The translations under genes were made by a program, and so were the position numbers. The notes below the pieces were generated by a model. The model ran no database searches. It saw nothing but the letters and a program-made list of their open reading frames with translations, and was not told the origin of the DNA. 64,000 nt of DNA from a virus: positions 1 to 64,000 of IMG/VR virus record IMGVR_UViG_3300014502_000004; one strand, given 5' to 3'. Shown here piece by piece: positions 1-64,000 of the stretch. Positions within the stretch are counted from its first letter, which is position 1. Each line of letters opens with the position of its first letter.

Positions 1-47
1 CATGATACCCTCTGTGGTGGTGTTCTAGTGGATGAGAGGTGCGATCA

Positions 48-746
48 ATGACCAAGGCAGGTGAGTATTCTAGACGTTATAGGGAAGCTCATCCTGAACG
101 AGCTAAGGCAAATGTTCGACGTTACAGGGAAGCCCACCCTGAATGTTCTAAGGAGGCTGCTCGACGTTATTATGCAGCACATCCTGAACGTGCTAGAGAC
201 AGAGAATTGAGATCACTATATGGTATTACACTAGCTGACTACGAGGAACTTCTAGTCAGCCAAGGTGGACATTGTGCTATATGTGGTCGAATCTCCAATG
301 GCAAAATGTCTTTGTCAGTTGATCATGATCATGTGACTGGTCGGATTCGTGGTTTGTTGTGTCGGCAACACAATAGTTTGTTGGGATATATGGATGATGA
401 TGTTGATCAACTTCGTAAGTCTATTGAATATCTTAAACAATCTTCTATTGATGTGAAGAAGATTATTGGAAAACGTGGTCGTGGGCAAAGAGAATCGGAT
501 CTTCGTAAGTATGGCATAACACAAATGTGTTACAATGCGATTCTAGCTAGTCAAGATGGCCATTGTGCTATTTGTGACAGGACTGTTAGTGATGATGGGA
601 GACTTTTAGATGTAGATCATTGTCATAATACTGGAAAGATTCGTGGTTTGCTTTGTTCACATCATAATATAGCATTAGGTTTGGTTAATGACGATGTTGA
701 TGAGTTGGAGTTAGCAATAAAATACTTGGTGGTGACAAATGGATAA
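48..746 (+). CDS. Endonuclease VII-family nuclease with two tandem EndoVII domains (probable homing endonuclease)
   Basis: Two copies of YGIT..Y...L.SQ.G.CAIC...VDH.H.TG.IRGLLC..HN..LG; N-terminal RRYREAHPE-like repeats; ATG 48 follows GAGAGG; AT-richer than neighbours. Confidence 0.85.
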   Translation: MTKAGEYSRRYREAHPERAKANVRRYREAHPECSKEAARRYYAAHPERARDRELRSLYGITLADYEELLVSQGGHCAICGRISNGKMSLSVDHDHVTGRIRGLLCRQHNSLLGYMDDDVDQLRKSIEYLKQSSIDVKKIIGKRGRGQRESDLRKYGITQMCYNAILASQDGHCAICDRTVSDDGRLLDVDHCHNTGKIRGLLCSHHNIALGLVNDDVDELELAIKYLVVTNG

Positions 747-1848
747 ACTACAGCGGGCTTGCACTCTGTTTGATCTTGAGAAGTACGTCAATCAGACGTT
801 CCACAAGATCAGACCATCTGGCGATGAGCTTAGGATCAACTGTTTCCACTGTGGGGACACCAAACAGCATTTGTGGGTGAACATCGTCAAGAGACGATGG
901 ATCTGCTATAAGTGTGGCTATGGTGATCCTAGACAGCAAGAGGGGACAGGATGGCTTCCTAGATTTATTGCCGATGCAGAGGGCATCCCTATTGTGGAGG
1001 TGTGCAAGCGTCTTCTGGAGAGGGTGGAGCTGACGCCTGCAGATGAGCTTGGAGATCTTCTGATTAATGCATTTGCTCCTGACCCCAACAAGATATCAGC
1101 TGGAGCGTTGAAGCTTCCACCGTCGTTCGTCCCTGTGAGGAAGGGGGGTTCAACAGCGGTTGCATACCATTACGGTTTGCGACGTGGTCTAGAGGAGGGG
1201 TCGCTTCAGTTTCGATTTGATGTGCGGTCCTGTAGTGATGTGCGACAGAGGTTGTGGAAGAACAGGCTGATCTTTCCAGTACGAGATCTGGATGGATGGG
1301 TTCGATCAGCTATTGGGAGGGACATCACTGGCAAAGCCAAGGCGACCTGGCAGGTGTGGCCACGGACAGATATTCAGTCACTGTTATGGCCGCTCTACTG
1401 GTTTGAGAAGATCAACGGTGTCAATGGTGGAACTTCTAGTGTCTCACTGAGAGACATGAATCCACAACACATCGTACTGGTAGAGGGCATCTTCGATTGG
1501 GTGGGAGTCGAGGGAGCTGGCTTTCCAGCATTGGCTACGTTTGGGAAGAAGCTCTCACAACAGCAGGTAGCTGTGCTGCAGGAGCTTGGTCTGCAAGAGG
1601 TGACATTGGCTTGGGATTGGGATGCTCAAGACAAGATGGTCAAGCTGGTAGATCGACTGAGGGGTAGATTCAATAAGGTCTATGTCTTTTCATTTCTGAA
1701 TTCTATCTGGAAGGATAGAGATTTTGGAGACATACCAGGTTGCAAAGATCTACAAGACATCTTCGTCGATGAGATGAAACATCGCATTTTGGTTGACTCA
1801 TATCAGTTTCTGGAGTGGGCTGCAAAAGTAGCTCTGGAGGGTAAATGA
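739..1848 (+). CDS. DNA primase (Zn finger + TOPRIM)
   Basis: CFHC...CYKC zinc domain, RLIFP, GR, TOPRIM VLVEGIFD and WDWD motifs. Confidence 0.9.
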   Translation: MDKLQRACTLFDLEKYVNQTFHKIRPSGDELRINCFHCGDTKQHLWVNIVKRRWICYKCGYGDPRQQEGTGWLPRFIADAEGIPIVEVCKRLLERVELTPADELGDLLINAFAPDPNKISAGALKLPPSFVPVRKGGSTAVAYHYGLRRGLEEGSLQFRFDVRSCSDVRQRLWKNRLIFPVRDLDGWVRSAIGRDITGKAKATWQVWPRTDIQSLLWPLYWFEKINGVNGGTSSVSLRDMNPQHIVLVEGIFDWVGVEGAGFPALATFGKKLSQQQVAVLQELGLQEVTLAWDWDAQDKMVKLVDRLRGRFNKVYVFSFLNSIWKDRDFGDIPGCKDLQDIFVDEMKHRILVDSYQFLEWAAKVALEGK

Positions 1849-2576
1849 AGCTCATGAAGAAAGAAGATGAGCCAAAGGTTCTAGATAAGGATGGGTACGA
1901 GATTGAGAAGGGTGGGCTTGTTCTGCATCAGGAGATGGTGTGGAAGGTAGTTAGGATTGATGAGGATACTATTTCGCCAAGAGCAGATACTCTTTGGCTC
2001 TGGAACATCTATGCCGACAAGACCAAGGTTCCTGCATCCGAGGTTCAGTGGTTGTGTGAGGACACCATCACCAAAGATGAGTCCAAGAAGAAGAGAGATG
2101 AGTCCAAGAAGAAGAAAGATCTCCAGGTTGGAGATTTCGTCCGTCGCAAGAATGGTACTGGACGAGTAGCTAGAATCACCGAAGTCAAGAATACCAGCAC
2201 TGGGCTCGTCATCAAAATGGAGTATTTCTACGATGGGGCCTATTGCACGGGTGAGCTGTTTGCATCCGAGGTGGAACCAGCTGAGCAACCTGACGACTGG
2301 GTCAGGATGAAAAATAAGAGAAGCTCAGGGCTCAAGTCTGGTCGCAATGTTGATACAGATGGACAAGAATTCTGGATTGGTGGATGTGGATCAGACAGAA
2401 GCAAGACCTGGGGATGTCGATATTCGGAGAAGCCCAAGAAGCCAGAGAAGAAGGATTCTATCTCCAGGGGTGATCTGATCCGAGAAGAGGTAGATCGACT
2501 GAAGCAGAATCCAACTGAGGAGAAGAAAGAGGCTGTACCAGTCAAGATCAAAACTCGCAAGCCAGGGGAATGGTGA
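1845..2576 (+). CDS. Hypothetical protein with SH3/KOW-like domains
   Basis: LQVGDFVRRK..GRVARITEV; coupled overlap with primase; internal 21-nt tandem duplication (DESKKK). Confidence 0.6.
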   Translation: MKLMKKEDEPKVLDKDGYEIEKGGLVLHQEMVWKVVRIDEDTISPRADTLWLWNIYADKTKVPASEVQWLCEDTITKDESKKKRDESKKKKDLQVGDFVRRKNGTGRVARITEVKNTSTGLVIKMEYFYDGAYCTGELFASEVEPAEQPDDWVRMKNKRSSGLKSGRNVDTDGQEFWIGGCGSDRSKTWGCRYSEKPKKPEKKDSISRGDLIREEVDRLKQNPTEEKKEAVPVKIKTRKPGEW

Positions 2577-2965
2577 TGCCTCCCAAAGATGGCGGCGAGT
2601 GGACTATCGAGGAACTTAAGGAGTGTGCAGTTCTACTGCTCATCGAGTTGATCCAAAATGAAGTGGATCTGTCGAAGGCTGTTCCTCATGCAGCTTTCGC
2701 GGCCAGGGGTAAGATACTAGCAAGTCTACCACTTGAGAAGGTGAAGGAAGAACTGCATCTTTTCGTAAAGGCACTAGAGGAACAGACACCAGAAGAGAAG
2801 AGGAAAGAGGTGCTGCTTAAGTTTGTCGAGCATCTTCAGGAGGCCAAACACTCTTTAGAATTTACCAAAGAGAGAATCGACAGACGAGTTCAGCCTGAAG
2901 GACAAGAGAGATCTGGGCAGCCTTTCCAATCATTCTGCAAGAGGAAGAAGTTGAAGGAGTGGTAA
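2570..2965 (+). CDS. Hypothetical protein
   Basis: ORF tiling with overlaps. Confidence 0.6.
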   Translation: MVMPPKDGGEWTIEELKECAVLLLIELIQNEVDLSKAVPHAAFAARGKILASLPLEKVKEELHLFVKALEEQTPEEKRKEVLLKFVEHLQEAKHSLEFTKERIDRRVQPEGQERSGQPFQSFCKRKKLKEW

Positions 2966-3499
2966 ATGACTAGGGACAACTGGTTTAGTGGTCCCTCTAA
3001 CCGGATCAAGAAAGAGCCAAAGGCGAAGAAGATAACTTTGGTAGTTCTCGACCCAAGGTTGTTCTCGGTTCGGGACAGTAAGGGCAATCCAACACATGAA
3101 TGGTCTCTTGATACTCTTCGTGCGGCTGTTGGAAAGTGGGAACAGGTTGTGGTGCTGGAGCGGAGGAGTTTCAAGAAAGAGATGAGTGAACAGAATCTGC
3201 TTTTCAACTTCGTTGCTGATAAGGATATCCCTAACATCAAGGTGTTGGTGGTGGGGGATTCTGTACTTCAGACGACTGAAGAGCTGAAGAAGTTGGTGAT
3301 GGATGCTGGTGCCAAGATCAAGCATGTGGGAAATCCTAGGGAAATCACATACTTGAACCTTGACAGCCATGTTTCAGATGCAGAGAACATCCTCTGGATT
3401 CGATCTTGGAATCAGACCGAGGATGCTGGCATCGAGCCAGAAAAGCCCAAGAGCTTCAGTGATTTGAAAGATGCTAGAAAAGTGCGTTCCTACTGGTGA
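2966..3499 (+). CDS. Hypothetical protein
   Basis: GGAG RBS, abuts previous ORF. Confidence 0.65.
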   Translation: MTRDNWFSGPSNRIKKEPKAKKITLVVLDPRLFSVRDSKGNPTHEWSLDTLRAAVGKWEQVVVLERRSFKKEMSEQNLLFNFVADKDIPNIKVLVVGDSVLQTTEELKKLVMDAGAKIKHVGNPREITYLNLDSHVSDAENILWIRSWNQTEDAGIEPEKPKSFSDLKDARKVRSYW

Positions 3500-3505
3500 A
3501 CTTTC

Positions 3506-3542
3506 TTGACTTGGATTTGGCTCCCGTGTTACACCTGTTACA
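3506..3542 (+). promoter_or_regulatory. Sigma70-like promoter with overlapping TGTTACA-cc-TGTTACA direct repeat
   Basis: TTGACT-N18-TACACC with extended TG; same 16-mer at 32765-32780. Confidence 0.6.
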
Positions 3543-3620
3543 CACTTGATCCTAAACCAACCAACAGAAATCTAAGCAATCCCACGAAATGGCTAAAAGC
3601 CAGAAAGATCAATTGTTCAA

Positions 3621-4898
3621 ATGACGAACAGAACGGCAGCTCAGATCGCGAAGGAAAACGCCCAGGTGGAAGAGACTCTGGAAGAGCAGGTTCATCTGCC
3701 GGTCGCCAAGGGTGGGGGCAAAGTGCAGTGCCAGATTCCAGGGTGCAAGTACGAAGGTCACATCCTGGTCAAGCATCTTCGGGATGAGCACGGGCTCGAC
3801 GTGGAGAGCTACCTCAAGATTCACGCAGGGGCTCCGGTCTTCTCCGAGAAGGGCAAGGCTGAGTACGAGAAGAGGTTTGCCCAGGTCGGTGGTGCTCAGA
3901 GGGTGAAGACTCCTCACCGCAAGAAGCAGATGTTCTCCATCCGTGACACCTTCAAGGTCGACCTTGGGGTGGAGACTGATGATTCTGGAAATCCGGTCAT
4001 TGACCCGAGTACGGGCAAGCCGAAGCTGAAGGACAGGCTGGTGCAGGGCTTCGCAGAGCCCACGGAGTTCACTCCGACCATCAAGCCGGAGTATGTGTTC
4101 CCGGTGGAGGAAACGACGGTCATCCTGATGGGGTTCGCCTGCAAAGACCGCATTCTGATGTGGGGTGATACGGGGACTGGCAAGACTTCACTGATCGAGC
4201 AGATTGCGGCTCGGCTCAACTACAGCTGTGTCAAGATCAACTTTGACGGTAGCATCACGCGCAATGACCTCATCGGTGAGTGGGTGGTCAAGGGCAGGGA
4301 GATGCAGTTCCAGTACGGCATTCTCCCGCTCGCGTTCCGCATGCCGGGGTGTGTGATTCTGCTGGATGAGTGGGACACCATCGGTGAGGAGACGAGCTTC
4401 GTTATCCAGCGTCCTCTTCAGAAGGACGATGGTAAGCTGCTGATCATGGAGACTGGTGGGGAGCTGGTTCCGCTTCACGATGACAACCTCATTGTGGCAA
4501 CCGCCAACACGTTCGGTCAGGGTGATGAATCTGGCCTGTACTCGCAGGGTACACGCATTCAGAACTACAGCCAGATCAATCGATTTGGTCTGACTATCAA
4601 GTTGAAGTACATGGATGCTGACAAAGAGAAGCAGATGATCAGCAATCTGTTTCCCGACCTGGAGAAGACGGAGGCAGACGCTTTCGTGGTTGCCATCAAC
4701 AAGGTTCGTGATGGTCACAGCAATGGGCAGATCAGTGTACCTCTTAGCCCCAGAGATCTGATCAACTGGGTCGACAAGTATCTCAAGATGGGTGACCCCA
4801 TGAGGGCGGCGACTTACTGTTTCCTCAACCGTATGTCGAGTGAGGATGCTCAGGTTACGCAGGGCATCATTCAGCGGGCATTCGAGGATCAGCAGTAA
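3621..4898 (+). CDS. cobS: CobS/MoxR-like AAA+ ATPase with N-terminal C2H2-like Zn finger
   Basis: Walker A GDTGTGKT, Walker B ILLDEWD, ATANT, RF, SPRDL; vWA partner downstream. Confidence 0.88.
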   Translation: MTNRTAAQIAKENAQVEETLEEQVHLPVAKGGGKVQCQIPGCKYEGHILVKHLRDEHGLDVESYLKIHAGAPVFSEKGKAEYEKRFAQVGGAQRVKTPHRKKQMFSIRDTFKVDLGVETDDSGNPVIDPSTGKPKLKDRLVQGFAEPTEFTPTIKPEYVFPVEETTVILMGFACKDRILMWGDTGTGKTSLIEQIAARLNYSCVKINFDGSITRNDLIGEWVVKGREMQFQYGILPLAFRMPGCVILLDEWDTIGEETSFVIQRPLQKDDGKLLIMETGGELVPLHDDNLIVATANTFGQGDESGLYSQGTRIQNYSQINRFGLTIKLKYMDADKEKQMISNLFPDLEKTEADAFVVAINKVRDGHSNGQISVPLSPRDLINWVDKYLKMGDPMRAATYCFLNRMSSEDAQVTQGIIQRAFEDQQ

Positions 4899-4900
4899 AC

Positions 4901-5266
4901 ATGTCTGAAAAGTGGTCTCCCGAGGAAGCGGAGTTTCTTCGTCCTGGTGAAACGATGGAGCTTATGGACAAGCTCTATACCAAGGCCGTGAGTCTTCACA
5001 ATAACTACCTCACAAAATTGGTCTTGAAGAAACACCATCTTGGTGATCCTTTGGAATGGGCAATGGGTTGTTTGGTTGCTTCTATGCATTTGATGGACAT
5101 GGCTATGAAGGGTCACCATGAGACATGGTTCAAATTTGCTATGCAGGTAGCAGCTCGGTTGTGGGGTCCAGAGGAGGCGGTTGCTGCGGTCTTGTCATTC
5201 AATGAGGATCGAGAGTCAGCTATGAAAGAATGGTTTGGTGAGTCGGAACAAGGGAAGGACGCCTAA
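4901..5266 (+). CDS. Hypothetical protein
   Basis: ORF tiling. Confidence 0.55.
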   Translation: MSEKWSPEEAEFLRPGETMELMDKLYTKAVSLHNNYLTKLVLKKHHLGDPLEWAMGCLVASMHLMDMAMKGHHETWFKFAMQVAARLWGPEEAVAAVLSFNEDRESAMKEWFGESEQGKDA

Positions 5267-5359
5267 CATGGCAAAGCAACCAATGAAGCGGACACCAGCT
5301 GTCGTCGCTGATCCTGTTCAGGAACCCAAGCCGGAACCGAATAAGGAAAGGGTGAGACC

Positions 5360-5551
5360 ATGAAGATCAAGATCGAGATTGACACCGATAACTCCGCATT
5401 TGAGGGCGGGAATCTCGTGCCGGAGGTTGGGCGGATTCTGCTGGGCGCGGCCAGCTGGATCGGGCGCCCTGCGCGTGGACGCGGCGTCGCGCGCCGAGGA
5501 CTCACGGACATCAACGGAAACACGGTCGGAATGGTGGAGGTGCTCCCGTGA
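5360..5551 (+). CDS. Small phage protein (locally high GC)
   Basis: RBS; IDTDNSAF...EVGRIL...DINGNTVG pattern of a common small phage family. Confidence 0.6.
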   Translation: MKIKIEIDTDNSAFEGGNLVPEVGRILLGAASWIGRPARGRGVARRGLTDINGNTVGMVEVLP

Positions 5552-5745
5552 GGCGATCACAGAAACAGCGCGATGCGAACATCTCCGAGTTGACTGATGA
5601 TCTTCTGTGCCAAAGATGTAGTGATCCACATGTTGTAAGTGGTGATGGTATTCCTGAAAAGATTTGGCACGCTTTGCTCAGCCTTGGTCTGAATAAGTAC
5701 CAGGCATATAGAGCTTGGCAGATCATTGAGGGAGCGAAGTTGTGA
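5548..5745 (+). CDS. Hypothetical protein
   Basis: GGAGG RBS, GTGA overlap. Confidence 0.5.
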   Translation: MRRSQKQRDANISELTDDLLCQRCSDPHVVSGDGIPEKIWHALLSLGLNKYQAYRAWQIIEGAKL

Positions 5746-5894
5746 AGAAGGTTAACCATGCTGAGTTCGTGCGTGTGATTAAATCACTTGTGAAAGATCT
5801 TCAGTCTTTTGGGACCGAACTGACAACTTTCGAGCAGCAGGCATTGAAGAAAATGCTTATGCTACTCGGACGTGATCCTGGTGTATCTAAATAG
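5742..5894 (+). CDS. Small hypothetical protein (50 aa, not in ORF track)
   Basis: MKKVNHAEFVRVIKSL...; GGGAG RBS; fills gap. Confidence 0.45.
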   Translation: MKKVNHAEFVRVIKSLVKDLQSFGTELTTFEQQALKKMLMLLGRDPGVSK

Positions 5895-5902
5895 GTGATT
5901 TG

Positions 5903-7810
5903 ATGAGCCAGAATATCCTGACCATGACTCAGTATTTGAGCAGATCAAAGGTTCGAGTATTTGAGTCAGCAATGGAGAAGCTCGGACGAATCTTGTCCGA
6001 CAAGTACAAGATCAAGGTCATCTTCCGTCATGACACATGCATGACGGATGGGAAGACGATCTACCTTCCTGTGATCCCTGATAACGCCAGCGACGAGTTC
6101 CTGGCTGCAGTACAGGGCTTCCTAGATCATGAGGTGGCTCATATCATCTTCAGTGATATGAAGGCGATGAAGTCTTTGCAGCGCAAGGACAAGAAGAAGT
6201 GGAATATCTATCAGGGGCTGGAAGATACCCGCATTGAGTTTGCCATGCGGGCTCTGTGGCGAGGAGCTGGGGTCAATCTCAATCGTTGTAATGAGTGGTC
6301 TCTCAAGCAGCTCAAGGAGCATTGGGGGGAGCTGTCTGAGTTTGGCAAGTTCTGCCAGGGGATGACTGTCGTTGGTTGTAATGGTGATGATCACTGGTTC
6401 GCCAAAGAGATTCTAGAACCAGACGCCGCCTTGTGGACTAAGCTGCAGACGGTGAAACAGTTGGTGATGGAGTGCCGTGAGCTTCCAGATTCTGCTTCGA
6501 CCATCAAGCAGGCCGGCTTGGTGATGGATGCTATCGGAGAGAAGGAAGAGGAGCTGCCCCCAGAGGAAGAGGAAGGCGAAGAGGGACAGCCTTCTTCTGG
6601 TGGTGAGGAGGAAGAGGACGAGGAGTTAGGGGAGGGGTCTGAGGGTGAGGAGGAAGAGGACGAGGAGTTAGGGGAGGGGTCTGAGGGTGAGGAGGAAGGT
6701 GAAGGCAGCGAAGAAGAGACTGAGGGAGGTGGTGGAAAGGGTGAGGAGGAGAAAGAGGAAGAGGAGAAGAAGGGTGAGGAGGGGTCTGGGAAGAAGGGTG
6801 TCCTGGATGTTTCTGACGAAGAGATGAAGAAGGACGAGCAGATTGCCAATCGTCACAACATGATCAAGAAGGCGTGCGAGGCAGAGATGCCAAAGGACGA
6901 CCGTTACTTGATCTTCACGACGGAAGGTGATCATATTGAGTACATTGCTGATGGTGACAAGGTAGAGCTGTATGACTTTCTTCGCAGTGCGCGAGGCATG
7001 GTGAATGTGCTGCTGAAGAAGATGCGACTCAACTTGCTGTCTATTGCTGCGTCGAAGTGGGTGTCTGACAAGCGACGTGGGAGCATCAACCCCAAGGCGA
7101 TCTTTCGTGTTTCCATTGGGACCAGCAAGAGAGTCTTTCGCCAGAAGGTGAAGGCTCCCAGTTTCAATACTGCTGCAAGCCTGTGGATCGATCACTCAGG
7201 ATCAATGTCTGGCGGCAAGATGGATATCGCTTGCAAGAGCGCCATTCTGTTTGGTGAGGTGTTGGACGAGCTGGGGATTCCCTTTGAGGTCGTGGGCTAC
7301 AGCACCGTCGATTTCGAAACAGGGAATCGTCGCTATACCAAGGCAACTGCTGAGGAGCGCAAGGTCTACAAGCGGTGGGACGATCTGTGGGTGGGGATGT
7401 ACAAGTCCTTCGATGAGGACTGGAGGATGGTGCGCCACCGTTGTGCAAACATGGGTCGCAATCAGAAGTACAACACACTTGATGGTGAGTGTGTGCGACT
7501 TGCTACAGCAAGACTTCTTCGTCGAACTGAGGATCGAAAGATTCTATTCATGTTCAACGATGGAGAGCCGTGTCCCAATGTGCAGCAATTCATTGGGGAT
7601 CATCAACGGTACCTCAAAGCCATCACCGAGCAGTGTGAGAAGCTGGTGGAGCTTTTTGCTGTGGGTATCTGCAGTGAATCGGTGAAGAGGTATTACAGCA
7701 ATCAGGCAGTGGTTTGGAACGTAGCAGATCTGCCAAAGATCATGGTTACGCAGCTTGATGCACTGCTGAGGAAGGGAAAGAAGCTCACCAAAGTTCGGAA
7801 GGCAGGTTGA
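5903..7810 (+). CDS. cobT: CobT-like vWA protein with N-terminal HExxH domain and acidic linker
   Basis: DHEVAH, EDTRIE, MIDAS IDHSGSM, MFNDGEP. Confidence 0.88.
   Translation: MSQNILTMTQYLSRSKVRVFESAMEKLGRILSDKYKIKVIFRHDTCMTDGKTIYLPVIPDNASDEFLAAVQGFLDHEVAHIIFSDMKAMKSLQRKDKKKWNIYQGLEDTRIEFAMRALWRGAGVNLNRCNEWSLKQLKEHWGELSEFGKFCQGMTVVGCNGDDHWFAKEILEPDAALWTKLQTVKQLVMECRELPDSASTIKQAGLVMDAIGEKEEELPPEEEEGEEGQPSSGGEEEEDEELGEGSEGEEEEDEELGEGSEGEEEGEGSEEETEGGGGKGEEEKEEEEKKGEEGSGKKGVLDVSDEEMKKDEQIANRHNMIKKACEAEMPKDDRYLIFTTEGDHIEYIADGDKVELYDFLRSARGMVNVLLKKMRLNLLSIAASKWVSDKRRGSINPKAIFRVSIGTSKRVFRQKVKAPSFNTAASLWIDHSGSMSGGKMDIACKSAILFGEVLDELGIPFEVVGYSTVDFETGNRRYTKATAEERKVYKRWDDLWVGMYKSFDEDWRMVRHRCANMGRNQKYNTLDGECVRLATARLLRRTEDRKILFMFNDGEPCPNVQQFIGDHQRYLKAITEQCEKLVELFAVGICSESVKRYYSNQAVVWNVADLPKIMVTQLDALLRKGKKLTKVRKAG
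6602..6698 (+). repeat. 42-bp tandem repeat x2.3 in CobT linker
   Basis: GGTGAGGAGGAAGAGGACGAGGAGTTAGGGGAGGGGTCTGAG repeated (GEEEEDEELGEGSE). Confidence 0.9.
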
Positions 7811-8334
7811 TGATGATACTCTCGTGTGAACGCATGGTTTACGGCTTTGCCAGAAAGCTGGCACGGGAGTGTCCAGAACTCGATTTCAATGACATCAAGG
7901 GTGATCTGTGGATAGTTGCACTGGACTCACTCAAGAGGTGGAACGGTAAAGACAAGAGCAAGTTCTCCACATTCCTCTTCAATCGACTGGTCTGGAAGCG
8001 ATTGAACATTCTAAAGACAGTGATCAATCACGGAAGGCTTGATCGTTGGTTTGAGGGATTGCTAGATTTTGAGGTTCCTCCCATTGAGAGAAGCTTTGAT
8101 ACCCTTTGTCGCCAGGTAGCCAGCAAACTAGGGGAAGATGAGCGTAGACTGTTTAGTCTCATGGTTGATCCTTCCCCTGGTTTGCTGGAAGCGGCGTCCA
8201 AAAGTAAGACACGCTTCTCCCAGGACAAGATTTGCTACCACCACTACCGGCTGTTGTTGGGTTGGAAGAGAGGAAAGGTGTGGTACGCAATAAAGAAGAT
8301 CAAGCTGGCCGTTGCAGAGGTAGTCAATGGCTAA
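7807..8334 (+). CDS. Phage sigma-70-like factor
   Basis: Region-2-like DFNDIKGDLWIVALDSLKRWNGKDKSKFSTFLF; region-4-like LGEDERRLF...LGWKRGKVWYAIKKIK. Confidence 0.7.
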   Translation: MMMILSCERMVYGFARKLARECPELDFNDIKGDLWIVALDSLKRWNGKDKSKFSTFLFNRLVWKRLNILKTVINHGRLDRWFEGLLDFEVPPIERSFDTLCRQVASKLGEDERRLFSLMVDPSPGLLEAASKSKTRFSQDKICYHHYRLLLGWKRGKVWYAIKKIKLAVAEVVNG

Positions 8335-9349
8335 CGAGAAAGGTGAATCTGTGGCGAATGGTGCGGTCGCAAAGCGAGATGAGTTCGATCCAGCCCCGAT
8401 TCTGATCACTCCGCAGATGGGTGGGAAGAAGACCAAGCAGGTAGAGCTGGACGATGAGGATGATGACTTCTACCTTCGTGAAGAAGTCGAAAAGTCATCG
8501 GATGCTGATGTCTTTGCACCTGTGATCAAGAAGATCTCAACAAGCCAGAGCCCTGCAGTGAAAGCGGCTATTGAGGGCACGCCGTGCTTCGCCAAGGTCT
8601 GGTACTCGCAGGAGGATGAGGACTACTGCCCGGAGATGGAGTGTGGGCTTCGTAAGCTCTGTGAGGCTGCATACCATCAAGCTCTGGGGTCGGTTGATGC
8701 AGATATGGAGGTTGCCGAAGAGCTTGAGGGGGTGAAGACTTCTGAGATTGGCAAGCTCATGCATCTCATTGAAGGCAAGGATGATGTGCAGGAAGATGAT
8801 CTTGTCAAAGTGCAGCAGAGTCGAAAGCTGCAGGGCAAGAAGTCGAAGCGGGCAGCTCAAGTCAAGAATCTCAGTGAATCAGAACGAGTAAAACGCAGTC
8901 GTGTTCACTATATTGATCAAGGAAGACACATCGACGCATTGGCTGCAATTCTAGAAACTAATTTGCAGCCTGTTGAGCTTCCTGAGGGGATGTACTTCAC
9001 GGTCAAGACTTTGGAGTTAAGGCAGATCGCAGCAAAGAAGTTTGTTAGTAAGCATGGGACTGGGATGTGTTATTCCAGAAGCCCCTCTTATCACATCTAC
9101 TTCTACAATGGCATGCACGTTCTCCGATTATGGATGAATGCTGCTGGTGTTGGATTGATGGACCTGAATCCAATTCTGGCTGAGGAGATCGAGAAAGAGG
9201 GATTGCTGAGGGTTACCGTAACGCCGATCAAGAGTCCGCGTTGCAACTACAACTTCTTTCCAAAGAGAACCAAGATCAAGACCAGGTATCAGATGGAGGT
9301 TGTAATCGCAGCAATCAAGGCAACCCTTTCCAAAATGGTAGTTCAATGA
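8327..9349 (+). CDS. Hypothetical protein with four-Cys motif
   Basis: GAGG RBS; PCF-x12-C-x4-C-x5-C. Confidence 0.7.
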   Translation: MANEKGESVANGAVAKRDEFDPAPILITPQMGGKKTKQVELDDEDDDFYLREEVEKSSDADVFAPVIKKISTSQSPAVKAAIEGTPCFAKVWYSQEDEDYCPEMECGLRKLCEAAYHQALGSVDADMEVAEELEGVKTSEIGKLMHLIEGKDDVQEDDLVKVQQSRKLQGKKSKRAAQVKNLSESERVKRSRVHYIDQGRHIDALAAILETNLQPVELPEGMYFTVKTLELRQIAAKKFVSKHGTGMCYSRSPSYHIYFYNGMHVLRLWMNAAGVGLMDLNPILAEEIEKEGLLRVTVTPIKSPRCNYNFFPKRTKIKTRYQMEVVIAAIKATLSKMVVQ

Positions 9350-9537
9350 ACTACAGGGTGGAGATAACTGGAGAGGAGTTGAACATTCTAAATCAAGCTC
9401 TTGATCAATACATCATGGATCAAGAGACTAAGGAAGGACCACAATCTGAGATCGACAAGATTGAAGGTTTACAGAAGAAACTAAACAGAGAGAGAAACAT
9501 TATTCAAGATCTCATGGAAGCTTCTAGGAGAGGATAA
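9346..9537 (+). CDS. Hypothetical protein
   Basis: ATGA overlap start. Confidence 0.55.
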   Translation: MNYRVEITGEELNILNQALDQYIMDQETKEGPQSEIDKIEGLQKKLNRERNIIQDLMEASRRG

Positions 9538-9869
9538 TGAGAGCGTCTGATCTTTTGTGGAACAAAGATGAGCAGTGGCTTCTGGCATTCGTTAAAAACA
9601 ACCCCGATGATGTACTGAGGTTGTTTCTCGTCTACAACGATAGAAAGTTTGGGTTGGATTCAGCTCGCGAGATCTATGATCGAGTGGTTGGTCTAGATTT
9701 CTTCGCTGTGGAAGAGAGTGGCATTGTCTCTAACGAAGAGATCAGAACAGGTGAGCAGCAAGGTATTCATCATGTTGCACCAGTGGTCCCAGAGACGGGG
9801 GAGTACCATTGGTGGGTAGAGATCAGTCTAGATAAAGATCTAGTCGAAGTGATGAAGGTGGTGAAATGA
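9537..9869 (+). CDS. Hypothetical protein
   Basis: TAATG coupling, RBS. Confidence 0.6.
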   Translation: MRASDLLWNKDEQWLLAFVKNNPDDVLRLFLVYNDRKFGLDSAREIYDRVVGLDFFAVEESGIVSNEEIRTGEQQGIHHVAPVVPETGEYHWWVEISLDKDLVEVMKVVK

Positions 9870-10048
9870 TGTACGGACATAGTTTGGAGAATGAGAAGGA
9901 ACAAGTGATGGCTACCTGTCCGATGTGTTTTGAAGAGGGATTCCTTCTCGGAGTGCTTGGCTGGTTGAGGTGGTTCAGGTGCCGCCAATGCGGGATGGAC
10001 TTCTCAAAGACAATCAAGAAGAAACTGCCAGTGCCAAAGGGGCTGTGA
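9866..10048 (+). CDS. Small Zn-ribbon protein
   Basis: CPMC...FRCRQCG. Confidence 0.6.
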   Translation: MMYGHSLENEKEQVMATCPMCFEEGFLLGVLGWLRWFRCRQCGMDFSKTIKKKLPVPKGL

Positions 10049-10380
10049 TGGATGAACCAAAGCTGACACTGACTCAGAAGGTTGGCAAACACATGCTTGA
10101 GATGAGGGCCAAGAGATTGGTGCGTCTTCTTGAGCTGAATGCACCAGATCAGATTCTGGCTAACGAAGCTGTGCTCATCCTCAGAGCAGCGTGTCAGATC
10201 AGTCCAGAGCTTACTGGAACGGTACTGGCTGAAGATCTGCGTGACCACTATCTGTTCGAGAAGAAGATCTGCTTTGGTTGTTTTGATGTTGAGGCAACTG
10301 AGGCTGGTGGGTTCTGTCCGAAGTGCTTGGCTGAGCTGAAGGCCGAAGACGCTGAATTAGAGGATGATGATGAAGATTAA
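10048..10380 (+). CDS. Hypothetical protein with C-terminal Zn finger
   Basis: CFGC...CPKC; TGATG coupling. Confidence 0.6.
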   Translation: MDEPKLTLTQKVGKHMLEMRAKRLVRLLELNAPDQILANEAVLILRAACQISPELTGTVLAEDLRDHYLFEKKICFGCFDVEATEAGGFCPKCLAELKAEDAELEDDDED

Positions 10381-10603
10381 GATCACGTTCAAGACTCCTG
10401 ATGCTGTGTACTGCGTTTTGGAAGATGAGCTGGCTACTAATTACGAGGATCGGGCTCCTTCCGAGGCGGATGAGGAAAAGGTGGATGGGATGAGGGCAGA
10501 GTATCTAGAAACTATCAACAAGTTCGTTAAGTACGGTGAGCAGGTCACCATCGAGTTCGACACGAAGAAAGACACAGCGACTGTGATGAAAGTGAAGCGA
10601 TGA
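10364..10603 (+). CDS. Small phage protein
   Basis: KITFKTPDA...KFVKYGEQVTIEFDT; GAGG RBS. Confidence 0.65.
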   Translation: MMMKIKITFKTPDAVYCVLEDELATNYEDRAPSEADEEKVDGMRAEYLETINKFVKYGEQVTIEFDTKKDTATVMKVKR

Positions 10604-10869
10604 GCAAAGGTGGTCTGACAACCAATCTCATTGGTCGAAAGGTGGTTCCTCTTCCTAGTCTTTTTCGACTCTGGCCTCGCAAAGAGAAGGGGCTCAACAA
10701 TGCGAAGAGGGATGACGAGCTGGAGCTGAGCGACTTGGAGTACACCGAGGCTGAGATCGTGGCGGCTTGGGTAGAGAAGGATGGTGGAAGCTCATCGGTG
10801 AAGATCGCATGTGTGTCTCCAACAGGTGATGCCAAGGAGTTCTACCTCACACTGGTGAAGGTAGTTTAA
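10600..10869 (+). CDS. Hypothetical protein
   Basis: ATGA overlap. Confidence 0.55.
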   Translation: MSKGGLTTNLIGRKVVPLPSLFRLWPRKEKGLNNAKRDDELELSDLEYTEAEIVAAWVEKDGGSSSVKIACVSPTGDAKEFYLTLVKVV

Positions 10870-10871
10870 CA

Positions 10872-10983
10872 GCTCATCTGGTGCCGGCGGCTGTGAAGCC
10901 CGAAAGGGTGGAGCCAACGGGGTGAGCCAGGTGAGTGGGGGCGCGGACCCGATACAGCCTACCGGCACCGCGTAGCCGGTAGG
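10872..10983 (+). ncRNA. Candidate structured RNA containing a k-turn
   Basis: GGC-UGU-GAA-GCCC-GAAA-GGGU-GGA-GCC plus several 8-10 bp stems in a GC-rich intergenic gap. Confidence 0.5.
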
Positions 10984-11201
10984 TGCTAGATGCTGAAAGA
11001 ATTAAAGTGACACGCTCTAATAAGATCAACGACGAGGAACGTCGTCAGTGGATTCAGGGTGATGAGGGTCTTTACAACATGCAGAGGTCAAGTGGTCTTT
11101 CGATGAAGACCTATATTCGTCAGAACCGAGCACGAATCGATGAGGTGATTCTCAACATTCGTGATGGCAAGAAGCAGCCGCACTATTTGGTGTACGGATG
11201 A
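10983..11201 (+). CDS. Hypothetical protein (start uncertain)
   Basis: NDEERRQWIQGDEGLYN pattern; ATGA overlap at 3' end. Confidence 0.55.
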   Translation: MLDAERIKVTRSNKINDEERRQWIQGDEGLYNMQRSSGLSMKTYIRQNRARIDEVILNIRDGKKQPHYLVYG

Positions 11202-11404
11202 CTCTCACTGAGCTGGATGTACTGATCACGAAGCATTGTTCTAGAGTGACGGTACGCTCTGCTCTAAGTGATAGTCAGTGGACTGTTGAGGCCCATATCT
11301 TCGACAAAGGTGATGTGAGCTTTGTTGGTCCTTCTGTGTACAGTGTTCTGAGCGAGCTGTGTGCTAATCTCAGAAGGATAGGCAAAGAACCCAAGGGACT
11401 GTAA
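11198..11404 (+). CDS. Hypothetical protein
   Basis: ORF tiling. Confidence 0.5.
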   Translation: MTLTELDVLITKHCSRVTVRSALSDSQWTVEAHIFDKGDVSFVGPSVYSVLSELCANLRRIGKEPKGL

Positions 11405-11634
11405 TGAAAAAGGCAGATTGTGGTCAGTTCATTGGCAAAGACAATCCGTGCTCACTGACCAGGAAGCCGTGTTGCAGAACATTCAAATGCACAGCACCAC
11501 ACCACGTTGGATCAAGAAGTGTTCCATGGTGCTGTGGGGCTGACAACGAGCCAGTGGCTAGAAACTGGTGTGATGAGTGCTGGGCAACCTCGACATTGCC
11601 TGAGTCACCAGAGTTACCACCAGAGGGACTGTGA
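11404..11634 (+). CDS. Cys-rich small protein
   Basis: 9 Cys; TAATG coupling. Confidence 0.5.
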   Translation: MKKADCGQFIGKDNPCSLTRKPCCRTFKCTAPHHVGSRSVPWCCGADNEPVARNWCDECWATSTLPESPELPPEGL

Positions 11635-11822
11635 TGGAAGACCGATGGTATAAACTGTGGGACATGGCTACAAGTGAGCCGGATGGTGATGCAGTGATTG
11701 TCCCCAGAGAGGATGTTCCGGATGAGGTGACATTGCGCTGGCCTGATGGAAGTGAAAGCCATCTCTACTGGAAATATAACGAAGCGGAGTGGAGAGATGA
11801 ATCAGAAGGAGTGGATCCATAG
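11631..11822 (+). CDS. Hypothetical protein
   Basis: ORF tiling. Confidence 0.5.
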   Translation: MMEDRWYKLWDMATSEPDGDAVIVPREDVPDEVTLRWPDGSESHLYWKYNEAEWRDESEGVDP

Positions 11823-12583
11823 TGATCCTCTCAATTGATTGGGATTACTTTTGCAATGAGAATCCTCTGTGGGACTTAGGGCACAGAGAGAATCAGATGT
11901 TCCTCAACTTCATGTGGCAAACCAGAGGGTGCTTAGCTGGGGAGATGAAAACCTCTGGACAGGAGGTAGGCTTCTGGAGCAGGATTAGAGAGATCGTCGA
12001 TCCGCAGTCATATGAGATTCATGTTTCCGAGTCACATCTGAGTGCGTATCGCCTGGTGGAACGAGAAGAAGGTCCCCTGATCCTGGTGGATGCTCATCAC
12101 GATTGCTGGCCGTTTGCCCTTCGCGGTAAGGACAAATGGCTCATGGAATGTTCCAACTGGGTGTCTGCCTGGATCAGAATTGGCAAGACATACGGTGTGG
12201 AGCGGCAGGTATTCTGGGTCGCACCCTCCAAGGAAGCGGCCAGCTTGTACGAAGGGAAGATCCAGAAGGAGGTGCGAAAGAATGTCTTGACCACAACCAT
12301 GGATGAGCTGGCCCGCACGCTTAGCTTCTTTGTGAAACAGAAGGTCAACATCATCCATGCCTGTCGGTCTGGATGCTGGACACCACCCTGGCTGGATAAG
12401 TCTTGGCTGGCGTTTTTAAAGGCATCTCAGCTGGAGATCAAAGCGATGGACCCTGAGCCCTGGGATGGGATCAGGGAGCGGTGGACAGAAAGTGATCTAC
12501 AGAACGCAATTGCTCTTGACACACAGCTCAGAAGGAAGCTACAAGTGATCCCGGAGATCACTATTCAGGAGGATGAGAAATGA
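11822..12583 (+). CDS. UPF0489/arginase-deacetylase-fold metallohydrolase-like protein
   Basis: LSIDWDYF, ESH, VDAHHD, CRSGCWTPP motifs. Confidence 0.6.
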   Translation: MILSIDWDYFCNENPLWDLGHRENQMFLNFMWQTRGCLAGEMKTSGQEVGFWSRIREIVDPQSYEIHVSESHLSAYRLVEREEGPLILVDAHHDCWPFALRGKDKWLMECSNWVSAWIRIGKTYGVERQVFWVAPSKEAASLYEGKIQKEVRKNVLTTTMDELARTLSFFVKQKVNIIHACRSGCWTPPWLDKSWLAFLKASQLEIKAMDPEPWDGIRERWTESDLQNAIALDTQLRRKLQVIPEITIQEDEK

Positions 12584-13155
12584 GTACCACGAAGGTCGAA
12601 GGGTTCAACAACAAGGAGCAGAAGCTGTTCAACGTCCTGAAGGATGGGGAGTCACATGACATTCGTGAGCTGAAGAAGCTGTTCACGGCGGATGCCAAGG
12701 TTCGCTGTGCGACGACCTACGAGAAGGGTTGGGGCGAGGCAGAGATCGACTCCCAGGCTCAGAGCTTCGTCCGGAATTCGGTGCGTCGTCTTTGTCGTGA
12801 TGGCTGGGTGGATGGTCCCCACAACAAGCCGAAGCTGGGGCGCGGTACCTACCGCCTCAGTGCCAAGGGCAAGGAGTGGGTGGAGAAGGGTGTGTCTGTC
12901 ACGAAGTCGGCTGGGAAGGACAAACCGAAGAAGGATAAGAAGGCGGCCAAGCCCAAGGTCAAGGCCAAGACTGCCACCAAGGCGAAGCCCAAGACAGTGG
13001 CCAAGAAGGTAGCTGCCAAGCCCAAGAACGGTGATGCCAAGGTCAGGGCTAAGGAGGCTGCTAAGCGAGCTGCCAAGAACGTTGTCAAGCAGAAGGCAGT
13101 TGCGGCTTCCGAGCGTGCGACCGAGACTATCAATACTGAGGCTTCCCCCGAGTAG
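12580..13155 (+). CDS. Winged-helix DNA-binding protein with histone H1-like K/A/P-rich tail
   Basis: EQKLFNVLKDG..DIRELKK..RNSVRRLCRDGWV..GRGTYRLSAKG followed by KKAAKPKVKAK-type tail. Confidence 0.75.
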   Translation: MSTTKVEGFNNKEQKLFNVLKDGESHDIRELKKLFTADAKVRCATTYEKGWGEAEIDSQAQSFVRNSVRRLCRDGWVDGPHNKPKLGRGTYRLSAKGKEWVEKGVSVTKSAGKDKPKKDKKAAKPKVKAKTATKAKPKTVAKKVAAKPKNGDAKVRAKEAAKRAAKNVVKQKAVAASERATETINTEASPE

Positions 13156-13161
13156 GCTCCG

Positions 13162-13800
13162 ATGGAATTCGAAGTCGTCTACTGGGATATCCCTGGTTTT
13201 GGGAGATGTACCAGGCGAGACAAGGAGCCTCTTGTGAGAGATGAAAATCCAGCTCCACTGAGAGTTGGTACTGTACTAAGAGAAGGTGGTGCTATCGGGG
13301 TCGTCATCGCAAGAAGGAAGACTCTTGATGGAACAGATATTCATGGACATTCTGTGGCAGTCGAGATTTTGTATTCGACTCTCATGGATAAGTACAGGAT
13401 GTCAAAAGATCTGAAGTACGCTGTCTGGTCTATGGGTCAGTGTGAAGTTCTGAAAGGTGAGACAGCTACTGCCGCAAGAACTGAACCAAAGATGTTCGTC
13501 ACAGCTTTGCTTGAAGCTGAAGCCAAAGCTGAGGCTGAAACTCTGGCAGAGTGGATAAAGAAGCATCCTGTTCCAGAACCTGTAATAGCTACTGTAATAG
13601 CTCCTGTGAGGCGACCTGTAGGTCGAACGGCTATCACTAGAACACCAGTGACAGCAAAGGTTCCAACTCCTGAAAGTCAGTTGTCAGTTCTAGAACCACC
13701 TGTTGTTCGCACGCCAGTTAAGCGAACGCCAGTGGTGAAAGAAGTTGATCCAATTGAGGCAATGAGACAGAAGTTGAGTATGATTTGGAAGACGAAGTAG
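13162..13800 (+). CDS. Hypothetical protein with RTP-repeat tail
   Basis: ORF ends before structured gap and terminator. Confidence 0.6.
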   Translation: MEFEVVYWDIPGFGRCTRRDKEPLVRDENPAPLRVGTVLREGGAIGVVIARRKTLDGTDIHGHSVAVEILYSTLMDKYRMSKDLKYAVWSMGQCEVLKGETATAARTEPKMFVTALLEAEAKAEAETLAEWIKKHPVPEPVIATVIAPVRRPVGRTAITRTPVTAKVPTPESQLSVLEPPVVRTPVKRTPVVKEVDPIEAMRQKLSMIWKTK

Positions 13801-13962
13801 ATTCATAAAGATGAGATCATCTGCACTACATAGTCGAGGAGGTGCGGTGTCCAAGACCACGCTGAATCGATTAGAGCAGATGGGGTAGAAGGAGCAGCCC
13901 TTTAGGCTAAGCACCTTTATGTGCAGCGTAACCCTCATGTCCCTCACGTAGGAGATCTCATT

Positions 13963-13997
13963 GGCCACCTGGGCTTCGGCTCATGGTGGCCTTTTTT
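13963..13997 (+). terminator. Rho-independent terminator
   Basis: GGCCACC-TGGGC-TTCG-GCTCA-TGGTGGCC-TTTTTT. Confidence 0.85.
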
Positions 13998-14037
13998 CAT
14001 GTCTGATCCGTCTTTGATACCCTTTGGGAGGCCCGCT

Positions 14038-14310
14038 ATGCCGCATAAGCTAGTAGATCTTGAATGTCAGTCCTGTGGTCACAAGTGGGAAGACCTTGTG
14101 ATGCCTGGGGAGTCTAGAGAGGACTTGCATGGATGTCCTGAATGTGGTTCAACCAAGGTCGTCCTGCTGCCTGGTGGAGTCGCTACAAAACTGCATGACC
14201 CTGCTGTGAGAGATGAAGCTCTCAAGAAGCGTAGCATTGATCACTCCAACAAGCATGCAAAGGAGAATCTAGAAAAGTTGCAGCACAAGGGTGTGCTCAG
14301 GATGAAGTAG
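14038..14310 (+). CDS. FmdB-family Zn-ribbon protein
   Basis: MP...DLECQSCGHKWE...CPECGS; GGGAGG RBS. Confidence 0.75.
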   Translation: MPHKLVDLECQSCGHKWEDLVMPGESREDLHGCPECGSTKVVLLPGGVATKLHDPAVRDEALKKRSIDHSNKHAKENLEKLQHKGVLRMK

Positions 14311-14350
14311 TTGCATTACCAAGACCTGCTTAGCAGGCACAAGGACAAGC

Positions 14351-16411
14351 ATGCAAAGACCATCAATGTGGCCAGCTCCACTGAAAGCAAGAGTCTGGGA
14401 TGGAGTAGCTGGGGGAAAGTATCGACTGATAAATACTCTGCCGCTCTGGCAAGAGTTCTTCCCGAGACTGAATGAAAAGATGCTGGTAGGTTGTGATACT
14501 GAATCTACCAGTCTGTCCTATCTTGAGGGTCACATCATTGGGTTGAGTTTTAGCTGGGGAGCAGCCGACTCTTACTACATACCTATTCGGCATGAGACCA
14601 CTGAGAAGCAGATTGACATAGAGAAGATCAGACCAGACCTGCAAGAGTTCTACTATCATCCCAAACGAGTGACCACCTGGCATAACTACAAGCATGATGG
14701 TCACTTTCTCAGAGAAGAGAAACTAGAGCCACGAGGGATCAAGCACGACACCCGCCTGATGCAATCCCTCATTGATGAAACCAGTCTCACAGCTCTCAAG
14801 AAGCTCGCCTGCAAAGAAATCCATCCTGATGCTGCCAAGTGGGAGAAAGCTGTTGACGAGTGGAGGACTCTTTACGCTCGCAAGAACAAGATGCACAAGA
14901 ACGATGTGCATTACGGTTTGATCCCGCTCGATATCATGACCCCATACGCCAGCAGCGATGCTCACTACGAGTGGACACTCTATAAGAAGAAGCTTCCTCT
15001 CATCGTTAATGATCCTTATCTATTGGAACTGTACCTTGTCGAGATCAGACTCATGGAAGTGCTTCTCGACATCGAGCATCGTGGGGTGTTCATCAACAAG
15101 AAGTATCTAGAATCTGCTGGCCCAGAGCTGGAGGCAGAAGCCAACAAGTTGAAGCAACAGATCATCAAGCAGCTGGGGAAGGTGAACGTGGGCAGCAATG
15201 CTCAGGTCATCCCAGCTATGGAGAGGATTGGAGTCGAGTTCAAGAAGAAGACCAAGAGCGGTGAGAAGTTCTCCCTGGACCACGAGGTGCTGGAAGCCCT
15301 TGCATCACGGTACCAGGTCTGTGAGGATTTGCTGGAGTATCGTAGTGCCACTAAGATCAAGACCACCTATGTTGATTCAATACTTGAGAAGCTGATACAA
15401 GACCAAGAGCTTCACTGTACTTACAACCAGAATGTCTCTACTGGTAGAATGAGTAGCAAGAAGCCCAACCTTACCAATATACCTGCTAAAGATAAAACCA
15501 TCCGTAGATCATTTGTTCCTCCAAAAGAAGTGGCTTGTACTTCATGTGGATATTTAGGTAAACTGTACATTGTCCCTTCTGTGTGTCCAAAGTGTGGTGG
15601 TCAGGTTGTCTCTAGTGATTCATACGTTATGACTTTCTTTGATTATTCTCAAATGGAGGTGAGGTGTACTGCACATTATTCAGAAGACCCTGTTCTCCTG
15701 GATGTGTACAATGTCACTGGTGAGGATGTTCACCTCAGAACAATGTGTGAGGTGTTTGGCTACGACTACAATGAGTCACTAAAGATACTGGCTGATGAGA
15801 AGCATCCTGAGTACGCTGAGCTTTCGTTTATGCGGAAGGTCGCCAAGATGACCAACTTCTTGATCATCTATGGTGGCTCAGGCAAAACTCTTGCTGTCAG
15901 AATCAGCACCCCTAAGAAGCAATATACAGAGAAGCAATGCAACAAGTTCATTGATCAATACTTCGCCAAACTGAAGGGTGTGAAGCGATGGATCAATGAA
16001 ACCAAGATGTCTTTGCGTCAGATGCATGAAGTGCAGAACTTCTTTGGTCGATACCGTAGGTTTCCTGAGCTGACACAGCTCATGAGAAGTATCACTAGTG
16101 GTTTTGGTGGAACCAAGTGGAAGATTGAGCGGTGCGAGCGGCAAGCGGTCAACTTTCTGATCCAAGGTACTTGTGCCGATCTGTTCAAAATCTCTATGGT
16201 TCGGGTTGGTGACATCATCGCAGGAAAGAGATCAGTCATGGTCATGCCCATCCATGATGAACTGATCTTCTACATACACAAAGATGAGTTTGATCTCTTG
16301 CCTACAATCAAGAGTGAGATGGAACGCTTCAACTTCAAGGTGCCAATGACGGTGGATATTTCTGTTAGTACCACCAATTGGGCAGATAAAAAGGCACTAC
16401 ACAACGTGTAA
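14351..16411 (+). CDS. polA: DNA polymerase family A with 3'-5' exonuclease
   Basis: ExoI DTES, HNYKHD; TGRMSS; motif A DYSQME, motif B RKVAKMTNFLIIYG (Phe at the 762-equivalent), IQGTCAD, motif C IHDE. Confidence 0.96.
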   Translation: MQRPSMWPAPLKARVWDGVAGGKYRLINTLPLWQEFFPRLNEKMLVGCDTESTSLSYLEGHIIGLSFSWGAADSYYIPIRHETTEKQIDIEKIRPDLQEFYYHPKRVTTWHNYKHDGHFLREEKLEPRGIKHDTRLMQSLIDETSLTALKKLACKEIHPDAAKWEKAVDEWRTLYARKNKMHKNDVHYGLIPLDIMTPYASSDAHYEWTLYKKKLPLIVNDPYLLELYLVEIRLMEVLLDIEHRGVFINKKYLESAGPELEAEANKLKQQIIKQLGKVNVGSNAQVIPAMERIGVEFKKKTKSGEKFSLDHEVLEALASRYQVCEDLLEYRSATKIKTTYVDSILEKLIQDQELHCTYNQNVSTGRMSSKKPNLTNIPAKDKTIRRSFVPPKEVACTSCGYLGKLYIVPSVCPKCGGQVVSSDSYVMTFFDYSQMEVRCTAHYSEDPVLLDVYNVTGEDVHLRTMCEVFGYDYNESLKILADEKHPEYAELSFMRKVAKMTNFLIIYGGSGKTLAVRISTPKKQYTEKQCNKFIDQYFAKLKGVKRWINETKMSLRQMHEVQNFFGRYRRFPELTQLMRSITSGFGGTKWKIERCERQAVNFLIQGTCADLFKISMVRVGDIIAGKRSVMVMPIHDELIFYIHKDEFDLLPTIKSEMERFNFKVPMTVDISVSTTNWADKKALHNV

Positions 16412-16437
16412 AACCGATAGCTCACTTGTACTATAGG
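16407..16437 (+). promoter_or_regulatory. Phage-specific promoter motif, copy 1
   Basis: TGTAAAA-N12-TTGTACTATAGG, same at 37110 and 44897. Confidence 0.75.
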
Positions 16438-16471
16438 GGCAACGGGTTAGAGCATACAGACGGGGAAACAT

Positions 16472-17119
16472 ATGACTCGAAATTTCAAGGGCTTAGACGT
16501 TTCAGTGACTTTCAACGGGATCACTTATCAGTCAAGCCTTGAAGAAGACATCACAATTAACCCAGTTGATCTTGATGTTGAATTTGTTGAACAATCTCGG
16601 AAGTATGCGTGGTGGGCCATTCTAACTGAGGTGGCCAAAGACCTGGTGGGTCAGAAGAAGTACCAGGTGGAGTTGCTCTATGCCAAGCTGGACCATGAGA
16701 AGCGCACAGCAGCTCTGGTCAACAAGGTCAAACTCACTGAAAAGATGGTGGAAAACGAGGTCATCACTGATCCTCGATATCAGAAAACCATGACAGAATA
16801 CCTCTCAATTAAGAAGGATCACGGTATGCTGCAGGCTGGAAGAGAGGCATTCACACAGCGAAAGGAGATGTTGATCTCATTGGGGGCTAACTACAGGGCC
16901 GAAGGAAATGCAGATCCTGTCATCCTCCAGGAGGTCGCCAAGCAGAAAGCCGTGGCCATGGCGCGAGCCAGAGCCCAACAGAAGGTTACAAGCTTCGTCA
17001 AAGAGGAAGATGACGTTAGAGCCCAGCAGAAGACTCTAGAACCAGTTCGGAGTTCGGCAGCACGGACTCCGGCAAAGACAGGCAAGCAGCCGGTCAAGGC
17101 TGCCCCCAAGGAGGCTTGA
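16472..17119 (+). CDS. UvsY-like recombination mediator (helical)
   Basis: EEDITIN..LDVEF.EQ...YAWW...LTEKMVENEV..DPRY...RKEMLISLGA; lies between polA and ssb. Confidence 0.55.
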   Translation: MTRNFKGLDVSVTFNGITYQSSLEEDITINPVDLDVEFVEQSRKYAWWAILTEVAKDLVGQKKYQVELLYAKLDHEKRTAALVNKVKLTEKMVENEVITDPRYQKTMTEYLSIKKDHGMLQAGREAFTQRKEMLISLGANYRAEGNADPVILQEVAKQKAVAMARARAQQKVTSFVKEEDDVRAQQKTLEPVRSSAARTPAKTGKQPVKAAPKEA

Positions 17120-17121
17120 AG

Positions 17122-18264
17122 ATGGCTTTGAAGGTTGACATGAAGAAGGCGAAGAAGAAGGCTGCTGAGGAGGCAACCAAGGCCGCCTCGCGTGGCAGCG
17201 GTCGGTTCAGCTACTGGAAGCCAGCACAGGGGAAGAGTCGCATCAGGATTCTGCCGCCATGGTCTGAGAAGGGACCCAACGCGCTCCAGTTCTGGCGCGA
17301 GGTGTTCGTTCACTGGGGTGTGGGACCGGATGAGGAAAACCAGGTTCACCTCCCTTGCCCTAGACTCTCACAGGATGGTCCCAAGGGGAAGTGTCCAGTC
17401 TGTGAGGAGGTCGAGCGGCTCAAGGCAACCAAGGACCCCTCCAATCTGGAGTTGTCCAAGAGCATCAGGGCGAAGCAGCGGGCCTACTCCAACATCATCG
17501 ATCTGGAAGACCCGATCTGGAAGCAGGAAGACATCGATGAGCAGGTTGCTGCTGGTGCTGATGCAACCACGCTTCCCAAGGTTGGGACCCCCAAGATTCA
17601 GGTCTTCTCCTACGGTCCCAAGATCATGAAGCAGCTCCTCGACTTCTACACAGAGGAGATCGATTTCACTGATCTAGAAGCTGGTCACGATGTGGTCATC
17701 ACTCGTGAGGGTCAGGGGCTTCAGACCGACTATCGAGTGATCCTCAACACCAAGCAGACCAAGGCTCCCATCAAGGGTGAGCCAACACTGCATGACCTGG
17801 ACAAGATTCTCCCCTTCCGCGAGCCCTACGAGATGAAGGCTCTCCTGGAAGGTCTGGACCCGAGTGAGGTCAAGGCTCTGGAGGAGGGCACCGAGGCAAG
17901 CACGGAAGAGCCCGCCGAAGAGGAGACTGCTGCTGAGGAGGAGGCTGAGGAGAGCGGTGGGAACGGGGAGAGCGAGGTTCCCGAGGAGGAGATCGAGGCA
18001 GCGGCTGAGGTTCAGTACCCACCGTGCTTTGGCACCGAGTGTGACCCCAAGGATTCGGTGTGCAACACGGACTGTCAGCTGTTCCCTGAGTGCAAGACCA
18101 AGTGTGGCATCGTGGATGAGCCGCCCAAGCCCAAGAGGCAAGCGGCAAAGTCTGCAGCTCCAGCTGGGAAGCCTGCGGCAAAGGCATCTCCCGCAGCAGG
18201 AAAGGCTGTTGCTGGAGCTGATGATCTGATCGCTCAAATGAAGGCAGCGGTCGAAGGAAAGTAG
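17122..18264 (+). CDS. gp32-like single-stranded DNA-binding protein
   Basis: YWKP..G..RIRILP, H..C...CPVCE Zn site, acidic region; extra C-terminal Cys cluster. Confidence 0.8.
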   Translation: MALKVDMKKAKKKAAEEATKAASRGSGRFSYWKPAQGKSRIRILPPWSEKGPNALQFWREVFVHWGVGPDEENQVHLPCPRLSQDGPKGKCPVCEEVERLKATKDPSNLELSKSIRAKQRAYSNIIDLEDPIWKQEDIDEQVAAGADATTLPKVGTPKIQVFSYGPKIMKQLLDFYTEEIDFTDLEAGHDVVITREGQGLQTDYRVILNTKQTKAPIKGEPTLHDLDKILPFREPYEMKALLEGLDPSEVKALEEGTEASTEEPAEEETAAEEEAEESGGNGESEVPEEEIEAAAEVQYPPCFGTECDPKDSVCNTDCQLFPECKTKCGIVDEPPKPKRQAAKSAAPAGKPAAKASPAAGKAVAGADDLIAQMKAAVEGK

Positions 18265-18278
18265 AGAGGAGAACGGAA

Positions 18279-18584
18279 ATGGGAGCAAAGGAAGAGAAAG
18301 AGAAGCAGGAGAAGGTCAACGCGCTCGTGGCTCGTTACCAGGAGAGGCTGGAGAAGCGAGTGGCTTCGGGCAAGGATCTGCCTGAGCCCGGCAATCGCCG
18401 TGGTCGACTTCCCACGGGTGTGGCAGAGAAGGACATGGAGCGGTACGTCGCTCTGCGTGAGCAGCTGGGGCAGCTGAAGGATCTGCGCCGGAATTCGGTC
18501 GACAAGCTTCGTGAGATCAAGAAGCAGATGGATGATCTTCGCGGTGGGTCCAAGCCCACCAAGAAGAAGGCAGCGAAGAAGTAA
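18279..18584 (+). CDS. Basic coiled-coil small protein
   Basis: GAGGAG RBS. Confidence 0.65.
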   Translation: MGAKEEKEKQEKVNALVARYQERLEKRVASGKDLPEPGNRRGRLPTGVAEKDMERYVALREQLGQLKDLRRNSVDKLREIKKQMDDLRGGSKPTKKKAAKK

Positions 18585-18725
18585 GATCAACGAAATCCGG
18601 TGGAACGCCGCTTCGGTTGGACAGTCGGAGGATTGTCCAAAAGGGTAACTCAGCTCAACTAGGCGTGACAGCTCGGAGAGACGGCATTAACCAACGCCCG
18701 TGCGGGGGAATGTCGGGCAAAGGAG

Positions 18726-18923
18726 ATGAGGATGAGTTCTACTCAGGAGAAGATGAACACTCTGGCCTGCTACGCAGAGATGCTTCGGCGAAATATCGAA
18801 ATCGCCAGGCATATCAACAACCACCCGGAAAAGTCTGCGCCGTTAGTAATCGACAGCGCCGAGAAGTTGGTGGAGGCCAACTCGCTAGGCAAAAAGATCA
18901 TCATCGCTGAGTTTAACGTCTGA
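18726..18923 (+). CDS. Hypothetical protein
   Basis: AGGAG RBS. Confidence 0.5.
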   Translation: MRMSSTQEKMNTLACYAEMLRRNIEIARHINNHPEKSAPLVIDSAEKLVEANSLGKKIIIAEFNV

Positions 18924-19025
18924 GTTAAGCATTTGACTCATTGTTTGCAAAGCAGAGTAGTCGCCACGCCGGTCAATGGCACCTGGAGTCTCCAGGGGAG
19001 CAAGTGAGCAAAAGAGTTGTAAGTA

Positions 19026-19108
19026 GAATTCTGCATGGGGATACTTGATGATCGAAAGATTATGCCAGAAGTGTGGTAGATCATTTAAAGTATCCCCATG
19101 CATAATTC
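19026..19108 (+). promoter_or_regulatory. RNA hairpin sequestering the HNH gene RBS and start
   Basis: 21-bp inverted repeat with 1 mismatch: 19026-19046 / 19088-19108. Confidence 0.7.
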
Positions 19109-19602
19109 GTTCTGGCCATGGCATTTTTTGTAGTAAAAGTTGTTCTGCAAAGTCAAGAAAGAATCCTGCTGGACCACAGAATGGTCCTAACAATCATAAC
19201 TGGAAGGGAGGAGTGATTCTTTCTACCAAGGGATACTGGTATGTCTGGAGACCCGATCATGTTAGGGCAGATAAGAAAGGTTATGTAAAACGAGCTGATT
19301 TGATTATGGAAGAAGTGTTAGGTAGATCGCTAGAGAGTGATGAGGTTGTACATCACGGTCCTGGTGGTAAGGAAGATGATTCTCCAGGTAATTTAAGTGT
19401 AATGATCTCTAAGGACCATTCTAGTTATCATTGTAAGAATAATCAAAGATTGAAAAGATATAAATGGCCCTCTGATGAGCAATTGTTAGAATTCAGAAAG
19501 AAATTGTCATTTCGAGAATTGGCTAAAATTGTTGGCTGTAGTGACAGTACAGTACGCCAACATATTAAGCGAATTCTTGAATCTCGGAGGATCAATGGCT
19601 AG
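19048..19602 (+). CDS. Free-standing HNH homing endonuclease (Zn finger, NWKGG, HNH, HTH)
   Basis: CQKCG..FCSKSC; NWKGG; GYV...MEEVLGR.L...EVVHH...NL; low GC. Confidence 0.85.
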   Translation: MIERLCQKCGRSFKVSPCIIRSGHGIFCSKSCSAKSRKNPAGPQNGPNNHNWKGGVILSTKGYWYVWRPDHVRADKKGYVKRADLIMEEVLGRSLESDEVVHHGPGGKEDDSPGNLSVMISKDHSSYHCKNNQRLKRYKWPSDEQLLEFRKKLSFRELAKIVGCSDSTVRQHIKRILESRRING

Positions 19603-20806
19603 GCAAGCAGTCTCGAAGAAACCAGATAACTCCTCTCTCAGAGAGCTAGAAGCAGAACTGAAAGCGATGGGTGTGGTGGGTGAGGAAGCTGAAGCTCTCC
19701 TCAATCAAGCTCAGGGTGGGAAGATTCCAACTTCTCTGAAACCACGACCATCAGATCCTGCACGGGAGAAGGATGCTGCATTCATTACTAGCGTGGTCAA
19801 AAGGATGGAGAAACAGTTCGGCGAGGGAGCAGCTCTTACTCCAACGTCTGAGACTGTACTTTGTAAAGTAGAACACTGGGTCTCCACACGCAACTTCCTG
19901 ATTGACTCAGCGATTGCTGGTGGCCTGCCAATGCCTCGTCCATTGGTCCCGTTTGGTCGCATGACGGAGATCTCTGGATTGAACACCACAGGCAAGACAA
20001 CGTTGATGGGCATGATCATCGCTGAGACTCAGGCGACAGGTGGCATTGCTGCTGTTTCTGATACAGAGGAAGCTCTTGATCTAGCCTACTGGGAGCAGAT
20101 TGGTGTGGACCTGTCTCGCCTCATCATCATACCTGCGCTCACGATTGAAGAGGTGTTCACCAAGGTCGAGTCCATGGTGGATGTCATTCGAGAGATGGGT
20201 GACGAACGCCTCATCTGCATTGGATGGGATTCTCTTGGTGGTACTCCAACCAAAGAACAAGAAGCTGCAGCAGCTGATGATAAGTTCTACGCTTCAGCTG
20301 CAAAGGTGGTTGGACAGAACCTTCAACGCATCATTGGCAAGATCAGCAAGAAGCGCATTGCCTTGGTGATCAACAATCACCTCTACCGCAAGATGGATGT
20401 GAAGTACGGTGACCCTTGGGAGACCTATGGTGGCGAGAAGATGAAGTTCTTCGCTACACTTCGCATTCGTTTGCAACAGATTGGCCAGATCAATGAAGGT
20501 TCTGATGAAGAGAAGCAGACCATTGGTCATTTGGTCAAGGTCAAGATCATCAAGAACAAGATGGCTCCAATCCTTCGCTCTGTTGAAGTGCCCTGCATTG
20601 GTGGCTATGGTTTCAGCCTTGACTACTCCGTGTACGAGCACGCGCAGAAGCAAGGTCTCATCACAGGGAAGCAATGGAAAGAGTGGAATGGGACCAAGTT
20701 CCAGGGATGGCGTGGATTCCGAGATAAGATCATGACGCTTAGTGACTACCCAGAGTTGGTTCAGAAAGTGATCAACAACTACCACACCAAGATGACTGTA
20801 AAATAG
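19595..20806 (+). CDS. recA: RecA/UvsX recombinase
   Basis: GRMTEISGLNTTGKTT, DTEEALD, WDSLG, YGGEKMKFFATLRI, KNK; GGAGG RBS before ATG 19595. Confidence 0.95.
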   Translation: MARQAVSKKPDNSSLRELEAELKAMGVVGEEAEALLNQAQGGKIPTSLKPRPSDPAREKDAAFITSVVKRMEKQFGEGAALTPTSETVLCKVEHWVSTRNFLIDSAIAGGLPMPRPLVPFGRMTEISGLNTTGKTTLMGMIIAETQATGGIAAVSDTEEALDLAYWEQIGVDLSRLIIIPALTIEEVFTKVESMVDVIREMGDERLICIGWDSLGGTPTKEQEAAAADDKFYASAAKVVGQNLQRIIGKISKKRIALVINNHLYRKMDVKYGDPWETYGGEKMKFFATLRIRLQQIGQINEGSDEEKQTIGHLVKVKIIKNKMAPILRSVEVPCIGGYGFSLDYSVYEHAQKQGLITGKQWKEWNGTKFQGWRGFRDKIMTLSDYPELVQKVINNYHTKMTVK

Positions 20807-20812
20807 AAGGGA

Positions 20813-21017
20813 TTTCCTACTGGCCAGGCAAGGGCCAGTGAAAGCGGGGATAACGACAGTTACCTGTGGTGTGATGCATAAGCACCTATCCATAGGGAAC
20901 CGCTGGCGAAGGCACCCGACGTAGGAAAAGACGATAACGAAACCGGGACCAGATCAAGAGCCATGGCAACTCTTGGGTCTGGTGGCTGTGGAGCGACAAG
21001 GCAGGGGCGACCACAGC
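20813..21017 (+). ncRNA. Candidate multi-stem structured RNA
   Basis: At least five complementary stem pairs in a roughly 230-nt intergenic gap. Confidence 0.4.
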
Positions 21018-21036
21018 ATTTCATGGAGTGGATGCC

Positions 21037-22146
21037 ATGCGAGTTCTTCTCTTCTCAGATCTACACGCACATCAATTCAAGCCATACTCCACAGTTCTGT
21101 CAAACGGGCTCAACTCTAGGTTCCAGGATGTCCTGAACATACTGGACCAGATTAGAGTCATTGCTGGGGCAGAGAAGGTTGGTCTGATTCTGTTCGGTGG
21201 TGACTTGTTCCATGTGCGTCGGGTCATCAATGTTCAGACCTTCAACTTCGTGTTTGAAGCCATCGCACGATTGAAACTGGCTCGCAAAGGCTCACCAGGT
21301 TGTCAATTGGGACTTCTGGTGGGTAACCACGATCAGACCGACAGGTCTGGTGGCATTCATAGCATCTACGCATTTGGTGCTATGGTTGAAGTCATGGATA
21401 GGATCAAATGGCATACCTTTGCCGTGGGTCAGGATCGGTTGAATGTGCTAGCTGTCCCTTACTTTGGGAACAAGCAGGAGGCATTGAAACAGATCAACGA
21501 AGCCGTACAATCCGCACAGCTCCAGGGTCCATCGATTCTCCTTGGCCATTTTGGTATCAGTGGGGCTTTGGCTGGATCAAACTTTGTGTTAGTGGACAAG
21601 GAACTCATGGAGCTTGAGGACATCAAACCAGATCAATTCGATCAGGTGTTCCTTGGCCACTACCATGAGTCACAGCAGCTGGCCCCCAACGTCCGCTACA
21701 TTGGGGCTCCCATGCATCACAACTGGGGAGACTTTGGCCAGGAGCGAGGCTGTTTGATCTGGGATACGGATTCCAACAGGGTCGACTTCATCCCGCTGCT
21801 ATACCCATCGTTTGTGAAGATGAGCCTGGATGAGCTGCAGCATCTCCCTAATGTAAAAGTACAAGGGGACTTCATTAGGGTGTTTTGCCTACACGGGGTA
21901 AGACCTCAAGGAGAAGAGAAGGTTAAGGACGATCTGGTAAATCAGCTGGGTGCAAGGTCAGTGGAATTCATCGATGAGGCTGTAGAAAACCAGAAACTTG
22001 CTGAGGCTGGTCCATACCAACCAGGCACAGACATTGAGACTATGATCCAGCACTTTGTTTCTAGCAACGACGGTGACCTGGACCCTGAGATGCTAATCGA
22101 AGCTGGACTGGACCTCTACCGTGCTGCTGTGTCAAAGGAGAAGTGA
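21037..22146 (+). CDS. sbcD: SbcD/Mre11-like nuclease
   Basis: FSDLH, GGDLF, GNHD, GHYH. Confidence 0.92.
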   Translation: MRVLLFSDLHAHQFKPYSTVLSNGLNSRFQDVLNILDQIRVIAGAEKVGLILFGGDLFHVRRVINVQTFNFVFEAIARLKLARKGSPGCQLGLLVGNHDQTDRSGGIHSIYAFGAMVEVMDRIKWHTFAVGQDRLNVLAVPYFGNKQEALKQINEAVQSAQLQGPSILLGHFGISGALAGSNFVLVDKELMELEDIKPDQFDQVFLGHYHESQQLAPNVRYIGAPMHHNWGDFGQERGCLIWDTDSNRVDFIPLLYPSFVKMSLDELQHLPNVKVQGDFIRVFCLHGVRPQGEEKVKDDLVNQLGARSVEFIDEAVENQKLAEAGPYQPGTDIETMIQHFVSSNDGDLDPEMLIEAGLDLYRAAVSKEK

Positions 22147-22592
22147 TGAATTCGGTACTACAAGATTGGGTGATGGAGCTGCCACGTCGTGAGCAGGGTA
22201 CGCTGCTGACAGGGATTCGGGGCTGTGACCTTGCTCCGAAACGATCAGGAGAAGAGTCCTCTGAACGACGGCTAGTCGCCTTCCTTCGTTACTGTGTGAT
22301 GAACCCTGCAGATTCTAGGGAGGTGGATATTCCCCAGGCGTTCTTTCAGTCTACTCCACCCAGTAGCTGGAAGCCGTCTGAGTTTGGTCACTACCCTCAG
22401 CACTGGTACGCGCATCTGATGCATTGCTTCGAGGTTGTTGGTTATCGTCACCCATATCATCCGCTCGCGCATGCAGCTAATGAGATTTATTTGCGGCTCG
22501 TCAAGAATCTTCATCTCAATCCTGAAAGCAAAAAGGAGATGGTCGCTATGTTGTCGTTAGATCGAATCGCTAACGGAACAGTGGTGTCATGA
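22143..22592 (+). CDS. Conserved phage hypothetical protein
   Basis: SVLQDWV..LP.REQGTLL...RGCD; HWYAHLMH. Confidence 0.65.
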   Translation: MMNSVLQDWVMELPRREQGTLLTGIRGCDLAPKRSGEESSERRLVAFLRYCVMNPADSREVDIPQAFFQSTPPSSWKPSEFGHYPQHWYAHLMHCFEVVGYRHPYHPLAHAANEIYLRLVKNLHLNPESKKEMVAMLSLDRIANGTVVS

Positions 22593-23146
22593 AACGATTG
22601 ATTATTGCTTTTGGTCATCGTCGGGAGAGAGGCAAGAACACAGCATCGTTGACAACCAAACAGTTCCTCAAAGATCGATATGTCCGAGAGGACTCATTTG
22701 CACGCTCACTCAAAGAGACTTGCAAGGCTGTCTTTAGCTTCAGTGAGGAGCAGGTAAACGGCAAGCTGAAGGGTGTTACTGACGAGTATTGGGGCTTCAC
22801 TCCTCGGTGGGCACTTCAGACTGTAGGGACTGAGTTGTTTCGTCAGCATATAGATCCAGCTATCTGGGCCAAGTCTCTAGTGCGACGCATTATGCTGCAT
22901 CCAGAACATCATTTCTTGATCACAGACTTACGATTCACCAATGAGGCTGAGGCTATCAAAGCATGTGGTGGCTTTGTGGTCCGTTGTGATCGAGACATAC
23001 CTTTTGATCCAGAGATAGATTCTCATCAATCAGAAATTGATCTTCTTAACTATACAAACTGGGATTTCATCATTGACAATAATGGTAGCTTTGAAGATCT
23101 GTCTAAACAGATCAAGACCATGATCAAGACCATGCTATACCTCTGA
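22589..23146 (+). CDS. Deoxynucleoside monophosphate kinase
   Basis: P-loop GHRRERGKNT, FARSLK, RWALQTVGTE, ITDLRFTNE, HQSE. Confidence 0.88.
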   Translation: MKRLIIAFGHRRERGKNTASLTTKQFLKDRYVREDSFARSLKETCKAVFSFSEEQVNGKLKGVTDEYWGFTPRWALQTVGTELFRQHIDPAIWAKSLVRRIMLHPEHHFLITDLRFTNEAEAIKACGGFVVRCDRDIPFDPEIDSHQSEIDLLNYTNWDFIIDNNGSFEDLSKQIKTMIKTMLYL

Positions 23147-23159
23147 TCAGGGCAGATAA

Positions 23160-25073
23160 ATGATCTTTGAATTCATTGAGATTGAGAACTTCTTTCGCAT
23201 TCGAGAGAAGGTGGTCATACCTCTCTGTGATCAAGGACTGGTGCTTATCACAGGAGAGAATGGCAACGGCAAGAGCACCATCTTTGAAGCTCTGGTGTGG
23301 TGTCTCTTTGGTGAGACAGTCAGGGGATACAAAGCTGATCAGGTCGTCAACAGGGATGTGGGGGAAGGATGTGCTGTCACTGTCAAGATGTCTACTGGAG
23401 TGATTTCTTACCGAGTCACTAGATGTCGCAAACACAAGACAGGCAAGAACAAGCTTGAGTTATTCTCATATGATCATCTTACGCCCGGTGCAGTGGAAGT
23501 TGATCTGACTCAACAGACCAACGATGATACTCAGCACAAGCTGCAAGAGATCATGGGTATTGACTTCGATACCTTCATCAACGGCCCCATGATGCCTCAG
23601 GGTAGCTTCAAACGCTTCAGTGAGATGACAGACTCCGAGATCAAGGATATCTTGGAGAAGGCAGTACAGATCGAAGTCATTGCTAAGGCTCAGAACATAA
23701 CAAAGCAGAATCTGGCAATCGTTGAGTTGAAGCTACGTCAATTTGATTACGACTTCAACAGGTACGGTCAAGAATTTGATGAGAAGCAGTCTCAGTTAGA
23801 AGACTTTGAGCGTGAGCATTTAGACTGGGATAACCAGAAGAAGGCTGAGATTGATCGTACAACTTCTCGTGTACAGGAGTTTGAAGATCGTCTGACTCGA
23901 CTGCGGGTCGGCTGTGCAGACCCCAAGGAGCTGTTCAACCAGCTTGTTGAAGCGAAGCAGGCACACAGCAAGATCAGTGAGATTTACGAAGATTCTAGAA
24001 AAGATTGGGAGAAGAAGGAAGATGAAGCTCGCTCTGATGAAGCTCATGCAGTAACACAGCACATGCTGTTATCCAAAGAGTGTGAACGACTCAAAGATAC
24101 TAGAGACAAGATCAAAAGTCTGACAGGTACTTGCCCTAAGTGTGGTCAGGACATTCCTGCATCTCATGTGGAGAAACTGTTTGCTGAGGCAGACAATCAG
24201 TTCCAGGAAGCCAATACAGAGCTGAAGACTAAGCTTGTCCCTGCGGTCAAGGTTGCTCAGGATGTTGTGCAACAGGTGAAACTGGACAGGGACAAGGCTC
24301 TGGAGCGTGCTAAGGAGATCTGGCTGGTGTCCCTTGGCAAGCTACATGAGCTTGAGAAGGAACTTGAGATCAATACAAATCAGATCTCTGTCATTCAGCA
24401 GTGTCAGTCTGACATCAAGAGAGCACAAGAGAGTCTAGATATTGCTGTGAAAGTTACCTCACCATTTGAGTCAATGATCAAAAACAACAAGGAAGCACAA
24501 GAAGAGATCAAGAAGGACATCAAACGAATTCTTCCTAAGCTGAAGTCCTGTGGCATCGAAGCAGAGCATTTTCGGTTCTGGGTGGACGGCTTCAGCAATC
24601 GAGGTCTCAAGAGTTTTGTCCTGGGTTCTGTGGTGCCATACATGAACTCCAAGGCTGCAGAGTACAGCCAGGTGCTCACAGATGGGGAGCTGGAGATCCG
24701 CTTCCATACGCAGACGACTCTGAAGAGCGGTGAGACTCGTGAGAAGTTCTACGTTGAGGTGTCCAACAAAGCCGGTGCTGAGGATTACATTGGAAGTTCT
24801 GGCGGCGAGCGCAGGAGGGCTGATCTCGCTATCAGCTTTACTCTGTCTGATCTATTCTCGTCGCGTTCCAAGAAAGCATTTCCTCAGCGTTGGTTTGATG
24901 AGCCTTTCGAGAATCTTGACGAAGCTGGAGTCGAGGCTGTCATGCAGTTACTCCGAAGCATGGAAGCGCAGTCTGGGTCCATTTTCGTAGTGACTCACCA
25001 AGATCACCTCAAGTCCATGTTCAACAAAGTGATCCAGGTTGAAAAGATCAACGGTGAGACAAGGATAAGCTAA
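23160..25073 (+). CDS. sbcC: SbcC/Rad50-like ATPase
   Basis: GENGNGKS, Zn hook CPKCG, signature SSGGERRR, DEPFENLD, VTH. Confidence 0.93.
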   Translation: MIFEFIEIENFFRIREKVVIPLCDQGLVLITGENGNGKSTIFEALVWCLFGETVRGYKADQVVNRDVGEGCAVTVKMSTGVISYRVTRCRKHKTGKNKLELFSYDHLTPGAVEVDLTQQTNDDTQHKLQEIMGIDFDTFINGPMMPQGSFKRFSEMTDSEIKDILEKAVQIEVIAKAQNITKQNLAIVELKLRQFDYDFNRYGQEFDEKQSQLEDFEREHLDWDNQKKAEIDRTTSRVQEFEDRLTRLRVGCADPKELFNQLVEAKQAHSKISEIYEDSRKDWEKKEDEARSDEAHAVTQHMLLSKECERLKDTRDKIKSLTGTCPKCGQDIPASHVEKLFAEADNQFQEANTELKTKLVPAVKVAQDVVQQVKLDRDKALERAKEIWLVSLGKLHELEKELEINTNQISVIQQCQSDIKRAQESLDIAVKVTSPFESMIKNNKEAQEEIKKDIKRILPKLKSCGIEAEHFRFWVDGFSNRGLKSFVLGSVVPYMNSKAAEYSQVLTDGELEIRFHTQTTLKSGETREKFYVEVSNKAGAEDYIGSSGGERRRADLAISFTLSDLFSSRSKKAFPQRWFDEPFENLDEAGVEAVMQLLRSMEAQSGSIFVVTHQDHLKSMFNKVIQVEKINGETRIS

Positions 25074-25324
25074 TGCCAGGACCAGTATCTTCAAGCTATG
25101 ATCCAGAGTTTGGCACAGGTGAACGTGCAAGCATTGTCTGTGAGGCAGTGACCAAAATGCGGGATAAAGTTAGTAGGGTCCTAGGCAAGGCTAATGCAGA
25201 GCTGCTACCTATTGTGGATGTGTGTGAAGGTAGAAACAAGTTGCCTAAGAGAGGGTTGATTCTCTGTGAGCGAGAGTTAAGGATACTTAGGTTTGCTTTG
25301 AACAGAGCTTTGGAGTCGTTGTGA
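25073..25324 (+). CDS. Hypothetical protein
   Basis: TAATG coupling. Confidence 0.5.
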   Translation: MPGPVSSSYDPEFGTGERASIVCEAVTKMRDKVSRVLGKANAELLPIVDVCEGRNKLPKRGLILCERELRILRFALNRALESL

Positions 25325-25331
25325 TCAAGTT

Positions 25332-25403
25332 GCCCGCATAGCTCAGTGGCAGAGCAATGGTTTTGTAAACCATAGGTCTGGGGTTCGATCCCCCAAGCGG
25401 GCT
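25332..25403 (+). tRNA. tRNA-Thr(UGU)
   Basis: Acceptor GCCCGC/GCGGGC, D-arm GCTC..GAGC, anticodon arm ATGGT-TTTGTAA-ACCAT, T-arm TGGGG-TTCGATC-CCCCA. Confidence 0.93.
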
Positions 25404-25423
25404 CCGAAAGGTGAGTCATTGTA

Positions 25424-25624
25424 ATGCCTGATCCTGCAAAGTTTCCAAATTCCAAAGTAATCAGAGACACTGGTAAGGCTCTGCTGGTAGAGATCGAGGG
25501 GGAAGAGCATTGGATACCTCACTCTCAGATCCACGATGACTCTGAAGTTTTTGATGCAGAGGACAACAGCGAGGGCATGCTGGTGGTTCAGTTCTGGTTT
25601 GCAGACAAGGAAGGGTTGATCTAA
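25424..25624 (+). CDS. Small phage protein
   Basis: DTGKALLV...WIPHSQI...WFADKEGL pattern. Confidence 0.65.
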   Translation: MPDPAKFPNSKVIRDTGKALLVEIEGEEHWIPHSQIHDDSEVFDAEDNSEGMLVVQFWFADKEGLI

Positions 25625-26289
25625 TGAAGATCGTTCCGCAGAGTGTGCAGTTAGAGTTCATCACCCCTAATGCAGCTAAGTTAATTGAGAGAGCTGGTCG
25701 ATGTTGCTATAAGAGTGAGGACAAGATCACAGATGAGAGCGCAGTCGAGTTTATTAAGATGCTTCTCACCAGAGAGCACCACTCTGTGATCGAGCATGCC
25801 CATGCAACCTTCAGAGTGGTGTGTGATCGAGGAGTCAGTCACGAGTTTGTTCGTCATCGGCTGATGAGCTACAGCCAAGAGAGCACCAGATATTGCAACT
25901 ACTCCAAGGAGAAGTACGGGAACGAGATCACTGTCATCGAACCTCCAGGGTTGGAAGGTAACGACCGATTGTGCTGGACCAACGCCATTGAGGTGGCCGA
26001 GATGCAATACATGAGCTTGATCAAATATGGGATCAAGCCAGAGATTGCTCGCTCGGTGCTGCCGACATGCCTCAAGACTGAGCTGGTAGCAACAGCCAAC
26101 TTCCGCGAGTGGATGCACTTCCTCAAGATGAGGACCAGTTCCAAGGCTCATCCTCAGATGCGTGAGGTGGCCATGATGATTGGTCTCAGTTTGGTCAATG
26201 AGTGTCAGCCTCTGTACGGTCCATACATGGACTTTCTGCTTCGTGGTGGTGACTTAAAGGATTACCTCATCCAAGGAGGATCGAAATGA
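25624..26289 (+). CDS. thyX: Flavin-dependent thymidylate synthase
   Basis: HHSVIEH, RHRLMSYSQESTRY, ARSVLP, NFREW, AHPQMR. Confidence 0.96.
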   Translation: MKIVPQSVQLEFITPNAAKLIERAGRCCYKSEDKITDESAVEFIKMLLTREHHSVIEHAHATFRVVCDRGVSHEFVRHRLMSYSQESTRYCNYSKEKYGNEITVIEPPGLEGNDRLCWTNAIEVAEMQYMSLIKYGIKPEIARSVLPTCLKTELVATANFREWMHFLKMRTSSKAHPQMREVAMMIGLSLVNECQPLYGPYMDFLLRGGDLKDYLIQGGSK

Positions 26290-26687
26290 GCGACAAAGTT
26301 GGATCACCACTTACCCTTGTCGGCTATGAAGACGACATGGATCTAAGAAGCATCTCCTGGAACCAGGATTTGCTAGAACAGGAGGCCAGGGAGTACAAGC
26401 TCAAGCATGGTGAAGCTGTTGTCTACAGCAACGTGGCTCAAACCAAGGTCAGGCTCATCGCTGTGTTTTATGGGATGGCTGTGCTCATCCTCCCTCCTAT
26501 TGATCCAGCAGACAAGATTAGTCTGTACCTTAAGGTCAATCAGTTCCTGCGACTGTTCAAGGATGGAACAGCAGGAGTGATGATAGGTCACCTTGATAAA
26601 GAGATCGCTGGAGCACAGGAGCGACTGGAGAGGATCAAGAAGCGAAAGGCATTGGCTGCACAGGCTGCTAAGAGGAGAAGCAAATGA
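26286..26687 (+). CDS. Hypothetical protein
   Basis: AGGAGG RBS. Confidence 0.65.
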   Translation: MSDKVGSPLTLVGYEDDMDLRSISWNQDLLEQEAREYKLKHGEAVVYSNVAQTKVRLIAVFYGMAVLILPPIDPADKISLYLKVNQFLRLFKDGTAGVMIGHLDKEIAGAQERLERIKKRKALAAQAAKRRSK

Positions 26688-27022
26688 AGAAGAGAACACG
26701 ATGCATGTACACCAAAGAGAAAGCCATCAAGATCTGGCAGCTCTGCAACTTCGATAAGATGACACAGGCTCAAGCCTCCAAGATCGTTGGATGCAACAAG
26801 GGTGCTGCAAATCGTTGGTTCAATCTTGTTAAAGACACTCCCGCCTTATTGGCGGAAGCAAAGAAGGGTGGGAAGGGGAAGAGTCGTAAAATCAAGGATG
26901 AAGCTCCTATCAAGAAGATCAATGAGCTGGATTCTTTGCGTGATGAAAACGAGTTTCTGCAGTGGTGGAACAAGGGTGAGCGTCAAGGCTGGGTGGATCT
27001 GCTATTGAAGAGAATGGAATAG
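26684..27022 (+). CDS. HTH-containing protein
   Basis: MTQAQASKIVGCNKGAANRW. Confidence 0.6.
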   Translation: MKKRTRCMYTKEKAIKIWQLCNFDKMTQAQASKIVGCNKGAANRWFNLVKDTPALLAEAKKGGKGKSRKIKDEAPIKKINELDSLRDENEFLQWWNKGERQGWVDLLLKRME

Positions 27023-27051
27023 TTGACTCTAGAATCTGCCAGGCGTAGGAT
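27023..27051 (+). promoter_or_regulatory. Sigma70-like promoter
   Basis: TTGACT-N17-TAGGAT. Confidence 0.65.
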
Positions 27052-27079
27052 TCATCCGTGATCTTATTAGGAGAAACTC

Positions 27080-27667
27080 ATGGCCCATTGGCTATCAGTT
27101 GGGATCGACGGTGGACTACATGGGGCTGTAGTAGGAATCAACGACAGCCTTGAGGTAGTTGGCTTTTTCGATACACCCATCATAGATCTCGGCAAGAAGA
27201 CCAAGAGTGGCAAGGTGGGCACCAACAACGCCTTCCTGGAAGCCGAAATGGTGTCTCGGTTTCAATTTCTCATTGAAGGCTGGCCCAAGCTCACCAATCA
27301 GCCTCACATCTTCCTGGAGAAGGCTCAGAGCATGCCCAAGCAGGGCGTTGCCTCTGTTTTCAAGACAGGGGAAGGCTTTGGACTGTGGAAGGGCATCCTG
27401 GCTGCTCTGAAGCTTCCCTACAGCATCGTGGCGGTCCAGACGTGGCAGAAGAAGGTGATGGTTGGTGTGACTGGGCTCGACCCTAAAGCCAAGTCCATCG
27501 CTCGCTGTCAGCGTCTATTCCCTACGTTGTCGTTGACTCTTCCCAATGGGAAGAAGGCATCTCTGGATGGAAGATCAGATGCAGCCTTGATCGCTTACTA
27601 CGGTTTGCTGGAGAATGGCTGTGTCCAGGATCGACGTCCTAAGCGCACACCGTTCAAAATGAAGTGA
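27080..27667 (+). CDS. RuvC-like Holliday junction resolvase
   Basis: VGIDGG..GA, FLEK..SMPKQGVAS.F..G..FG.W, WQK, DGRSDAALIA. Confidence 0.85.
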   Translation: MAHWLSVGIDGGLHGAVVGINDSLEVVGFFDTPIIDLGKKTKSGKVGTNNAFLEAEMVSRFQFLIEGWPKLTNQPHIFLEKAQSMPKQGVASVFKTGEGFGLWKGILAALKLPYSIVAVQTWQKKVMVGVTGLDPKAKSIARCQRLFPTLSLTLPNGKKASLDGRSDAALIAYYGLLENGCVQDRRPKRTPFKMK

Positions 27668-27674
27668 GGATCAG

Positions 27675-27824
27675 ATGGACGATAAAGACAAAACACCAGT
27701 GCTGGCACCTAAGCCAAGGCTAGAACCGACCAAGCCAGTCACCATTCCGATCTGCCCTACCTGCAAGAAGCCCCTTACTCAATGTGCCTGCACTCACAAT
27801 GACCTTTCAAAAGGTAAGAAGTGA
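27675..27824 (+). CDS. 49-aa Zn-finger micro-protein (not in ORF track)
   Basis: GAGG RBS; ICPTCKKPLTQCAC. Confidence 0.5.
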   Translation: MDDKDKTPVLAPKPRLEPTKPVTIPICPTCKKPLTQCACTHNDLSKGKK

Positions 27825-28381
27825 GTGAGATAGCTGAAAAGGTTTACGTTGCTGTAGATGTGAACAATCTATGGCACAGTTGTCGAGACATCTTTGGTTC
27901 GACAACAAGGGTGAACTATGACCAGCTCTTGAAGAAGATCAGAACTGGTGGTTACAGGGGTGTGCCCAGAGAAGTCACTGCAGTCGCCTACACCATCACA
28001 TCCCCTCATCGTCGCACCTCTGAGACTGGCCGCACACGAGAAGAGCCCTCACGCAACTCACGCTTTCTAGAATCTCTCCAGAAGTTTGGCTACCAGGTGA
28101 AGACTAGGCAGATGAGATACGAGAAGGGTGTGGACAAACCATTCCACACTGACTGGGATGTGGGCATCTCAGTTGATGCAATCACTGATCAAGATCAGTT
28201 TGATACTTTCATCATGGTTAGTGGTGATGGTGATTTCATTCCATTGATTAAGAGGTTGCAGGACAAAGATAAGAGAGTAGAAATCTATACTTTTGAGAGA
28301 ACAGCTTCACAGAACTTATACTCTGTGGCTGACAACATCGTGTTTCTTACTGTAGAAGATACCTATCAAGAAAAGATATGA
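27821..28381 (+). CDS. NYN (LabA/DUF88, PIN-fold) domain protein
   Basis: VDVNNL, DWDVGISVD, VSGDGDFIPL, S..L...AD. Confidence 0.9.
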   Translation: MSEIAEKVYVAVDVNNLWHSCRDIFGSTTRVNYDQLLKKIRTGGYRGVPREVTAVAYTITSPHRRTSETGRTREEPSRNSRFLESLQKFGYQVKTRQMRYEKGVDKPFHTDWDVGISVDAITDQDQFDTFIMVSGDGDFIPLIKRLQDKDKRVEIYTFERTASQNLYSVADNIVFLTVEDTYQEKI

Positions 28382-31278
28382 GTCCACCAACTCCCAAGAG
28401 GACGCCTTACAAGCCCATTCAACAGGTGTCTCGGACACCTGTGCAGATACCTCAGACTGAGAGTGAGATCACCAAGCTCTTCTCTAACATCGCACCAGGT
28501 GGATTGAACCTCTCAGCTCTTGGGAATGTGCCTCAGTCAATCTCCGAAGAGGATGTCAAAGCTCTCACCAATGCCAACTTCGCTCTGTGGGCATCCACGA
28601 GTGGCATCAAAGTTGATCACAGACCATTTGATTTTGGACTCCATCGATATCTGTTGCCTCTATACTTAGATCAAGCTCAAGAGATCATCATGATGAAGGC
28701 AGCTCAGATGGGTGCAACCATCTGGGTGCTGCTGCGTTTGCTTCACTTCTGCATGAATAATGATGCCAAGGCATGCCTGTTCTTCCCTACACAAGATGGT
28801 GTCACTCTATTATCTAAAGACCGCATGACACCACTAATTGATTCCAATGCTCAATTGAAAGAAGCTGTGAAGGACTCTGATACATTGGGTTACAAGCAGG
28901 TGGGAGCAAACAGTGCGCTCTACCTACGACACCTTGGTGGCATCGCATCAAAAGATTCTACACCATTCGACATGCTGGCCTTTGATGAGGTGAGGCTTCT
29001 GAATGCAGCTGATATTGATCAGGCTCGTGAACGTGTTAGTCACAGTTCATTCAAGAACATTCTACAGGTCAGCACTGCTGGCTACCCAAACTGTCTTCAT
29101 GGTGATACTAAAGTCGTAGTTCGTAAGAAGTCTAACCGTCAGATTCTTCCAATGTCTATCGCTGATCTTCTTGTAACATATGATCAATATGAGGCCCTGT
29201 CTTACAATAGAAGGGGTGGTAATAGGCCACGATGGAGGTCAATTACTGGAGCAATATGCCGTGGTAAAAGATCCATGGTAAGAGTTGGACTATGGGGTGG
29301 GCATGAGATTCGTTGTACTGCTGATCATTGCTTCGCAACAGAGTGCTCTGTTCCTCGTGGTTTTGGAATCGATTGGTCTCCTATCTCTGAAGTGGAATTG
29401 GTTCCTAATAGATTTGGTGGTTATGTTGGACCAAGTAATGGAGTTCTAGTAGTAAACTCGATACAAGACTATGAAAACAACCGATGGAATGAATTTGTAG
29501 TAGCCGCTCCTTATGACAAACTTACTCTGGCCATGGTGGGAGCTTTTGTGGCTGAGGGGACTCTGGGGCAGAGTGGAGAAGTACAGATCTGGCAGGCTTC
29601 ACACAATTTGCCAATCAGAAATCTAGTAAAAGAGTGGGCTGATTGTCAGGGACTAACTTACCGTGGGAATGCTGAGGGAGTTTTTGTTCAGGCAAGGACA
29701 AGACCTGATCTTGTAGCTTTGTTTAGATCTTGTGGTGAAAATGCTTTGACAAAAGTTATTCCAGAGTCTGTTTTATCTGGAACCCCAGATCAGTTAGATA
29801 TAGTTTTGAACTGGATTATAGAAGGTGATGGTCATAGACGATGTGAGAGAAAGAACTCTCATGAAAGTTGTCGTAAATGGGATATTTATACCTCTAGTGA
29901 GAGGCTTGCTTCACAGCTTAGGTTCATAGGTTTAAGAACCAATAAACCACACTCAATATCTATTAGAGATCGTGACGGAGTACAAAGACAGTTTGTGTTG
30001 TCGTACAATCCGTCTGCGTTTAGAATGCAAGAGGTCTTGCCAGCTCTTGGTCGTCTCGCAGTAGGTGAACGAGTCCCTTGCGAAGATGACTACGCTTTTG
30101 ATCTTGAGATTGAGGAGACCCCATGGTTTGTGCTAGCTGAGAGTGGATGTCTTGTTCATAACAGTGACATACATAAACAATTCCTAAGGGGTACGCAAAA
30201 CTATTTCCACTCAAAATGCAATTGCCCAGACGGAATTGTGTTATCAGATGTATTCCCTGATTGCATCGCTACATCACCAAAGAAGGAAGTCTATTATCGA
30301 TGTCCACGATGCAAGATGAAGATTGTTGATCCACAGAATGGTCGTTACATAGAGCATAACCCTGGTGCGCGAGTACAGAGCTATCACATCCATCAGATGT
30401 TGTCGAAGTTCATCTCTGCTGCCGAGATCTGGGAGGCTTATCAGATCACACAGAACGTCAAGGAGTTCTTCAACGCGAAGCTTGGCAAGCCTTACGTAGA
30501 TGAGGACAACGTTCCTGTCACTGATGATGATCTTTTAGCATGTGAGAACACTGATCTGATGTGGGACCATGGCAAGACTCACACAGCCATGGGTGTAGAT
30601 CAGATGAGTGGTCTTCTCTACATAACCATCTGTCAGCGATTTGGAAACAAGAAGAGAATTGTCCACTATGAGATTGTGGACGATATGAATCATATCTATT
30701 TTGAAGCTGGCAAGAGGCAGCCATCTTTCAAACGTCTCTATCAGCTCATGAAAGAGTTTGACGTAGATCTGTGCATCATTGATGCAATGCCTAACGCTAA
30801 CGAAGCTATGGAGTTCGCACGAGCATTTCCCAAGCGTGTGTTCGTGGCCTGGTACCTTGAGCAACAGCGTGAGGTAGCCCAGTGGGGCGACAGGCCCAAG
30901 CCCAAGGTGGCTGTGAGAAAAGGTGGACCCAAGATCAAATTCAAGCACAGCGTTCTGCTCAGTCGCTACCTCAGCATCGAAATGGCCATGAAAGAGATCG
31001 CTGACCGCAACGTGGAGTGGCCAAATCCCCGAGCCCTTGTGCAGATCTGTCGGAATCAAAAGACAGGACACTTTGAGCCACTACACATCTTTGAGACTCA
31101 CTTCTATCTACATTGCAAGTCCATTGTGAAACAGAAGACTATACTTGATGATGAGACTGGTCGATTCAAGATGGAGTGGGTAAACCTTGGATTAGATCCC
31201 CATTCAGTGCATTCCTGGAATTACTGTAATATTGCTATGGAAAGGCTAAGAAGACAGCCAATCTTTACGATGGTGTAG
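28378..31278 (+). CDS. terL: Terminase large subunit (GpA-like) containing an intein
   Basis: MKAAQMGAT, Walker B LAFDEV, VST, FFNAKLGKPY, nuclease MGVDQ. Confidence 0.9.
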   Translation: MSPPTPKRTPYKPIQQVSRTPVQIPQTESEITKLFSNIAPGGLNLSALGNVPQSISEEDVKALTNANFALWASTSGIKVDHRPFDFGLHRYLLPLYLDQAQEIIMMKAAQMGATIWVLLRLLHFCMNNDAKACLFFPTQDGVTLLSKDRMTPLIDSNAQLKEAVKDSDTLGYKQVGANSALYLRHLGGIASKDSTPFDMLAFDEVRLLNAADIDQARERVSHSSFKNILQVSTAGYPNCLHGDTKVVVRKKSNRQILPMSIADLLVTYDQYEALSYNRRGGNRPRWRSITGAICRGKRSMVRVGLWGGHEIRCTADHCFATECSVPRGFGIDWSPISEVELVPNRFGGYVGPSNGVLVVNSIQDYENNRWNEFVVAAPYDKLTLAMVGAFVAEGTLGQSGEVQIWQASHNLPIRNLVKEWADCQGLTYRGNAEGVFVQARTRPDLVALFRSCGENALTKVIPESVLSGTPDQLDIVLNWIIEGDGHRRCERKNSHESCRKWDIYTSSERLASQLRFIGLRTNKPHSISIRDRDGVQRQFVLSYNPSAFRMQEVLPALGRLAVGERVPCEDDYAFDLEIEETPWFVLAESGCLVHNSDIHKQFLRGTQNYFHSKCNCPDGIVLSDVFPDCIATSPKKEVYYRCPRCKMKIVDPQNGRYIEHNPGARVQSYHIHQMLSKFISAAEIWEAYQITQNVKEFFNAKLGKPYVDEDNVPVTDDDLLACENTDLMWDHGKTHTAMGVDQMSGLLYITICQRFGNKKRIVHYEIVDDMNHIYFEAGKRQPSFKRLYQLMKEFDVDLCIIDAMPNANEAMEFARAFPKRVFVAWYLEQQREVAQWGDRPKPKVAVRKGGPKIKFKHSVLLSRYLSIEMAMKEIADRNVEWPNPRALVQICRNQKTGHFEPLHIFETHFYLHCKSIVKQKTILDDETGRFKMEWVNLGLDPHSVHSWNYCNIAMERLRRQPIFTMV
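29092..30162 (+). mobile_element. Intein (357 aa) with LAGLIDADG-type endonuclease
   Basis: Starts CLHGDT, block B CTADH, GAFVAEG and WIIEGDG, ends LVHN followed by Ser. Confidence 0.92.
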
Positions 31279-31291
31279 AAGGAGATGACAG

Positions 31292-31762
31292 ATGTTAGGT
31301 GATACAATGGGACTTCCAAATCAACCAGATGCAGAAATAGACAAGAAGGAGAACAAGATGTCATACGACTTCAAGAATGTTCCCATTGCGGAGTGTTTCA
31401 AGCTGGAGTTCTTCGCAATGATTTGCAAGAGATGTGGAGCAACACATCCATTCTATGTCAATCACAAGGGACAGCCTGTGTTTCCTTGGGGCTTGCCTGA
31501 TTCTGCTGTGGCCAAATTCTGTCAGGATAATGATCTGACCCTACAGGACATAATTCAGAACAACTGTTTCGTGTGCAGCTGTGGCTTCCCCATTCGCTTC
31601 CCTGGTGTGGACGAGAAGGAGAGGAAGGCTGACAACAAGGAGAAGGCAGCCAAGCTCAAGCGTCGGGGCTCAGGCAGGCGAGTCATCTCCCCAAAGCTAT
31701 CTGTGGTCACTGAGGCTCAAGCCAAGAAGATTCTTGAGGCAGGCGAGAAGGCTACTAAATGA
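31292..31762 (+). CDS. Hypothetical Zn-binding protein
   Basis: CKRC...CSC; AGGAG RBS. Confidence 0.6.
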   Translation: MLGDTMGLPNQPDAEIDKKENKMSYDFKNVPIAECFKLEFFAMICKRCGATHPFYVNHKGQPVFPWGLPDSAVAKFCQDNDLTLQDIIQNNCFVCSCGFPIRFPGVDEKERKADNKEKAAKLKRRGSGRRVISPKLSVVTEAQAKKILEAGEKATK

Positions 31763-31971
31763 ACATCTCTTATGAGACTTTGAAGAGGATCGAGGCACAA
31801 CTAGATCGTCTAGAGGGGCTTATACCCAATGCTGGCCACAAAGATTGTCAACACAGGGAAGCATGGCTTTTGGCAGGTTGGAGACCAAATGACATTGGGG
31901 ACAATTGGATCAATCTCCATGGTGATGAGATTACTTATGCAACAGTTTTAGCCACAATGCCAAAGCATTGA
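31759..31971 (+). CDS. Hypothetical protein
   Basis: ATGA overlap. Confidence 0.5.
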   Translation: MNISYETLKRIEAQLDRLEGLIPNAGHKDCQHREAWLLAGWRPNDIGDNWINLHGDEITYATVLATMPKH

Positions 31972-31980
31972 TTATTGGTC

Positions 31981-32484
31981 ATGTATATCATAAATACAGA
32001 TGCAAGTATTGAGCCCTGCAATCCAGGTGGAGTAATGGCATGGGCTTTCATCGTTCGCAGTATTGGTAAAGAGAAAGGTGAGATCTATAGGGCTTCAGGT
32101 ATTTCAGGGAGAGGACCAGAGACAACTAATAATATATCAGAGTACCTTGCAGTGATTGCTGCTATTCTGTGGCTACTTAAGATGCCAGAGGAGAAACGTC
32201 AACCTGTGATCATACAGTCTGACTCACAGCTCATCGTGAAACAATGCTCTGGTGTGTGGGATTGCAAGGATGAGGAGCTTCGCAAACTACACAAGCTGGT
32301 CTTGGCTGGTGTGAACAGGTTTGGCAAGTCAATTACATTCAAATGGATACCACGAGACAAGAACGCTGAGGCCGACGAGCTATCACGTAATCCATACAAC
32401 AATAATGAAGTACAAGAAGAGATTAAAGCAATACACGAGCATAAGTTTGAAGAGAACTATAAAGACGACGATCTGTCCTGGTGA
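31981..32484 (+). CDS. rnhA: Ribonuclease HI-like protein
   Basis: NTDAS..NPG, TNNISEY, SDSQL, WIPRDKNAEADELS. Confidence 0.9.
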   Translation: MYIINTDASIEPCNPGGVMAWAFIVRSIGKEKGEIYRASGISGRGPETTNNISEYLAVIAAILWLLKMPEEKRQPVIIQSDSQLIVKQCSGVWDCKDEELRKLHKLVLAGVNRFGKSITFKWIPRDKNAEADELSRNPYNNNEVQEEIKAIHEHKFEENYKDDDLSW

Positions 32485-32487
32485 TTT

Positions 32488-32748
32488 GTGCCTAAAGAAC
32501 CATGCCACAAGCCTAAGCCTTTTGAATATGGTTCAGTTAATGATTCGCGTGGCAAGTTCATGCGGAAACTTGAGAAGGTCAAGAAGGCTATCATACGGGC
32601 AGCCAAAGGCAGAGTGTGTGGGGACTGCAAGTTTTACTTCAGATTTGGATGCTCCAAGTTCAGTAGTGAGATGACAGGATCAGACCTGGAGTGCCATGAG
32701 ACCAGCGTGGCCTGCAAGAGCTTTGAGGTACACGACAGTACCCCTTGA
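32488..32748 (+). CDS. Hypothetical Cys-rich protein
   Basis: CGDCKF...C...AC. Confidence 0.5.
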   Translation: MPKEPCHKPKPFEYGSVNDSRGKFMRKLEKVKKAIIRAAKGRVCGDCKFYFRFGCSKFSSEMTGSDLECHETSVACKSFEVHDSTP

Positions 32749-32780
32749 CTTCCTACTTATCTAATGTTACACCTGTTACA
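32745..32780 (+). promoter_or_regulatory. Sigma70-like promoter with TGTTACACCTGTTACA element
   Basis: TTGACT-N17-TACACC; same 16-mer as at 3527. Confidence 0.6.
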
Positions 32781-32795
32781 TAGGGTGCAACGTAA

Positions 32796-33500
32796 ATGTC
32801 CAGAACTCCAGTCAAATCCAAGCCCATTGCATCTCGCTCCATAGCTGGTCCACAGCTGGTCAACATACCCAAAAAGAAGCCCTCTGGGATCAAACCAGCC
32901 AAGGCTTCTAGAGAAGAGATTGAAGATCGCAGAAAGCAAGTTGGCCGATTGAGAATGCGTGGTCTAGGCTATCGCTCCATTGCTAAGCTTCTAGGTGTTG
33001 GTTTCATGACCGTGAAGCGTGACCTTGAAGCCATACGTGAGGATAACAAGAAACGAGTTAGTGCTTTTGAACAAGAGCAACATTTAGGTGAGAGTCTTTC
33101 GGTGTTTGAAGAGTGTGAACTAAGAGCTTGGCAGGATTACCACGAGGCTGGAGCCGGGACCATACAACGCAAACACTTCCTCGACACTATACAGGATGCT
33201 AGAAACAATCAGATCAAACTACTGACTGATGTTGGGCTCATTAGCAAAGAGCCTGCAAAGGTCGATGTGAGAGTTAGATCTGAATTGATACAGCATTGGT
33301 CGCCAGAGGCACAGGCTTTAGTTGCTATGGCGATCCTCAAGTCCAAACTACCAGCTGCAGCAGAACCGATACCAGATAGAAATTTGATTGAAGCTCACTC
33401 AAACAATGTAATTGATATAGAGGAAGAATCAGATGCCACCGAAGAGCCAGTCATTCCAGCAACCCAAGCTGCCCCTGCTGCTGGCTCACCTCACGAGTGA
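32796..33500 (+). CDS. Probable terminase small subunit (HTH)
   Basis: RRKQVGRLRMRGLGYRSIAKLLGVGFMTVKRDL, helical body, KLL..GL...PAKVDV; near terL. Confidence 0.65.
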   Translation: MSRTPVKSKPIASRSIAGPQLVNIPKKKPSGIKPAKASREEIEDRRKQVGRLRMRGLGYRSIAKLLGVGFMTVKRDLEAIREDNKKRVSAFEQEQHLGESLSVFEECELRAWQDYHEAGAGTIQRKHFLDTIQDARNNQIKLLTDVGLISKEPAKVDVRVRSELIQHWSPEAQALVAMAILKSKLPAAAEPIPDRNLIEAHSNNVIDIEEESDATEEPVIPATQAAPAAGSPHE

Positions 33501-34033
33501 GCTGAAGAAGTCTGGCATTCATGTTACCAATCTGACTCTGGATAGCACCAGAGATCCCCATACCCATGTTGCTAAGAATACTCTACACCTAGAGCTTGTG
33601 CTGATCAAACTCGATCCGTTAGCACCTACGTACATTTCTCACAACTATCGTTGTCAAATGAATGTTGATCTAGTCAAGTACGAAATACCACAACAATCAA
33701 TGTCACTCGTACCACTTGTGTCGATTCCTCTCATGAAGCCAGGCGAAATGGTTGATCGAGTAGTCGACCCAAACAAGTTGGCTGGTTGGATGCCACCAAA
33801 GATCGACATGAAAGGAAAGCCTCTCACAGAAGAGGACATGGAAGAGGCAATCCGATTGGCGGCTGGACAGGAGCCATATTCAGACCCACGCTATAGTAGC
33901 TACATACCAGCCAAATCTACACATCACTGTGATGGTACTAATGTGAAAGCAAAGCCTAAGAAGAAGCCACCTAAGCGTACTGATACATACTGGAACATAC
34001 GTGGCAAACCAAAGACCACAAAGCCAGCAAAGT

Positions 34034-34603
34034 AAACCAATGCGTGGCTTCAAACGTGGTGATCGTGTGCAGGTGCGCGGAGGCAGCGTGCTGCTTGGGG
34101 CATACGGTACAGTCGTGTCGGATGCAGGTCGAGGCTATGGCAAGGTGGACGTGATATTCCATGGTCATCCCAGACCACGATTGATGGATGCTTCACGATT
34201 GGTGGTGACTGAGGAATCAACACCAACTAGAGAAGATGAAATGAAGGCATTACTGGCCAATCTACCACAGCCAGTGAAGCCTGTGAGCATACTATCTCCG
34301 CTCAACAGTGGTCCAACTCCACAACCAACAAAGCCATACACAGTAGCACCTAAGACACAATGGCAAATAGACAACGAGAATAGAGAACGCGAGCAAGCAA
34401 AAGTAACTCGTGAAGCAAGAGAGAAGCAGGTAGCTACATACAAGCAAGCCAAGGTCAAAGCCAAGGAAGTGCTGGCACGATTGAAGGAAGCATACCCCAC
34501 ACAAGCTGACTTAGATCGTGAGGAAGCATTCATACACATGAACTATGAAGTGTGGAAACGAAAGAACAAAGAACGATTGCAGCACGCCTATTGGAGCAAA
34601 TGA
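34034..34603 (+). CDS. KOW/SH3-like domain protein (start approximate)
   Basis: FKRGDRVQVRGG...GAYGTVV. Confidence 0.5.
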   Translation, partial: KPMRGFKRGDRVQVRGGSVLLGAYGTVVSDAGRGYGKVDVIFHGHPRPRLMDASRLVVTEESTPTREDEMKALLANLPQPVKPVSILSPLNSGPTPQPTKPYTVAPKTQWQIDNENREREQAKVTREAREKQVATYKQAKVKAKEVLARLKEAYPTQADLDREEAFIHMNYEVWKRKNKERLQHAYWSK

Positions 34604-34727
34604 ACATGAAAGTTATCTACATTGCAGGTCCATTCCGAGACAAGCAAGGATTGATCGTACAATGCAATCAGCAATGGCTGCGACAGAGGAAATGGCTAAC
34701 AGAGCGACAAAGTTGCGAGGGTGATTC

Positions 34728-35897
34728 ATGTCATACAAGATAGGTAAATTGCCACTAATACAAGTCAAGACAGAGTTTGAAGAGCACAACACTACACTGA
34801 AGGACACAATAAACAAAGCCATACATGCAGCGATGCTCAAAGGGTATCAGCCAACTATTCCGGCTCCCCAAAGGGTATCAACGCCTCCTAACTATCCAAA
34901 TCCACCACTACATACAACTCAATTAGAGGTGGGCAGAGTAGTGATATACAAGCCATACCCAAACAGTGTTGAAGAGCATACAGCAACGATTGTTGCAGGC
35001 CCATTTGATACACCATATGGTAAGTCTGACCCGGGATGGCAGATTAGACCAAACCATGGTGGCTCACCATACACGGTCCCACAAAGCAAGCTAATACTAA
35101 CACCAACACCATACATACAAGCTTCAACACCACGAACGCCAGAGCAGCAAGACAAGATAACACAAATCATACAGTTAATGCAGAACGGTCTCATTACAAA
35201 GGAGAAGGCAACAGAGCTTCTAAAGCCGCTTGGCTATTTCTTCACTCTGCCGCCTGCCATACCAGCCGAACCAGCTCCACAAGCCACCATACAAGCCCCC
35301 CAGAAGCCCCCACAAGCCACGCAAGCCATACATACAAGCCCGCTCACCGCTCGGGTGAAGCAAAGGGCTTTGAGAGCCTTTTGGGGCGCCGCAGAGGTTT
35401 CTAGAAACAAAGGCATACATACACAAGCCGCTTTAAAAGCCACATCTGAATGCCCCGGCTTAGACCATTTAAAAGCCGCCATACAAGCCACGAAAGCTCC
35501 ACATACAACTAACTCACAGGACATACGCAATCTAATAGCCCAATACCATGACCATACACTAAACACTTACCCGTTCCCATGTGGGTCAATCATACAAGTC
35601 GCACTCGATGCTTTGAATCCAGCTCAGCTTAATATCGAGGCCCGTGTGCTATTCGATTACCTGCAACGGATATCTTGCCAACTAGGTTACTACATACATA
35701 CTTCATTTGAGGAAACATCTAAGATTGGTGCCGAGGAATTGATTCGAAGGATAGAAGATTACCTCACACCATACATCCAAAATTGTCTATGTGGCCCACT
35801 TTACGGCATACCAATTGAGATAACCATACAATGGCACCTTCACGTTTTCGATCATGCAAGCGAAGTTCTGCAGGTCAAGCTATCGACGAACCACTAG
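34728..35897 (+). CDS. Hypothetical protein running through the repeat region
   Basis: 389-aa ORF with RBS; SH3-like block similar to ORF 38646. Confidence 0.45.
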   Translation: MSYKIGKLPLIQVKTEFEEHNTTLKDTINKAIHAAMLKGYQPTIPAPQRVSTPPNYPNPPLHTTQLEVGRVVIYKPYPNSVEEHTATIVAGPFDTPYGKSDPGWQIRPNHGGSPYTVPQSKLILTPTPYIQASTPRTPEQQDKITQIIQLMQNGLITKEKATELLKPLGYFFTLPPAIPAEPAPQATIQAPQKPPQATQAIHTSPLTARVKQRALRAFWGAAEVSRNKGIHTQAALKATSECPGLDHLKAAIQATKAPHTTNSQDIRNLIAQYHDHTLNTYPFPCGSIIQVALDALNPAQLNIEARVLFDYLQRISCQLGYYIHTSFEETSKIGAEELIRRIEDYLTPYIQNCLCGPLYGIPIEITIQWHLHVFDHASEVLQVKLSTNH

Positions 35898-36350
35898 AAG
35901 ATCATCTGTCGTCTTACCACATACACTCACATACACGCTCTGCCATCACATACAAGCACCACTACAATCGAGCAGTACAAGCCGTCAATTACCTTCACCA
36001 TACAAGGTCTCTGTCGCTAGCTTGTCGAACCGGGTTTCAAGCTCCGGCCCTTCTCATACAAGGTCATACAATAGAATCTAGAATCTTCACTGATCTTGAA
36101 GATCTTAATCATCTTCCATACATACATAATCGTCACTCTCACTACGAACGATAAAAGCCACAAGCTAGTTCACCATACAAGCCGTCAAAGCATCGGCACC
36201 ATACATACACTAGTCGTTTCAAGCTTGAACTGTTACTTTGCTTCACTCGATACACCATACATACAAGTCCAATCATACAGTAAGACAAAGCGAAGTAAAT
36301 CCCCCATCATACATACATGCATTCGCATTGCATAACGAATTGCATACGAC
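34732..36350 (+). repeat. Dispersed same-strand CATAC(AA/ATAC) short-repeat array
   Basis: Hand count of about 30 or more CATAC, many as CATACAAG(CC). Confidence 0.8.
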
Positions 36351-37109
36351 ATTGCAAAGCATCGCATTAGAGCACATTACAGAGCAAGCTCTTTCACAAG
36401 TCAAAAGCATCGCATTAGGTCGCATTGCATTGCCAGTCTAAGGGGCTACCTCAGGAGACAAGGACAGAACAGAGTCAAAGGAGAGACAAGCTCCACACCA
36501 GTCAAGGGAAGAAGAGCAGAGACAAGGGAGCGAAGGACACAAGCCTACCAGGGCAAGCTCCACAAGCAAGGAAGCAAGGCAAGCCTTCCTCCATGAGAGA
36601 CAAGACAAGGAAGGCCACTAGAAGGCAAGCCAGGGTTATTGAGAGCCCATTCTATTCGGTCCAGAGCTATCCTCTAGACTATCCTCCTCAATTGGCCCCA
36701 AGAGCCAGAGCGATTCACCCTCTCACGCGAGGGTGGGGGTCTGATAAGCACGTCAGGCCCTAGACCACCCTTAGCCACAGGACTTCCCAAGAGATGGTGG
36801 TTTTTAATAGGTTTACCCTGTTGGCCAGACCAGGATGACCCTTTAAATGCAGCTCCTGGTAACCCACTTTAAATGCCCCTACCCACGAATTCCCTAAAAG
36901 CACCCTTTCGTTTGGGCCAGAAAATATAATGTAGATTTTATTGTGATTTTGTTCTGCTAATAAAGATGGTTTTAATATGATATTCTAGAATCGTCATGTG
37001 CAGAAGGAATGCACATCTAGAATCTTGATGAGTTATTTAAATAGCGATGCCCAGGAACTTGAATAAGCGATATCGGTTCTTAAAGGTAGGTCACCCCCAG
37101 AGGAAATGC

Positions 37110-37140
37110 TGTAAAACGATGGGTTGGGTTGTACTATAGG
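37110..37140 (+). promoter_or_regulatory. Phage-specific promoter motif, copy 2
   Basis: TGTAAAA-N12-TTGTACTATAGG. Confidence 0.75.
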
Positions 37141-37155
37141 GTCTGGAGAGTAGAC

Positions 37156-37569
37156 ATGACTAGGAATACGAAGATACTAGGGATTTCAGTGAGCCGGTTG
37201 AGGAGGGTTCGATGCTACCTGACCCTGAAGGGAGCCCACAGGCTAAGTGCCTGCTCGCCTGCCATGAAGCAGTGGAAGAGAGAGGGGTGGGGGAAGATAG
37301 AGGCAGGATGGATTCTGGAGAGGTTCATCAAACACTGCCCATGGTGTTTTGCCACGAACGCTCATGATTTACTGAATAGATGTAGATGGGGTAACGGGGG
37401 TAGAGATTATAGATGGCTTGAAGGTACTGACCTATGCACCTGCGAAAACTGGGGTAACAGGAACATGGTTGAGAGAGCCAGCAAAGCTGAGAAAGAGAAG
37501 CTCACTTTGCTATTGAGAGCTGTCATTATCAGGGCAAGTGAGAGTCTTGTAGATGAGCCGGACCTGTGA
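37156..37569 (+). CDS. Hypothetical protein
   Basis: GGAG RBS, ATG 37156 just downstream of promoter. Confidence 0.5.
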   Translation: MTRNTKILGISVSRLRRVRCYLTLKGAHRLSACSPAMKQWKREGWGKIEAGWILERFIKHCPWCFATNAHDLLNRCRWGNGGRDYRWLEGTDLCTCENWGNRNMVERASKAEKEKLTLLLRAVIIRASESLVDEPDL

Positions 37570-37898
37570 GGATGAGACAGATGAAGATCTACAAGTACGA
37601 ATTGAAGAGAGACTATGGGAAACAGATCATCATCATGCCGGCTACTTCTATTCCTTTCAGTTTTGGCCATGACCCAACAGGTCAGATTTGTGTCTGGGCT
37701 CATGTTGAAGAACCTAACTTCAAAAATGGTGATGCCCCTCAGATGGAGCATGTCTTCTTTGTGGGTCTGACAGGACAGGATGGACCTGAGCTTCCAGGGG
37801 ATATTCTGCGGCGATCCCTGGTGAATCTTGGAACCGTGAACGATGGTGGTTTCATGCTTCATTGTTTCTACCTTGGACGAAGAGAGAAACAGGGATGA
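37566..37898 (+). CDS. Small phage protein
   Basis: KIYKYEL...MP...ICVWA.V...TG...LGTV..GGF.LH pattern of a widespread phage family. Confidence 0.65.
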   Translation: MRMRQMKIYKYELKRDYGKQIIIMPATSIPFSFGHDPTGQICVWAHVEEPNFKNGDAPQMEHVFFVGLTGQDGPELPGDILRRSLVNLGTVNDGGFMLHCFYLGRREKQG

Positions 37899-38645
37899 GA
37901 AGCTTGGTTTTGATGCTACTCGTCACTCAACCCGTGATCAAAGAGTACGATTGCGGGAAGCCCATCTATGACGAAGATGCTACCTGCGTGAAGATCTGCA
38001 TGAACCAACTCAAGAAGAAGGTTTATGCCGTGAAGCCTTTGTCCTGGCCAGTCACAGATGCAGAGAAAGAAGCTGTTCCTCAAGGCAGGGTCTGCGCCTG
38101 CTACACGGAGCGAGTGCTGATTGTCGATGGAATTGTGCCAACGTCTGAGATGCCACCAGAGGTGATCAAATGAGAGCCTGCGAGAAGTGCCATGGTCCAG
38201 GCCCCTGTCTCTGGTCCAATGACCACCAAGACTACGGAGAGAGAGATGAAGTGCCACGCTGGGATGGAGACCCCAAGAAATGAAGTCCCTGGAAGAGATA
38301 GCCAGGGAGGCAGTCTGGCAAGTTCCAGCCTTCCGGAGCGCGGTCCGGGACCGTATTTTCCAGCTCTGGAAGCTAGGGTCTGAGGCCAGAAAACAGGGTC
38401 AAATTGAGCAGGCTGACGACCTGTTCAGGGAGGCAGCCGAGCTGACGGCTGCCTGGCAGATCTACAGCCCGGAGGAGCTGTGATGGACACCAGATACGGG
38501 GTGATGAAGACCGAGTGCTGGCCCTGTGAGTGGTACGGAGGTCCGATCTTCAACGGGCAGAAGGTCAGCAACTGGACCTGCTACTACTGGCGAACCTGGA
38601 ACGAGGCTCAGAGCTACTGTGACAAGATGAACAAGAGGCTGGACA

Positions 38646-39086
38646 ATGATCATAGATCAGAAGTCTGATCTCAAGCTTCTCCGCAAGGCCATCAACTCCA
38701 GTCTTCGGATGGGTTGCATCGTCAACATGCCAGATGAGGACGAAGCTCGTCTGATTCGGATTCTGGTGGACATCGAAGATGAGCTGACAGGTCACAAGGA
38801 ACCAAAGTTCAAGATCGGTAGCAGAGTGAGTCATGGACCACCTCACAGCAAAGGACCAAGAAGGTTTGGTGGGATCGTGGAAGGACCATTTGATAACGGT
38901 CCTTATGGTCCGTCATGGAAAGTGGAGCTGCTACCTGACGATGATCATCCCAGAGAGATCATCAACGTACCTGAAGAACACTTGCAGCAGAGATGCAACT
39001 GCTGTGAGAGAGGCGATGAGTACAACGGATTTCACACAGGGCCTCATCTTTTCGAGTGCCCCAAACAATGTGCCTGTCACGACTAG
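38646..39086 (+). CDS. SH3-like domain protein
   Basis: KFKIGSRV...GIVEGPFD. Confidence 0.55.
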   Translation: MIIDQKSDLKLLRKAINSSLRMGCIVNMPDEDEARLIRILVDIEDELTGHKEPKFKIGSRVSHGPPHSKGPRRFGGIVEGPFDNGPYGPSWKVELLPDDDHPREIINVPEEHLQQRCNCCERGDEYNGFHTGPHLFECPKQCACHD

Positions 39087-39092
39087 GAGATC

Positions 39093-39422
39093 ATGATGAA
39101 GATGCTTGACCCTGAGAACTTCGACCCAGCTACCAGAGCCTACCCCTTCCCTGATGGAGAGGTCTCTCCTGGGATCAGTGTCACCACGGACATTGTTGCC
39201 TTCCGTGGCCAGCGTGGACCCATCAAAGAGGTGGGTGCCAACGGGTGTCAGATCGATGACATGATCAAGTTCGCCCGTATGACCATCGAGGTCTTCAACA
39301 AGAAGTTCCCCTGTCGTGAGAATGCTCTGGCCATCACCAAGCTGGAGGAAGCCGAGATGTGGCTCCAGCGCAGGACAGAGAATCGGACGGCTCGAGGGGT
39401 CGAGGGTAGGAACGAGAAATGA
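39093..39422 (+). CDS. tad1: Tad1/Acb2-family anti-defence nucleotide sponge
   Basis: QRGPIKEVGANGCQIDD...FPCRENALAITKLEEAEMWLQRRTENRTARGVEG matches the Tad1 core as recalled. Confidence 0.8.
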   Translation: MMKMLDPENFDPATRAYPFPDGEVSPGISVTTDIVAFRGQRGPIKEVGANGCQIDDMIKFARMTIEVFNKKFPCRENALAITKLEEAEMWLQRRTENRTARGVEGRNEK

Positions 39423-39820
39423 CGACCAAGAAGGTTGTTCCCATGAATGATGAGCTGAAGAAGCAGTTGCCCAAGGAGAAGCTGACTGAACCTTGTCCAG
39501 TCAAGCTCTTCAACAACGTCGTGGATGCGGTGGCCACAGCAGCTCTGAGTCGCAGACCCCAGCTGATGGCAGCAGCCCTGAGTCAGATCACAGACCCCAA
39601 CATGCATTTGACTCATGAAGAGTCAGTGGCTGTTCTCAAGATCACCCAGGAGCTGATTGTTCAGTTGGAGGAGAAAGAGAACCAGAACCAGCTGCGGGCC
39701 ATGAACGAGAGGATCTTGACTCTGATGGAGAAGTATCGGAGTCTGGTGCCTGGCATGATCACCAACGCCTTCGATGAGATCACGGAGAAGCTCTGCGAGC
39801 CACTGCCAAAGGGGGTGTGA
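39419..39820 (+). CDS. Hypothetical protein
   Basis: ATGA overlap. Confidence 0.55.
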   Translation: MTTKKVVPMNDELKKQLPKEKLTEPCPVKLFNNVVDAVATAALSRRPQLMAAALSQITDPNMHLTHEESVAVLKITQELIVQLEEKENQNQLRAMNERILTLMEKYRSLVPGMITNAFDEITEKLCEPLPKGV

Positions 39821-40080
39821 AGATGTGGTGGCTGTCTTTTGCTGATCCCGACAGACCTGAAGGCACCCAGTTCTTGGGTGCAGCCATCGTCAGAGCGATG
39901 AGTTTCCTGGAGGCAGTCCAGGTAGCCCATCATTTGGGGATCAACTCAGGTGGTGAGGTTCAGTCTCTGCAGATTCCTCCAGAGATGAAGATTCCTGAGA
40001 AGTGGATCGAACGCCTGCTCACCAAGGCAGAGTGCGAGGAGTTCGACACGGAGATGTTGAGTGCCCAAGTCCAACTGTGA
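39817..40080 (+). CDS. Small phage protein
   Basis: WWLSFADP..P.G.QFLG..IV...GINSGGEV. Confidence 0.6.
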   Translation: MKMWWLSFADPDRPEGTQFLGAAIVRAMSFLEAVQVAHHLGINSGGEVQSLQIPPEMKIPEKWIERLLTKAECEEFDTEMLSAQVQL

Positions 40081-40281
40081 CTGTGACGGACGCTGCCCCC
40101 GCTGCTGCCATGCCCGTGGGGAGGAGATGGCAGCGTCTGATCTTGATGATCTGAAGAGGATGACTTGTTTGGTTTGTGAAACCAAATTGACGATGCCTGG
40201 GGGCTACTACGGGACAGGAATGTGTGGCCCTTGCTGCACAGGAGAGTCTGCGACCCTTCAGGAGAAAGGGATCAATTGGTG

Positions 40282-40554
40282 ATGGAGAAACATCTGGGAA
40301 GGAGCCAGCAAGCGGTCTTGGACTTTGTTCTGGCTCAGGACCATCCTGTTGACGCTGTGGAGGTTGGGTTGTCTCTCTATGAGAAGACGAGCAACGGTGC
40401 TCATCTCAGAACGTTCTGGTCCAAAGATCACAACTCTCGGTGTTGGGCTGGGAAGGTTCTGAATCTGTTGGTGCGGAGGGGCTACCTGCAGCGATGTGAG
40501 AAGAAAGGGTATTATGAGCCAGTTCCTCCTGCTGAGTGGTCACCTCATAAATAG
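40282..40554 (+). CDS. Winged-helix protein
   Basis: QQAVLDFV...DAVEVG...LNLLVRRGYLQR. Confidence 0.5.
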   Translation: MEKHLGRSQQAVLDFVLAQDHPVDAVEVGLSLYEKTSNGAHLRTFWSKDHNSRCWAGKVLNLLVRRGYLQRCEKKGYYEPVPPAEWSPHK

Positions 40555-40564
40555 GAGAAGGTTG

Positions 40565-40993
40565 ATGCCAGATGAATTGAAGTGGGGTTGGATGTACATC
40601 GATGCTGAAGCGGCTCATGGTGAGTTTGATACTAGAGAAGAAGCAATCAAAGATGCGATGAATGACAAAGATGAGAATGGTGTTGTAACTGATGATTCTT
40701 TTGAGCTTGTAGTTGGCAGGTGTGTGTATCCTGATCCAACCAATTATCTCGATGATGATCTAGATGATCTTCTAGAAAGAATGGATCAGAGAGCTTGTGA
40801 TGGTGATTTTGGTTTCTGGGAGGACGAGATCTTTACTGTTGCCGATCCTAAAGCTGCCCAAGAAGACCTGACCAAAGCTCTTGCAGAGTGGGCCAAGAAG
40901 CATATCCGGAAGCCAGATTGTTGGACGTTGGAGTCCACTGAGAAAGTGATTATTGGAAAAGTAGATGACAGATCAATTGAAGAGAAAGTATGA
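40565..40993 (+). CDS. Acidic phage protein
   Basis: AGGAG RBS; HGEFDTREEAI. Confidence 0.6.
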   Translation: MPDELKWGWMYIDAEAAHGEFDTREEAIKDAMNDKDENGVVTDDSFELVVGRCVYPDPTNYLDDDLDDLLERMDQRACDGDFGFWEDEIFTVADPKAAQEDLTKALAEWAKKHIRKPDCWTLESTEKVIIGKVDDRSIEEKV

Positions 40994-41621
40994 TGAGATT
41001 GCAGCTTACATCTATTCATTCTGTAAAAAGATGGGTTGTACTCCTAATGGAAAGTTGACAGGTCTTTGCTGCGATCATTTTACTTGTGATCTTATGCAAG
41101 AACAAGCTGGTCAGAAGTTCGAGATTGAGCTTGATTTTGAGAAGATGAATACGTTTGTCAATAGCGGTCATTGTATTGTCCCACCACATCTCAGACCACT
41201 GTGCTCTGTTCACGCATGTGAGAGACTGCAGTTGTGGGCTCCAGGTTTCTTTGATAAGTGGATGAGAATGCGTGAAGTTATTGAAGAGATGGAATACAGG
41301 GAGAGAAAGAAAATGAGTAAGAAGGTTAAGAGAGAAACGTTCAAGGTGGGTGACAAGGTTTGCTGGAGCAGTCAGGCAGGTAGCTACTGGAAAAAGAAGG
41401 AAGGGGTGGTCATCAGGGTTGTTGGAGCGGGTGAGCCATGTAACTGTACTGGTGATGAGATGGCTGAGTTCGATACTACGGCTGTGGGTTGCTTCTCTCG
41501 TGATCATGAGAGCTACGTGGTTTCAGTAACGAGTAACAAGGCAGGTAGGATCCCCAAGCTGTATCGTCCTGTGGTGGGCAGGCTCAAGCTTGTGGAGAGT
41601 GTAGGATCTGCGAATGAGTGA
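40965..41621 (+). CDS. Cys-rich plus SH3-like hypothetical protein
   Basis: CC...RPLCSVHAC; FKVGDKVCWSSQ. Confidence 0.5.
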   Translation: MTDQLKRKYDEIAAYIYSFCKKMGCTPNGKLTGLCCDHFTCDLMQEQAGQKFEIELDFEKMNTFVNSGHCIVPPHLRPLCSVHACERLQLWAPGFFDKWMRMREVIEEMEYRERKKMSKKVKRETFKVGDKVCWSSQAGSYWKKKEGVVIRVVGAGEPCNCTGDEMAEFDTTAVGCFSRDHESYVVSVTSNKAGRIPKLYRPVVGRLKLVESVGSANE

Positions 41622-42088
41622 GTTGGAGCAGACGGAGAAGATGCTGCTTCACGCAGATATCAAATACATCAAGACAGAAGGAGTAGACAAGGATTGGTCA
41701 GTGACCCATGGTGTCTGGTGGCTTCGGATTCCAACAAGTCGTGAAGTAGTGGTCTACACGTTCAATAAAGGTGATGGTAGACTTGTGCAACTCACGGTGG
41801 AGAACGATGACGACTGAAGAGAAGAAGGTTATTGATAAGATTCATGATATGTTTGGCTACACCTGGTTTACATCCAGGATGGTGAAGGTGAAGCTGGATG
41901 TATTGGGGCAGATGGAGAAGAAGAATCTGTTGGAGTCTGGTAGGGCTGTGGCAGGTGGTGCTACTATATTCCGTATCAAACCATAATGTAGTTAGTGTGA
42001 TCCTATGTAGTATCCCCAATAAAAAGATGGTGTTGTGAGTCAAATTGCTAAGGCTGCAATTAAATCAACATCGTAGTGGAGATTATAA

Positions 42089-42535
42089 ATGGATGTCACT
42101 GTGGAATGTACTGGACAGGAAGTAGTCAATGCTGGCAAAGGTGAAGATACTGTCAAGGAGGCAAGTGAGGTCTGCTACAGAGAATGGCTATCTAGCATGC
42201 CATTCTGCACATCTTTTGTTAGTTCCAGTGCTGGTTGGGTTAGTACAGATGATAATTATCAGAATGATGTGTTTGAGATCTCGTTCATCATGTTTGACGG
42301 TGAAAATCAATTCAACATCGATCATAAGATCCACGAACGTGAAGATGCTTATGAAGCACTAGAAGCTATGGATCGTATTCGACGGGCTCTGGATTTTCTG
42401 GAGCGACGAATGAAGGAGTCTGGTTTTGGAAGAGAAGAAAATACAGCAGATGAGCCTCCCGCTGGTACCAAAGAACCCGGAGGAGGTACGAAGGGCAGCC
42501 CTTCTGGCGAATCAGTTTCTAAAGTTTCTGGATAA
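42089..42535 (+). CDS. Hypothetical protein
   Basis: GGAG RBS. Confidence 0.55.
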   Translation: MDVTVECTGQEVVNAGKGEDTVKEASEVCYREWLSSMPFCTSFVSSSAGWVSTDDNYQNDVFEISFIMFDGENQFNIDHKIHEREDAYEALEAMDRIRRALDFLERRMKESGFGREENTADEPPAGTKEPGGGTKGSPSGESVSKVSG

Positions 42536-42647
42536 TGAGGGGTATAGGATTGAGCTTCTTCAAACGGAGGAGTTTCTTAGACTGACGGGGTGTCACGAGG
42601 GTGAGTTATACTTTGCGATGCGTTGCAAGGTGTTCAAGAAGTAGGAG

Positions 42648-42851
42648 ATGACGATGCAAACTATTATTGTTGATTCGGACAAGCATGATCCCGACAGAAT
42701 CATGATCACTATAAGAGAAGCCAGTGGTTTTGGTCACACTGTCAGAGTCGAGAAGATACTTATACCACAGTTGATTATTGATCTAGAACATCAACTTCCA
42801 GAAGAGTCAATAGTGGTTGACGACGAAGTAGGAGATGACGATGCAGGTTAG
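42648..42851 (+). CDS. Small hypothetical protein flanked by 21-bp direct repeats
   Basis: AGGAG RBS; repeats at 42638-42658 and 42825-42845. Confidence 0.55.
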   Translation: MTMQTIIVDSDKHDPDRIMITIREASGFGHTVRVEKILIPQLIIDLEHQLPEESIVVDDEVGDDDAG

Positions 42852-43287
42852 ACTTTCGCCAGGTGAGTCCGTGTTTGTGACTTTTGATGATGCTGACGGG
42901 TCAGACGACGGGATCAGAATCGAGTACGATGTCAATAGAAGCAACAAGTTGGTGTTAACAGCCAGCTACGAGGACGATGACGGTAGACACGGAGAGATCT
43001 ACTGTGCTACCTTCGACGACGATCCCAAAATGAACCTTGGAAAGAAGATCACTTCTGTTGCAGATGACCGGGATGAAGTCCTCAAGGTCATCATCTGCAC
43101 CAGCTGCGGGGGCAAGTTTGACTTCACCAAAGGTGAAGAGCGTTTCATGAGGACGGTTTTCAAGGACAATTATCACGATCCAGTTCGCTGCCATCGTTGC
43201 CGAAAGATTCGGATGAGCCGTCGGCAGGAGGCAGAAAAGAAAGTCGATAATGATGAAGATCAAAAAGTGCCCGGTGACGATAATTGA
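42835..43287 (+). CDS. Protein with C-terminal zinc-ribbon (zf-trcl-like)
   Basis: ICTSCGGKFDFTKGEERF...PVRCHRCR. Confidence 0.7.
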   Translation: MTMQVRLSPGESVFVTFDDADGSDDGIRIEYDVNRSNKLVLTASYEDDDGRHGEIYCATFDDDPKMNLGKKITSVADDRDEVLKVIICTSCGGKFDFTKGEERFMRTVFKDNYHDPVRCHRCRKIRMSRRQEAEKKVDNDEDQKVPGDDN

Positions 43288-43963
43288 AGGATTGATTGGG
43301 TCTGGTAAATCGACGTTGGCTAATGAACTTGGTGATGCTCTAGGACCAACAACTTTGGTTCTGAAGGAGCCTGACGAGAAGGGAGCAGCCAATCCCTACC
43401 TGGCTGACTACTACAAAGACTCCAAGAGATGGTCTCTGACCATGCAGCTTCATTTGTTGGGCAAGCGTTTCAGTATGCATCAGGATGCTCAGTGGCATGC
43501 TTTGAACGGCAGAGGCCCAGCTGTTCTTGATCGAAGCTATTATGGGGACACTTCTTTTGCTCGTGTTCAGAGATCAATGGGTTTGATGTCAGAGAGGGAG
43601 TTCGAGACATACCAGGTGCTCTACCATGAGATGACAGCCTTCGTTCTCTACCCAACATTCTGTGTCAGAATACTTGTTGATCCTGAAGTATGTAACCAAA
43701 GGATTCAAAACAGGATGGAGAAGGAGCAGGGAAGGAAGTGTGAGCAGGCGATTGACCTGGACTACCTAAGAAATCTGGACAGAGAAATAGGTCATGTGGT
43801 ATCAGTATTGAGGAGTCAGGGTGTGATCATCATCGATATGCCTTGGGACACAGACAGAGAAACCAAAGAACAGCGTGAACGTTCAGTACAAAGCTTAGCG
43901 TCTAGAATCATGTCTGTTGATCCTCCAGATATGTTCCTGGACCTTCACCGAAGGACACTTTGA
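43250..43963 (+). CDS. Deoxynucleoside kinase
   Basis: IEGLIGSGKST, EP, YLADYY.D.KRW, LDRS..GD..FA, lid RIQNR. Confidence 0.9.
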   Translation: MMKIKKCPVTIIEGLIGSGKSTLANELGDALGPTTLVLKEPDEKGAANPYLADYYKDSKRWSLTMQLHLLGKRFSMHQDAQWHALNGRGPAVLDRSYYGDTSFARVQRSMGLMSEREFETYQVLYHEMTAFVLYPTFCVRILVDPEVCNQRIQNRMEKEQGRKCEQAIDLDYLRNLDREIGHVVSVLRSQGVIIIDMPWDTDRETKEQRERSVQSLASRIMSVDPPDMFLDLHRRTL

Positions 43964-44376
43964 TGAATCAGTACGAGACAGTTGAGATTCTTGAGAAGAT
44001 CGAGGGGTTAGTTAACAACCGACCTGTTTCCTTGGCTCTTGAGCTTCAATCGAAGATCAATGAGGATGGCAGGAAGGGTAATCCCTATCCGATTTTGAAG
44101 GTGAACATCAACGGGAGAGAGCAGTTCTACTTCATCGACATTGCTGAAAAGGTCCATGAGATGCTTGGGCAGCTTCTCCCCAAGGCGCTACAGATCAAGT
44201 CTGAGCACGACGCAGCTTTCAAGTCTCGCCGGGAAGCATGGGAGAAGCGTCAGCAGAGCAACCCCAATATTGGTCAGGGACGTATTGTGGTTCCTCCCCC
44301 AGTCGAAGAGGAGCCTGCCAAGCCTCCTCGTCGGAATGGGAAGGATAGAAGGGATAGGGACGAGCAGGACGATTGA
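43960..44376 (+). CDS. Hypothetical protein
   Basis: ORF tiling. Confidence 0.55.
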   Translation: MMNQYETVEILEKIEGLVNNRPVSLALELQSKINEDGRKGNPYPILKVNINGREQFYFIDIAEKVHEMLGQLLPKALQIKSEHDAAFKSRREAWEKRQQSNPNIGQGRIVVPPPVEEEPAKPPRRNGKDRRDRDEQDD

Positions 44377-44687
44377 TGCTTCGCCATAGTTATCGTCGCC
44401 GCCCTGGGGTGACACATGACGACAGGATAAAGGCAGCCTGGCTCCAGGCCAAGTTTTCATCTTGGCCTCCTCACATTGGAACGAAGGTAAAGATGTGGTG
44501 GCCCGAGCTACGAGGGAAGGTAGCCCTTGTAGTGGCTACGGAGCAGTACATCAAGCTGGGGTTCAAGAGCGTTCGGGTTGGCACCAACAAGGTGCGAATT
44601 CAATGTGGGGCTTTGGTGGCTCTTGTGCGAGATGTTGATGTCTTTCCTCCTGAGTTCTCCGTCAAAGACATCTTGAAGATTCTCTAG
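44373..44687 (+). CDS. Hypothetical protein
   Basis: ORF tiling. Confidence 0.5.
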   Translation: MMLRHSYRRRPGVTHDDRIKAAWLQAKFSSWPPHIGTKVKMWWPELRGKVALVVATEQYIKLGFKSVRVGTNKVRIQCGALVALVRDVDVFPPEFSVKDILKIL

Positions 44688-44896
44688 AACCGTATTCCAT
44701 ACTCCATCAGCTCAATCCTCGGTGTTGTAGGCCGGCTCGTTGATCATTCTAGGTTTCTAGAAACTGTGGCGGTCAGTGGACTACGCATGCGTAGTTAGGG
44801 ACTTACCTTAACTACTGTTGGATAACTATTTGAAGTTATTGGGATATCTTCTGTAACCTCCGTAAAATGCCTCTTTAAAAGTAGAAAGAAAGGGGC

Positions 44897-44927
44897 TGTA
44901 AAATGCCTCTCTCGTTTGTACTATAGG
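44897..44927 (+). promoter_or_regulatory. Phage-specific promoter motif, copy 3
   Basis: TGTAAAA-N12-TTGTACTATAGG immediately upstream of the histone gene. Confidence 0.75.
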
Positions 44928-44945
44928 ATTACAGGAGGTTGACCC

Positions 44946-45122
44946 ATGATTCTTGTTGTGGTTTCCAAGCTTAAGGCGCTTGTTAAGGCTGGAGGTCTCA
45001 GAACTTCTGCTGAATTCGTAGAAGCTCTCAACTCCAAGGTGGCAGAAATTGTGATCCAAGCTGCCCAGAATTGCAAAGAAGACGGAGATCGAAAGACGCT
45101 GAAACCAAAAGATCTGGCTTGA
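44946..45122 (+). CDS. Bacterial-type histone-fold protein (58 aa, not in ORF track)
   Basis: MILVVVSKLKALVKAGGLRTSAEFVEALNSKVAEIVIQAAQNCKEDGDRKTLKPKDLA; AGGAGG RBS; RKT...D histone L2/alpha3 signature. Confidence 0.88.
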   Translation: MILVVVSKLKALVKAGGLRTSAEFVEALNSKVAEIVIQAAQNCKEDGDRKTLKPKDLA

Positions 45123-45131
45123 GTTTTCTAG

Positions 45132-45160
45132 TTGACACTGGAGATGGTGTTAGCTAGGGT
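45132..45160 (+). promoter_or_regulatory. Sigma70-like promoter
   Basis: TTGACA-N17-TAGGGT. Confidence 0.6.
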
Positions 45161-45378
45161 GGAGTTTCATGGCTGCTTGGTTTGATAGCACTTTGTTCTT
45201 TCCGCTGGTGCTAGTCACCAACCTGAGGATCAATAGTGTCAGTCGGAATCAAGTTTGTTGGTATGAGCTGTGAAGAGTTACCTAGCCCGTAGCCCTCCCA
45301 CAGCTCGCCAGCAGTAGGACGGGGAGGCACACCTGGCCAAATGGTGTCTCATTTTCTTCTTACTATCTGGTGAAATTG

Positions 45379-45606
45379 ATGAATCCATATGGAACATCAG
45401 AGTGGACTGATGTTGATACATCTTCTCTCATCACTGGTCTTGGCATCATCGAAGATGATCTTGTGGTCAGATTCAAAAATGGTGATGCGTATTTATATCC
45501 AGGTCTTGCATCGGATTACAAAGCTCTACTCGAAGCGTCTTCCGCCGGAGGATATTTCCATCAGTGGGTCAGAAAACAACGATGTCAAAAGTTACCTAGA
45601 GAGTGA
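45379..45606 (+). CDS. KTSC domain protein
   Basis: SSLI...LVVRFKNG.AY.Y...Y.ALL.A.SAGGYFHQWVR. Confidence 0.8.
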   Translation: MNPYGTSEWTDVDTSSLITGLGIIEDDLVVRFKNGDAYLYPGLASDYKALLEASSAGGYFHQWVRKQRCQKLPRE

Positions 45607-45613
45607 GGAATGC

Positions 45614-45829
45614 ATGGAAGTGATTGATCTTGTCAAGAGGAGGAAGGAAGATTTGTTTTTGCTAGGGTGTGCCAGGAAGTTGTTTCCGTGTGCAGAGGTG
45701 ATTATTCCTGTTCCAGATCTACCCTCTATGATCATTTCGAGAGAAGGCGGGCTTATTGCCTACGGTTGGGTCAACGAAAAGGGGCACGCTGAGTTCAAGT
45801 TGGCGGTCCCTCACGCGGAGCTGAGCTGA
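45614..45829 (+). CDS. Hypothetical protein
   Basis: GAGG RBS. Confidence 0.5.
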   Translation: MEVIDLVKRRKEDLFLLGCARKLFPCAEVIIPVPDLPSMIISREGGLIAYGWVNEKGHAEFKLAVPHAELS

Positions 45830-46119
45830 TGCTGCTGGAAGATTGTCCTCTGTGCAAGCTGATTGCAGAAAATCGATCTTTGCAGAAGGGGAATTACTGC
45901 TGCAAGATCGATAAGGACGGTAACACTCTTGTAGTGGGTTCTGATCACAAAGCCCATGCGGGTTTCCAGGGGTATTTAGAAGCTTGTGATCTCTTGCTTG
46001 GGGATGGAAAGTCTCCAGCCAATGGCATCATCAAAGAGGTCATGGATTGGCCTGGCCATTGGGCTGTGGAGCTGAAGATCCTCAGCGAGGGTGCTGGAAA
46101 ATCTATCGCAAATTCTTGA
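45829..46119 (+). CDS. Hypothetical protein (CxxC)
   Basis: TGATG coupling. Confidence 0.5.
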   Translation: MLLEDCPLCKLIAENRSLQKGNYCCKIDKDGNTLVVGSDHKAHAGFQGYLEACDLLLGDGKSPANGIIKEVMDWPGHWAVELKILSEGAGKSIANS

Positions 46120-46145
46120 CAACTTCCTAGAAACTGGCGTAAGGT
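46116..46145 (+). promoter_or_regulatory. Sigma70-like promoter
   Basis: TTGACA-N18-TAAGGT. Confidence 0.55.
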
Positions 46146-46401
46146 GATCTCTCTTGGGCTAGGTAAGCGAGATCTCCTTGTCACTATTCGACCAAACCAC
46201 CTTTCCTGTTCCATTCGTCTGTCCACATTGCAACAAGAGTCTGTGGGAAGAGAACGGGGCTGTTCCTGTTTGTGGATGCCCAGAGTCTCAGGCTGCTGAA
46301 GTGAAGTTCCGTGAGGCCAGTAAGGCTCTAGCTCGACAGAGGCAGGAACAGGAGCCCTCATTCTTTGAGATCAGAATGATGAGAAAGTTGAGGACCAGAC
46401 G

Positions 46402-46644
46402 ATGATGTCCATGGTGCGCTGGTTTCTGATCCTTGTCGTGTTGAGTGGTTGTGGTTCACCTTGTCCGCAAATCAAAGACACTCGCTGTTCTGGGAGTGTT
46501 GTGCAGGTTTGTGGTTCCAACAAGAAGTGGCAGCGTGTTATGGACTGCTCACAGATCAAGGTGATCAAAGCTGGTGTGCCACAGATATGGAACTGTTCTG
46601 AGGCGCCGGGCAAAGGTTGCACCTGTGTTCCGGGAGGTAAGTGA
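46402..46644 (+). CDS. Cys-rich putative lipoprotein
   Basis: Signal peptide with LSGC lipobox; multiple Cys. Confidence 0.65.
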   Translation: MMSMVRWFLILVVLSGCGSPCPQIKDTRCSGSVVQVCGSNKKWQRVMDCSQIKVIKAGVPQIWNCSEAPGKGCTCVPGGK

Positions 46645-47234
46645 TGCTTACTCAACAGAAGGTGGAAGATTTCTGGACTTTTATGCTGGGTAAGTTTGGA
46701 AGTTCAGTTGAGCAGAAGAACGATGCTTTAGTTATGCAGGTAGCTGCGGAACTTCTCAATGCTCTGAAGATTCAGGATAAGGATCAGTTCCTGAAGGATT
46801 TCGTAACCACTCTTTTCAATACGATATACATCCCATTCATAATTGGAGTTGAGGACAGTCGTTGGTCTCTTTGGGGTCAGGTACGGGTTTGTGTTCACGA
46901 GCATCAACACGTCATTCAAGGTGGAAGGGATGGATGGGCTCAATTTAGTTCGAAGTATCTTACTTCATCATCATTTCGAGCAGGGTGCGAGGGAGAAGCT
47001 TTTGGGTGTGATCTAGAGATGGAGTTCTGGAGAACTGGTCAGATCCTGAATATTGATCAGAGGGCTTCTGTTTTGAAGGGGTATGGGTGCAGTGATGAGG
47101 ACATTGAGATGGTGAAGCAGATGTTGAACATCAGAGCTGATGTAGTGAGACAGGGTGTGATTGAAACTGAATCAGCTAAGGTTGCCATTGATTGGTTAGA
47201 GGCTCATGTAGATGGGCTACGAGAGCTTCGGTAG
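46641..47234 (+). CDS. Zincin-like (HExxH) protein
   Basis: VHEHQHVIQ...EGEAF. Confidence 0.6.
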   Translation: MMLTQQKVEDFWTFMLGKFGSSVEQKNDALVMQVAAELLNALKIQDKDQFLKDFVTTLFNTIYIPFIIGVEDSRWSLWGQVRVCVHEHQHVIQGGRDGWAQFSSKYLTSSSFRAGCEGEAFGCDLEMEFWRTGQILNIDQRASVLKGYGCSDEDIEMVKQMLNIRADVVRQGVIETESAKVAIDWLEAHVDGLRELR

Positions 47235-47258
47235 ATAAACTCAGATCGGAGGAAGACC

Positions 47259-48116
47259 ATGAAGATCAAGATCCAAGGTGAAATTCCGCAGCACATCATG
47301 GAAGAGGTGGAGAAGTTGAAGCCATCCTCCGATCCTGCATATTGGGCCAAGAAGGGATGCAAGGATTGCAATGGACGGGGGGTCATTGGAACCCAGACAA
47401 CCACATTGAAGGGAAACAATAAGATCACCAACAGTCTTCTCTGTGTTTGCACCAGGAAGCGATACAAGGTGTGGGTCGAGAAGACGGCTGCAGAGGTGAA
47501 GGCGAAGCTCAGTTCCAATAGTGAGGAGAAGATCCAGAATGAGACTGTTCCTTCCAATGGGAATGGGAAGAAGGAAGACGGTGAGAAGGCTCTACGGATT
47601 CGTCTGGAAAGCCTTGAGGATGCCATCAGCAGTGCCCGTGTTGAGATCACTCGTGAGGATAAGGAGATCAATTCCTATCCTCACCACAAGATTCTGGAGG
47701 AGATCGGTACTCGTCAGAAGGTTGCCAATGAAGATTACCAGAAAGCAGTAGGTCAAATAGAGGGGCTAGACAAGAAGGCTACTGATCTTCTGGAGCGTTC
47801 ACAGCGTCTGCTGACAGCTGCCAAGAGCCTTGCTCGTGATGCAGACATTGTGCGTCAGGAGAAGGATGCTCTCTCCAGGACCACGGTGTCTGAGTGCAGA
47901 GTGACGCTGGAAACCATCCAGGCCGAGTACCGTGGTGTAGAGAAGGATCTGAATGAAAAGACGCACAAGGCTAAGCGTCGTCGACGTATCATTCTGGACA
48001 AGTTGGACAAGTTTCTGGATAGGCGTTGCAAGGTTATCCGAGAGGCTGGTTTCGATCCCACTACTTTCGTTGAATCCATTGCTCTTGAGACTGATGAGTC
48101 AACTTCAGATTCCTAA
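47259..48116 (+). CDS. CxxCxGxG Zn-finger plus coiled-coil protein
   Basis: CKDCNGRG...LCVC; long heptad region; GGAGG RBS. Confidence 0.65.
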   Translation: MKIKIQGEIPQHIMEEVEKLKPSSDPAYWAKKGCKDCNGRGVIGTQTTTLKGNNKITNSLLCVCTRKRYKVWVEKTAAEVKAKLSSNSEEKIQNETVPSNGNGKKEDGEKALRIRLESLEDAISSARVEITREDKEINSYPHHKILEEIGTRQKVANEDYQKAVGQIEGLDKKATDLLERSQRLLTAAKSLARDADIVRQEKDALSRTTVSECRVTLETIQAEYRGVEKDLNEKTHKAKRRRRIILDKLDKFLDRRCKVIREAGFDPTTFVESIALETDESTSDS

Positions 48117-48193
48117 GTGTAGTTGACAAGTTAGACTTTCACTGCAATCCTGAAACCGGATAAATCACACCTGGTGGACAGACAGGAGGTCCT

Positions 48194-48880
48194 ATGTCGT
48201 CGTTCAACCCCAATCCCCGTGCAGGTAGTAGTCGCAGAGTCAGAGTACAGGACCCACACGGTGGGCGGAAGCACAGTCAGATCGTGGGTAGGACAGGTCC
48301 ACGAGCTACTTCACTGGTGGATCTGTCAAATAAGGAAATCACTCCAGATGGTTGGAGAATTCCCATTTTTAGCGGTTCCGATTTTGATGTCAGCTACCGC
48401 TACCTCTGTGCCAGGAATAGCTCAGGTCAGGTCAAGCACGAGACGAAGGATCGAGTGGTACGTGTACTCGCTGGTCGTCTGTTCGTCATGGTCGACGGTG
48501 AGACCCAGGAGCTGAATGCCAACCAAAGCATCGCTCTTGAACGTGGTGTAGTGCATGAGATAGCTACGTCTGGTACTGAGGATGCCGAGTTGATTCTCTG
48601 CCAGAGCCATGACTACGAGAAGGATCTGCAGCAGATTGTTTCATCTAGTGCTGTGACTTCAGCAAAGATGTCACCTGTTCCAACTGCAGCTCCCCAGATA
48701 TCTAGAAGATCAGAGTCGAAGGCTCTAGAACAAGCGGCTCAGTTAGGGGCGGTTCGTGAAGTGAATCGAAAGGCAGCCAGAACTCCATTCCAGGGTCGGG
48801 CTCCTCTTGCAGGTCAGCAAGTGTCTGGGCTGAATCCACGTCCTGCTGGTCCTGGTGGGTTTGGCGGTCCGGAGGATTGA
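48194..48880 (+). CDS. Cupin-domain protein
   Basis: KHETKDRVVRVLAG.L...VDG...L...GVVH.I; AGGAGG RBS; TTGACA at 48123. Confidence 0.65.
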   Translation: MSSFNPNPRAGSSRRVRVQDPHGGRKHSQIVGRTGPRATSLVDLSNKEITPDGWRIPIFSGSDFDVSYRYLCARNSSGQVKHETKDRVVRVLAGRLFVMVDGETQELNANQSIALERGVVHEIATSGTEDAELILCQSHDYEKDLQQIVSSSAVTSAKMSPVPTAAPQISRRSESKALEQAAQLGAVREVNRKAARTPFQGRAPLAGQQVSGLNPRPAGPGGFGGPED

Positions 48881-48883
48881 TCC

Positions 48884-49864
48884 ATGTACGTTCCACTGCT
48901 GCACTACATTGCGGTAGAGGGGATCGAGAAATCGTATCAAGATCCATTCACCGTGCTGATGAAGGCAGCGGTGGATCTATCCAAAGCTGATGCGAAGGCA
49001 GTGCAAAGAACGGTTGAGAGAGTAAGTGCTCAGCCTGGATTCCGAGGTAGAGTAGGATCAAGAACTCGATCTGCTTCTTCATCGAAACCACCTGCAGATA
49101 TGCCATCTGGGTTTCGTGGTAGAGTCGAAACCTCCTCAAAACCAGCAAGTATAAGTGGTGAGGCAAAGAAGCCTGCTACCATGGCTTCGCCGATAGTAAT
49201 GGCAAGTGCTGCTGGTCATATTGCTAAACCAGGAGCACAGGTTGTTTCTCCCTCACGAGCTTTAGTGAGTCCTACCGGGCAGTCTGTTTCATCAAAGCAG
49301 CCGATAGAGATTCCTTCTGGTCATCGTGGTGCGGTTGATATCACACCAAAGAAACCAGTTAGTGCAATTTCAACTTCAGAGACTCCATCTTCGAGGCGCA
49401 GTGCAGAAGAAGTTCGTGCTGCACCAGTGCAGCAGAAGATGGAAGGTTTCAGATCAAAGCAAGCAGCTGTTCAAGCAGCAAGACCAAAAGCAGCTGCAGC
49501 CCAGACACCGAGTATTGCAAGTCCACCAACAAGTTCTCCTGCAGAAGCTGGTGCTGAAGAAGCAGCAAAGCCTCCTGCAAAAGTCAAAGAGAAGAAGCCT
49601 TCGCTGTTCTTTCGGCCTGAAGGTGAAGAGGCCAAGCCAACAGCTAAGAAGCGGGGCTATGCCAACATCATGGGTGCTTACTCCACTGGAGTTTCAATGT
49701 CTCCTGGTGGAGCTGGTGCAGGTGCCAGAGTTCTGAGTGTTGCTGGTTGGAAGACAGCTCTTCGTGCTCATCGGTTGTTGAATGCCCGTAGTGGAGGTGG
49801 TGGAGGAATGCGTCAGATCACCACCCAGATGGGACCACGAATTCGAACGGGATCTATGCGATGA
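48884..49864 (+). CDS. Low-complexity head-module protein
   Basis: S/A/P/K-rich; VLMKA and DLSKA motifs. Confidence 0.6.
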   Translation: MYVPLLHYIAVEGIEKSYQDPFTVLMKAAVDLSKADAKAVQRTVERVSAQPGFRGRVGSRTRSASSSKPPADMPSGFRGRVETSSKPASISGEAKKPATMASPIVMASAAGHIAKPGAQVVSPSRALVSPTGQSVSSKQPIEIPSGHRGAVDITPKKPVSAISTSETPSSRRSAEEVRAAPVQQKMEGFRSKQAAVQAARPKAAAAQTPSIASPPTSSPAEAGAEEAAKPPAKVKEKKPSLFFRPEGEEAKPTAKKRGYANIMGAYSTGVSMSPGGAGAGARVLSVAGWKTALRAHRLLNARSGGGGGMRQITTQMGPRIRTGSMR

Positions 49865-50490
49865 AATCAAATCCGAGATTGTATCTATTGGTGAAGGCAG
49901 GAGCAGATCAGGAATCTGGTGGCCGCACTACGATGCCTTCTGGGGGTCAGGCCAAGCGTGAAGATGAGCACAGCTACTCTCGGCAGCCTGAAGGGGAGAG
50001 TGGTGATCCTACCGCAGACACTGCCGAGGAACGATGGCATGGTTCTGGAACCGAGACTGATGAGGATGACCCTCACAAAGATGACAATGAGCAGACTGGT
50101 GAGGAGCGGGATGTTCAGAAGGTGTGGTCCAATCCTCAGGTTCCTTTCCAGCAGAAGGATGTAGCTGAGGCTCCTGCGGAGGCACCCGGGGATGCACCTG
50201 GGGCAGCCCCCGGAGTCATTCCTGGGCAGCAGCAGGCCCCTCCAGGAGAGCAAGCTTCTGTCGTGAAGAGCCTGATGGCTCAAGCCATGAAGGCATTTGC
50301 TGGGGCTCCTCGTTTTGCTCAGGGTCCATTGGTTCCTCCTCGTGAGAAAGAGTGGCTCAAGACTCAGGGGTATTCCCCCGATGAGATCGATTCAGGTCAG
50401 GTTCAAATCACTTCTCGAATGAGGGGTGAGTTCAATCGTTGGCTTCAAGGAACCATCAGGAAGTCTCTTGGTGGTTTGATGAGGGGATAA
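49861..50490 (+). CDS. Head-module protein
   Basis: LLVKA, VVKS, IRKS motifs; directly before portal. Confidence 0.65.
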   Translation: MKSNPRLYLLVKAGADQESGGRTTMPSGGQAKREDEHSYSRQPEGESGDPTADTAEERWHGSGTETDEDDPHKDDNEQTGEERDVQKVWSNPQVPFQQKDVAEAPAEAPGDAPGAAPGVIPGQQQAPPGEQASVVKSLMAQAMKAFAGAPRFAQGPLVPPREKEWLKTQGYSPDEIDSGQVQITSRMRGEFNRWLQGTIRKSLGGLMRG

Positions 50491-50492
50491 CG

Positions 50493-52409
50493 ATGATTGC
50501 TCCCCCTGTGGACTACACTGAGATTCAGAAGTCGATCTCAGCTCAAGAGATGCAAGAAGCCTATCAGGAAGTGGGACGGTTAAGAAATGTCACTTCCCAC
50601 ATTCCTGTTGCTGCTAGAAAAGAGCCAGGGGCTCTTCAGAAGGCATATCGTGGTCTTTCAGATATGGGTCCTAATCGTGGTCCCAAGTCTGCCTTCTTCG
50701 ATCCTCTCTCACTTCAGTATGCGATGGGGTACAAGGACCGTCGCTATTCTCTGACCTATGATGTTCTCAAGCGATGTGCAACTCAGCTCTCAATTGTTGC
50801 TGCTATTGTCAATACTCGAATTGCTCAGATTGCATCGTTTGCTGCTCCGTATCGAACCACGAAGTCTCTGGGGTACATGGTCAAGCACAAAGACCCAGAG
50901 CACATGACAACTCGTGCTGAGCGTGAGTTCATCAAACAGCTTGAAGCATTCGTTGCTAACTGTGGTGAGCCTGGAAAGAAGAATATCTACAGTAGAACTT
51001 CAAGGGATGATTTTGAGTCATTCTTGAAGAAGGTTGTTAGAGACACATTGGTCTATGATCAGCTTTGTTTCGAGATCGTTCCTAGAAACAATAGAATCCC
51101 ATTTGAGTTTCTAGCAATTGATGCAGCCACGATCAGAATTGCATCTACAGATCGCGATGCTGGTATTGGTTTTAGCTACCATGCTCGAAATCCTGTGGCC
51201 CCTCTTGGTGGTCGTTTCGCTGCCCTCTATGAGAACAAGCAGTATGGGGCATTGACAGGAAGCGGCTACGGTGGATTCTCTGATCCTGTCACCGATCAAG
51301 ATGTGCAGTTTGTTCAGATCATCAATGGTCAGATCGAGAACGTCTACAGTGAGAGCGAGCTGGCTTTTGGTGTTCGGAATCCTCGTACTGACATCTACAT
51401 TCAGCAGTACGGTTATGGTGAGATTGAACAGCTCATCACCATCGTGACTTCTCTCCTCTTCTCTGAGGAATACAACCGTCGATATTTCACCCAAGGTTCT
51501 CACCCCAAGGGTTTGCTTAACTTCAAGGGTGATAACTGGACACCAGATCAGCTTGAGGCATTCCGTCGGCAGTGGGTTGCTACTGTGGCGGGTGTTGAGA
51601 ATGCATGGAAGACTCCAATCACTCAGTCTGAAGGAATTGAGTGGATCAACCTTCAGATGACCAACAAGGATATGGAGTTCTCCACCTGGATTGAGTATCT
51701 AATCAAGATCATTTGTGGTGTGTACCTGATTGACCCAGCAGAAATCAACTTCGACCTTCATGGTGGTGTGCAGCAGACGCCACTTTTTGAATCAAGTCAG
51801 GAGTGGAAGCTCAAGGCATCTCGTGATCGTGGTCTGAAGCCGCTCCTTAGGTTCATTGCCAAGCTTATCAACAAGCATGTCATTGACAAGATCGATGATC
51901 ATTTCGTGTTCGAGTTCGTTGGGCTTGATGAGCTGACGGAACAAGAAAAGCACGAGATGATCAAGGAGCAGATCGCAAGCTACATGACTCTTAATGAAGC
52001 TCGTCGGTCTCTCGATCTTCCTGACATTCCGCTGGGTGATGTTCCACAGAATCCTACCTATGTTCAACTGTTGCAGATCTACAACCAGAACATTCAGCAG
52101 CAGCAAGCTCAGCAGCAGCAACAGCAGCAGATGGAACAGCAGCAAGCGATGGCAGCTCAGCAGGGTCAACTTCCTCCTGGGGCCGAGCAGCAGGGTCAGC
52201 TTCCTCCTGGTGCTGAGTCCCCCCAGGGTGGACAGGTTGTGAGGGCTCCCGGTCAGCCCGGTGAGGGAGGCATTCCTGCTGGTCAAGGTCCAGTTCCAGG
52301 CGAGAGGCCAGGAGCCACACCTAAGTACACAGCCAATTTCGGTAAGTCGATGAAAGAAATCGTTGTGACTTTCGACGATTGGATTGATCAAAAGAGGAGT
52401 GACAAATGA
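50493..52409 (+). CDS. Portal protein (SPO1/Twort-like) with Q/P/G-rich C-terminus
   Basis: RNPRTD..YG...E, YNRRYF.QG..PKGLL, NAWKTP, DMEF..W, IDPAEINF, SRDRGLKPLL, MTLNEAR. Confidence 0.92.
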   Translation: MIAPPVDYTEIQKSISAQEMQEAYQEVGRLRNVTSHIPVAARKEPGALQKAYRGLSDMGPNRGPKSAFFDPLSLQYAMGYKDRRYSLTYDVLKRCATQLSIVAAIVNTRIAQIASFAAPYRTTKSLGYMVKHKDPEHMTTRAEREFIKQLEAFVANCGEPGKKNIYSRTSRDDFESFLKKVVRDTLVYDQLCFEIVPRNNRIPFEFLAIDAATIRIASTDRDAGIGFSYHARNPVAPLGGRFAALYENKQYGALTGSGYGGFSDPVTDQDVQFVQIINGQIENVYSESELAFGVRNPRTDIYIQQYGYGEIEQLITIVTSLLFSEEYNRRYFTQGSHPKGLLNFKGDNWTPDQLEAFRRQWVATVAGVENAWKTPITQSEGIEWINLQMTNKDMEFSTWIEYLIKIICGVYLIDPAEINFDLHGGVQQTPLFESSQEWKLKASRDRGLKPLLRFIAKLINKHVIDKIDDHFVFEFVGLDELTEQEKHEMIKEQIASYMTLNEARRSLDLPDIPLGDVPQNPTYVQLLQIYNQNIQQQQAQQQQQQQMEQQQAMAAQQGQLPPGAEQQGQLPPGAESPQGGQVVRAPGQPGEGGIPAGQGPVPGERPGATPKYTANFGKSMKEIVVTFDDWIDQKRSDK

Positions 52410-53671
52410 GCAGACTCAATATGATCAAGTCGAAGAAGAAGCACACTCCTCTTAATCTAGACGAAAAGAAGAGTGCTCGTTTGGTTCCAGAAGCTGGTGC
52501 TCAGATCATGAAAGACTTTGAGCACATGGCTGGAGAGTACAAGAAGATCGATGCAGCAGGTCCGTCAGCCAAACCCCAGCATGTGATGGAAACAGCTCAG
52601 ATGCATGGTTGGTCTACCCCGGCCATGGGTCAGGTCGGCGAAGAGAAGAAGCAGGCTTTAGGTATTCGAACCGGATCAAAACAAACTACTCCCAGGATGG
52701 CTGGAGCTTCTGGTGCCCACACTGTGTCTCATGGTGGTGATGTGATCTCTTCTGCACCAGCAGAGACAAAGACCAAGCCTTATACAAAGCCGTTGAAGCC
52801 AGGATCAACTTTTACAATGCAGTCAGTAGCTAAGCCGGAGAGTGAGAAGAAGGTTGCCTCTATGAGCGGACCTCCTGAGGGTACGCTTCAGGCCGCCTCA
52901 GCAAAGGCTTTCAAGGCTCTGAAGAAGGCTGCCGAGGATCAGGAAAAGCATTATGGGATCCACTATGGGACGAAAGACCCCAAGGGCTCTTTGTCTAGAA
53001 TCAAGAAGTACAAGACCAAACGTGGGAAGATCAAGAATCCGCCCAAGAGTGCAGAGGGTAAGAATGACATGGCTTCTGAGATGATTGCTCACCACATGCA
53101 TCATCTTGGTCGTCATCCAGGTGGTCAGAAGCAAGCAATCGCTATTGGCTTGAATCAGGCCGGTGAGAGCAGAAATGACAAGTCCATGGTCCAGGGCAGT
53201 CCTCAGTATGCCCCCCTTCGACCTAGCCACAAAATGGGTATAGGAGAAAAGTCGATGGAGTCCACCAAGAAGTCGTTTGATGAGTTGATGGATCTGAGCA
53301 AGGCTGTCACGGCGAGGTCGCTGCCTCGTATCCCCCGTGCCCTGCAGCCGCAGAAGGACATCTTCCGTTCTGCCATGGACATCCCCACTAACAAGGATTC
53401 TAGGCTCGCCAAGGACATCCCTTCGATGCACGCTGGGTATCTGAAACCTGATGTGCTAGCTCAGGTTCGTCGGGATGAGGAAGAGCGGACTCACCGTGAG
53501 GTGAACAAGAGCGGTGAACTGCAGGATTGTGATGTCTGTGGTCGTGTGTTCTCCAAGAGCTTCGATGCTTGTCCAACCTGTCAGATTAGCAAGGCGGCCA
53601 TGTGCAAGGCATGTGGGCATCAGATGGTGAAGGGACGAGACGGCGAGCTTCATTGCTCCATCTGCGGGTGA
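52406..53671 (+). CDS. Head-module protein with C-terminal Zn ribbons
   Basis: QKQAIAIGL; CDVC/CPTC/CKAC/CSIC; many K[AS] motifs. Confidence 0.65.
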   Translation: MSRLNMIKSKKKHTPLNLDEKKSARLVPEAGAQIMKDFEHMAGEYKKIDAAGPSAKPQHVMETAQMHGWSTPAMGQVGEEKKQALGIRTGSKQTTPRMAGASGAHTVSHGGDVISSAPAETKTKPYTKPLKPGSTFTMQSVAKPESEKKVASMSGPPEGTLQAASAKAFKALKKAAEDQEKHYGIHYGTKDPKGSLSRIKKYKTKRGKIKNPPKSAEGKNDMASEMIAHHMHHLGRHPGGQKQAIAIGLNQAGESRNDKSMVQGSPQYAPLRPSHKMGIGEKSMESTKKSFDELMDLSKAVTARSLPRIPRALQPQKDIFRSAMDIPTNKDSRLAKDIPSMHAGYLKPDVLAQVRRDEEERTHREVNKSGELQDCDVCGRVFSKSFDACPTCQISKAAMCKACGHQMVKGRDGELHCSICG

Positions 53672-53675
53672 GGTC

Positions 53676-54959
53676 ATGCTCCTGACTGCGACTCAGCTTT
53701 TCGATCTGGCGAGTGACTTGCTCAAGTCTAAGCAGCATCCGACTCAGACGGGGCCACGGGGAGGTAAGTTCTACCTCACGCAGTCAGGGGAGAAGATCTA
53801 TGTTGAGGAAGGTGTGGTTGGAAAGAAGATCAAGGGTGAGACAGAGCCTCCTCAGCTTCTTCTTCACACTACGAGTGCTCCTCATCTTGTTGAGTCCAAG
53901 AAGGATGTTGAGGTTAAGATCGTACCTGGGAAGAAGGAGCTTCCAGCTAGATTCCAATCCAAGATGAAGGTTGGCCATCCTAAGCGAAGCTACATTCGAG
54001 CCCAGGAAAGCAGCAACTGGCCAGCCTATTTTTGTCGAAACTGTAATTCAGCAATCGTCCCTAATCATGATCACCCTGTGACAGTTCAGAGGGTAATTAG
54101 GAATCCACGAACGAATCAGGTTGAAGGTCGTGTTGGGGAGACTGTAGGTAATACAACTGATGTGACACAGATCAATCCCAAAACTGGAGAGAAGAAGTAC
54201 ATCGATCCTCCAGATCCTGCTGCTGTGGCTCAGAAACTCTGCCCCACTTGTTTCAAGCAGCATGCGGTCCAGAGTCGTGAGGTCACAGGTCGTGTTCCAG
54301 CTCTTAAGCTGACTGTAGCGAGCCGGACCAAGATGAAGGAAGTCAAGGCTGCTGCCAAGCTTCTTGAGGGAGCACTGAAGAAGCTTCCGATCAAACGGTC
54401 TAAGGAGGAGCAGAGGTCAATTAGGGAGCATGAGGCTACCCAGGCTACTCAGGCCAGAGCAGAAGCCAAAAGGCTCAAAGCTGCTGGTCTTCCAACGACT
54501 GTGCGTCGTGAGCGAGAAGCAGCTGCAATGAATAGGGAAGAGACAGAGGCTCAGGCAAAGATCAGAACTAGGTTCAAGAATCATCTCATCAGACAGGGGA
54601 CGGATGAGGCTACGGCTAGTGAGTCAGCCAACAAGATGACCCCTGTTGAGATTCGACAGTTCCGTGATCAGTCTGCTCATGAAGAGTCAGTTAGAGGTGA
54701 GGAGACACGGCAGAGGTTAGGGAAGGAGCTGGAAGGAAAGAAGCTAGTCCGTGTTGTAGGAATGAGCCAGCTCATGGATTTGATGGAACGTCGCAAGCAT
54801 GGTGTTCCTGGAAGTGAAGAGGAGCATGGTGCTACATTCGAGGGGTTGAACCCAACCAAGGCTCGTCAGGATGAAGCGACACGGACAGAGAAGTTACGAG
54901 ATCGTCAAGAGAAGGAATCCAAGATCAAGAAGAGTGTTGGTCTTTGGATGTCCGTATAG
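53676..54959 (+). CDS. Head-module protein (GPRGG motif, Zn finger)
   Basis: DLLKS..TGPRGGKFY; CRNC...CPTC. Confidence 0.65.
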   Translation: MLLTATQLFDLASDLLKSKQHPTQTGPRGGKFYLTQSGEKIYVEEGVVGKKIKGETEPPQLLLHTTSAPHLVESKKDVEVKIVPGKKELPARFQSKMKVGHPKRSYIRAQESSNWPAYFCRNCNSAIVPNHDHPVTVQRVIRNPRTNQVEGRVGETVGNTTDVTQINPKTGEKKYIDPPDPAAVAQKLCPTCFKQHAVQSREVTGRVPALKLTVASRTKMKEVKAAAKLLEGALKKLPIKRSKEEQRSIREHEATQATQARAEAKRLKAAGLPTTVRREREAAAMNREETEAQAKIRTRFKNHLIRQGTDEATASESANKMTPVEIRQFRDQSAHEESVRGEETRQRLGKELEGKKLVRVVGMSQLMDLMERRKHGVPGSEEEHGATFEGLNPTKARQDEATRTEKLRDRQEKESKIKKSVGLWMSV

Positions 54960-54969
54960 GAGAAGATAG

Positions 54970-55437
54970 ATGCCTCACAACCCGTATGCAGGCCACATTC
55001 CCCTCAATCTCCGCAACAGCAAGACTGATGAGGAGCTGAGCAAGTCCACGAGCTATCGAGAGGGGATCACGCACCCAACTGAGTACCGCACACCCCAGCA
55101 GGACCCTTCTCTGCTGAGGAACGAAGGCTGCACTCCTCTTCGTCGCTACCCTGATGGCAGGCTCGACACCGAGTTTGTGGCCAGCCAGGTTATCGACATG
55201 ATCCACAAGGCTGAGAGTGGTGGCAACCTGACTAGCTTTGAGCAGTCCATTCTCACTCTGATCCTCCCTCAGAAGTTCCAGCTGGTGAATCCCAAGATTG
55301 CTGGAACCATGGCCAGGATGACAGAGGAGGAGCGGGGTCTGGTTTCTCTTCGTGTGCTTCGACATATGAATGAGGAGCTGAACTGGAACACCGGCAGGGG
55401 CGGTTCGGTGCCGTTCCACCATGTCACAAAGAGTTAG
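54970..55437 (+). CDS. Head-module protein
   Basis: AGGAG RBS. Confidence 0.65.
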   Translation: MPHNPYAGHIPLNLRNSKTDEELSKSTSYREGITHPTEYRTPQQDPSLLRNEGCTPLRRYPDGRLDTEFVASQVIDMIHKAESGGNLTSFEQSILTLILPQKFQLVNPKIAGTMARMTEEERGLVSLRVLRHMNEELNWNTGRGGSVPFHHVTKS

Positions 55438-55657
55438 GCTTCAGGTTCCTGAGGACTTGAGCACCGATGATGTGATCAAGTCTTTGGAGGCAACCATCGA
55501 GACGCTGAGGAAGGGTGGTCCAGATCCCGACCTCAGTGTTTTGTTATCTGGAGAGAACCCTGCAGCGTCTCATCTGGTGAAGTTTGTAGATGATTCATTT
55601 GATATCATGATGAATAGTCTGGCCAAGGAAATATCCAAGGTACTTAGCTCAAAATGA
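55421..55657 (+). CDS. Small head-module protein
   Basis: DVIKS motif; tiling. Confidence 0.55.
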   Translation: MSQRVRLQVPEDLSTDDVIKSLEATIETLRKGGPDPDLSVLLSGENPAASHLVKFVDDSFDIMMNSLAKEISKVLSSK

Positions 55658-55830
55658 AGTCTACTATTTCTCAGAGACTTACTGTAAAGAAATCACTGTC
55701 TACAGATGGTGATCGTATTTTGAAACTTCTGGTTAATGAGTATCATATGCAGCACATGGATGCAGTTAAGTTGATGATGGACGGTGGACCGATGTTAGCT
55801 GTGGCGTTGATTAAACTTACACAGGGGTAG
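55654..55830 (+). CDS. 58-aa protein (not in ORF track)
   Basis: MKSTISQRLTVKKSL...; ATGA overlap, fills gap exactly. Confidence 0.5.
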   Translation: MKSTISQRLTVKKSLSTDGDRILKLLVNEYHMQHMDAVKLMMDGGPMLAVALIKLTQG

Positions 55831-55833
55831 AGC

Positions 55834-57174
55834 ATGCTCATCTATCTTGATGAGGGTCTGTTTAAGATTTCAGACAAATTGTGGAAAGCTCTACCTAAGG
55901 GTAAAGAGGCATTTGGTAGTCGTCTGTCCAGATACGATGAGCCGGCTACACCAAAGGTGGCGAAACCTGCTGTTGCTGCAGTTCCAAAACCTACTACTCC
56001 TGCTCCCGTGCGTGGGCCAGACGTTTCGTCTCCAGGTCATCAGCTGGCCACACACGAAGCAGCTGCTGGTCATGCCCAACATGGGTACATGATGCACATG
56101 CTGAATAATGAACCAGAACATGCCAGAAAAATGTTGGGCATGTATCAGACTCACACTGCTCGTGCTGGTATTCTGAAGCAGCAGGGAGCTGTGACTACTC
56201 CACAACATCACGAAGATTTAGCTGTTCATTATCACTTGAATCGAGATCAGTATTCTGGGAGTAAGACTCCTGTTTATTCTAGAATCAAAGCTCATCTTCA
56301 GCACGCTGGTCATCCTCCTGGGACTGACATCAATGATGTAGCGGAAGCTCATGCTACCAAGACCAAAGAATCTGCAGAAGGGGGGTATGGTCCGTATAGT
56401 TCCAGCAACAATAAGATGGGGACAGCGGCTCCTTATGCAGATAAGCCGATTGGTGCTGAGGAAGGGACTTCAGTTAGGCGTCGGGTAGCGAAGTCTTTGA
56501 TTGATTGGGATTGTGATCTCATCAAAGCTAAGGTTGGTAGACATATTGATCTTTCCAAGGATGCTTTGCAGAGGAAGCTCAACGGTGGTCACTATTCTTT
56601 GGTGTCAGCTGGCAGGAACATAGAAGACCCAGAAGAGAAGGATCTGCCAGAGAATCATCCCAAGTTCTTAGCCAGGCATGAGAAGCTTAGAAGTGATCTA
56701 ATCAACCATGGATTAGATCACACTGAGGTTGAAGGTCATTGGGGTGGTAAAGAGAAGTCATTTCTAGTTCATCATGTACCAAAGGCTAAGGTTGCCACTC
56801 CTAGGAATGTGATGACAAAGACATTCATGGTTCATCACAATGATCCTAGTGAGCATAGCACTGTCAGAGATCTGGCTAAGAAGTACAATCAGAATAGTGT
56901 CATCCACTCAAAAGGTGGATATCATGAGTGCCATTATGTAACTGGTGCAGATGCAGGAACCCATAACAAAGGCGCAGGTCATACTCTGAAGCCTGAAGCT
57001 ACAGACTTGTACACTGAAGTTCCTCATCCCAACAAGACATCAACCAAGTTTGAGCTGAAGTTGGATTGGAATAACAAGCATCCTGCAAAGACTGCTGTAC
57101 TGAAATCACTGACAAGACTGTACATCAACAAGACGAGTCTGAAGAAGGCGTTTCCTCTCTTCATTCGTCTGTAG
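55834..57174 (+). CDS. Head-module protein containing a T3 gp0.3-like SAM lyase domain
   Basis: YSLVSAGR...RH...GHW..KEKS..V...VRDLA...QNSVI aligns with T3 SAMase motifs as recalled. Confidence 0.65.
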   Translation: MLIYLDEGLFKISDKLWKALPKGKEAFGSRLSRYDEPATPKVAKPAVAAVPKPTTPAPVRGPDVSSPGHQLATHEAAAGHAQHGYMMHMLNNEPEHARKMLGMYQTHTARAGILKQQGAVTTPQHHEDLAVHYHLNRDQYSGSKTPVYSRIKAHLQHAGHPPGTDINDVAEAHATKTKESAEGGYGPYSSSNNKMGTAAPYADKPIGAEEGTSVRRRVAKSLIDWDCDLIKAKVGRHIDLSKDALQRKLNGGHYSLVSAGRNIEDPEEKDLPENHPKFLARHEKLRSDLINHGLDHTEVEGHWGGKEKSFLVHHVPKAKVATPRNVMTKTFMVHHNDPSEHSTVRDLAKKYNQNSVIHSKGGYHECHYVTGADAGTHNKGAGHTLKPEATDLYTEVPHPNKTSTKFELKLDWNNKHPAKTAVLKSLTRLYINKTSLKKAFPLFIRL

Positions 57175-57183
57175 GAGAAGACC

Positions 57184-57801
57184 ATGCGTAGCGACATGAT
57201 TGGCCCCCGAAGGCTTCAGCCTGCCAAGACGGAAGACACATGCAATCCTATTTTCGTTCTTGTGAACGAAGATCCTCATCGTGTGCTCAAGTCTCAGGTG
57301 ATGCCTGGTGTCACTGAGGGGCAGATGAATGGGGCGTTGCCTCGGATTCCAAGTACCCGTCCTGGGCTGTATCTGGAGGAGAAGGTTGAGAAGGCTCAGG
57401 TAGTGGAGAAGGACTTTGACAGTGGCGAATCTCAGGAGGTCGAAGCTGCGTTGCGGAGCAAGCCTGTTGGTATTCCTCATCTTGGTATTGATCGTCCTGG
57501 GACTCGTGCGGAGGCTGAAAAGAAGAAGAAGCGTATGCTAGTTGGTCCAGTTATAAAGAAGGCCAAGATACATTCAGCTCATTCATCATTGACGGAAGCT
57601 GAGTTGGAAAAGCATCCAATTGGTACGGTGTTAAGGATTCATCGTCCTGGTAGGCGACCTCAGACACTAACTAGGGAAGACTATCAGCATCATATGACTG
57701 GTAAGACTCATTGGCGACATAACTCTGGTGATAGAATGTCACACATGGGTGTTGAAAGGCAACTGGGTGAAATGGGATATAAGGTGATTGGTAAGGACTA
57801 A
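57184..57801 (+). CDS. Head-module protein
   Basis: AGGAG RBS; VLKS, VEKA, IKKA. Confidence 0.6.
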   Translation: MRSDMIGPRRLQPAKTEDTCNPIFVLVNEDPHRVLKSQVMPGVTEGQMNGALPRIPSTRPGLYLEEKVEKAQVVEKDFDSGESQEVEAALRSKPVGIPHLGIDRPGTRAEAEKKKKRMLVGPVIKKAKIHSAHSSLTEAELEKHPIGTVLRIHRPGRRPQTLTREDYQHHMTGKTHWRHNSGDRMSHMGVERQLGEMGYKVIGKD

Positions 57802-57806
57802 GGTGA

Positions 57807-59210
57807 ATGGTTCTTACCAGAGCCCAGATCGAGAAGCTTGCTGAGATCATCCGTCAACATGCTACCTGGTTTGCTTGGCGGGTTTTCGGAGAGCAAGAGA
57901 TCTCAGACAAGGATTTGCAGCAGCTCAAGTCGAGCGGCAAGCTGCCAATGGATGTCCATGCCCAGTCGATCAAGTATGCCTATGTCCTGGGTAAGCTAGA
58001 GTCTGTCCTCAAGGAAGGTGAGTACAAGAATCTGAGCTGGACCCAGCTGCAGGAGGCTGCAGAGGGCAGGTACACGACGGTCGACAAGCTGGCCATTGAT
58101 GCTGCTGAGCTGTCTGCTCACACGAGGTTCAGGAACCTCATTGATGATATGAGGAATGGTCTGTACCAGAAACTGTCCCAGGCCACCAACCAGACCATTT
58201 CAGAAGCCAGCATCAAAGAGACCATCGCTGATAAGATCAGAACTGGTGTAGATCTGAGCCAAGCCTACACCAAGGTTGCTAATGAGCTGGTAGATGCTCT
58301 GCAGGAAACCAAGAGGAATTGGTCACGAGTAGCAGCCACAGAGATGCACTCAGCCCGTCAACGTGGGATTGCTGCTGCCATCATTCAGAAGGAAGACATC
58401 TACAAGTATTCTGACGGTATTGATAGCAATGTAGCTGTGGTCCATGACTACGATATGTGTGATGACTGCAGGCGTTTGTACTATGATCCTAAGACAGGTA
58501 ATCCAAAGATCTTCAAGCTGAAGGAGCTGCTTGATAACGAGGGTTCAAATTATCGTAGACCATGGCGACAGAATGCTAAACCTGTACTCCCACCAGCTCA
58601 CCCCCACTGTTATGGAAGACTTCATTATGTTCCTGCTGGATGGGGATGGGATGACCAGCATGAGTTCACTCTTCTAGATCCAGCTGAAGCCTATCCTGAA
58701 GTGGTGAAGGGCAAGATTCTAGACGTTCCCAGCTACAGGCAGAAAGAGAAGTACACCTGTGGCCCATCTGCATTTCTTGCTGTGCTTGAGTATTACAAGT
58801 TCAAGGATGTTCCTGATGAGAAGAAGCTAGCTGAAGCCCTTGGATCAACTGAAGAGGGTGGAACAAGACCAGAGGATATCGAGAAGCTGGCGAACAAGTG
58901 TGGTCTCAAGGCTTCGATTCAAGAACCAATGGAGATTGATGATCTTGAGAAGCTGACTGATGATGGTGTGCCGGTCATTGTTGCTATGCAGGCATGGCGG
59001 GACACGAAGGCTACACCTTGGGCGAGTGATTGGGATGATGGTCACTACGAAGTGGTGATCGGTGTGGACAAAGATGAGATCCATTTCGAGGACCCATCTG
59101 TGTCGAAGAAGAGAGCGTTCATCCACAGAGATGAGTTTTTGAAACGTTGGCATGATGTTGATCGAGATGGAAAGAAACGAATCCATCTTGGGATAGTGAT
59201 ACGACCATGA
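57807..59210 (+). CDS. MuF/SPP1 gp7-like head morphogenesis protein fused to C39-like cysteine peptidase
   Basis: RNWSRVAATE, C..C, PPAHPHC; then RQ...TCGP, GHYEVVIG, FEDP. Confidence 0.82.
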   Translation: MVLTRAQIEKLAEIIRQHATWFAWRVFGEQEISDKDLQQLKSSGKLPMDVHAQSIKYAYVLGKLESVLKEGEYKNLSWTQLQEAAEGRYTTVDKLAIDAAELSAHTRFRNLIDDMRNGLYQKLSQATNQTISEASIKETIADKIRTGVDLSQAYTKVANELVDALQETKRNWSRVAATEMHSARQRGIAAAIIQKEDIYKYSDGIDSNVAVVHDYDMCDDCRRLYYDPKTGNPKIFKLKELLDNEGSNYRRPWRQNAKPVLPPAHPHCYGRLHYVPAGWGWDDQHEFTLLDPAEAYPEVVKGKILDVPSYRQKEKYTCGPSAFLAVLEYYKFKDVPDEKKLAEALGSTEEGGTRPEDIEKLANKCGLKASIQEPMEIDDLEKLTDDGVPVIVAMQAWRDTKATPWASDWDDGHYEVVIGVDKDEIHFEDPSVSKKRAFIHRDEFLKRWHDVDRDGKKRIHLGIVIRP

Positions 59211-60313
59211 ATCCATTCGATGAGCTTGAGATGATCTCCAAGGGTGAGTTGATTCCTGGTGGCAAGGCTTCAGGAAAGCCAAAGCCCCAGGATGATCATG
59301 AGTCCAAGAAGACTGGTCGTGAGATTGAAATGGAGCATGTGGAAGGCGGTCCTTTGCCCAAGAAGGTGAAGGAAGCTGTAGCTGATGAGATCCACGATGA
59401 TCACGTCGAAGAACATCCTGGTTACTATGATGACAAGATTGGTCTTCCAGCCATGGAGCGCCAATTGGACAAGGTGGGGAAGTCTGATTCAGGCTCGTTC
59501 CGTGGTGGTGATCCTGAGCTGGCTCAGCAGAAGCAGCAGGAAGCCAAGGATGAGGCTGCAGATCAAGATATGGGTGGGGATGATGCTGGGGATGATGCTG
59601 GGGATGCAGCTGAGCCAGATGAGGATGCTGAGATCGCTCAGCAGGACAAAGATGATACGAAGTCTGACAAGATGGCGAGCCTGACGAAGGCTGGTGGATT
59701 CCCATCTATTCCAATGGGCAGTCAGGAAGTTTCGCCTGTCAACACGGATGAGGACTACTTTGATGACAGAGATCCCAAGCGGAACGTCAACAATTACTAT
59801 CTTCAGTTCCGTGGTCGTCAAGCCCCATTCAAAGAGCCTTGTCCGTTGGATCGCCGTGAACACCAACATGAGGTCTGGTCAGAGGCTCTGGGTTACCGAA
59901 TCCCCCTTGAGGGGAACCCCGCTATGTATCTCCGTAGGTTCAATTTAGCTGGGGACAAGGAAGGATATGAGCAGGCTTTGAAGGAGGTTTTTAAATCAGA
60001 CCAGGATGAACAAGAACCAGATCAGAATCCTGAGCAAGATTCTGAGCAGGGTGAGTCTAATGAAGAGGAGCCACCTGGCCCCAAGATGTTGCTTCAGCAT
60101 CTAAATGAATTTAGCAAAGATCAATTGATTCAGATTTCCAAGAAGATCTGGGGTGACGACTACAATTATCAGGATTGGATGGATGACGATTATATTAGAA
60201 ATGATATTGCTGGTTCACTGATGGATCTACTGGAAGGTGATGGAGATAATCCATTTGAGGATGGAATGGATCAGCAGCCTGAGGAATCGGAAAGTGCTTC
60301 CTCTGCTGATTGA
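59207..60313 (+). CDS. Acidic head-module protein with DUF5661-like N-terminus
   Basis: IPGGKA...GREIEMEH...EI.DDH..E.PGYYD..L..ME. Confidence 0.6.
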   Translation: MNPFDELEMISKGELIPGGKASGKPKPQDDHESKKTGREIEMEHVEGGPLPKKVKEAVADEIHDDHVEEHPGYYDDKIGLPAMERQLDKVGKSDSGSFRGGDPELAQQKQQEAKDEAADQDMGGDDAGDDAGDAAEPDEDAEIAQQDKDDTKSDKMASLTKAGGFPSIPMGSQEVSPVNTDEDYFDDRDPKRNVNNYYLQFRGRQAPFKEPCPLDRREHQHEVWSEALGYRIPLEGNPAMYLRRFNLAGDKEGYEQALKEVFKSDQDEQEPDQNPEQDSEQGESNEEEPPGPKMLLQHLNEFSKDQLIQISKKIWGDDYNYQDWMDDDYIRNDIAGSLMDLLEGDGDNPFEDGMDQQPEESESASSAD

Positions 60314-63300
60314 CATAACCAAGGCTCGCAAGGGTGAGCATGTTGGTGGCAAGTACATTCTTCGTTGGTGGAAGAGTGAACGCTGGAACTATAAGTATTC
60401 AGATCTACAGAATCCGAATCATGGTCCAGCCAGTACAGCTACTGAGAAGCACACCATTGATGTACATCCTCAATCACTGAGGTCCGAGCATTCCCCTGAG
60501 CAGGCGTTTCACTATGCCAGGCATCAAGCTCTGAGAGGAACAAAAGAGCACACTGCAGTTATTCTGTCCAAGAAGGGGGCTCCAAAGTACAAGGTCCTGG
60601 TTCGCCCATCCTCTGTCAGACCGATCATCATTCTGCCTCCAAACTCAAACCAAGCTCAGGATGCTATCACTACCCTTCCAAACTTTGCATCGTTGGATAA
60701 CTGGGCTCATCGGAGAAGGACAACTAGAACTGTCCGTGACGCTCAAGGGAAGCCTTGGTTTGAGTTGAGGGACCGTGGACCTACCAGGGACAATCCCAGT
60801 GGCAAGATGAGTGTCAGGTACTGCGCTAGCAGTCCTCACAATCCCTTCCCTGGTGAGCCTCCTCAGTGGGCTGCCAGCCCATTCACGAAGGAGACGGCCA
60901 AGGAGTGGATAAAGGAGCAGCGGAGGCAGCAGAGAGCCTCTGGGCAGCGTGTGAAGCCTGCCAAGAGGTTTCCTATCGATAGGGATAGGCCAGCCACTAC
61001 AGCTCTTGAGCAAGGTCGAATCACTTGGACCAGAGTTCGTAAGCCGTACTCCATTGTGTTCCATGAGAGGACTGGCAAGACCACACAGCGTCGTGGGACT
61101 AGACCCATAAGACATGCTCAGTTCAAATCTGATGAAGATCGAAAGAACTTCTATGCCAAGGTTGTGAAGGAGCATTTTGGTCAGATAGTGCTGTACGCAG
61201 AACGTCAATTGAAGATGTACAATATATTTGATGTAGAGCAAATGGCTAGACTTCTTGGCTACTACGGTGGTCCTGGTCGTTCTTCCAATATCCAGATTGA
61301 ACCAGAGTCACCTACCATGACTGCTGTTGAGAGAGCAGTCAATTCTTATGATCCTGAGAAGGGTTGGAAGTTCAATACCTATCTTGGTCATTGCCTGTGG
61401 TGGGAAAACTTCAAAGAGACAAAGAAGATACTTGGTGAATTAAAGGAACGGCAGAAGATGGTCACGACGTTGGACCACAGTGGTCACACCCATGATGTGA
61501 TCACGAATCTTCAACGCAAGGATATGCATCCTGACCATGAGGCAATTGTCAGTGTAGGGGCACACACAGGTGAGCCAGATGTGAACCTGCTGGCGAAGCA
61601 GGAGAAGCTGAAGGATTGGTCCACCAGGCAAGAGGACAAGATTGCTCGCTTCACAGCAGCAGCTGGTGATGACCACGAGAGGCAGGTAACATCCTTTCTT
61701 GCTGCCACTGATCTACATGAGATCAAATCTCCTGAGCAGGCTCAGGCATTCATTGCTCACTGGCAGTCTGATGGTGGGGACGAGTTCGTGGAGCCCTATG
61801 AGGCTGAGGAAGTATCTAGACCCAAGGTCAAGATTCCTGCCAGCGAGAAGAAGTCCTGGGTGACCATGGTGACAGAGCATCCTCTGCTTTCTTCGGCTGA
61901 GAAGGCGGCTCTACTGACCTTTGCTCCTAAAGGTGATCTTCAGAACATTCGACCGTTCACAGAGGTGTCGCTGGAGTTGGCGAAGAAGCATTCGAAAGAG
62001 TTTTCTCGTCCACCGTCTGAGCATCAATTGGTTGACATCTTTCTGAGTGCCCACCAGAAGCTGGCCGGTCTACCGGAGTTTGAGGCAATGCAAGCAAAGC
62101 TCTCTCCAGTGATGAAGGCGATCAATCTCATTCGAAAGCTTCAGCTCGACAAGATCTCCCAGGCTTCAGATATTCTTAGGAAGGCCAAGAAGGGGGAGAA
62201 GGTTCAAGGCTACAAGTATTGGAAGCGGGAGGGGGTTCCTGGTCACTACAAGTATTACTATCATGATGCAAAGGGAAACATCATTGAAGGGACTAATGCT
62301 CCGGAGGATCATAAGCATCATCAGCCGTCATTAGGTTCTCCTCAGGTGGCCAAGAACGAGCCAACTCAGAAGGAAAACCCTGAGTATTTTGATGCCAAGG
62401 GTCGGAAGATGAATCGGGCAGTTCCAGATCATGCTGAGTGGAATCCTGAGTATGACAAGGATACTCACAGCAAGAGATGGGCAGCTCGTTGGCCTAAGGA
62501 AGATGGGTCTGACTACGAGTACGGTTATCCTGATTCTGATGTTCAGGAGAACAAGGAACTCTCAATCAATACCAGCAACAAGCATCTGGATGAGCAGCTG
62601 CCAAAGGTTCGCAAGGCTTACAAGTCACTGATGGGTTCTGATGCTCTTTCAGATCGTGCTCTTGGTTTGATGGTTGCTTTGCTTGACCAGGCTTTCATGA
62701 GAGTAGGTAAAAAGGCTCATGAGCAAGCAACAGGTCATGTGGCTTTGGTTTCTCTCAAGAAGTCCAATGTCAGTGTGAAGGGTAATGTTGTTTCGTTCTC
62801 TTATATTGGTAAGCGTGGAATGGAACAGAATCAGAATGTGGTTCTTGATTCTAAAGCCATGGGGATTGTCAAAGATCTCCTGACTGCACCCGGAAAGAAG
62901 GACAAGGATTACTTCTTCTCTGTGCCAGTAAAGCGTGGTGGTAGGACCAAGTACCAGGAGATCGGCTACAACAAGCTCGTGAGAAACCTGCAGAGCCTTG
63001 GTGTTCAGGCAAAGCAGTTTCGTTCTTATCATGGCACCAGGCTCTACTCAGAGTATTTCGAGGAACTGGCTGAGAAGATCAAGGGTAAGCCAACAGGACA
63101 GATGCTGGACAAGATCTCTGAAGCCGCAGCTATGAAGGTAGCCGCAGCTCTGGGTCACTTCAAGAAGGAAGGCGAAGATCAGAAGACTCACACAGCTAAT
63201 GCCTTCAGTAGCTACATCGATCCTGTTGTGGTGAAGACTCTCTATCTCAATTCGCTGCATCCTGATTTCAACAAGTCGATTGAGGAAGTTGAGAAATCTC

Positions 63301-63734
63301 ATCCTGTCGAAGAGAAGGTTTCATATGATGGGGTGAAGATCGATATAGAGAACAAGAAGGGGAGCACCAGGAACTGGTACGATCCGAATGAGGACAAAGA
63401 GGGCAAGACCAGGATGAACTACGACTATGGGTTCATTCCTCACACGGAGGGTGTGGATGGGGATGGGGTTGATGTGTATATTGGTCCAAGCAAAGATTCG
63501 GCTCGTGTGTTTGTGATCCGCCAGATGAAGGGGCCTGACTTCAAGAAGTATGATGAAGACAAGGTGATGATGGGGTTCAGCTCACCTGAGGAAGCCAAAG
63601 CAGCCTACATGAAGCAGTATGATGACCCCAAGTTCTTTGGTGACATGAAAGAGATGACCATTCCGGAGTTGAAAGAGAAGATCAAGGATAAGAAGTACGA
63701 AGGCAAGATGCTCAAGTGCGTTAGTCTGGGGTGA
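60294..63734 (+). CDS. Polyvalent protein: sigma-70-like domain + DNA topoisomerase IB + inorganic-pyrophosphatase-like (InPase) domain
   Basis: sigma2 RAVNSYDPEKGWKFNTY; TopIB MRVG, GKRG, KQFR, LGH, SYIDP; InPase IEN.KGS.R, YGFI..T.G.DGD.VDV, DE.KVM.GF; likely GTG start 60294. Confidence 0.85.
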   Translation: MLPLLIDITKARKGEHVGGKYILRWWKSERWNYKYSDLQNPNHGPASTATEKHTIDVHPQSLRSEHSPEQAFHYARHQALRGTKEHTAVILSKKGAPKYKVLVRPSSVRPIIILPPNSNQAQDAITTLPNFASLDNWAHRRRTTRTVRDAQGKPWFELRDRGPTRDNPSGKMSVRYCASSPHNPFPGEPPQWAASPFTKETAKEWIKEQRRQQRASGQRVKPAKRFPIDRDRPATTALEQGRITWTRVRKPYSIVFHERTGKTTQRRGTRPIRHAQFKSDEDRKNFYAKVVKEHFGQIVLYAERQLKMYNIFDVEQMARLLGYYGGPGRSSNIQIEPESPTMTAVERAVNSYDPEKGWKFNTYLGHCLWWENFKETKKILGELKERQKMVTTLDHSGHTHDVITNLQRKDMHPDHEAIVSVGAHTGEPDVNLLAKQEKLKDWSTRQEDKIARFTAAAGDDHERQVTSFLAATDLHEIKSPEQAQAFIAHWQSDGGDEFVEPYEAEEVSRPKVKIPASEKKSWVTMVTEHPLLSSAEKAALLTFAPKGDLQNIRPFTEVSLELAKKHSKEFSRPPSEHQLVDIFLSAHQKLAGLPEFEAMQAKLSPVMKAINLIRKLQLDKISQASDILRKAKKGEKVQGYKYWKREGVPGHYKYYYHDAKGNIIEGTNAPEDHKHHQPSLGSPQVAKNEPTQKENPEYFDAKGRKMNRAVPDHAEWNPEYDKDTHSKRWAARWPKEDGSDYEYGYPDSDVQENKELSINTSNKHLDEQLPKVRKAYKSLMGSDALSDRALGLMVALLDQAFMRVGKKAHEQATGHVALVSLKKSNVSVKGNVVSFSYIGKRGMEQNQNVVLDSKAMGIVKDLLTAPGKKDKDYFFSVPVKRGGRTKYQEIGYNKLVRNLQSLGVQAKQFRSYHGTRLYSEYFEELAEKIKGKPTGQMLDKISEAAAMKVAAALGHFKKEGEDQKTHTANAFSSYIDPVVVKTLYLNSLHPDFNKSIEEVEKSHPVEEKVSYDGVKIDIENKKGSTRNWYDPNEDKEGKTRMNYDYGFIPHTEGVDGDGVDVYIGPSKDSARVFVIRQMKGPDFKKYDEDKVMMGFSSPEEAKAAYMKQYDDPKFFGDMKEMTIPELKEKIKDKKYEGKMLKCVSLG

Positions 63735-63737
63735 CCT

Positions 63738-64000
63738 ATGGACCTCTTCATTGATCTTATGAAGGCAGCAAGAGCCAGGGCAACTGGGGCAACTCAGCAT
63801 ACTTCTGGTGGTGATTTTGTCTGGAACGATTCTGTTGGGGCTTGGACCAGAAAAACACCACAGGGTGGTACACGCCCTCTTGAGAAGGTTAGTGATGCTA
63901 AAAAGCCAGTATCGTCACCAGAACCTTCTGAGAAGCCGCAGGGTGGTCATCAGCTAGAGCCATGTCAATTTGGTGGAGGCATGGAATGTATCAAACATGG
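63738..64000 (+). CDS. Head-module protein, truncated by window end
   Basis: MDLFIDLMKA leader resembling that of the preceding gene. Confidence 0.6.
   Translation, partial: MDLFIDLMKAARARATGATQHTSGGDFVWNDSVGAWTRKTPQGGTRPLEKVSDAKKPVSSPEPSEKPQGGHQLEPCQFGGGMECIKH

Follow-up and report, generated by a model that had tools for sequence, protein, structure and literature searches.

Why would a phage encode a sigma factor-like module, a type IB topoisomerase (TopIB) and a pyrophosphatase (InPase) in one protein, and keep the gene among its head genes? The question is raised by an open reading frame (ORF) at positions 60294-63734 (plus strand) of the analyzed window, a 64,000-nucleotide stretch of DNA that corresponds to positions 1-64,000 of IMG/VR record IMGVR_UViG_3300014502_000004, from an uncultured large phage. 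We put the probability at roughly 55% that the phage is a large myophage whose head is of the SPO1 type, and that the ORF product is a polyprotein carried as cargo in its capsid, processed by a protease and delivered together with the DNA.

Domain composition and genomic setting

The reading frame is open from 60237 and ends with a stop codon at 63732-63734. The GTG at 60294 is the start codon of the 1146-residue ORF, as judged from a GAGGAA Shine-Dalgarno sequence about 7 nt upstream, from a database copy (P0002) that also has 1146 residues, and from homologs that start at the same residues. The sigma-like module, a TopIB domain with complete catalytic pentad and the pyrophosphatase are all present in this single protein, and ten full-length homologs share the architecture.

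The preliminary description had presented the ORF as a polyprotein of the head module, and the gene is indeed found between the portal and prohead-protease genes, in a conserved 19-kb stretch whose ORFs carry enzymes. Synteny extends to 8 related loci, where the cargo block likewise follows the portal and precedes the protease and the major capsid protein (MCP). Modules do not stay within fixed ORF limits: in L005-L009 the upstream ORF is part of a fusion, and P0005 and P0011 carry a C-terminally fused SAM lyase domain. In other lineages, TopIB and InPase occur together without the sigma-like part (L044, with the order 2H phosphoesterase-TopIB-InPase, and P0012). The adjoining cargo ORFs carry domains of counter-defence type, namely SAM lyase, C39 peptidase and SNF2.

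The TopIB domain (amino acids 700-990, 62391..63263, plus strand) comprises an N-terminal subdomain and the catalytic core, and is identified by Pfam, PDB and homolog comparisons. Pfam Topoisom_I (PF01028) matches amino acids 762-962 with 81 bits (cut-off 23.7, E 1e-22), and the PDB TopIB structures 6z01 and 2f4q match with E values of about 1e-8. According to the homolog alignment, the catalytic residues are R803 (codon 62700-62702), K840 (62811-62813), R910 (63021-63023), H955 (63156-63158) and Y974 (63213-63215), all on the plus strand. They are invariant across the 10 homologs, as anticipated from the initial reading of a retained R, K, R, H, Y set, and the first four align to catalytic positions of 6z01. 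Y974 lies in the sequence S-Y-I-D-P, which we take to resemble the eukaryotic N-Y-L-D-P motif. Bacterial, archaeal and poxvirus TopIB enzymes (PDB 2f4q, 6z01, 1a41) have the same catalytic core and R-K-R-H-Y pentad, and the N-terminal subdomain of the phage domain aligns to 6z01. In contrast to them, the phage domain is part of a head-module protein. Its fourth catalytic position is His, where the bacterial residue is Asn. TopIB had been called uncommon in tailed phages; a TopIB-like match of any kind was found in 1 of 50,697 deposited phage records.

The third activity had been expected at about 63320-63700, and a type I pyrophosphatase of the phage polyvalent-protein type was found at 63312..63686 (plus strand, amino acids 1007-1131; PF18823, 118.7 bits, cut-off 26.8, E 2e-34). 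The acidic residues E1019, D1055, D1060, D1087 and D1089 are invariant in the homologs, so that the metal-binding residues are retained. InPase domains of phage virion proteins are 33-43% identical, among them the one fused to the Pa193 portal (PDB 9b41), and the matching PHROGs are annotated as minor head or virion protein. InPase has been placed in phage polyvalent proteins (Iyer et al., 2017; PMC5512222), where it is listed as exclusive to the phage type; the preliminary description had mentioned InPase domains in phage/plasmid polyvalent proteins.

Polyvalent proteins of the phage type likewise combine several unrelated enzymatic and nucleic acid-binding domains, InPase included, and are encoded with virion genes (PMC5512222); the present ORF, too, has at least two domains of disparate biochemical activity and is encoded with virion genes. 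Differences are the absence of a MuF domain and the use of apparent prohead protease-type sites (hydrophobic-x-K followed by A or S) instead of an embedded zincin peptidase. In the literature, we came across no polyvalent protein described as containing sigma or TopIB, and the text of PMC5512222 does not mention sigma and has topoisomerase only in its reference list.

The leader and the candidate cleavage sites

The ten N-terminal residues (60294..60323, plus strand) end in I-T-K/A (the slash marks the putative cut), and K10-A11 is nearly invariant in the homologs. This leader is a candidate capsid-targeting propeptide, which would be removed by the prohead protease. Similar sites lie further downstream on the plus strand: V-M-K608/A609 at the junction of the sigma-like part and TopIB (62115..62120), L-R-K630/A631 (62181), and V-E-K1001/S1002 at the junction of TopIB and InPase (63294..63299). 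K608/A609 is invariant in 10/10 homologs, K630/A631 is present in 6/10, and K1001 is invariant and followed by A or S in all ten. Altogether five K[AS] sites had been listed at the domain borders. All five exist. Wherever homologs extend over them, K10, K608 and K1001 are retained, but K994/S (63273) is not conserved, nor are the intradomain look-alikes of the hydrophobic-x-K-[AS] motif.

A protein that is not packaged at all, but acts late in the cytoplasm as a multi-enzyme and lies in the head operon by chance, would make the K[AS] motifs a matter of composition. The motif is indeed short. Nevertheless, 13/17 ORFs of the head block have it among their 40 N-terminal residues, compared to 13/90 elsewhere (Fisher p 8e-7), its density is three-fold higher in the head block, and within the ORF conservation is confined to the junctions. 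N-terminal leaders of the same type are also present on the protease, the MCP and further ORFs of the head block, and InPase is consistently virion-associated. We therefore regard a non-packaged protein as very unlikely. In Bacillus phage CP-51, the same K/A site is present at the homologous MCP position, and the scaffold contains 11 sites of K/A type. Head-block enrichment, junction-only conservation and the homologous CP-51 position support the junction sites as putative cut sites of a capsid protease.

Precedent for N-terminal capsid-targeting sequences comes from P1 DarB and T4 IPIII (PMC9024508). T4 IPI-III and the P1 Dar proteins also have a short leader before a head protease-type site, and their genes are clustered with head genes; the large SNF2-type neighbor of the ORF recalls P1 DarB. 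In contrast to these systems, the residue before the cut (position P1) is K instead of E, the cargo domains differ, and the cargo consists of several units in one chain, apparently freed by internal cuts. Packaging, cutting and injection of the protein, and relaxation of the incoming DNA by TopIB, are inferred from the gene context and from analogy to the T4 internal and P1 Dar proteins.

The region after the leader is a basic alpha/beta domain (amino acids 11-270, 60324..61103, plus strand; AF2 model with pLDDT 80.6, pTM 0.63). It begins with a basic-aromatic motif, A-[RK]-K-G-E-x-V-G-G-K-Y-x2-R ... W-x-Y-x-Y (60324..60401, plus strand), which forms a beta hairpin in the model (strands 21-27 and 30-36). 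A second copy, recognized by its sequence motif, follows the L-R-K630/A631 site (62181..62264 for site and motif together, plus strand). Fold and family of the N-terminal domain were not recognized by structure and sequence comparison: Foldseek, BFVD and Atlas gave no match, and the best PDB match had a Z score of 5.4.

The sigma-like module

A match to sigma factors had been proposed for 61320-61410 (amino acids 343-372). This segment is the best conserved motif of the N-terminal half of the protein and matches sigma region 2.2-2.3 by profile; the motif extends over 61320-61424 and lies in a sigma-70 domain 2-like module (amino acids 275-385, 61116..61448, plus strand) with profile and fold matches. 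An hhalign comparison with E. coli sigma factors aligned 90 columns to RpoS 72-165 (Prob 86%, P 4.8e-6), and a second comparison gave Prob 75% and P 2.6e-5; at the profile level, the homology thus spans regions 2.1-2.3. Sigma factors made up 10/11 of the PDB profile matches, gap-free over region 2.2-2.3. The AlphaFold (AF2) model of the sigma-like part (pLDDT 77) superimposed on domain 2 of P. aeruginosa sigma-28 (Z 8.8, rmsd 2.2 A, 79 residues, 22% identity) and on the N-terminal domain of SigE (Z 8.0, rmsd 2.5 A, 74/74 residues), with Z scores in the range of 6-9, which the comparison program flags as ambiguous when proteins are helical. Nearly all of the best 50 Foldseek/VIA fold matches, in lists drawn from 350,542 and 48,161 chains, were sigma factors, collinear from sigma-2 to sigma-4; in a second look, sigma factors took all of the top 50 places.

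Could the resemblance be due to chance, with a short sequence look-alike in an otherwise ordinary helical domain? Single-sequence searches with the ORF never reached sigma factors, and the whole-protein Pfam scan had no sigma match at E<=1. These misses and the ambiguous Z range would fit such an explanation. Pfam Sigma70_r2 (PF04542) scored 13.9 bits at 61314-61391, under the curated cut-off of 24, but as a sub-threshold match it also speaks for homology. Independent lines single out one stretch of 100 residues and one family: the profile P value and the PDB profile matches, the fold-match lists filled with sigma factors, and a Sigma70_r2 match in a 20%-identical relative (L008, E 0.0064, likewise under the cut-off). 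We consider chance resemblance the least probable of the alternatives. Profiles and models rather point to a true homology of amino acids 275-385 to sigma-70 domain 2, albeit with strong divergence. By fold and profile, the nearest bacterial sigma-70 family members are those of group 3 (sigma-28/FliA, WhiG, SigB) and RpoS; unlike in these, an insertion precedes region 2.2, and the module is embedded in a 1146-residue head-module protein, behind a 270-residue N-terminal domain.

The sigma-2 motif is kept in relatives down to about 20% identity. This conservation would not be expected if the cargo acted on the phage's own DNA in or at the capsid, with TopIB relieving packaging or ejection torsion, the sigma-like and N-terminal domains serving as DNA-binding or DNA-condensing parts, and no role in transcription. 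The lineages with TopIB-InPase but no sigma-like part, the InPase of the Pa193 portal and the very basic N-terminal domain speak in favor of this explanation. Nevertheless, the sigma-like unit and TopIB have conserved cut sites between them, an argument for separate roles, and we regard action on the phage's own DNA as unlikely.

Downstream of the sigma-2-like module, the model contains a helical bundle where sigma domain 3 would be (amino acids 421-504, 61554..61805, plus strand; model residues 152-235), with matches to generic helix-bundle folds only. It is followed by a sigma domain 4-like bundle, recognized at the level of fold (amino acids 520-595, 61851..62078, plus strand), on which domain 4 of SigF superimposes over 57/57 residues (rmsd 2.2 A; Z 6.1, again an ambiguous value for a helical protein). 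The region 4-like segment proposed at 61885-62060 (amino acids 531-589) lies inside this bundle and shares its resemblance in fold, but has no significant sequence similarity to region 4: Pfam Sigma70_r4 was not found in the ORF, and hhalign of the bundle against region 4 gave nothing significant. Alignments to whole sigma factors place sigma-2, the helical middle and the sigma-4-like bundle in the same order, so that the helical domains after sigma-2 appear, in the model, to be arranged as sigma-3 and sigma-4 are in sigma factors.

The module could plausibly work as a sigma factor with host RNA polymerase. Alternatively, the sigma-derived module might be a delivered decoy that only sits on RNA polymerase or a host regulator, as an inhibitor or shut-off factor without promoter recognition. 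In sigma-70, beta-prime is contacted by polar residues of region 2.2; these are not conserved here, where E-S-P-T-M-T stands in their place, and the weak sigma-4-like bundle is poorly aligned or missing in the distant relatives L005-L009. The counter-defence-type domains of the neighboring cargo would suit a decoy as well. The phage also has a separate, small, free-standing sigma-like gene (7807-8334) that is available for phage promoters, so that a packaged sigma is not obviously needed. In sigma factors, it is the aromatic-rich region 2.3 that deals with the -10 element once melted. Its likeness in the present protein, F-N-T-Y-L ... W-W, is the best conserved part of the sigma-like module, and a pure decoy would have no need of it. 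We consider the decoy rather unlikely, but the most credible of the alternatives.

A possible role at the onset of infection

As a processed cargo polyprotein, the product would be targeted into the prohead by its short leader and cut by the prohead protease at K10, K608 (and/or K630) and K1001. This would yield the N-terminal domain with the sigma-like module (about 598 residues), the hairpin with TopIB (about 371-393 residues) and InPase (145 residues), which would leave the capsid together with the DNA. The sigma-like piece might then bind the host RNA polymerase core and guide it to the early promoters of the phage; at the least, it might take the polymerase from host sigma. TopIB would adjust the supercoiling of the entering genome, and InPase would remove pyrophosphate or a nucleotide signal.

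With three domains split by conserved capsid protease-type sites, the phage may bring along a starter kit for transcription when its DNA enters. Tentatively, and with distinctly less confidence than for the cargo polyprotein as such, we propose that capsid-packaged sigma, ejected along with the DNA, redirects host core RNA polymerase to early phage promoters before phage expression, while TopIB sets template topology and the pyrophosphatase assists. A phage RNA polymerase was not found in the available genome parts, about 53% of the genome, and it or another partner could sit in the missing half.

Vaccinia packages TopIB in its core, where the enzyme aids early transcription. For polyvalent proteins, injection has been proposed to jump-start transcription or replication (PMC5512222). 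Transcription machinery also enters with the genome in the case of the N4 virion RNA polymerase and the virion RNA polymerases of jumbo phages (reviewed in PMC7598289). However, these phages bring a polymerase, whereas the system described here would contribute no more than a specificity factor to the host enzyme, and our literature search turned up no sigma factor reported as packaged in a virion. If the proposal is correct, it would represent a third route to transcription control at time zero, besides the injection of RNA polymerases and that of factors modifying the host enzyme.

The gene family and its TopIB and InPase domains

The open frame extends over 60237-63734 on the plus strand, and the sigma-TopIB-InPase gene starts within it at a GTG codon at 60294. 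This start was chosen because it has a GAGGAA box some 7 nt ahead of it and gives the 1146 aa of the database protein, and because the homologs share the first residues M-L-x-L-W-I-D-L-x-K-A. The preceding ORF (59207-60313, plus strand, 368 aa) overlaps the gene by 20 nt. The family is rare: 5.8 billion proteins contained 11 of its clusters, and IMG/VR has 9 full-length loci. Our alignment comprised ten full-length homologs, which were 43-67% identical.

The topoisomerase IB (TopIB) domain was identified by Pfam Topoisom_I at aa 762-962 (81 bits, cut-off 23.7). The catalytic residues R, K, R, H and Y, which the preliminary description had read from the sequence, correspond to R803, K840, R910, H955 and Y974, and are invariant in the ten full-length homologs. 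The first four have their counterparts in the M-R-V-G, L-G-K, F-R-T-Y and L-N-H motifs of the TopIB structure 6z01, and Y974 lies within an S-Y-I-D-P motif. Since the 6z01 match starts at aa 724, the N-terminal TopIB subdomain is present too. TopIB had been described as uncommon in tailed phages, and a tblastn search of 50,697 phage records with aa 690-1000 yielded a single weak match (Phage NCTB, 24% identity, in an uninformative genomic context), indicating that the domain is very rare among deposited phages.

The pyrophosphatase (InPase) domain was recognized by Pfam at aa 1007-1131 (118.7 bits, cut-off 26.8), and its acidic residues E1019, D1055, D1060, D1087 and D1089 are invariant. Among solved structures, its closest relative is the C-terminal domain contained in the Pa193 portal sequence (9b41). 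PHROGs matches covered only this part of the protein, and the matching families are named minor head protein or virion structural protein. The expectation that InPase domains occur in phage polyvalent proteins agrees with a survey that regards InPase as a polyvalent-protein domain of phage virions, which may remove pyrophosphate in support of early transcription or replication (PMC5512222). The same survey does not mention sigma factors, and topoisomerase appears only in its references.

A 997-aa protein of a different phage lineage (locus L044, a 126-kb IMG/VR contig, 9311-12304) joins a 2H phosphoesterase to TopIB and InPase and has no sigma-like part. TopIB-InPase is thus a mobile cargo module that is also found without the sigma-like part.

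The sigma-like module

Within the N-terminal half, conservation is highest at aa 343-377, which resemble sigma region 2.2-2.3 (R-A-V-N-S-Y-D-P-E-K-G-W-K-F-N-T-Y-L). With the family profile, the PDB matches were TopIB and InPase, followed by SigA, RpoS and SigE chains with E-values of 0.01-1, all at the same positions. When the profile was restricted to the module, 10 of 11 matches were sigma factors (WhiG 0.049, RpoS 0.14), all of them ungapped. We used E. coli RpoS, FliA, RpoH, RpoD (C-terminal part) and RpoE as the hhalign reference, as a free-standing sigma-like ORF of this phage yielded two proteins, too few to align. Against this reference the probability was 75% (P 2.6e-5), and a 16-sequence sub-alignment of aa 270-394 reached 86% (P 4.8e-6) over 90 columns, onto RpoS 72-165.

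An AlphaFold2 model of aa 270-640 was all-helical, with a mean pLDDT of 76.9. Foldseek comparison with 350,542 PDB chains gave weak E-values (0.04-0.7), and nearly all of the top 50 matches were sigma factors. In VIA-align (48,161 representatives), SigB, sigma-28, the SigE N-terminal domain and a sigma-70 fragment occupied ranks 1-4 (Z 8.2-7.7). A second look placed P. aeruginosa sigma-28 domain 2 at Z 8.8 (rmsd 2.2 A, 22% identity) and aligned model residues 5-334 collinearly onto sigma-70 residues 367-611. The tool itself warns that helical proteins give ambiguous matches when Z is under about 8-13, so that no single line of sigma evidence is decisive.

A chance resemblance is an unlikely alternative, though several searches fell short of sigma factors. 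Pfam Sigma70_r2 matched 61314-61391 with 13.9 bits, under the cut-off of 24, in a six-frame scan of the 77.5-kb genome, and a whole-protein Pfam scan at E<=1 returned no sigma family. Neither did phmmer find a sigma factor with the sigma-like region, either in PDB or among 1.84 billion representatives, where all 5 matches were family members or low-complexity. Against chance, a relative with about 20% identity (L008) matched Sigma70_r2 at E 0.0064, and sequence profiles and fold lists converge on one family. On this convergence, aa 275-385 are very probably homologous to sigma domain 2, as proposed from the sequence.

The region-4-like segment fared less well. It retains a fold match, as model residues 251-325 aligned with SigF domain 4 (Z 6.1, rmsd 2.2 A, 57/57), but Pfam Sigma70_r4 did not match this ORF, and hhalign with the segment alone pointed weakly (P 0.012) to sigma region 1.2 instead of region 4. 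Because the segment is also poorly conserved in distant relatives, the predicted sigma-4 assignment is weaker than that of sigma-2.

The module has not kept the residues with which region 2.2 of sigma-70 touches beta-prime, and canonical core binding cannot be assumed. Instead of directing transcription, the sigma-like part could, less probably, act as an RNA polymerase-binding decoy.

The free-standing sigma-like gene (7807-8334, plus strand, 175 aa) scored 21.6 bits with Sigma70_r2, slightly under the cut-off, and hhalign against the E. coli sigmas gave P 2.6e-4 across regions 2.1-2.3. It has one other cluster among 5.8 billion proteins, and is likely a middle/late sigma of the phage. A bipartite box, TGTAAAA[CT]-N12-TTGTACTATAGG, occurs in three plus-strand copies (16407-16437, 37110-37140, 44897-44927), at gene boundaries and shortly upstream of start codons; it is a candidate for a phage-specific promoter class. 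TTCTTGAC resembles a sigma-70 -35 box and is followed after 17-18 nt by an unusual -10, TTACAC, TAAGGT or TAGGTT, at window 3503 and 46113 and at genome 71478 (plus strand), the last just upstream of the prohead protease gene. The promoter pattern TTGAC-N17-TAGGNT was discarded, as it was not enriched in the window (1 observed, 3.5 expected).

Putative cleavage sites and the probable cargo block

The 77.5-kb viral contig that includes the window has an estimated completeness of 53%. Its major capsid protein (MCP; genome 73655-75109) shares about 42% identity with the MCPs of Herelleviridae, among them SPO1 and CP-51. CP-51 has its portal, protease, scaffold and MCP genes side by side, whereas here 19 kb of ORFs separate the portal (window 50439-52409) from the prohead protease (genome 71591-72526); Herelleviridae such as CP-51 have no such insert. 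This stretch, window 52406-64000 continuing to genome 70969, is probably a block of capsid cargo. Besides the sigma-TopIB-InPase ORF, it encodes a protein with a SAM lyase domain (55834-57174), one with a C39 peptidase (57807-59210) and an SNF2 protein of 1799 aa (genome 65570-70969), which is DarB-like in size and place. The same gene order was found in eight related metagenomic loci. Module borders are fluid: in L005-L009 and L013 the counterpart of ORF 59207-60313 shares one reading frame with the sigma-TopIB-InPase protein, as an N-terminal fusion, and the homologous clusters P0005 and P0011 carry a C-terminally fused SAM lyase domain. The relatives with the in-frame fusion contain repeated F-R-G-G-D-P-E-E motifs, and L008 also has a DUF5661 match.

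The sole terminase-like ORF is found at 28378-31278 (plus strand, 966 aa, GpA_ATPase). Some 19 kb, with many small ORFs and a region whose strand skew is inverted near 34-36 kb, lie between it and the portal gene downstream. Between protease and MCP, longest-ORF calling picks a spurious minus-strand ORF (72448-73608). The likely scaffold lies there on the plus strand (genome about 72550-73600, outside the window); it consists of acidic/basic repeats and has a high density of hydrophobic-x-K-[AS] sites.

Of the 17 head-block ORFs, 13, protease and MCP included, carried this motif within their first 40 residues, versus 13 of 90 ORFs elsewhere (Fisher p 8e-7), and its density was 7.3 versus 2.3 per 1000 residues. 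The MCP site A-E-L-Q-K|A is homologous in position to D-A-L-N-K|A in CP-51, whose scaffold has 11 such sites. We infer that the prohead protease cleaves after K; the literature on SPO1-type phages offered no usable measured specificity for this protease. The sigma-TopIB-InPase protein has seven occurrences. K[AS] sites had been noted at its domain junctions, and K10, K608 and K1001 are retained by every homolog covering them, K630 in 6 of 10, whereas K994 is not retained. K775 and K824, inside the TopIB fold, are not retained across homologs either. Retention restricted to junctions is what selection for processing there would give.

Residues 1-275 gave a confident alpha/beta model (pLDDT 80.6, pTM 0.63) with no fold match in PDB (Foldseek, VIA), BFVD or ESM Atlas and no family match. 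A basic-aromatic hairpin motif, G-G-K-Y-x2-R ... W-x-Y-x-Y, occurs twice, once behind K10|A and once behind K630|A, where it opens the TopIB unit. A 427-aa head-block protein (ORF 53676-54959, plus strand) carries G-G-K-F-Y-L-T-x-S-G-E-K-I-Y after an L-L-K|S site, and its G-G-K-F-Y stretch resembles the motif opening these two units.

Proposed packaging and delivery with the DNA

The sigma-TopIB-InPase protein probably belongs with phage capsid cargo and polyvalent proteins. In the mechanism that we propose, it would be processed by the prohead protease, packaged in the capsid and carried into the cell with the DNA. Precedents are T4 IPIII and P1 DarB (the latter a protein of 250 kDa, in about 40 copies per head), which are targeted to the capsid by cleavable N-terminal sequences and delivered with the DNA (PMC9024508). 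Two less probable readings are a late enzyme that is not packaged and a DNA-handling role in or at the capsid. Poxviruses package TopIB, and TopIB in a tailed-phage head parallels that case. We favour processed cargo because of the IPIII and DarB precedents, the virion-linked InPase, and the failure to find RNA polymerase genes in the 77.5-kb contig or a 115-kb relative, both incomplete. The whole chain of this reading has a probability of roughly 55%. Within it, true sigma function with the host polymerase is a tentative proposal, less likely than not.

Full-text literature searches found neither a virion-packaged sigma factor nor TopIB in phage virions. With its sigma-like and TopIB parts, the protein extends by two types the range of domains in phage cargo or polyvalent proteins. 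N4, jumbo phages and crAss-like phages inject a whole RNA polymerase at entry, and T4 modifies the host polymerase with an injected enzyme, Alt. If the sigma function is real, this may be a new mechanism, and an injected sigma factor would be a third, cheaper solution for transcription takeover at entry. The leader and the hydrophobic-x-K|[A/S] cut-site grammar across the 19-kb block suggest a modular, programmable protein-delivery system in SPO1-type capsids. Foreign proteins have already been loaded into T4 and P1 heads, and such a system could likewise load them into phage heads.
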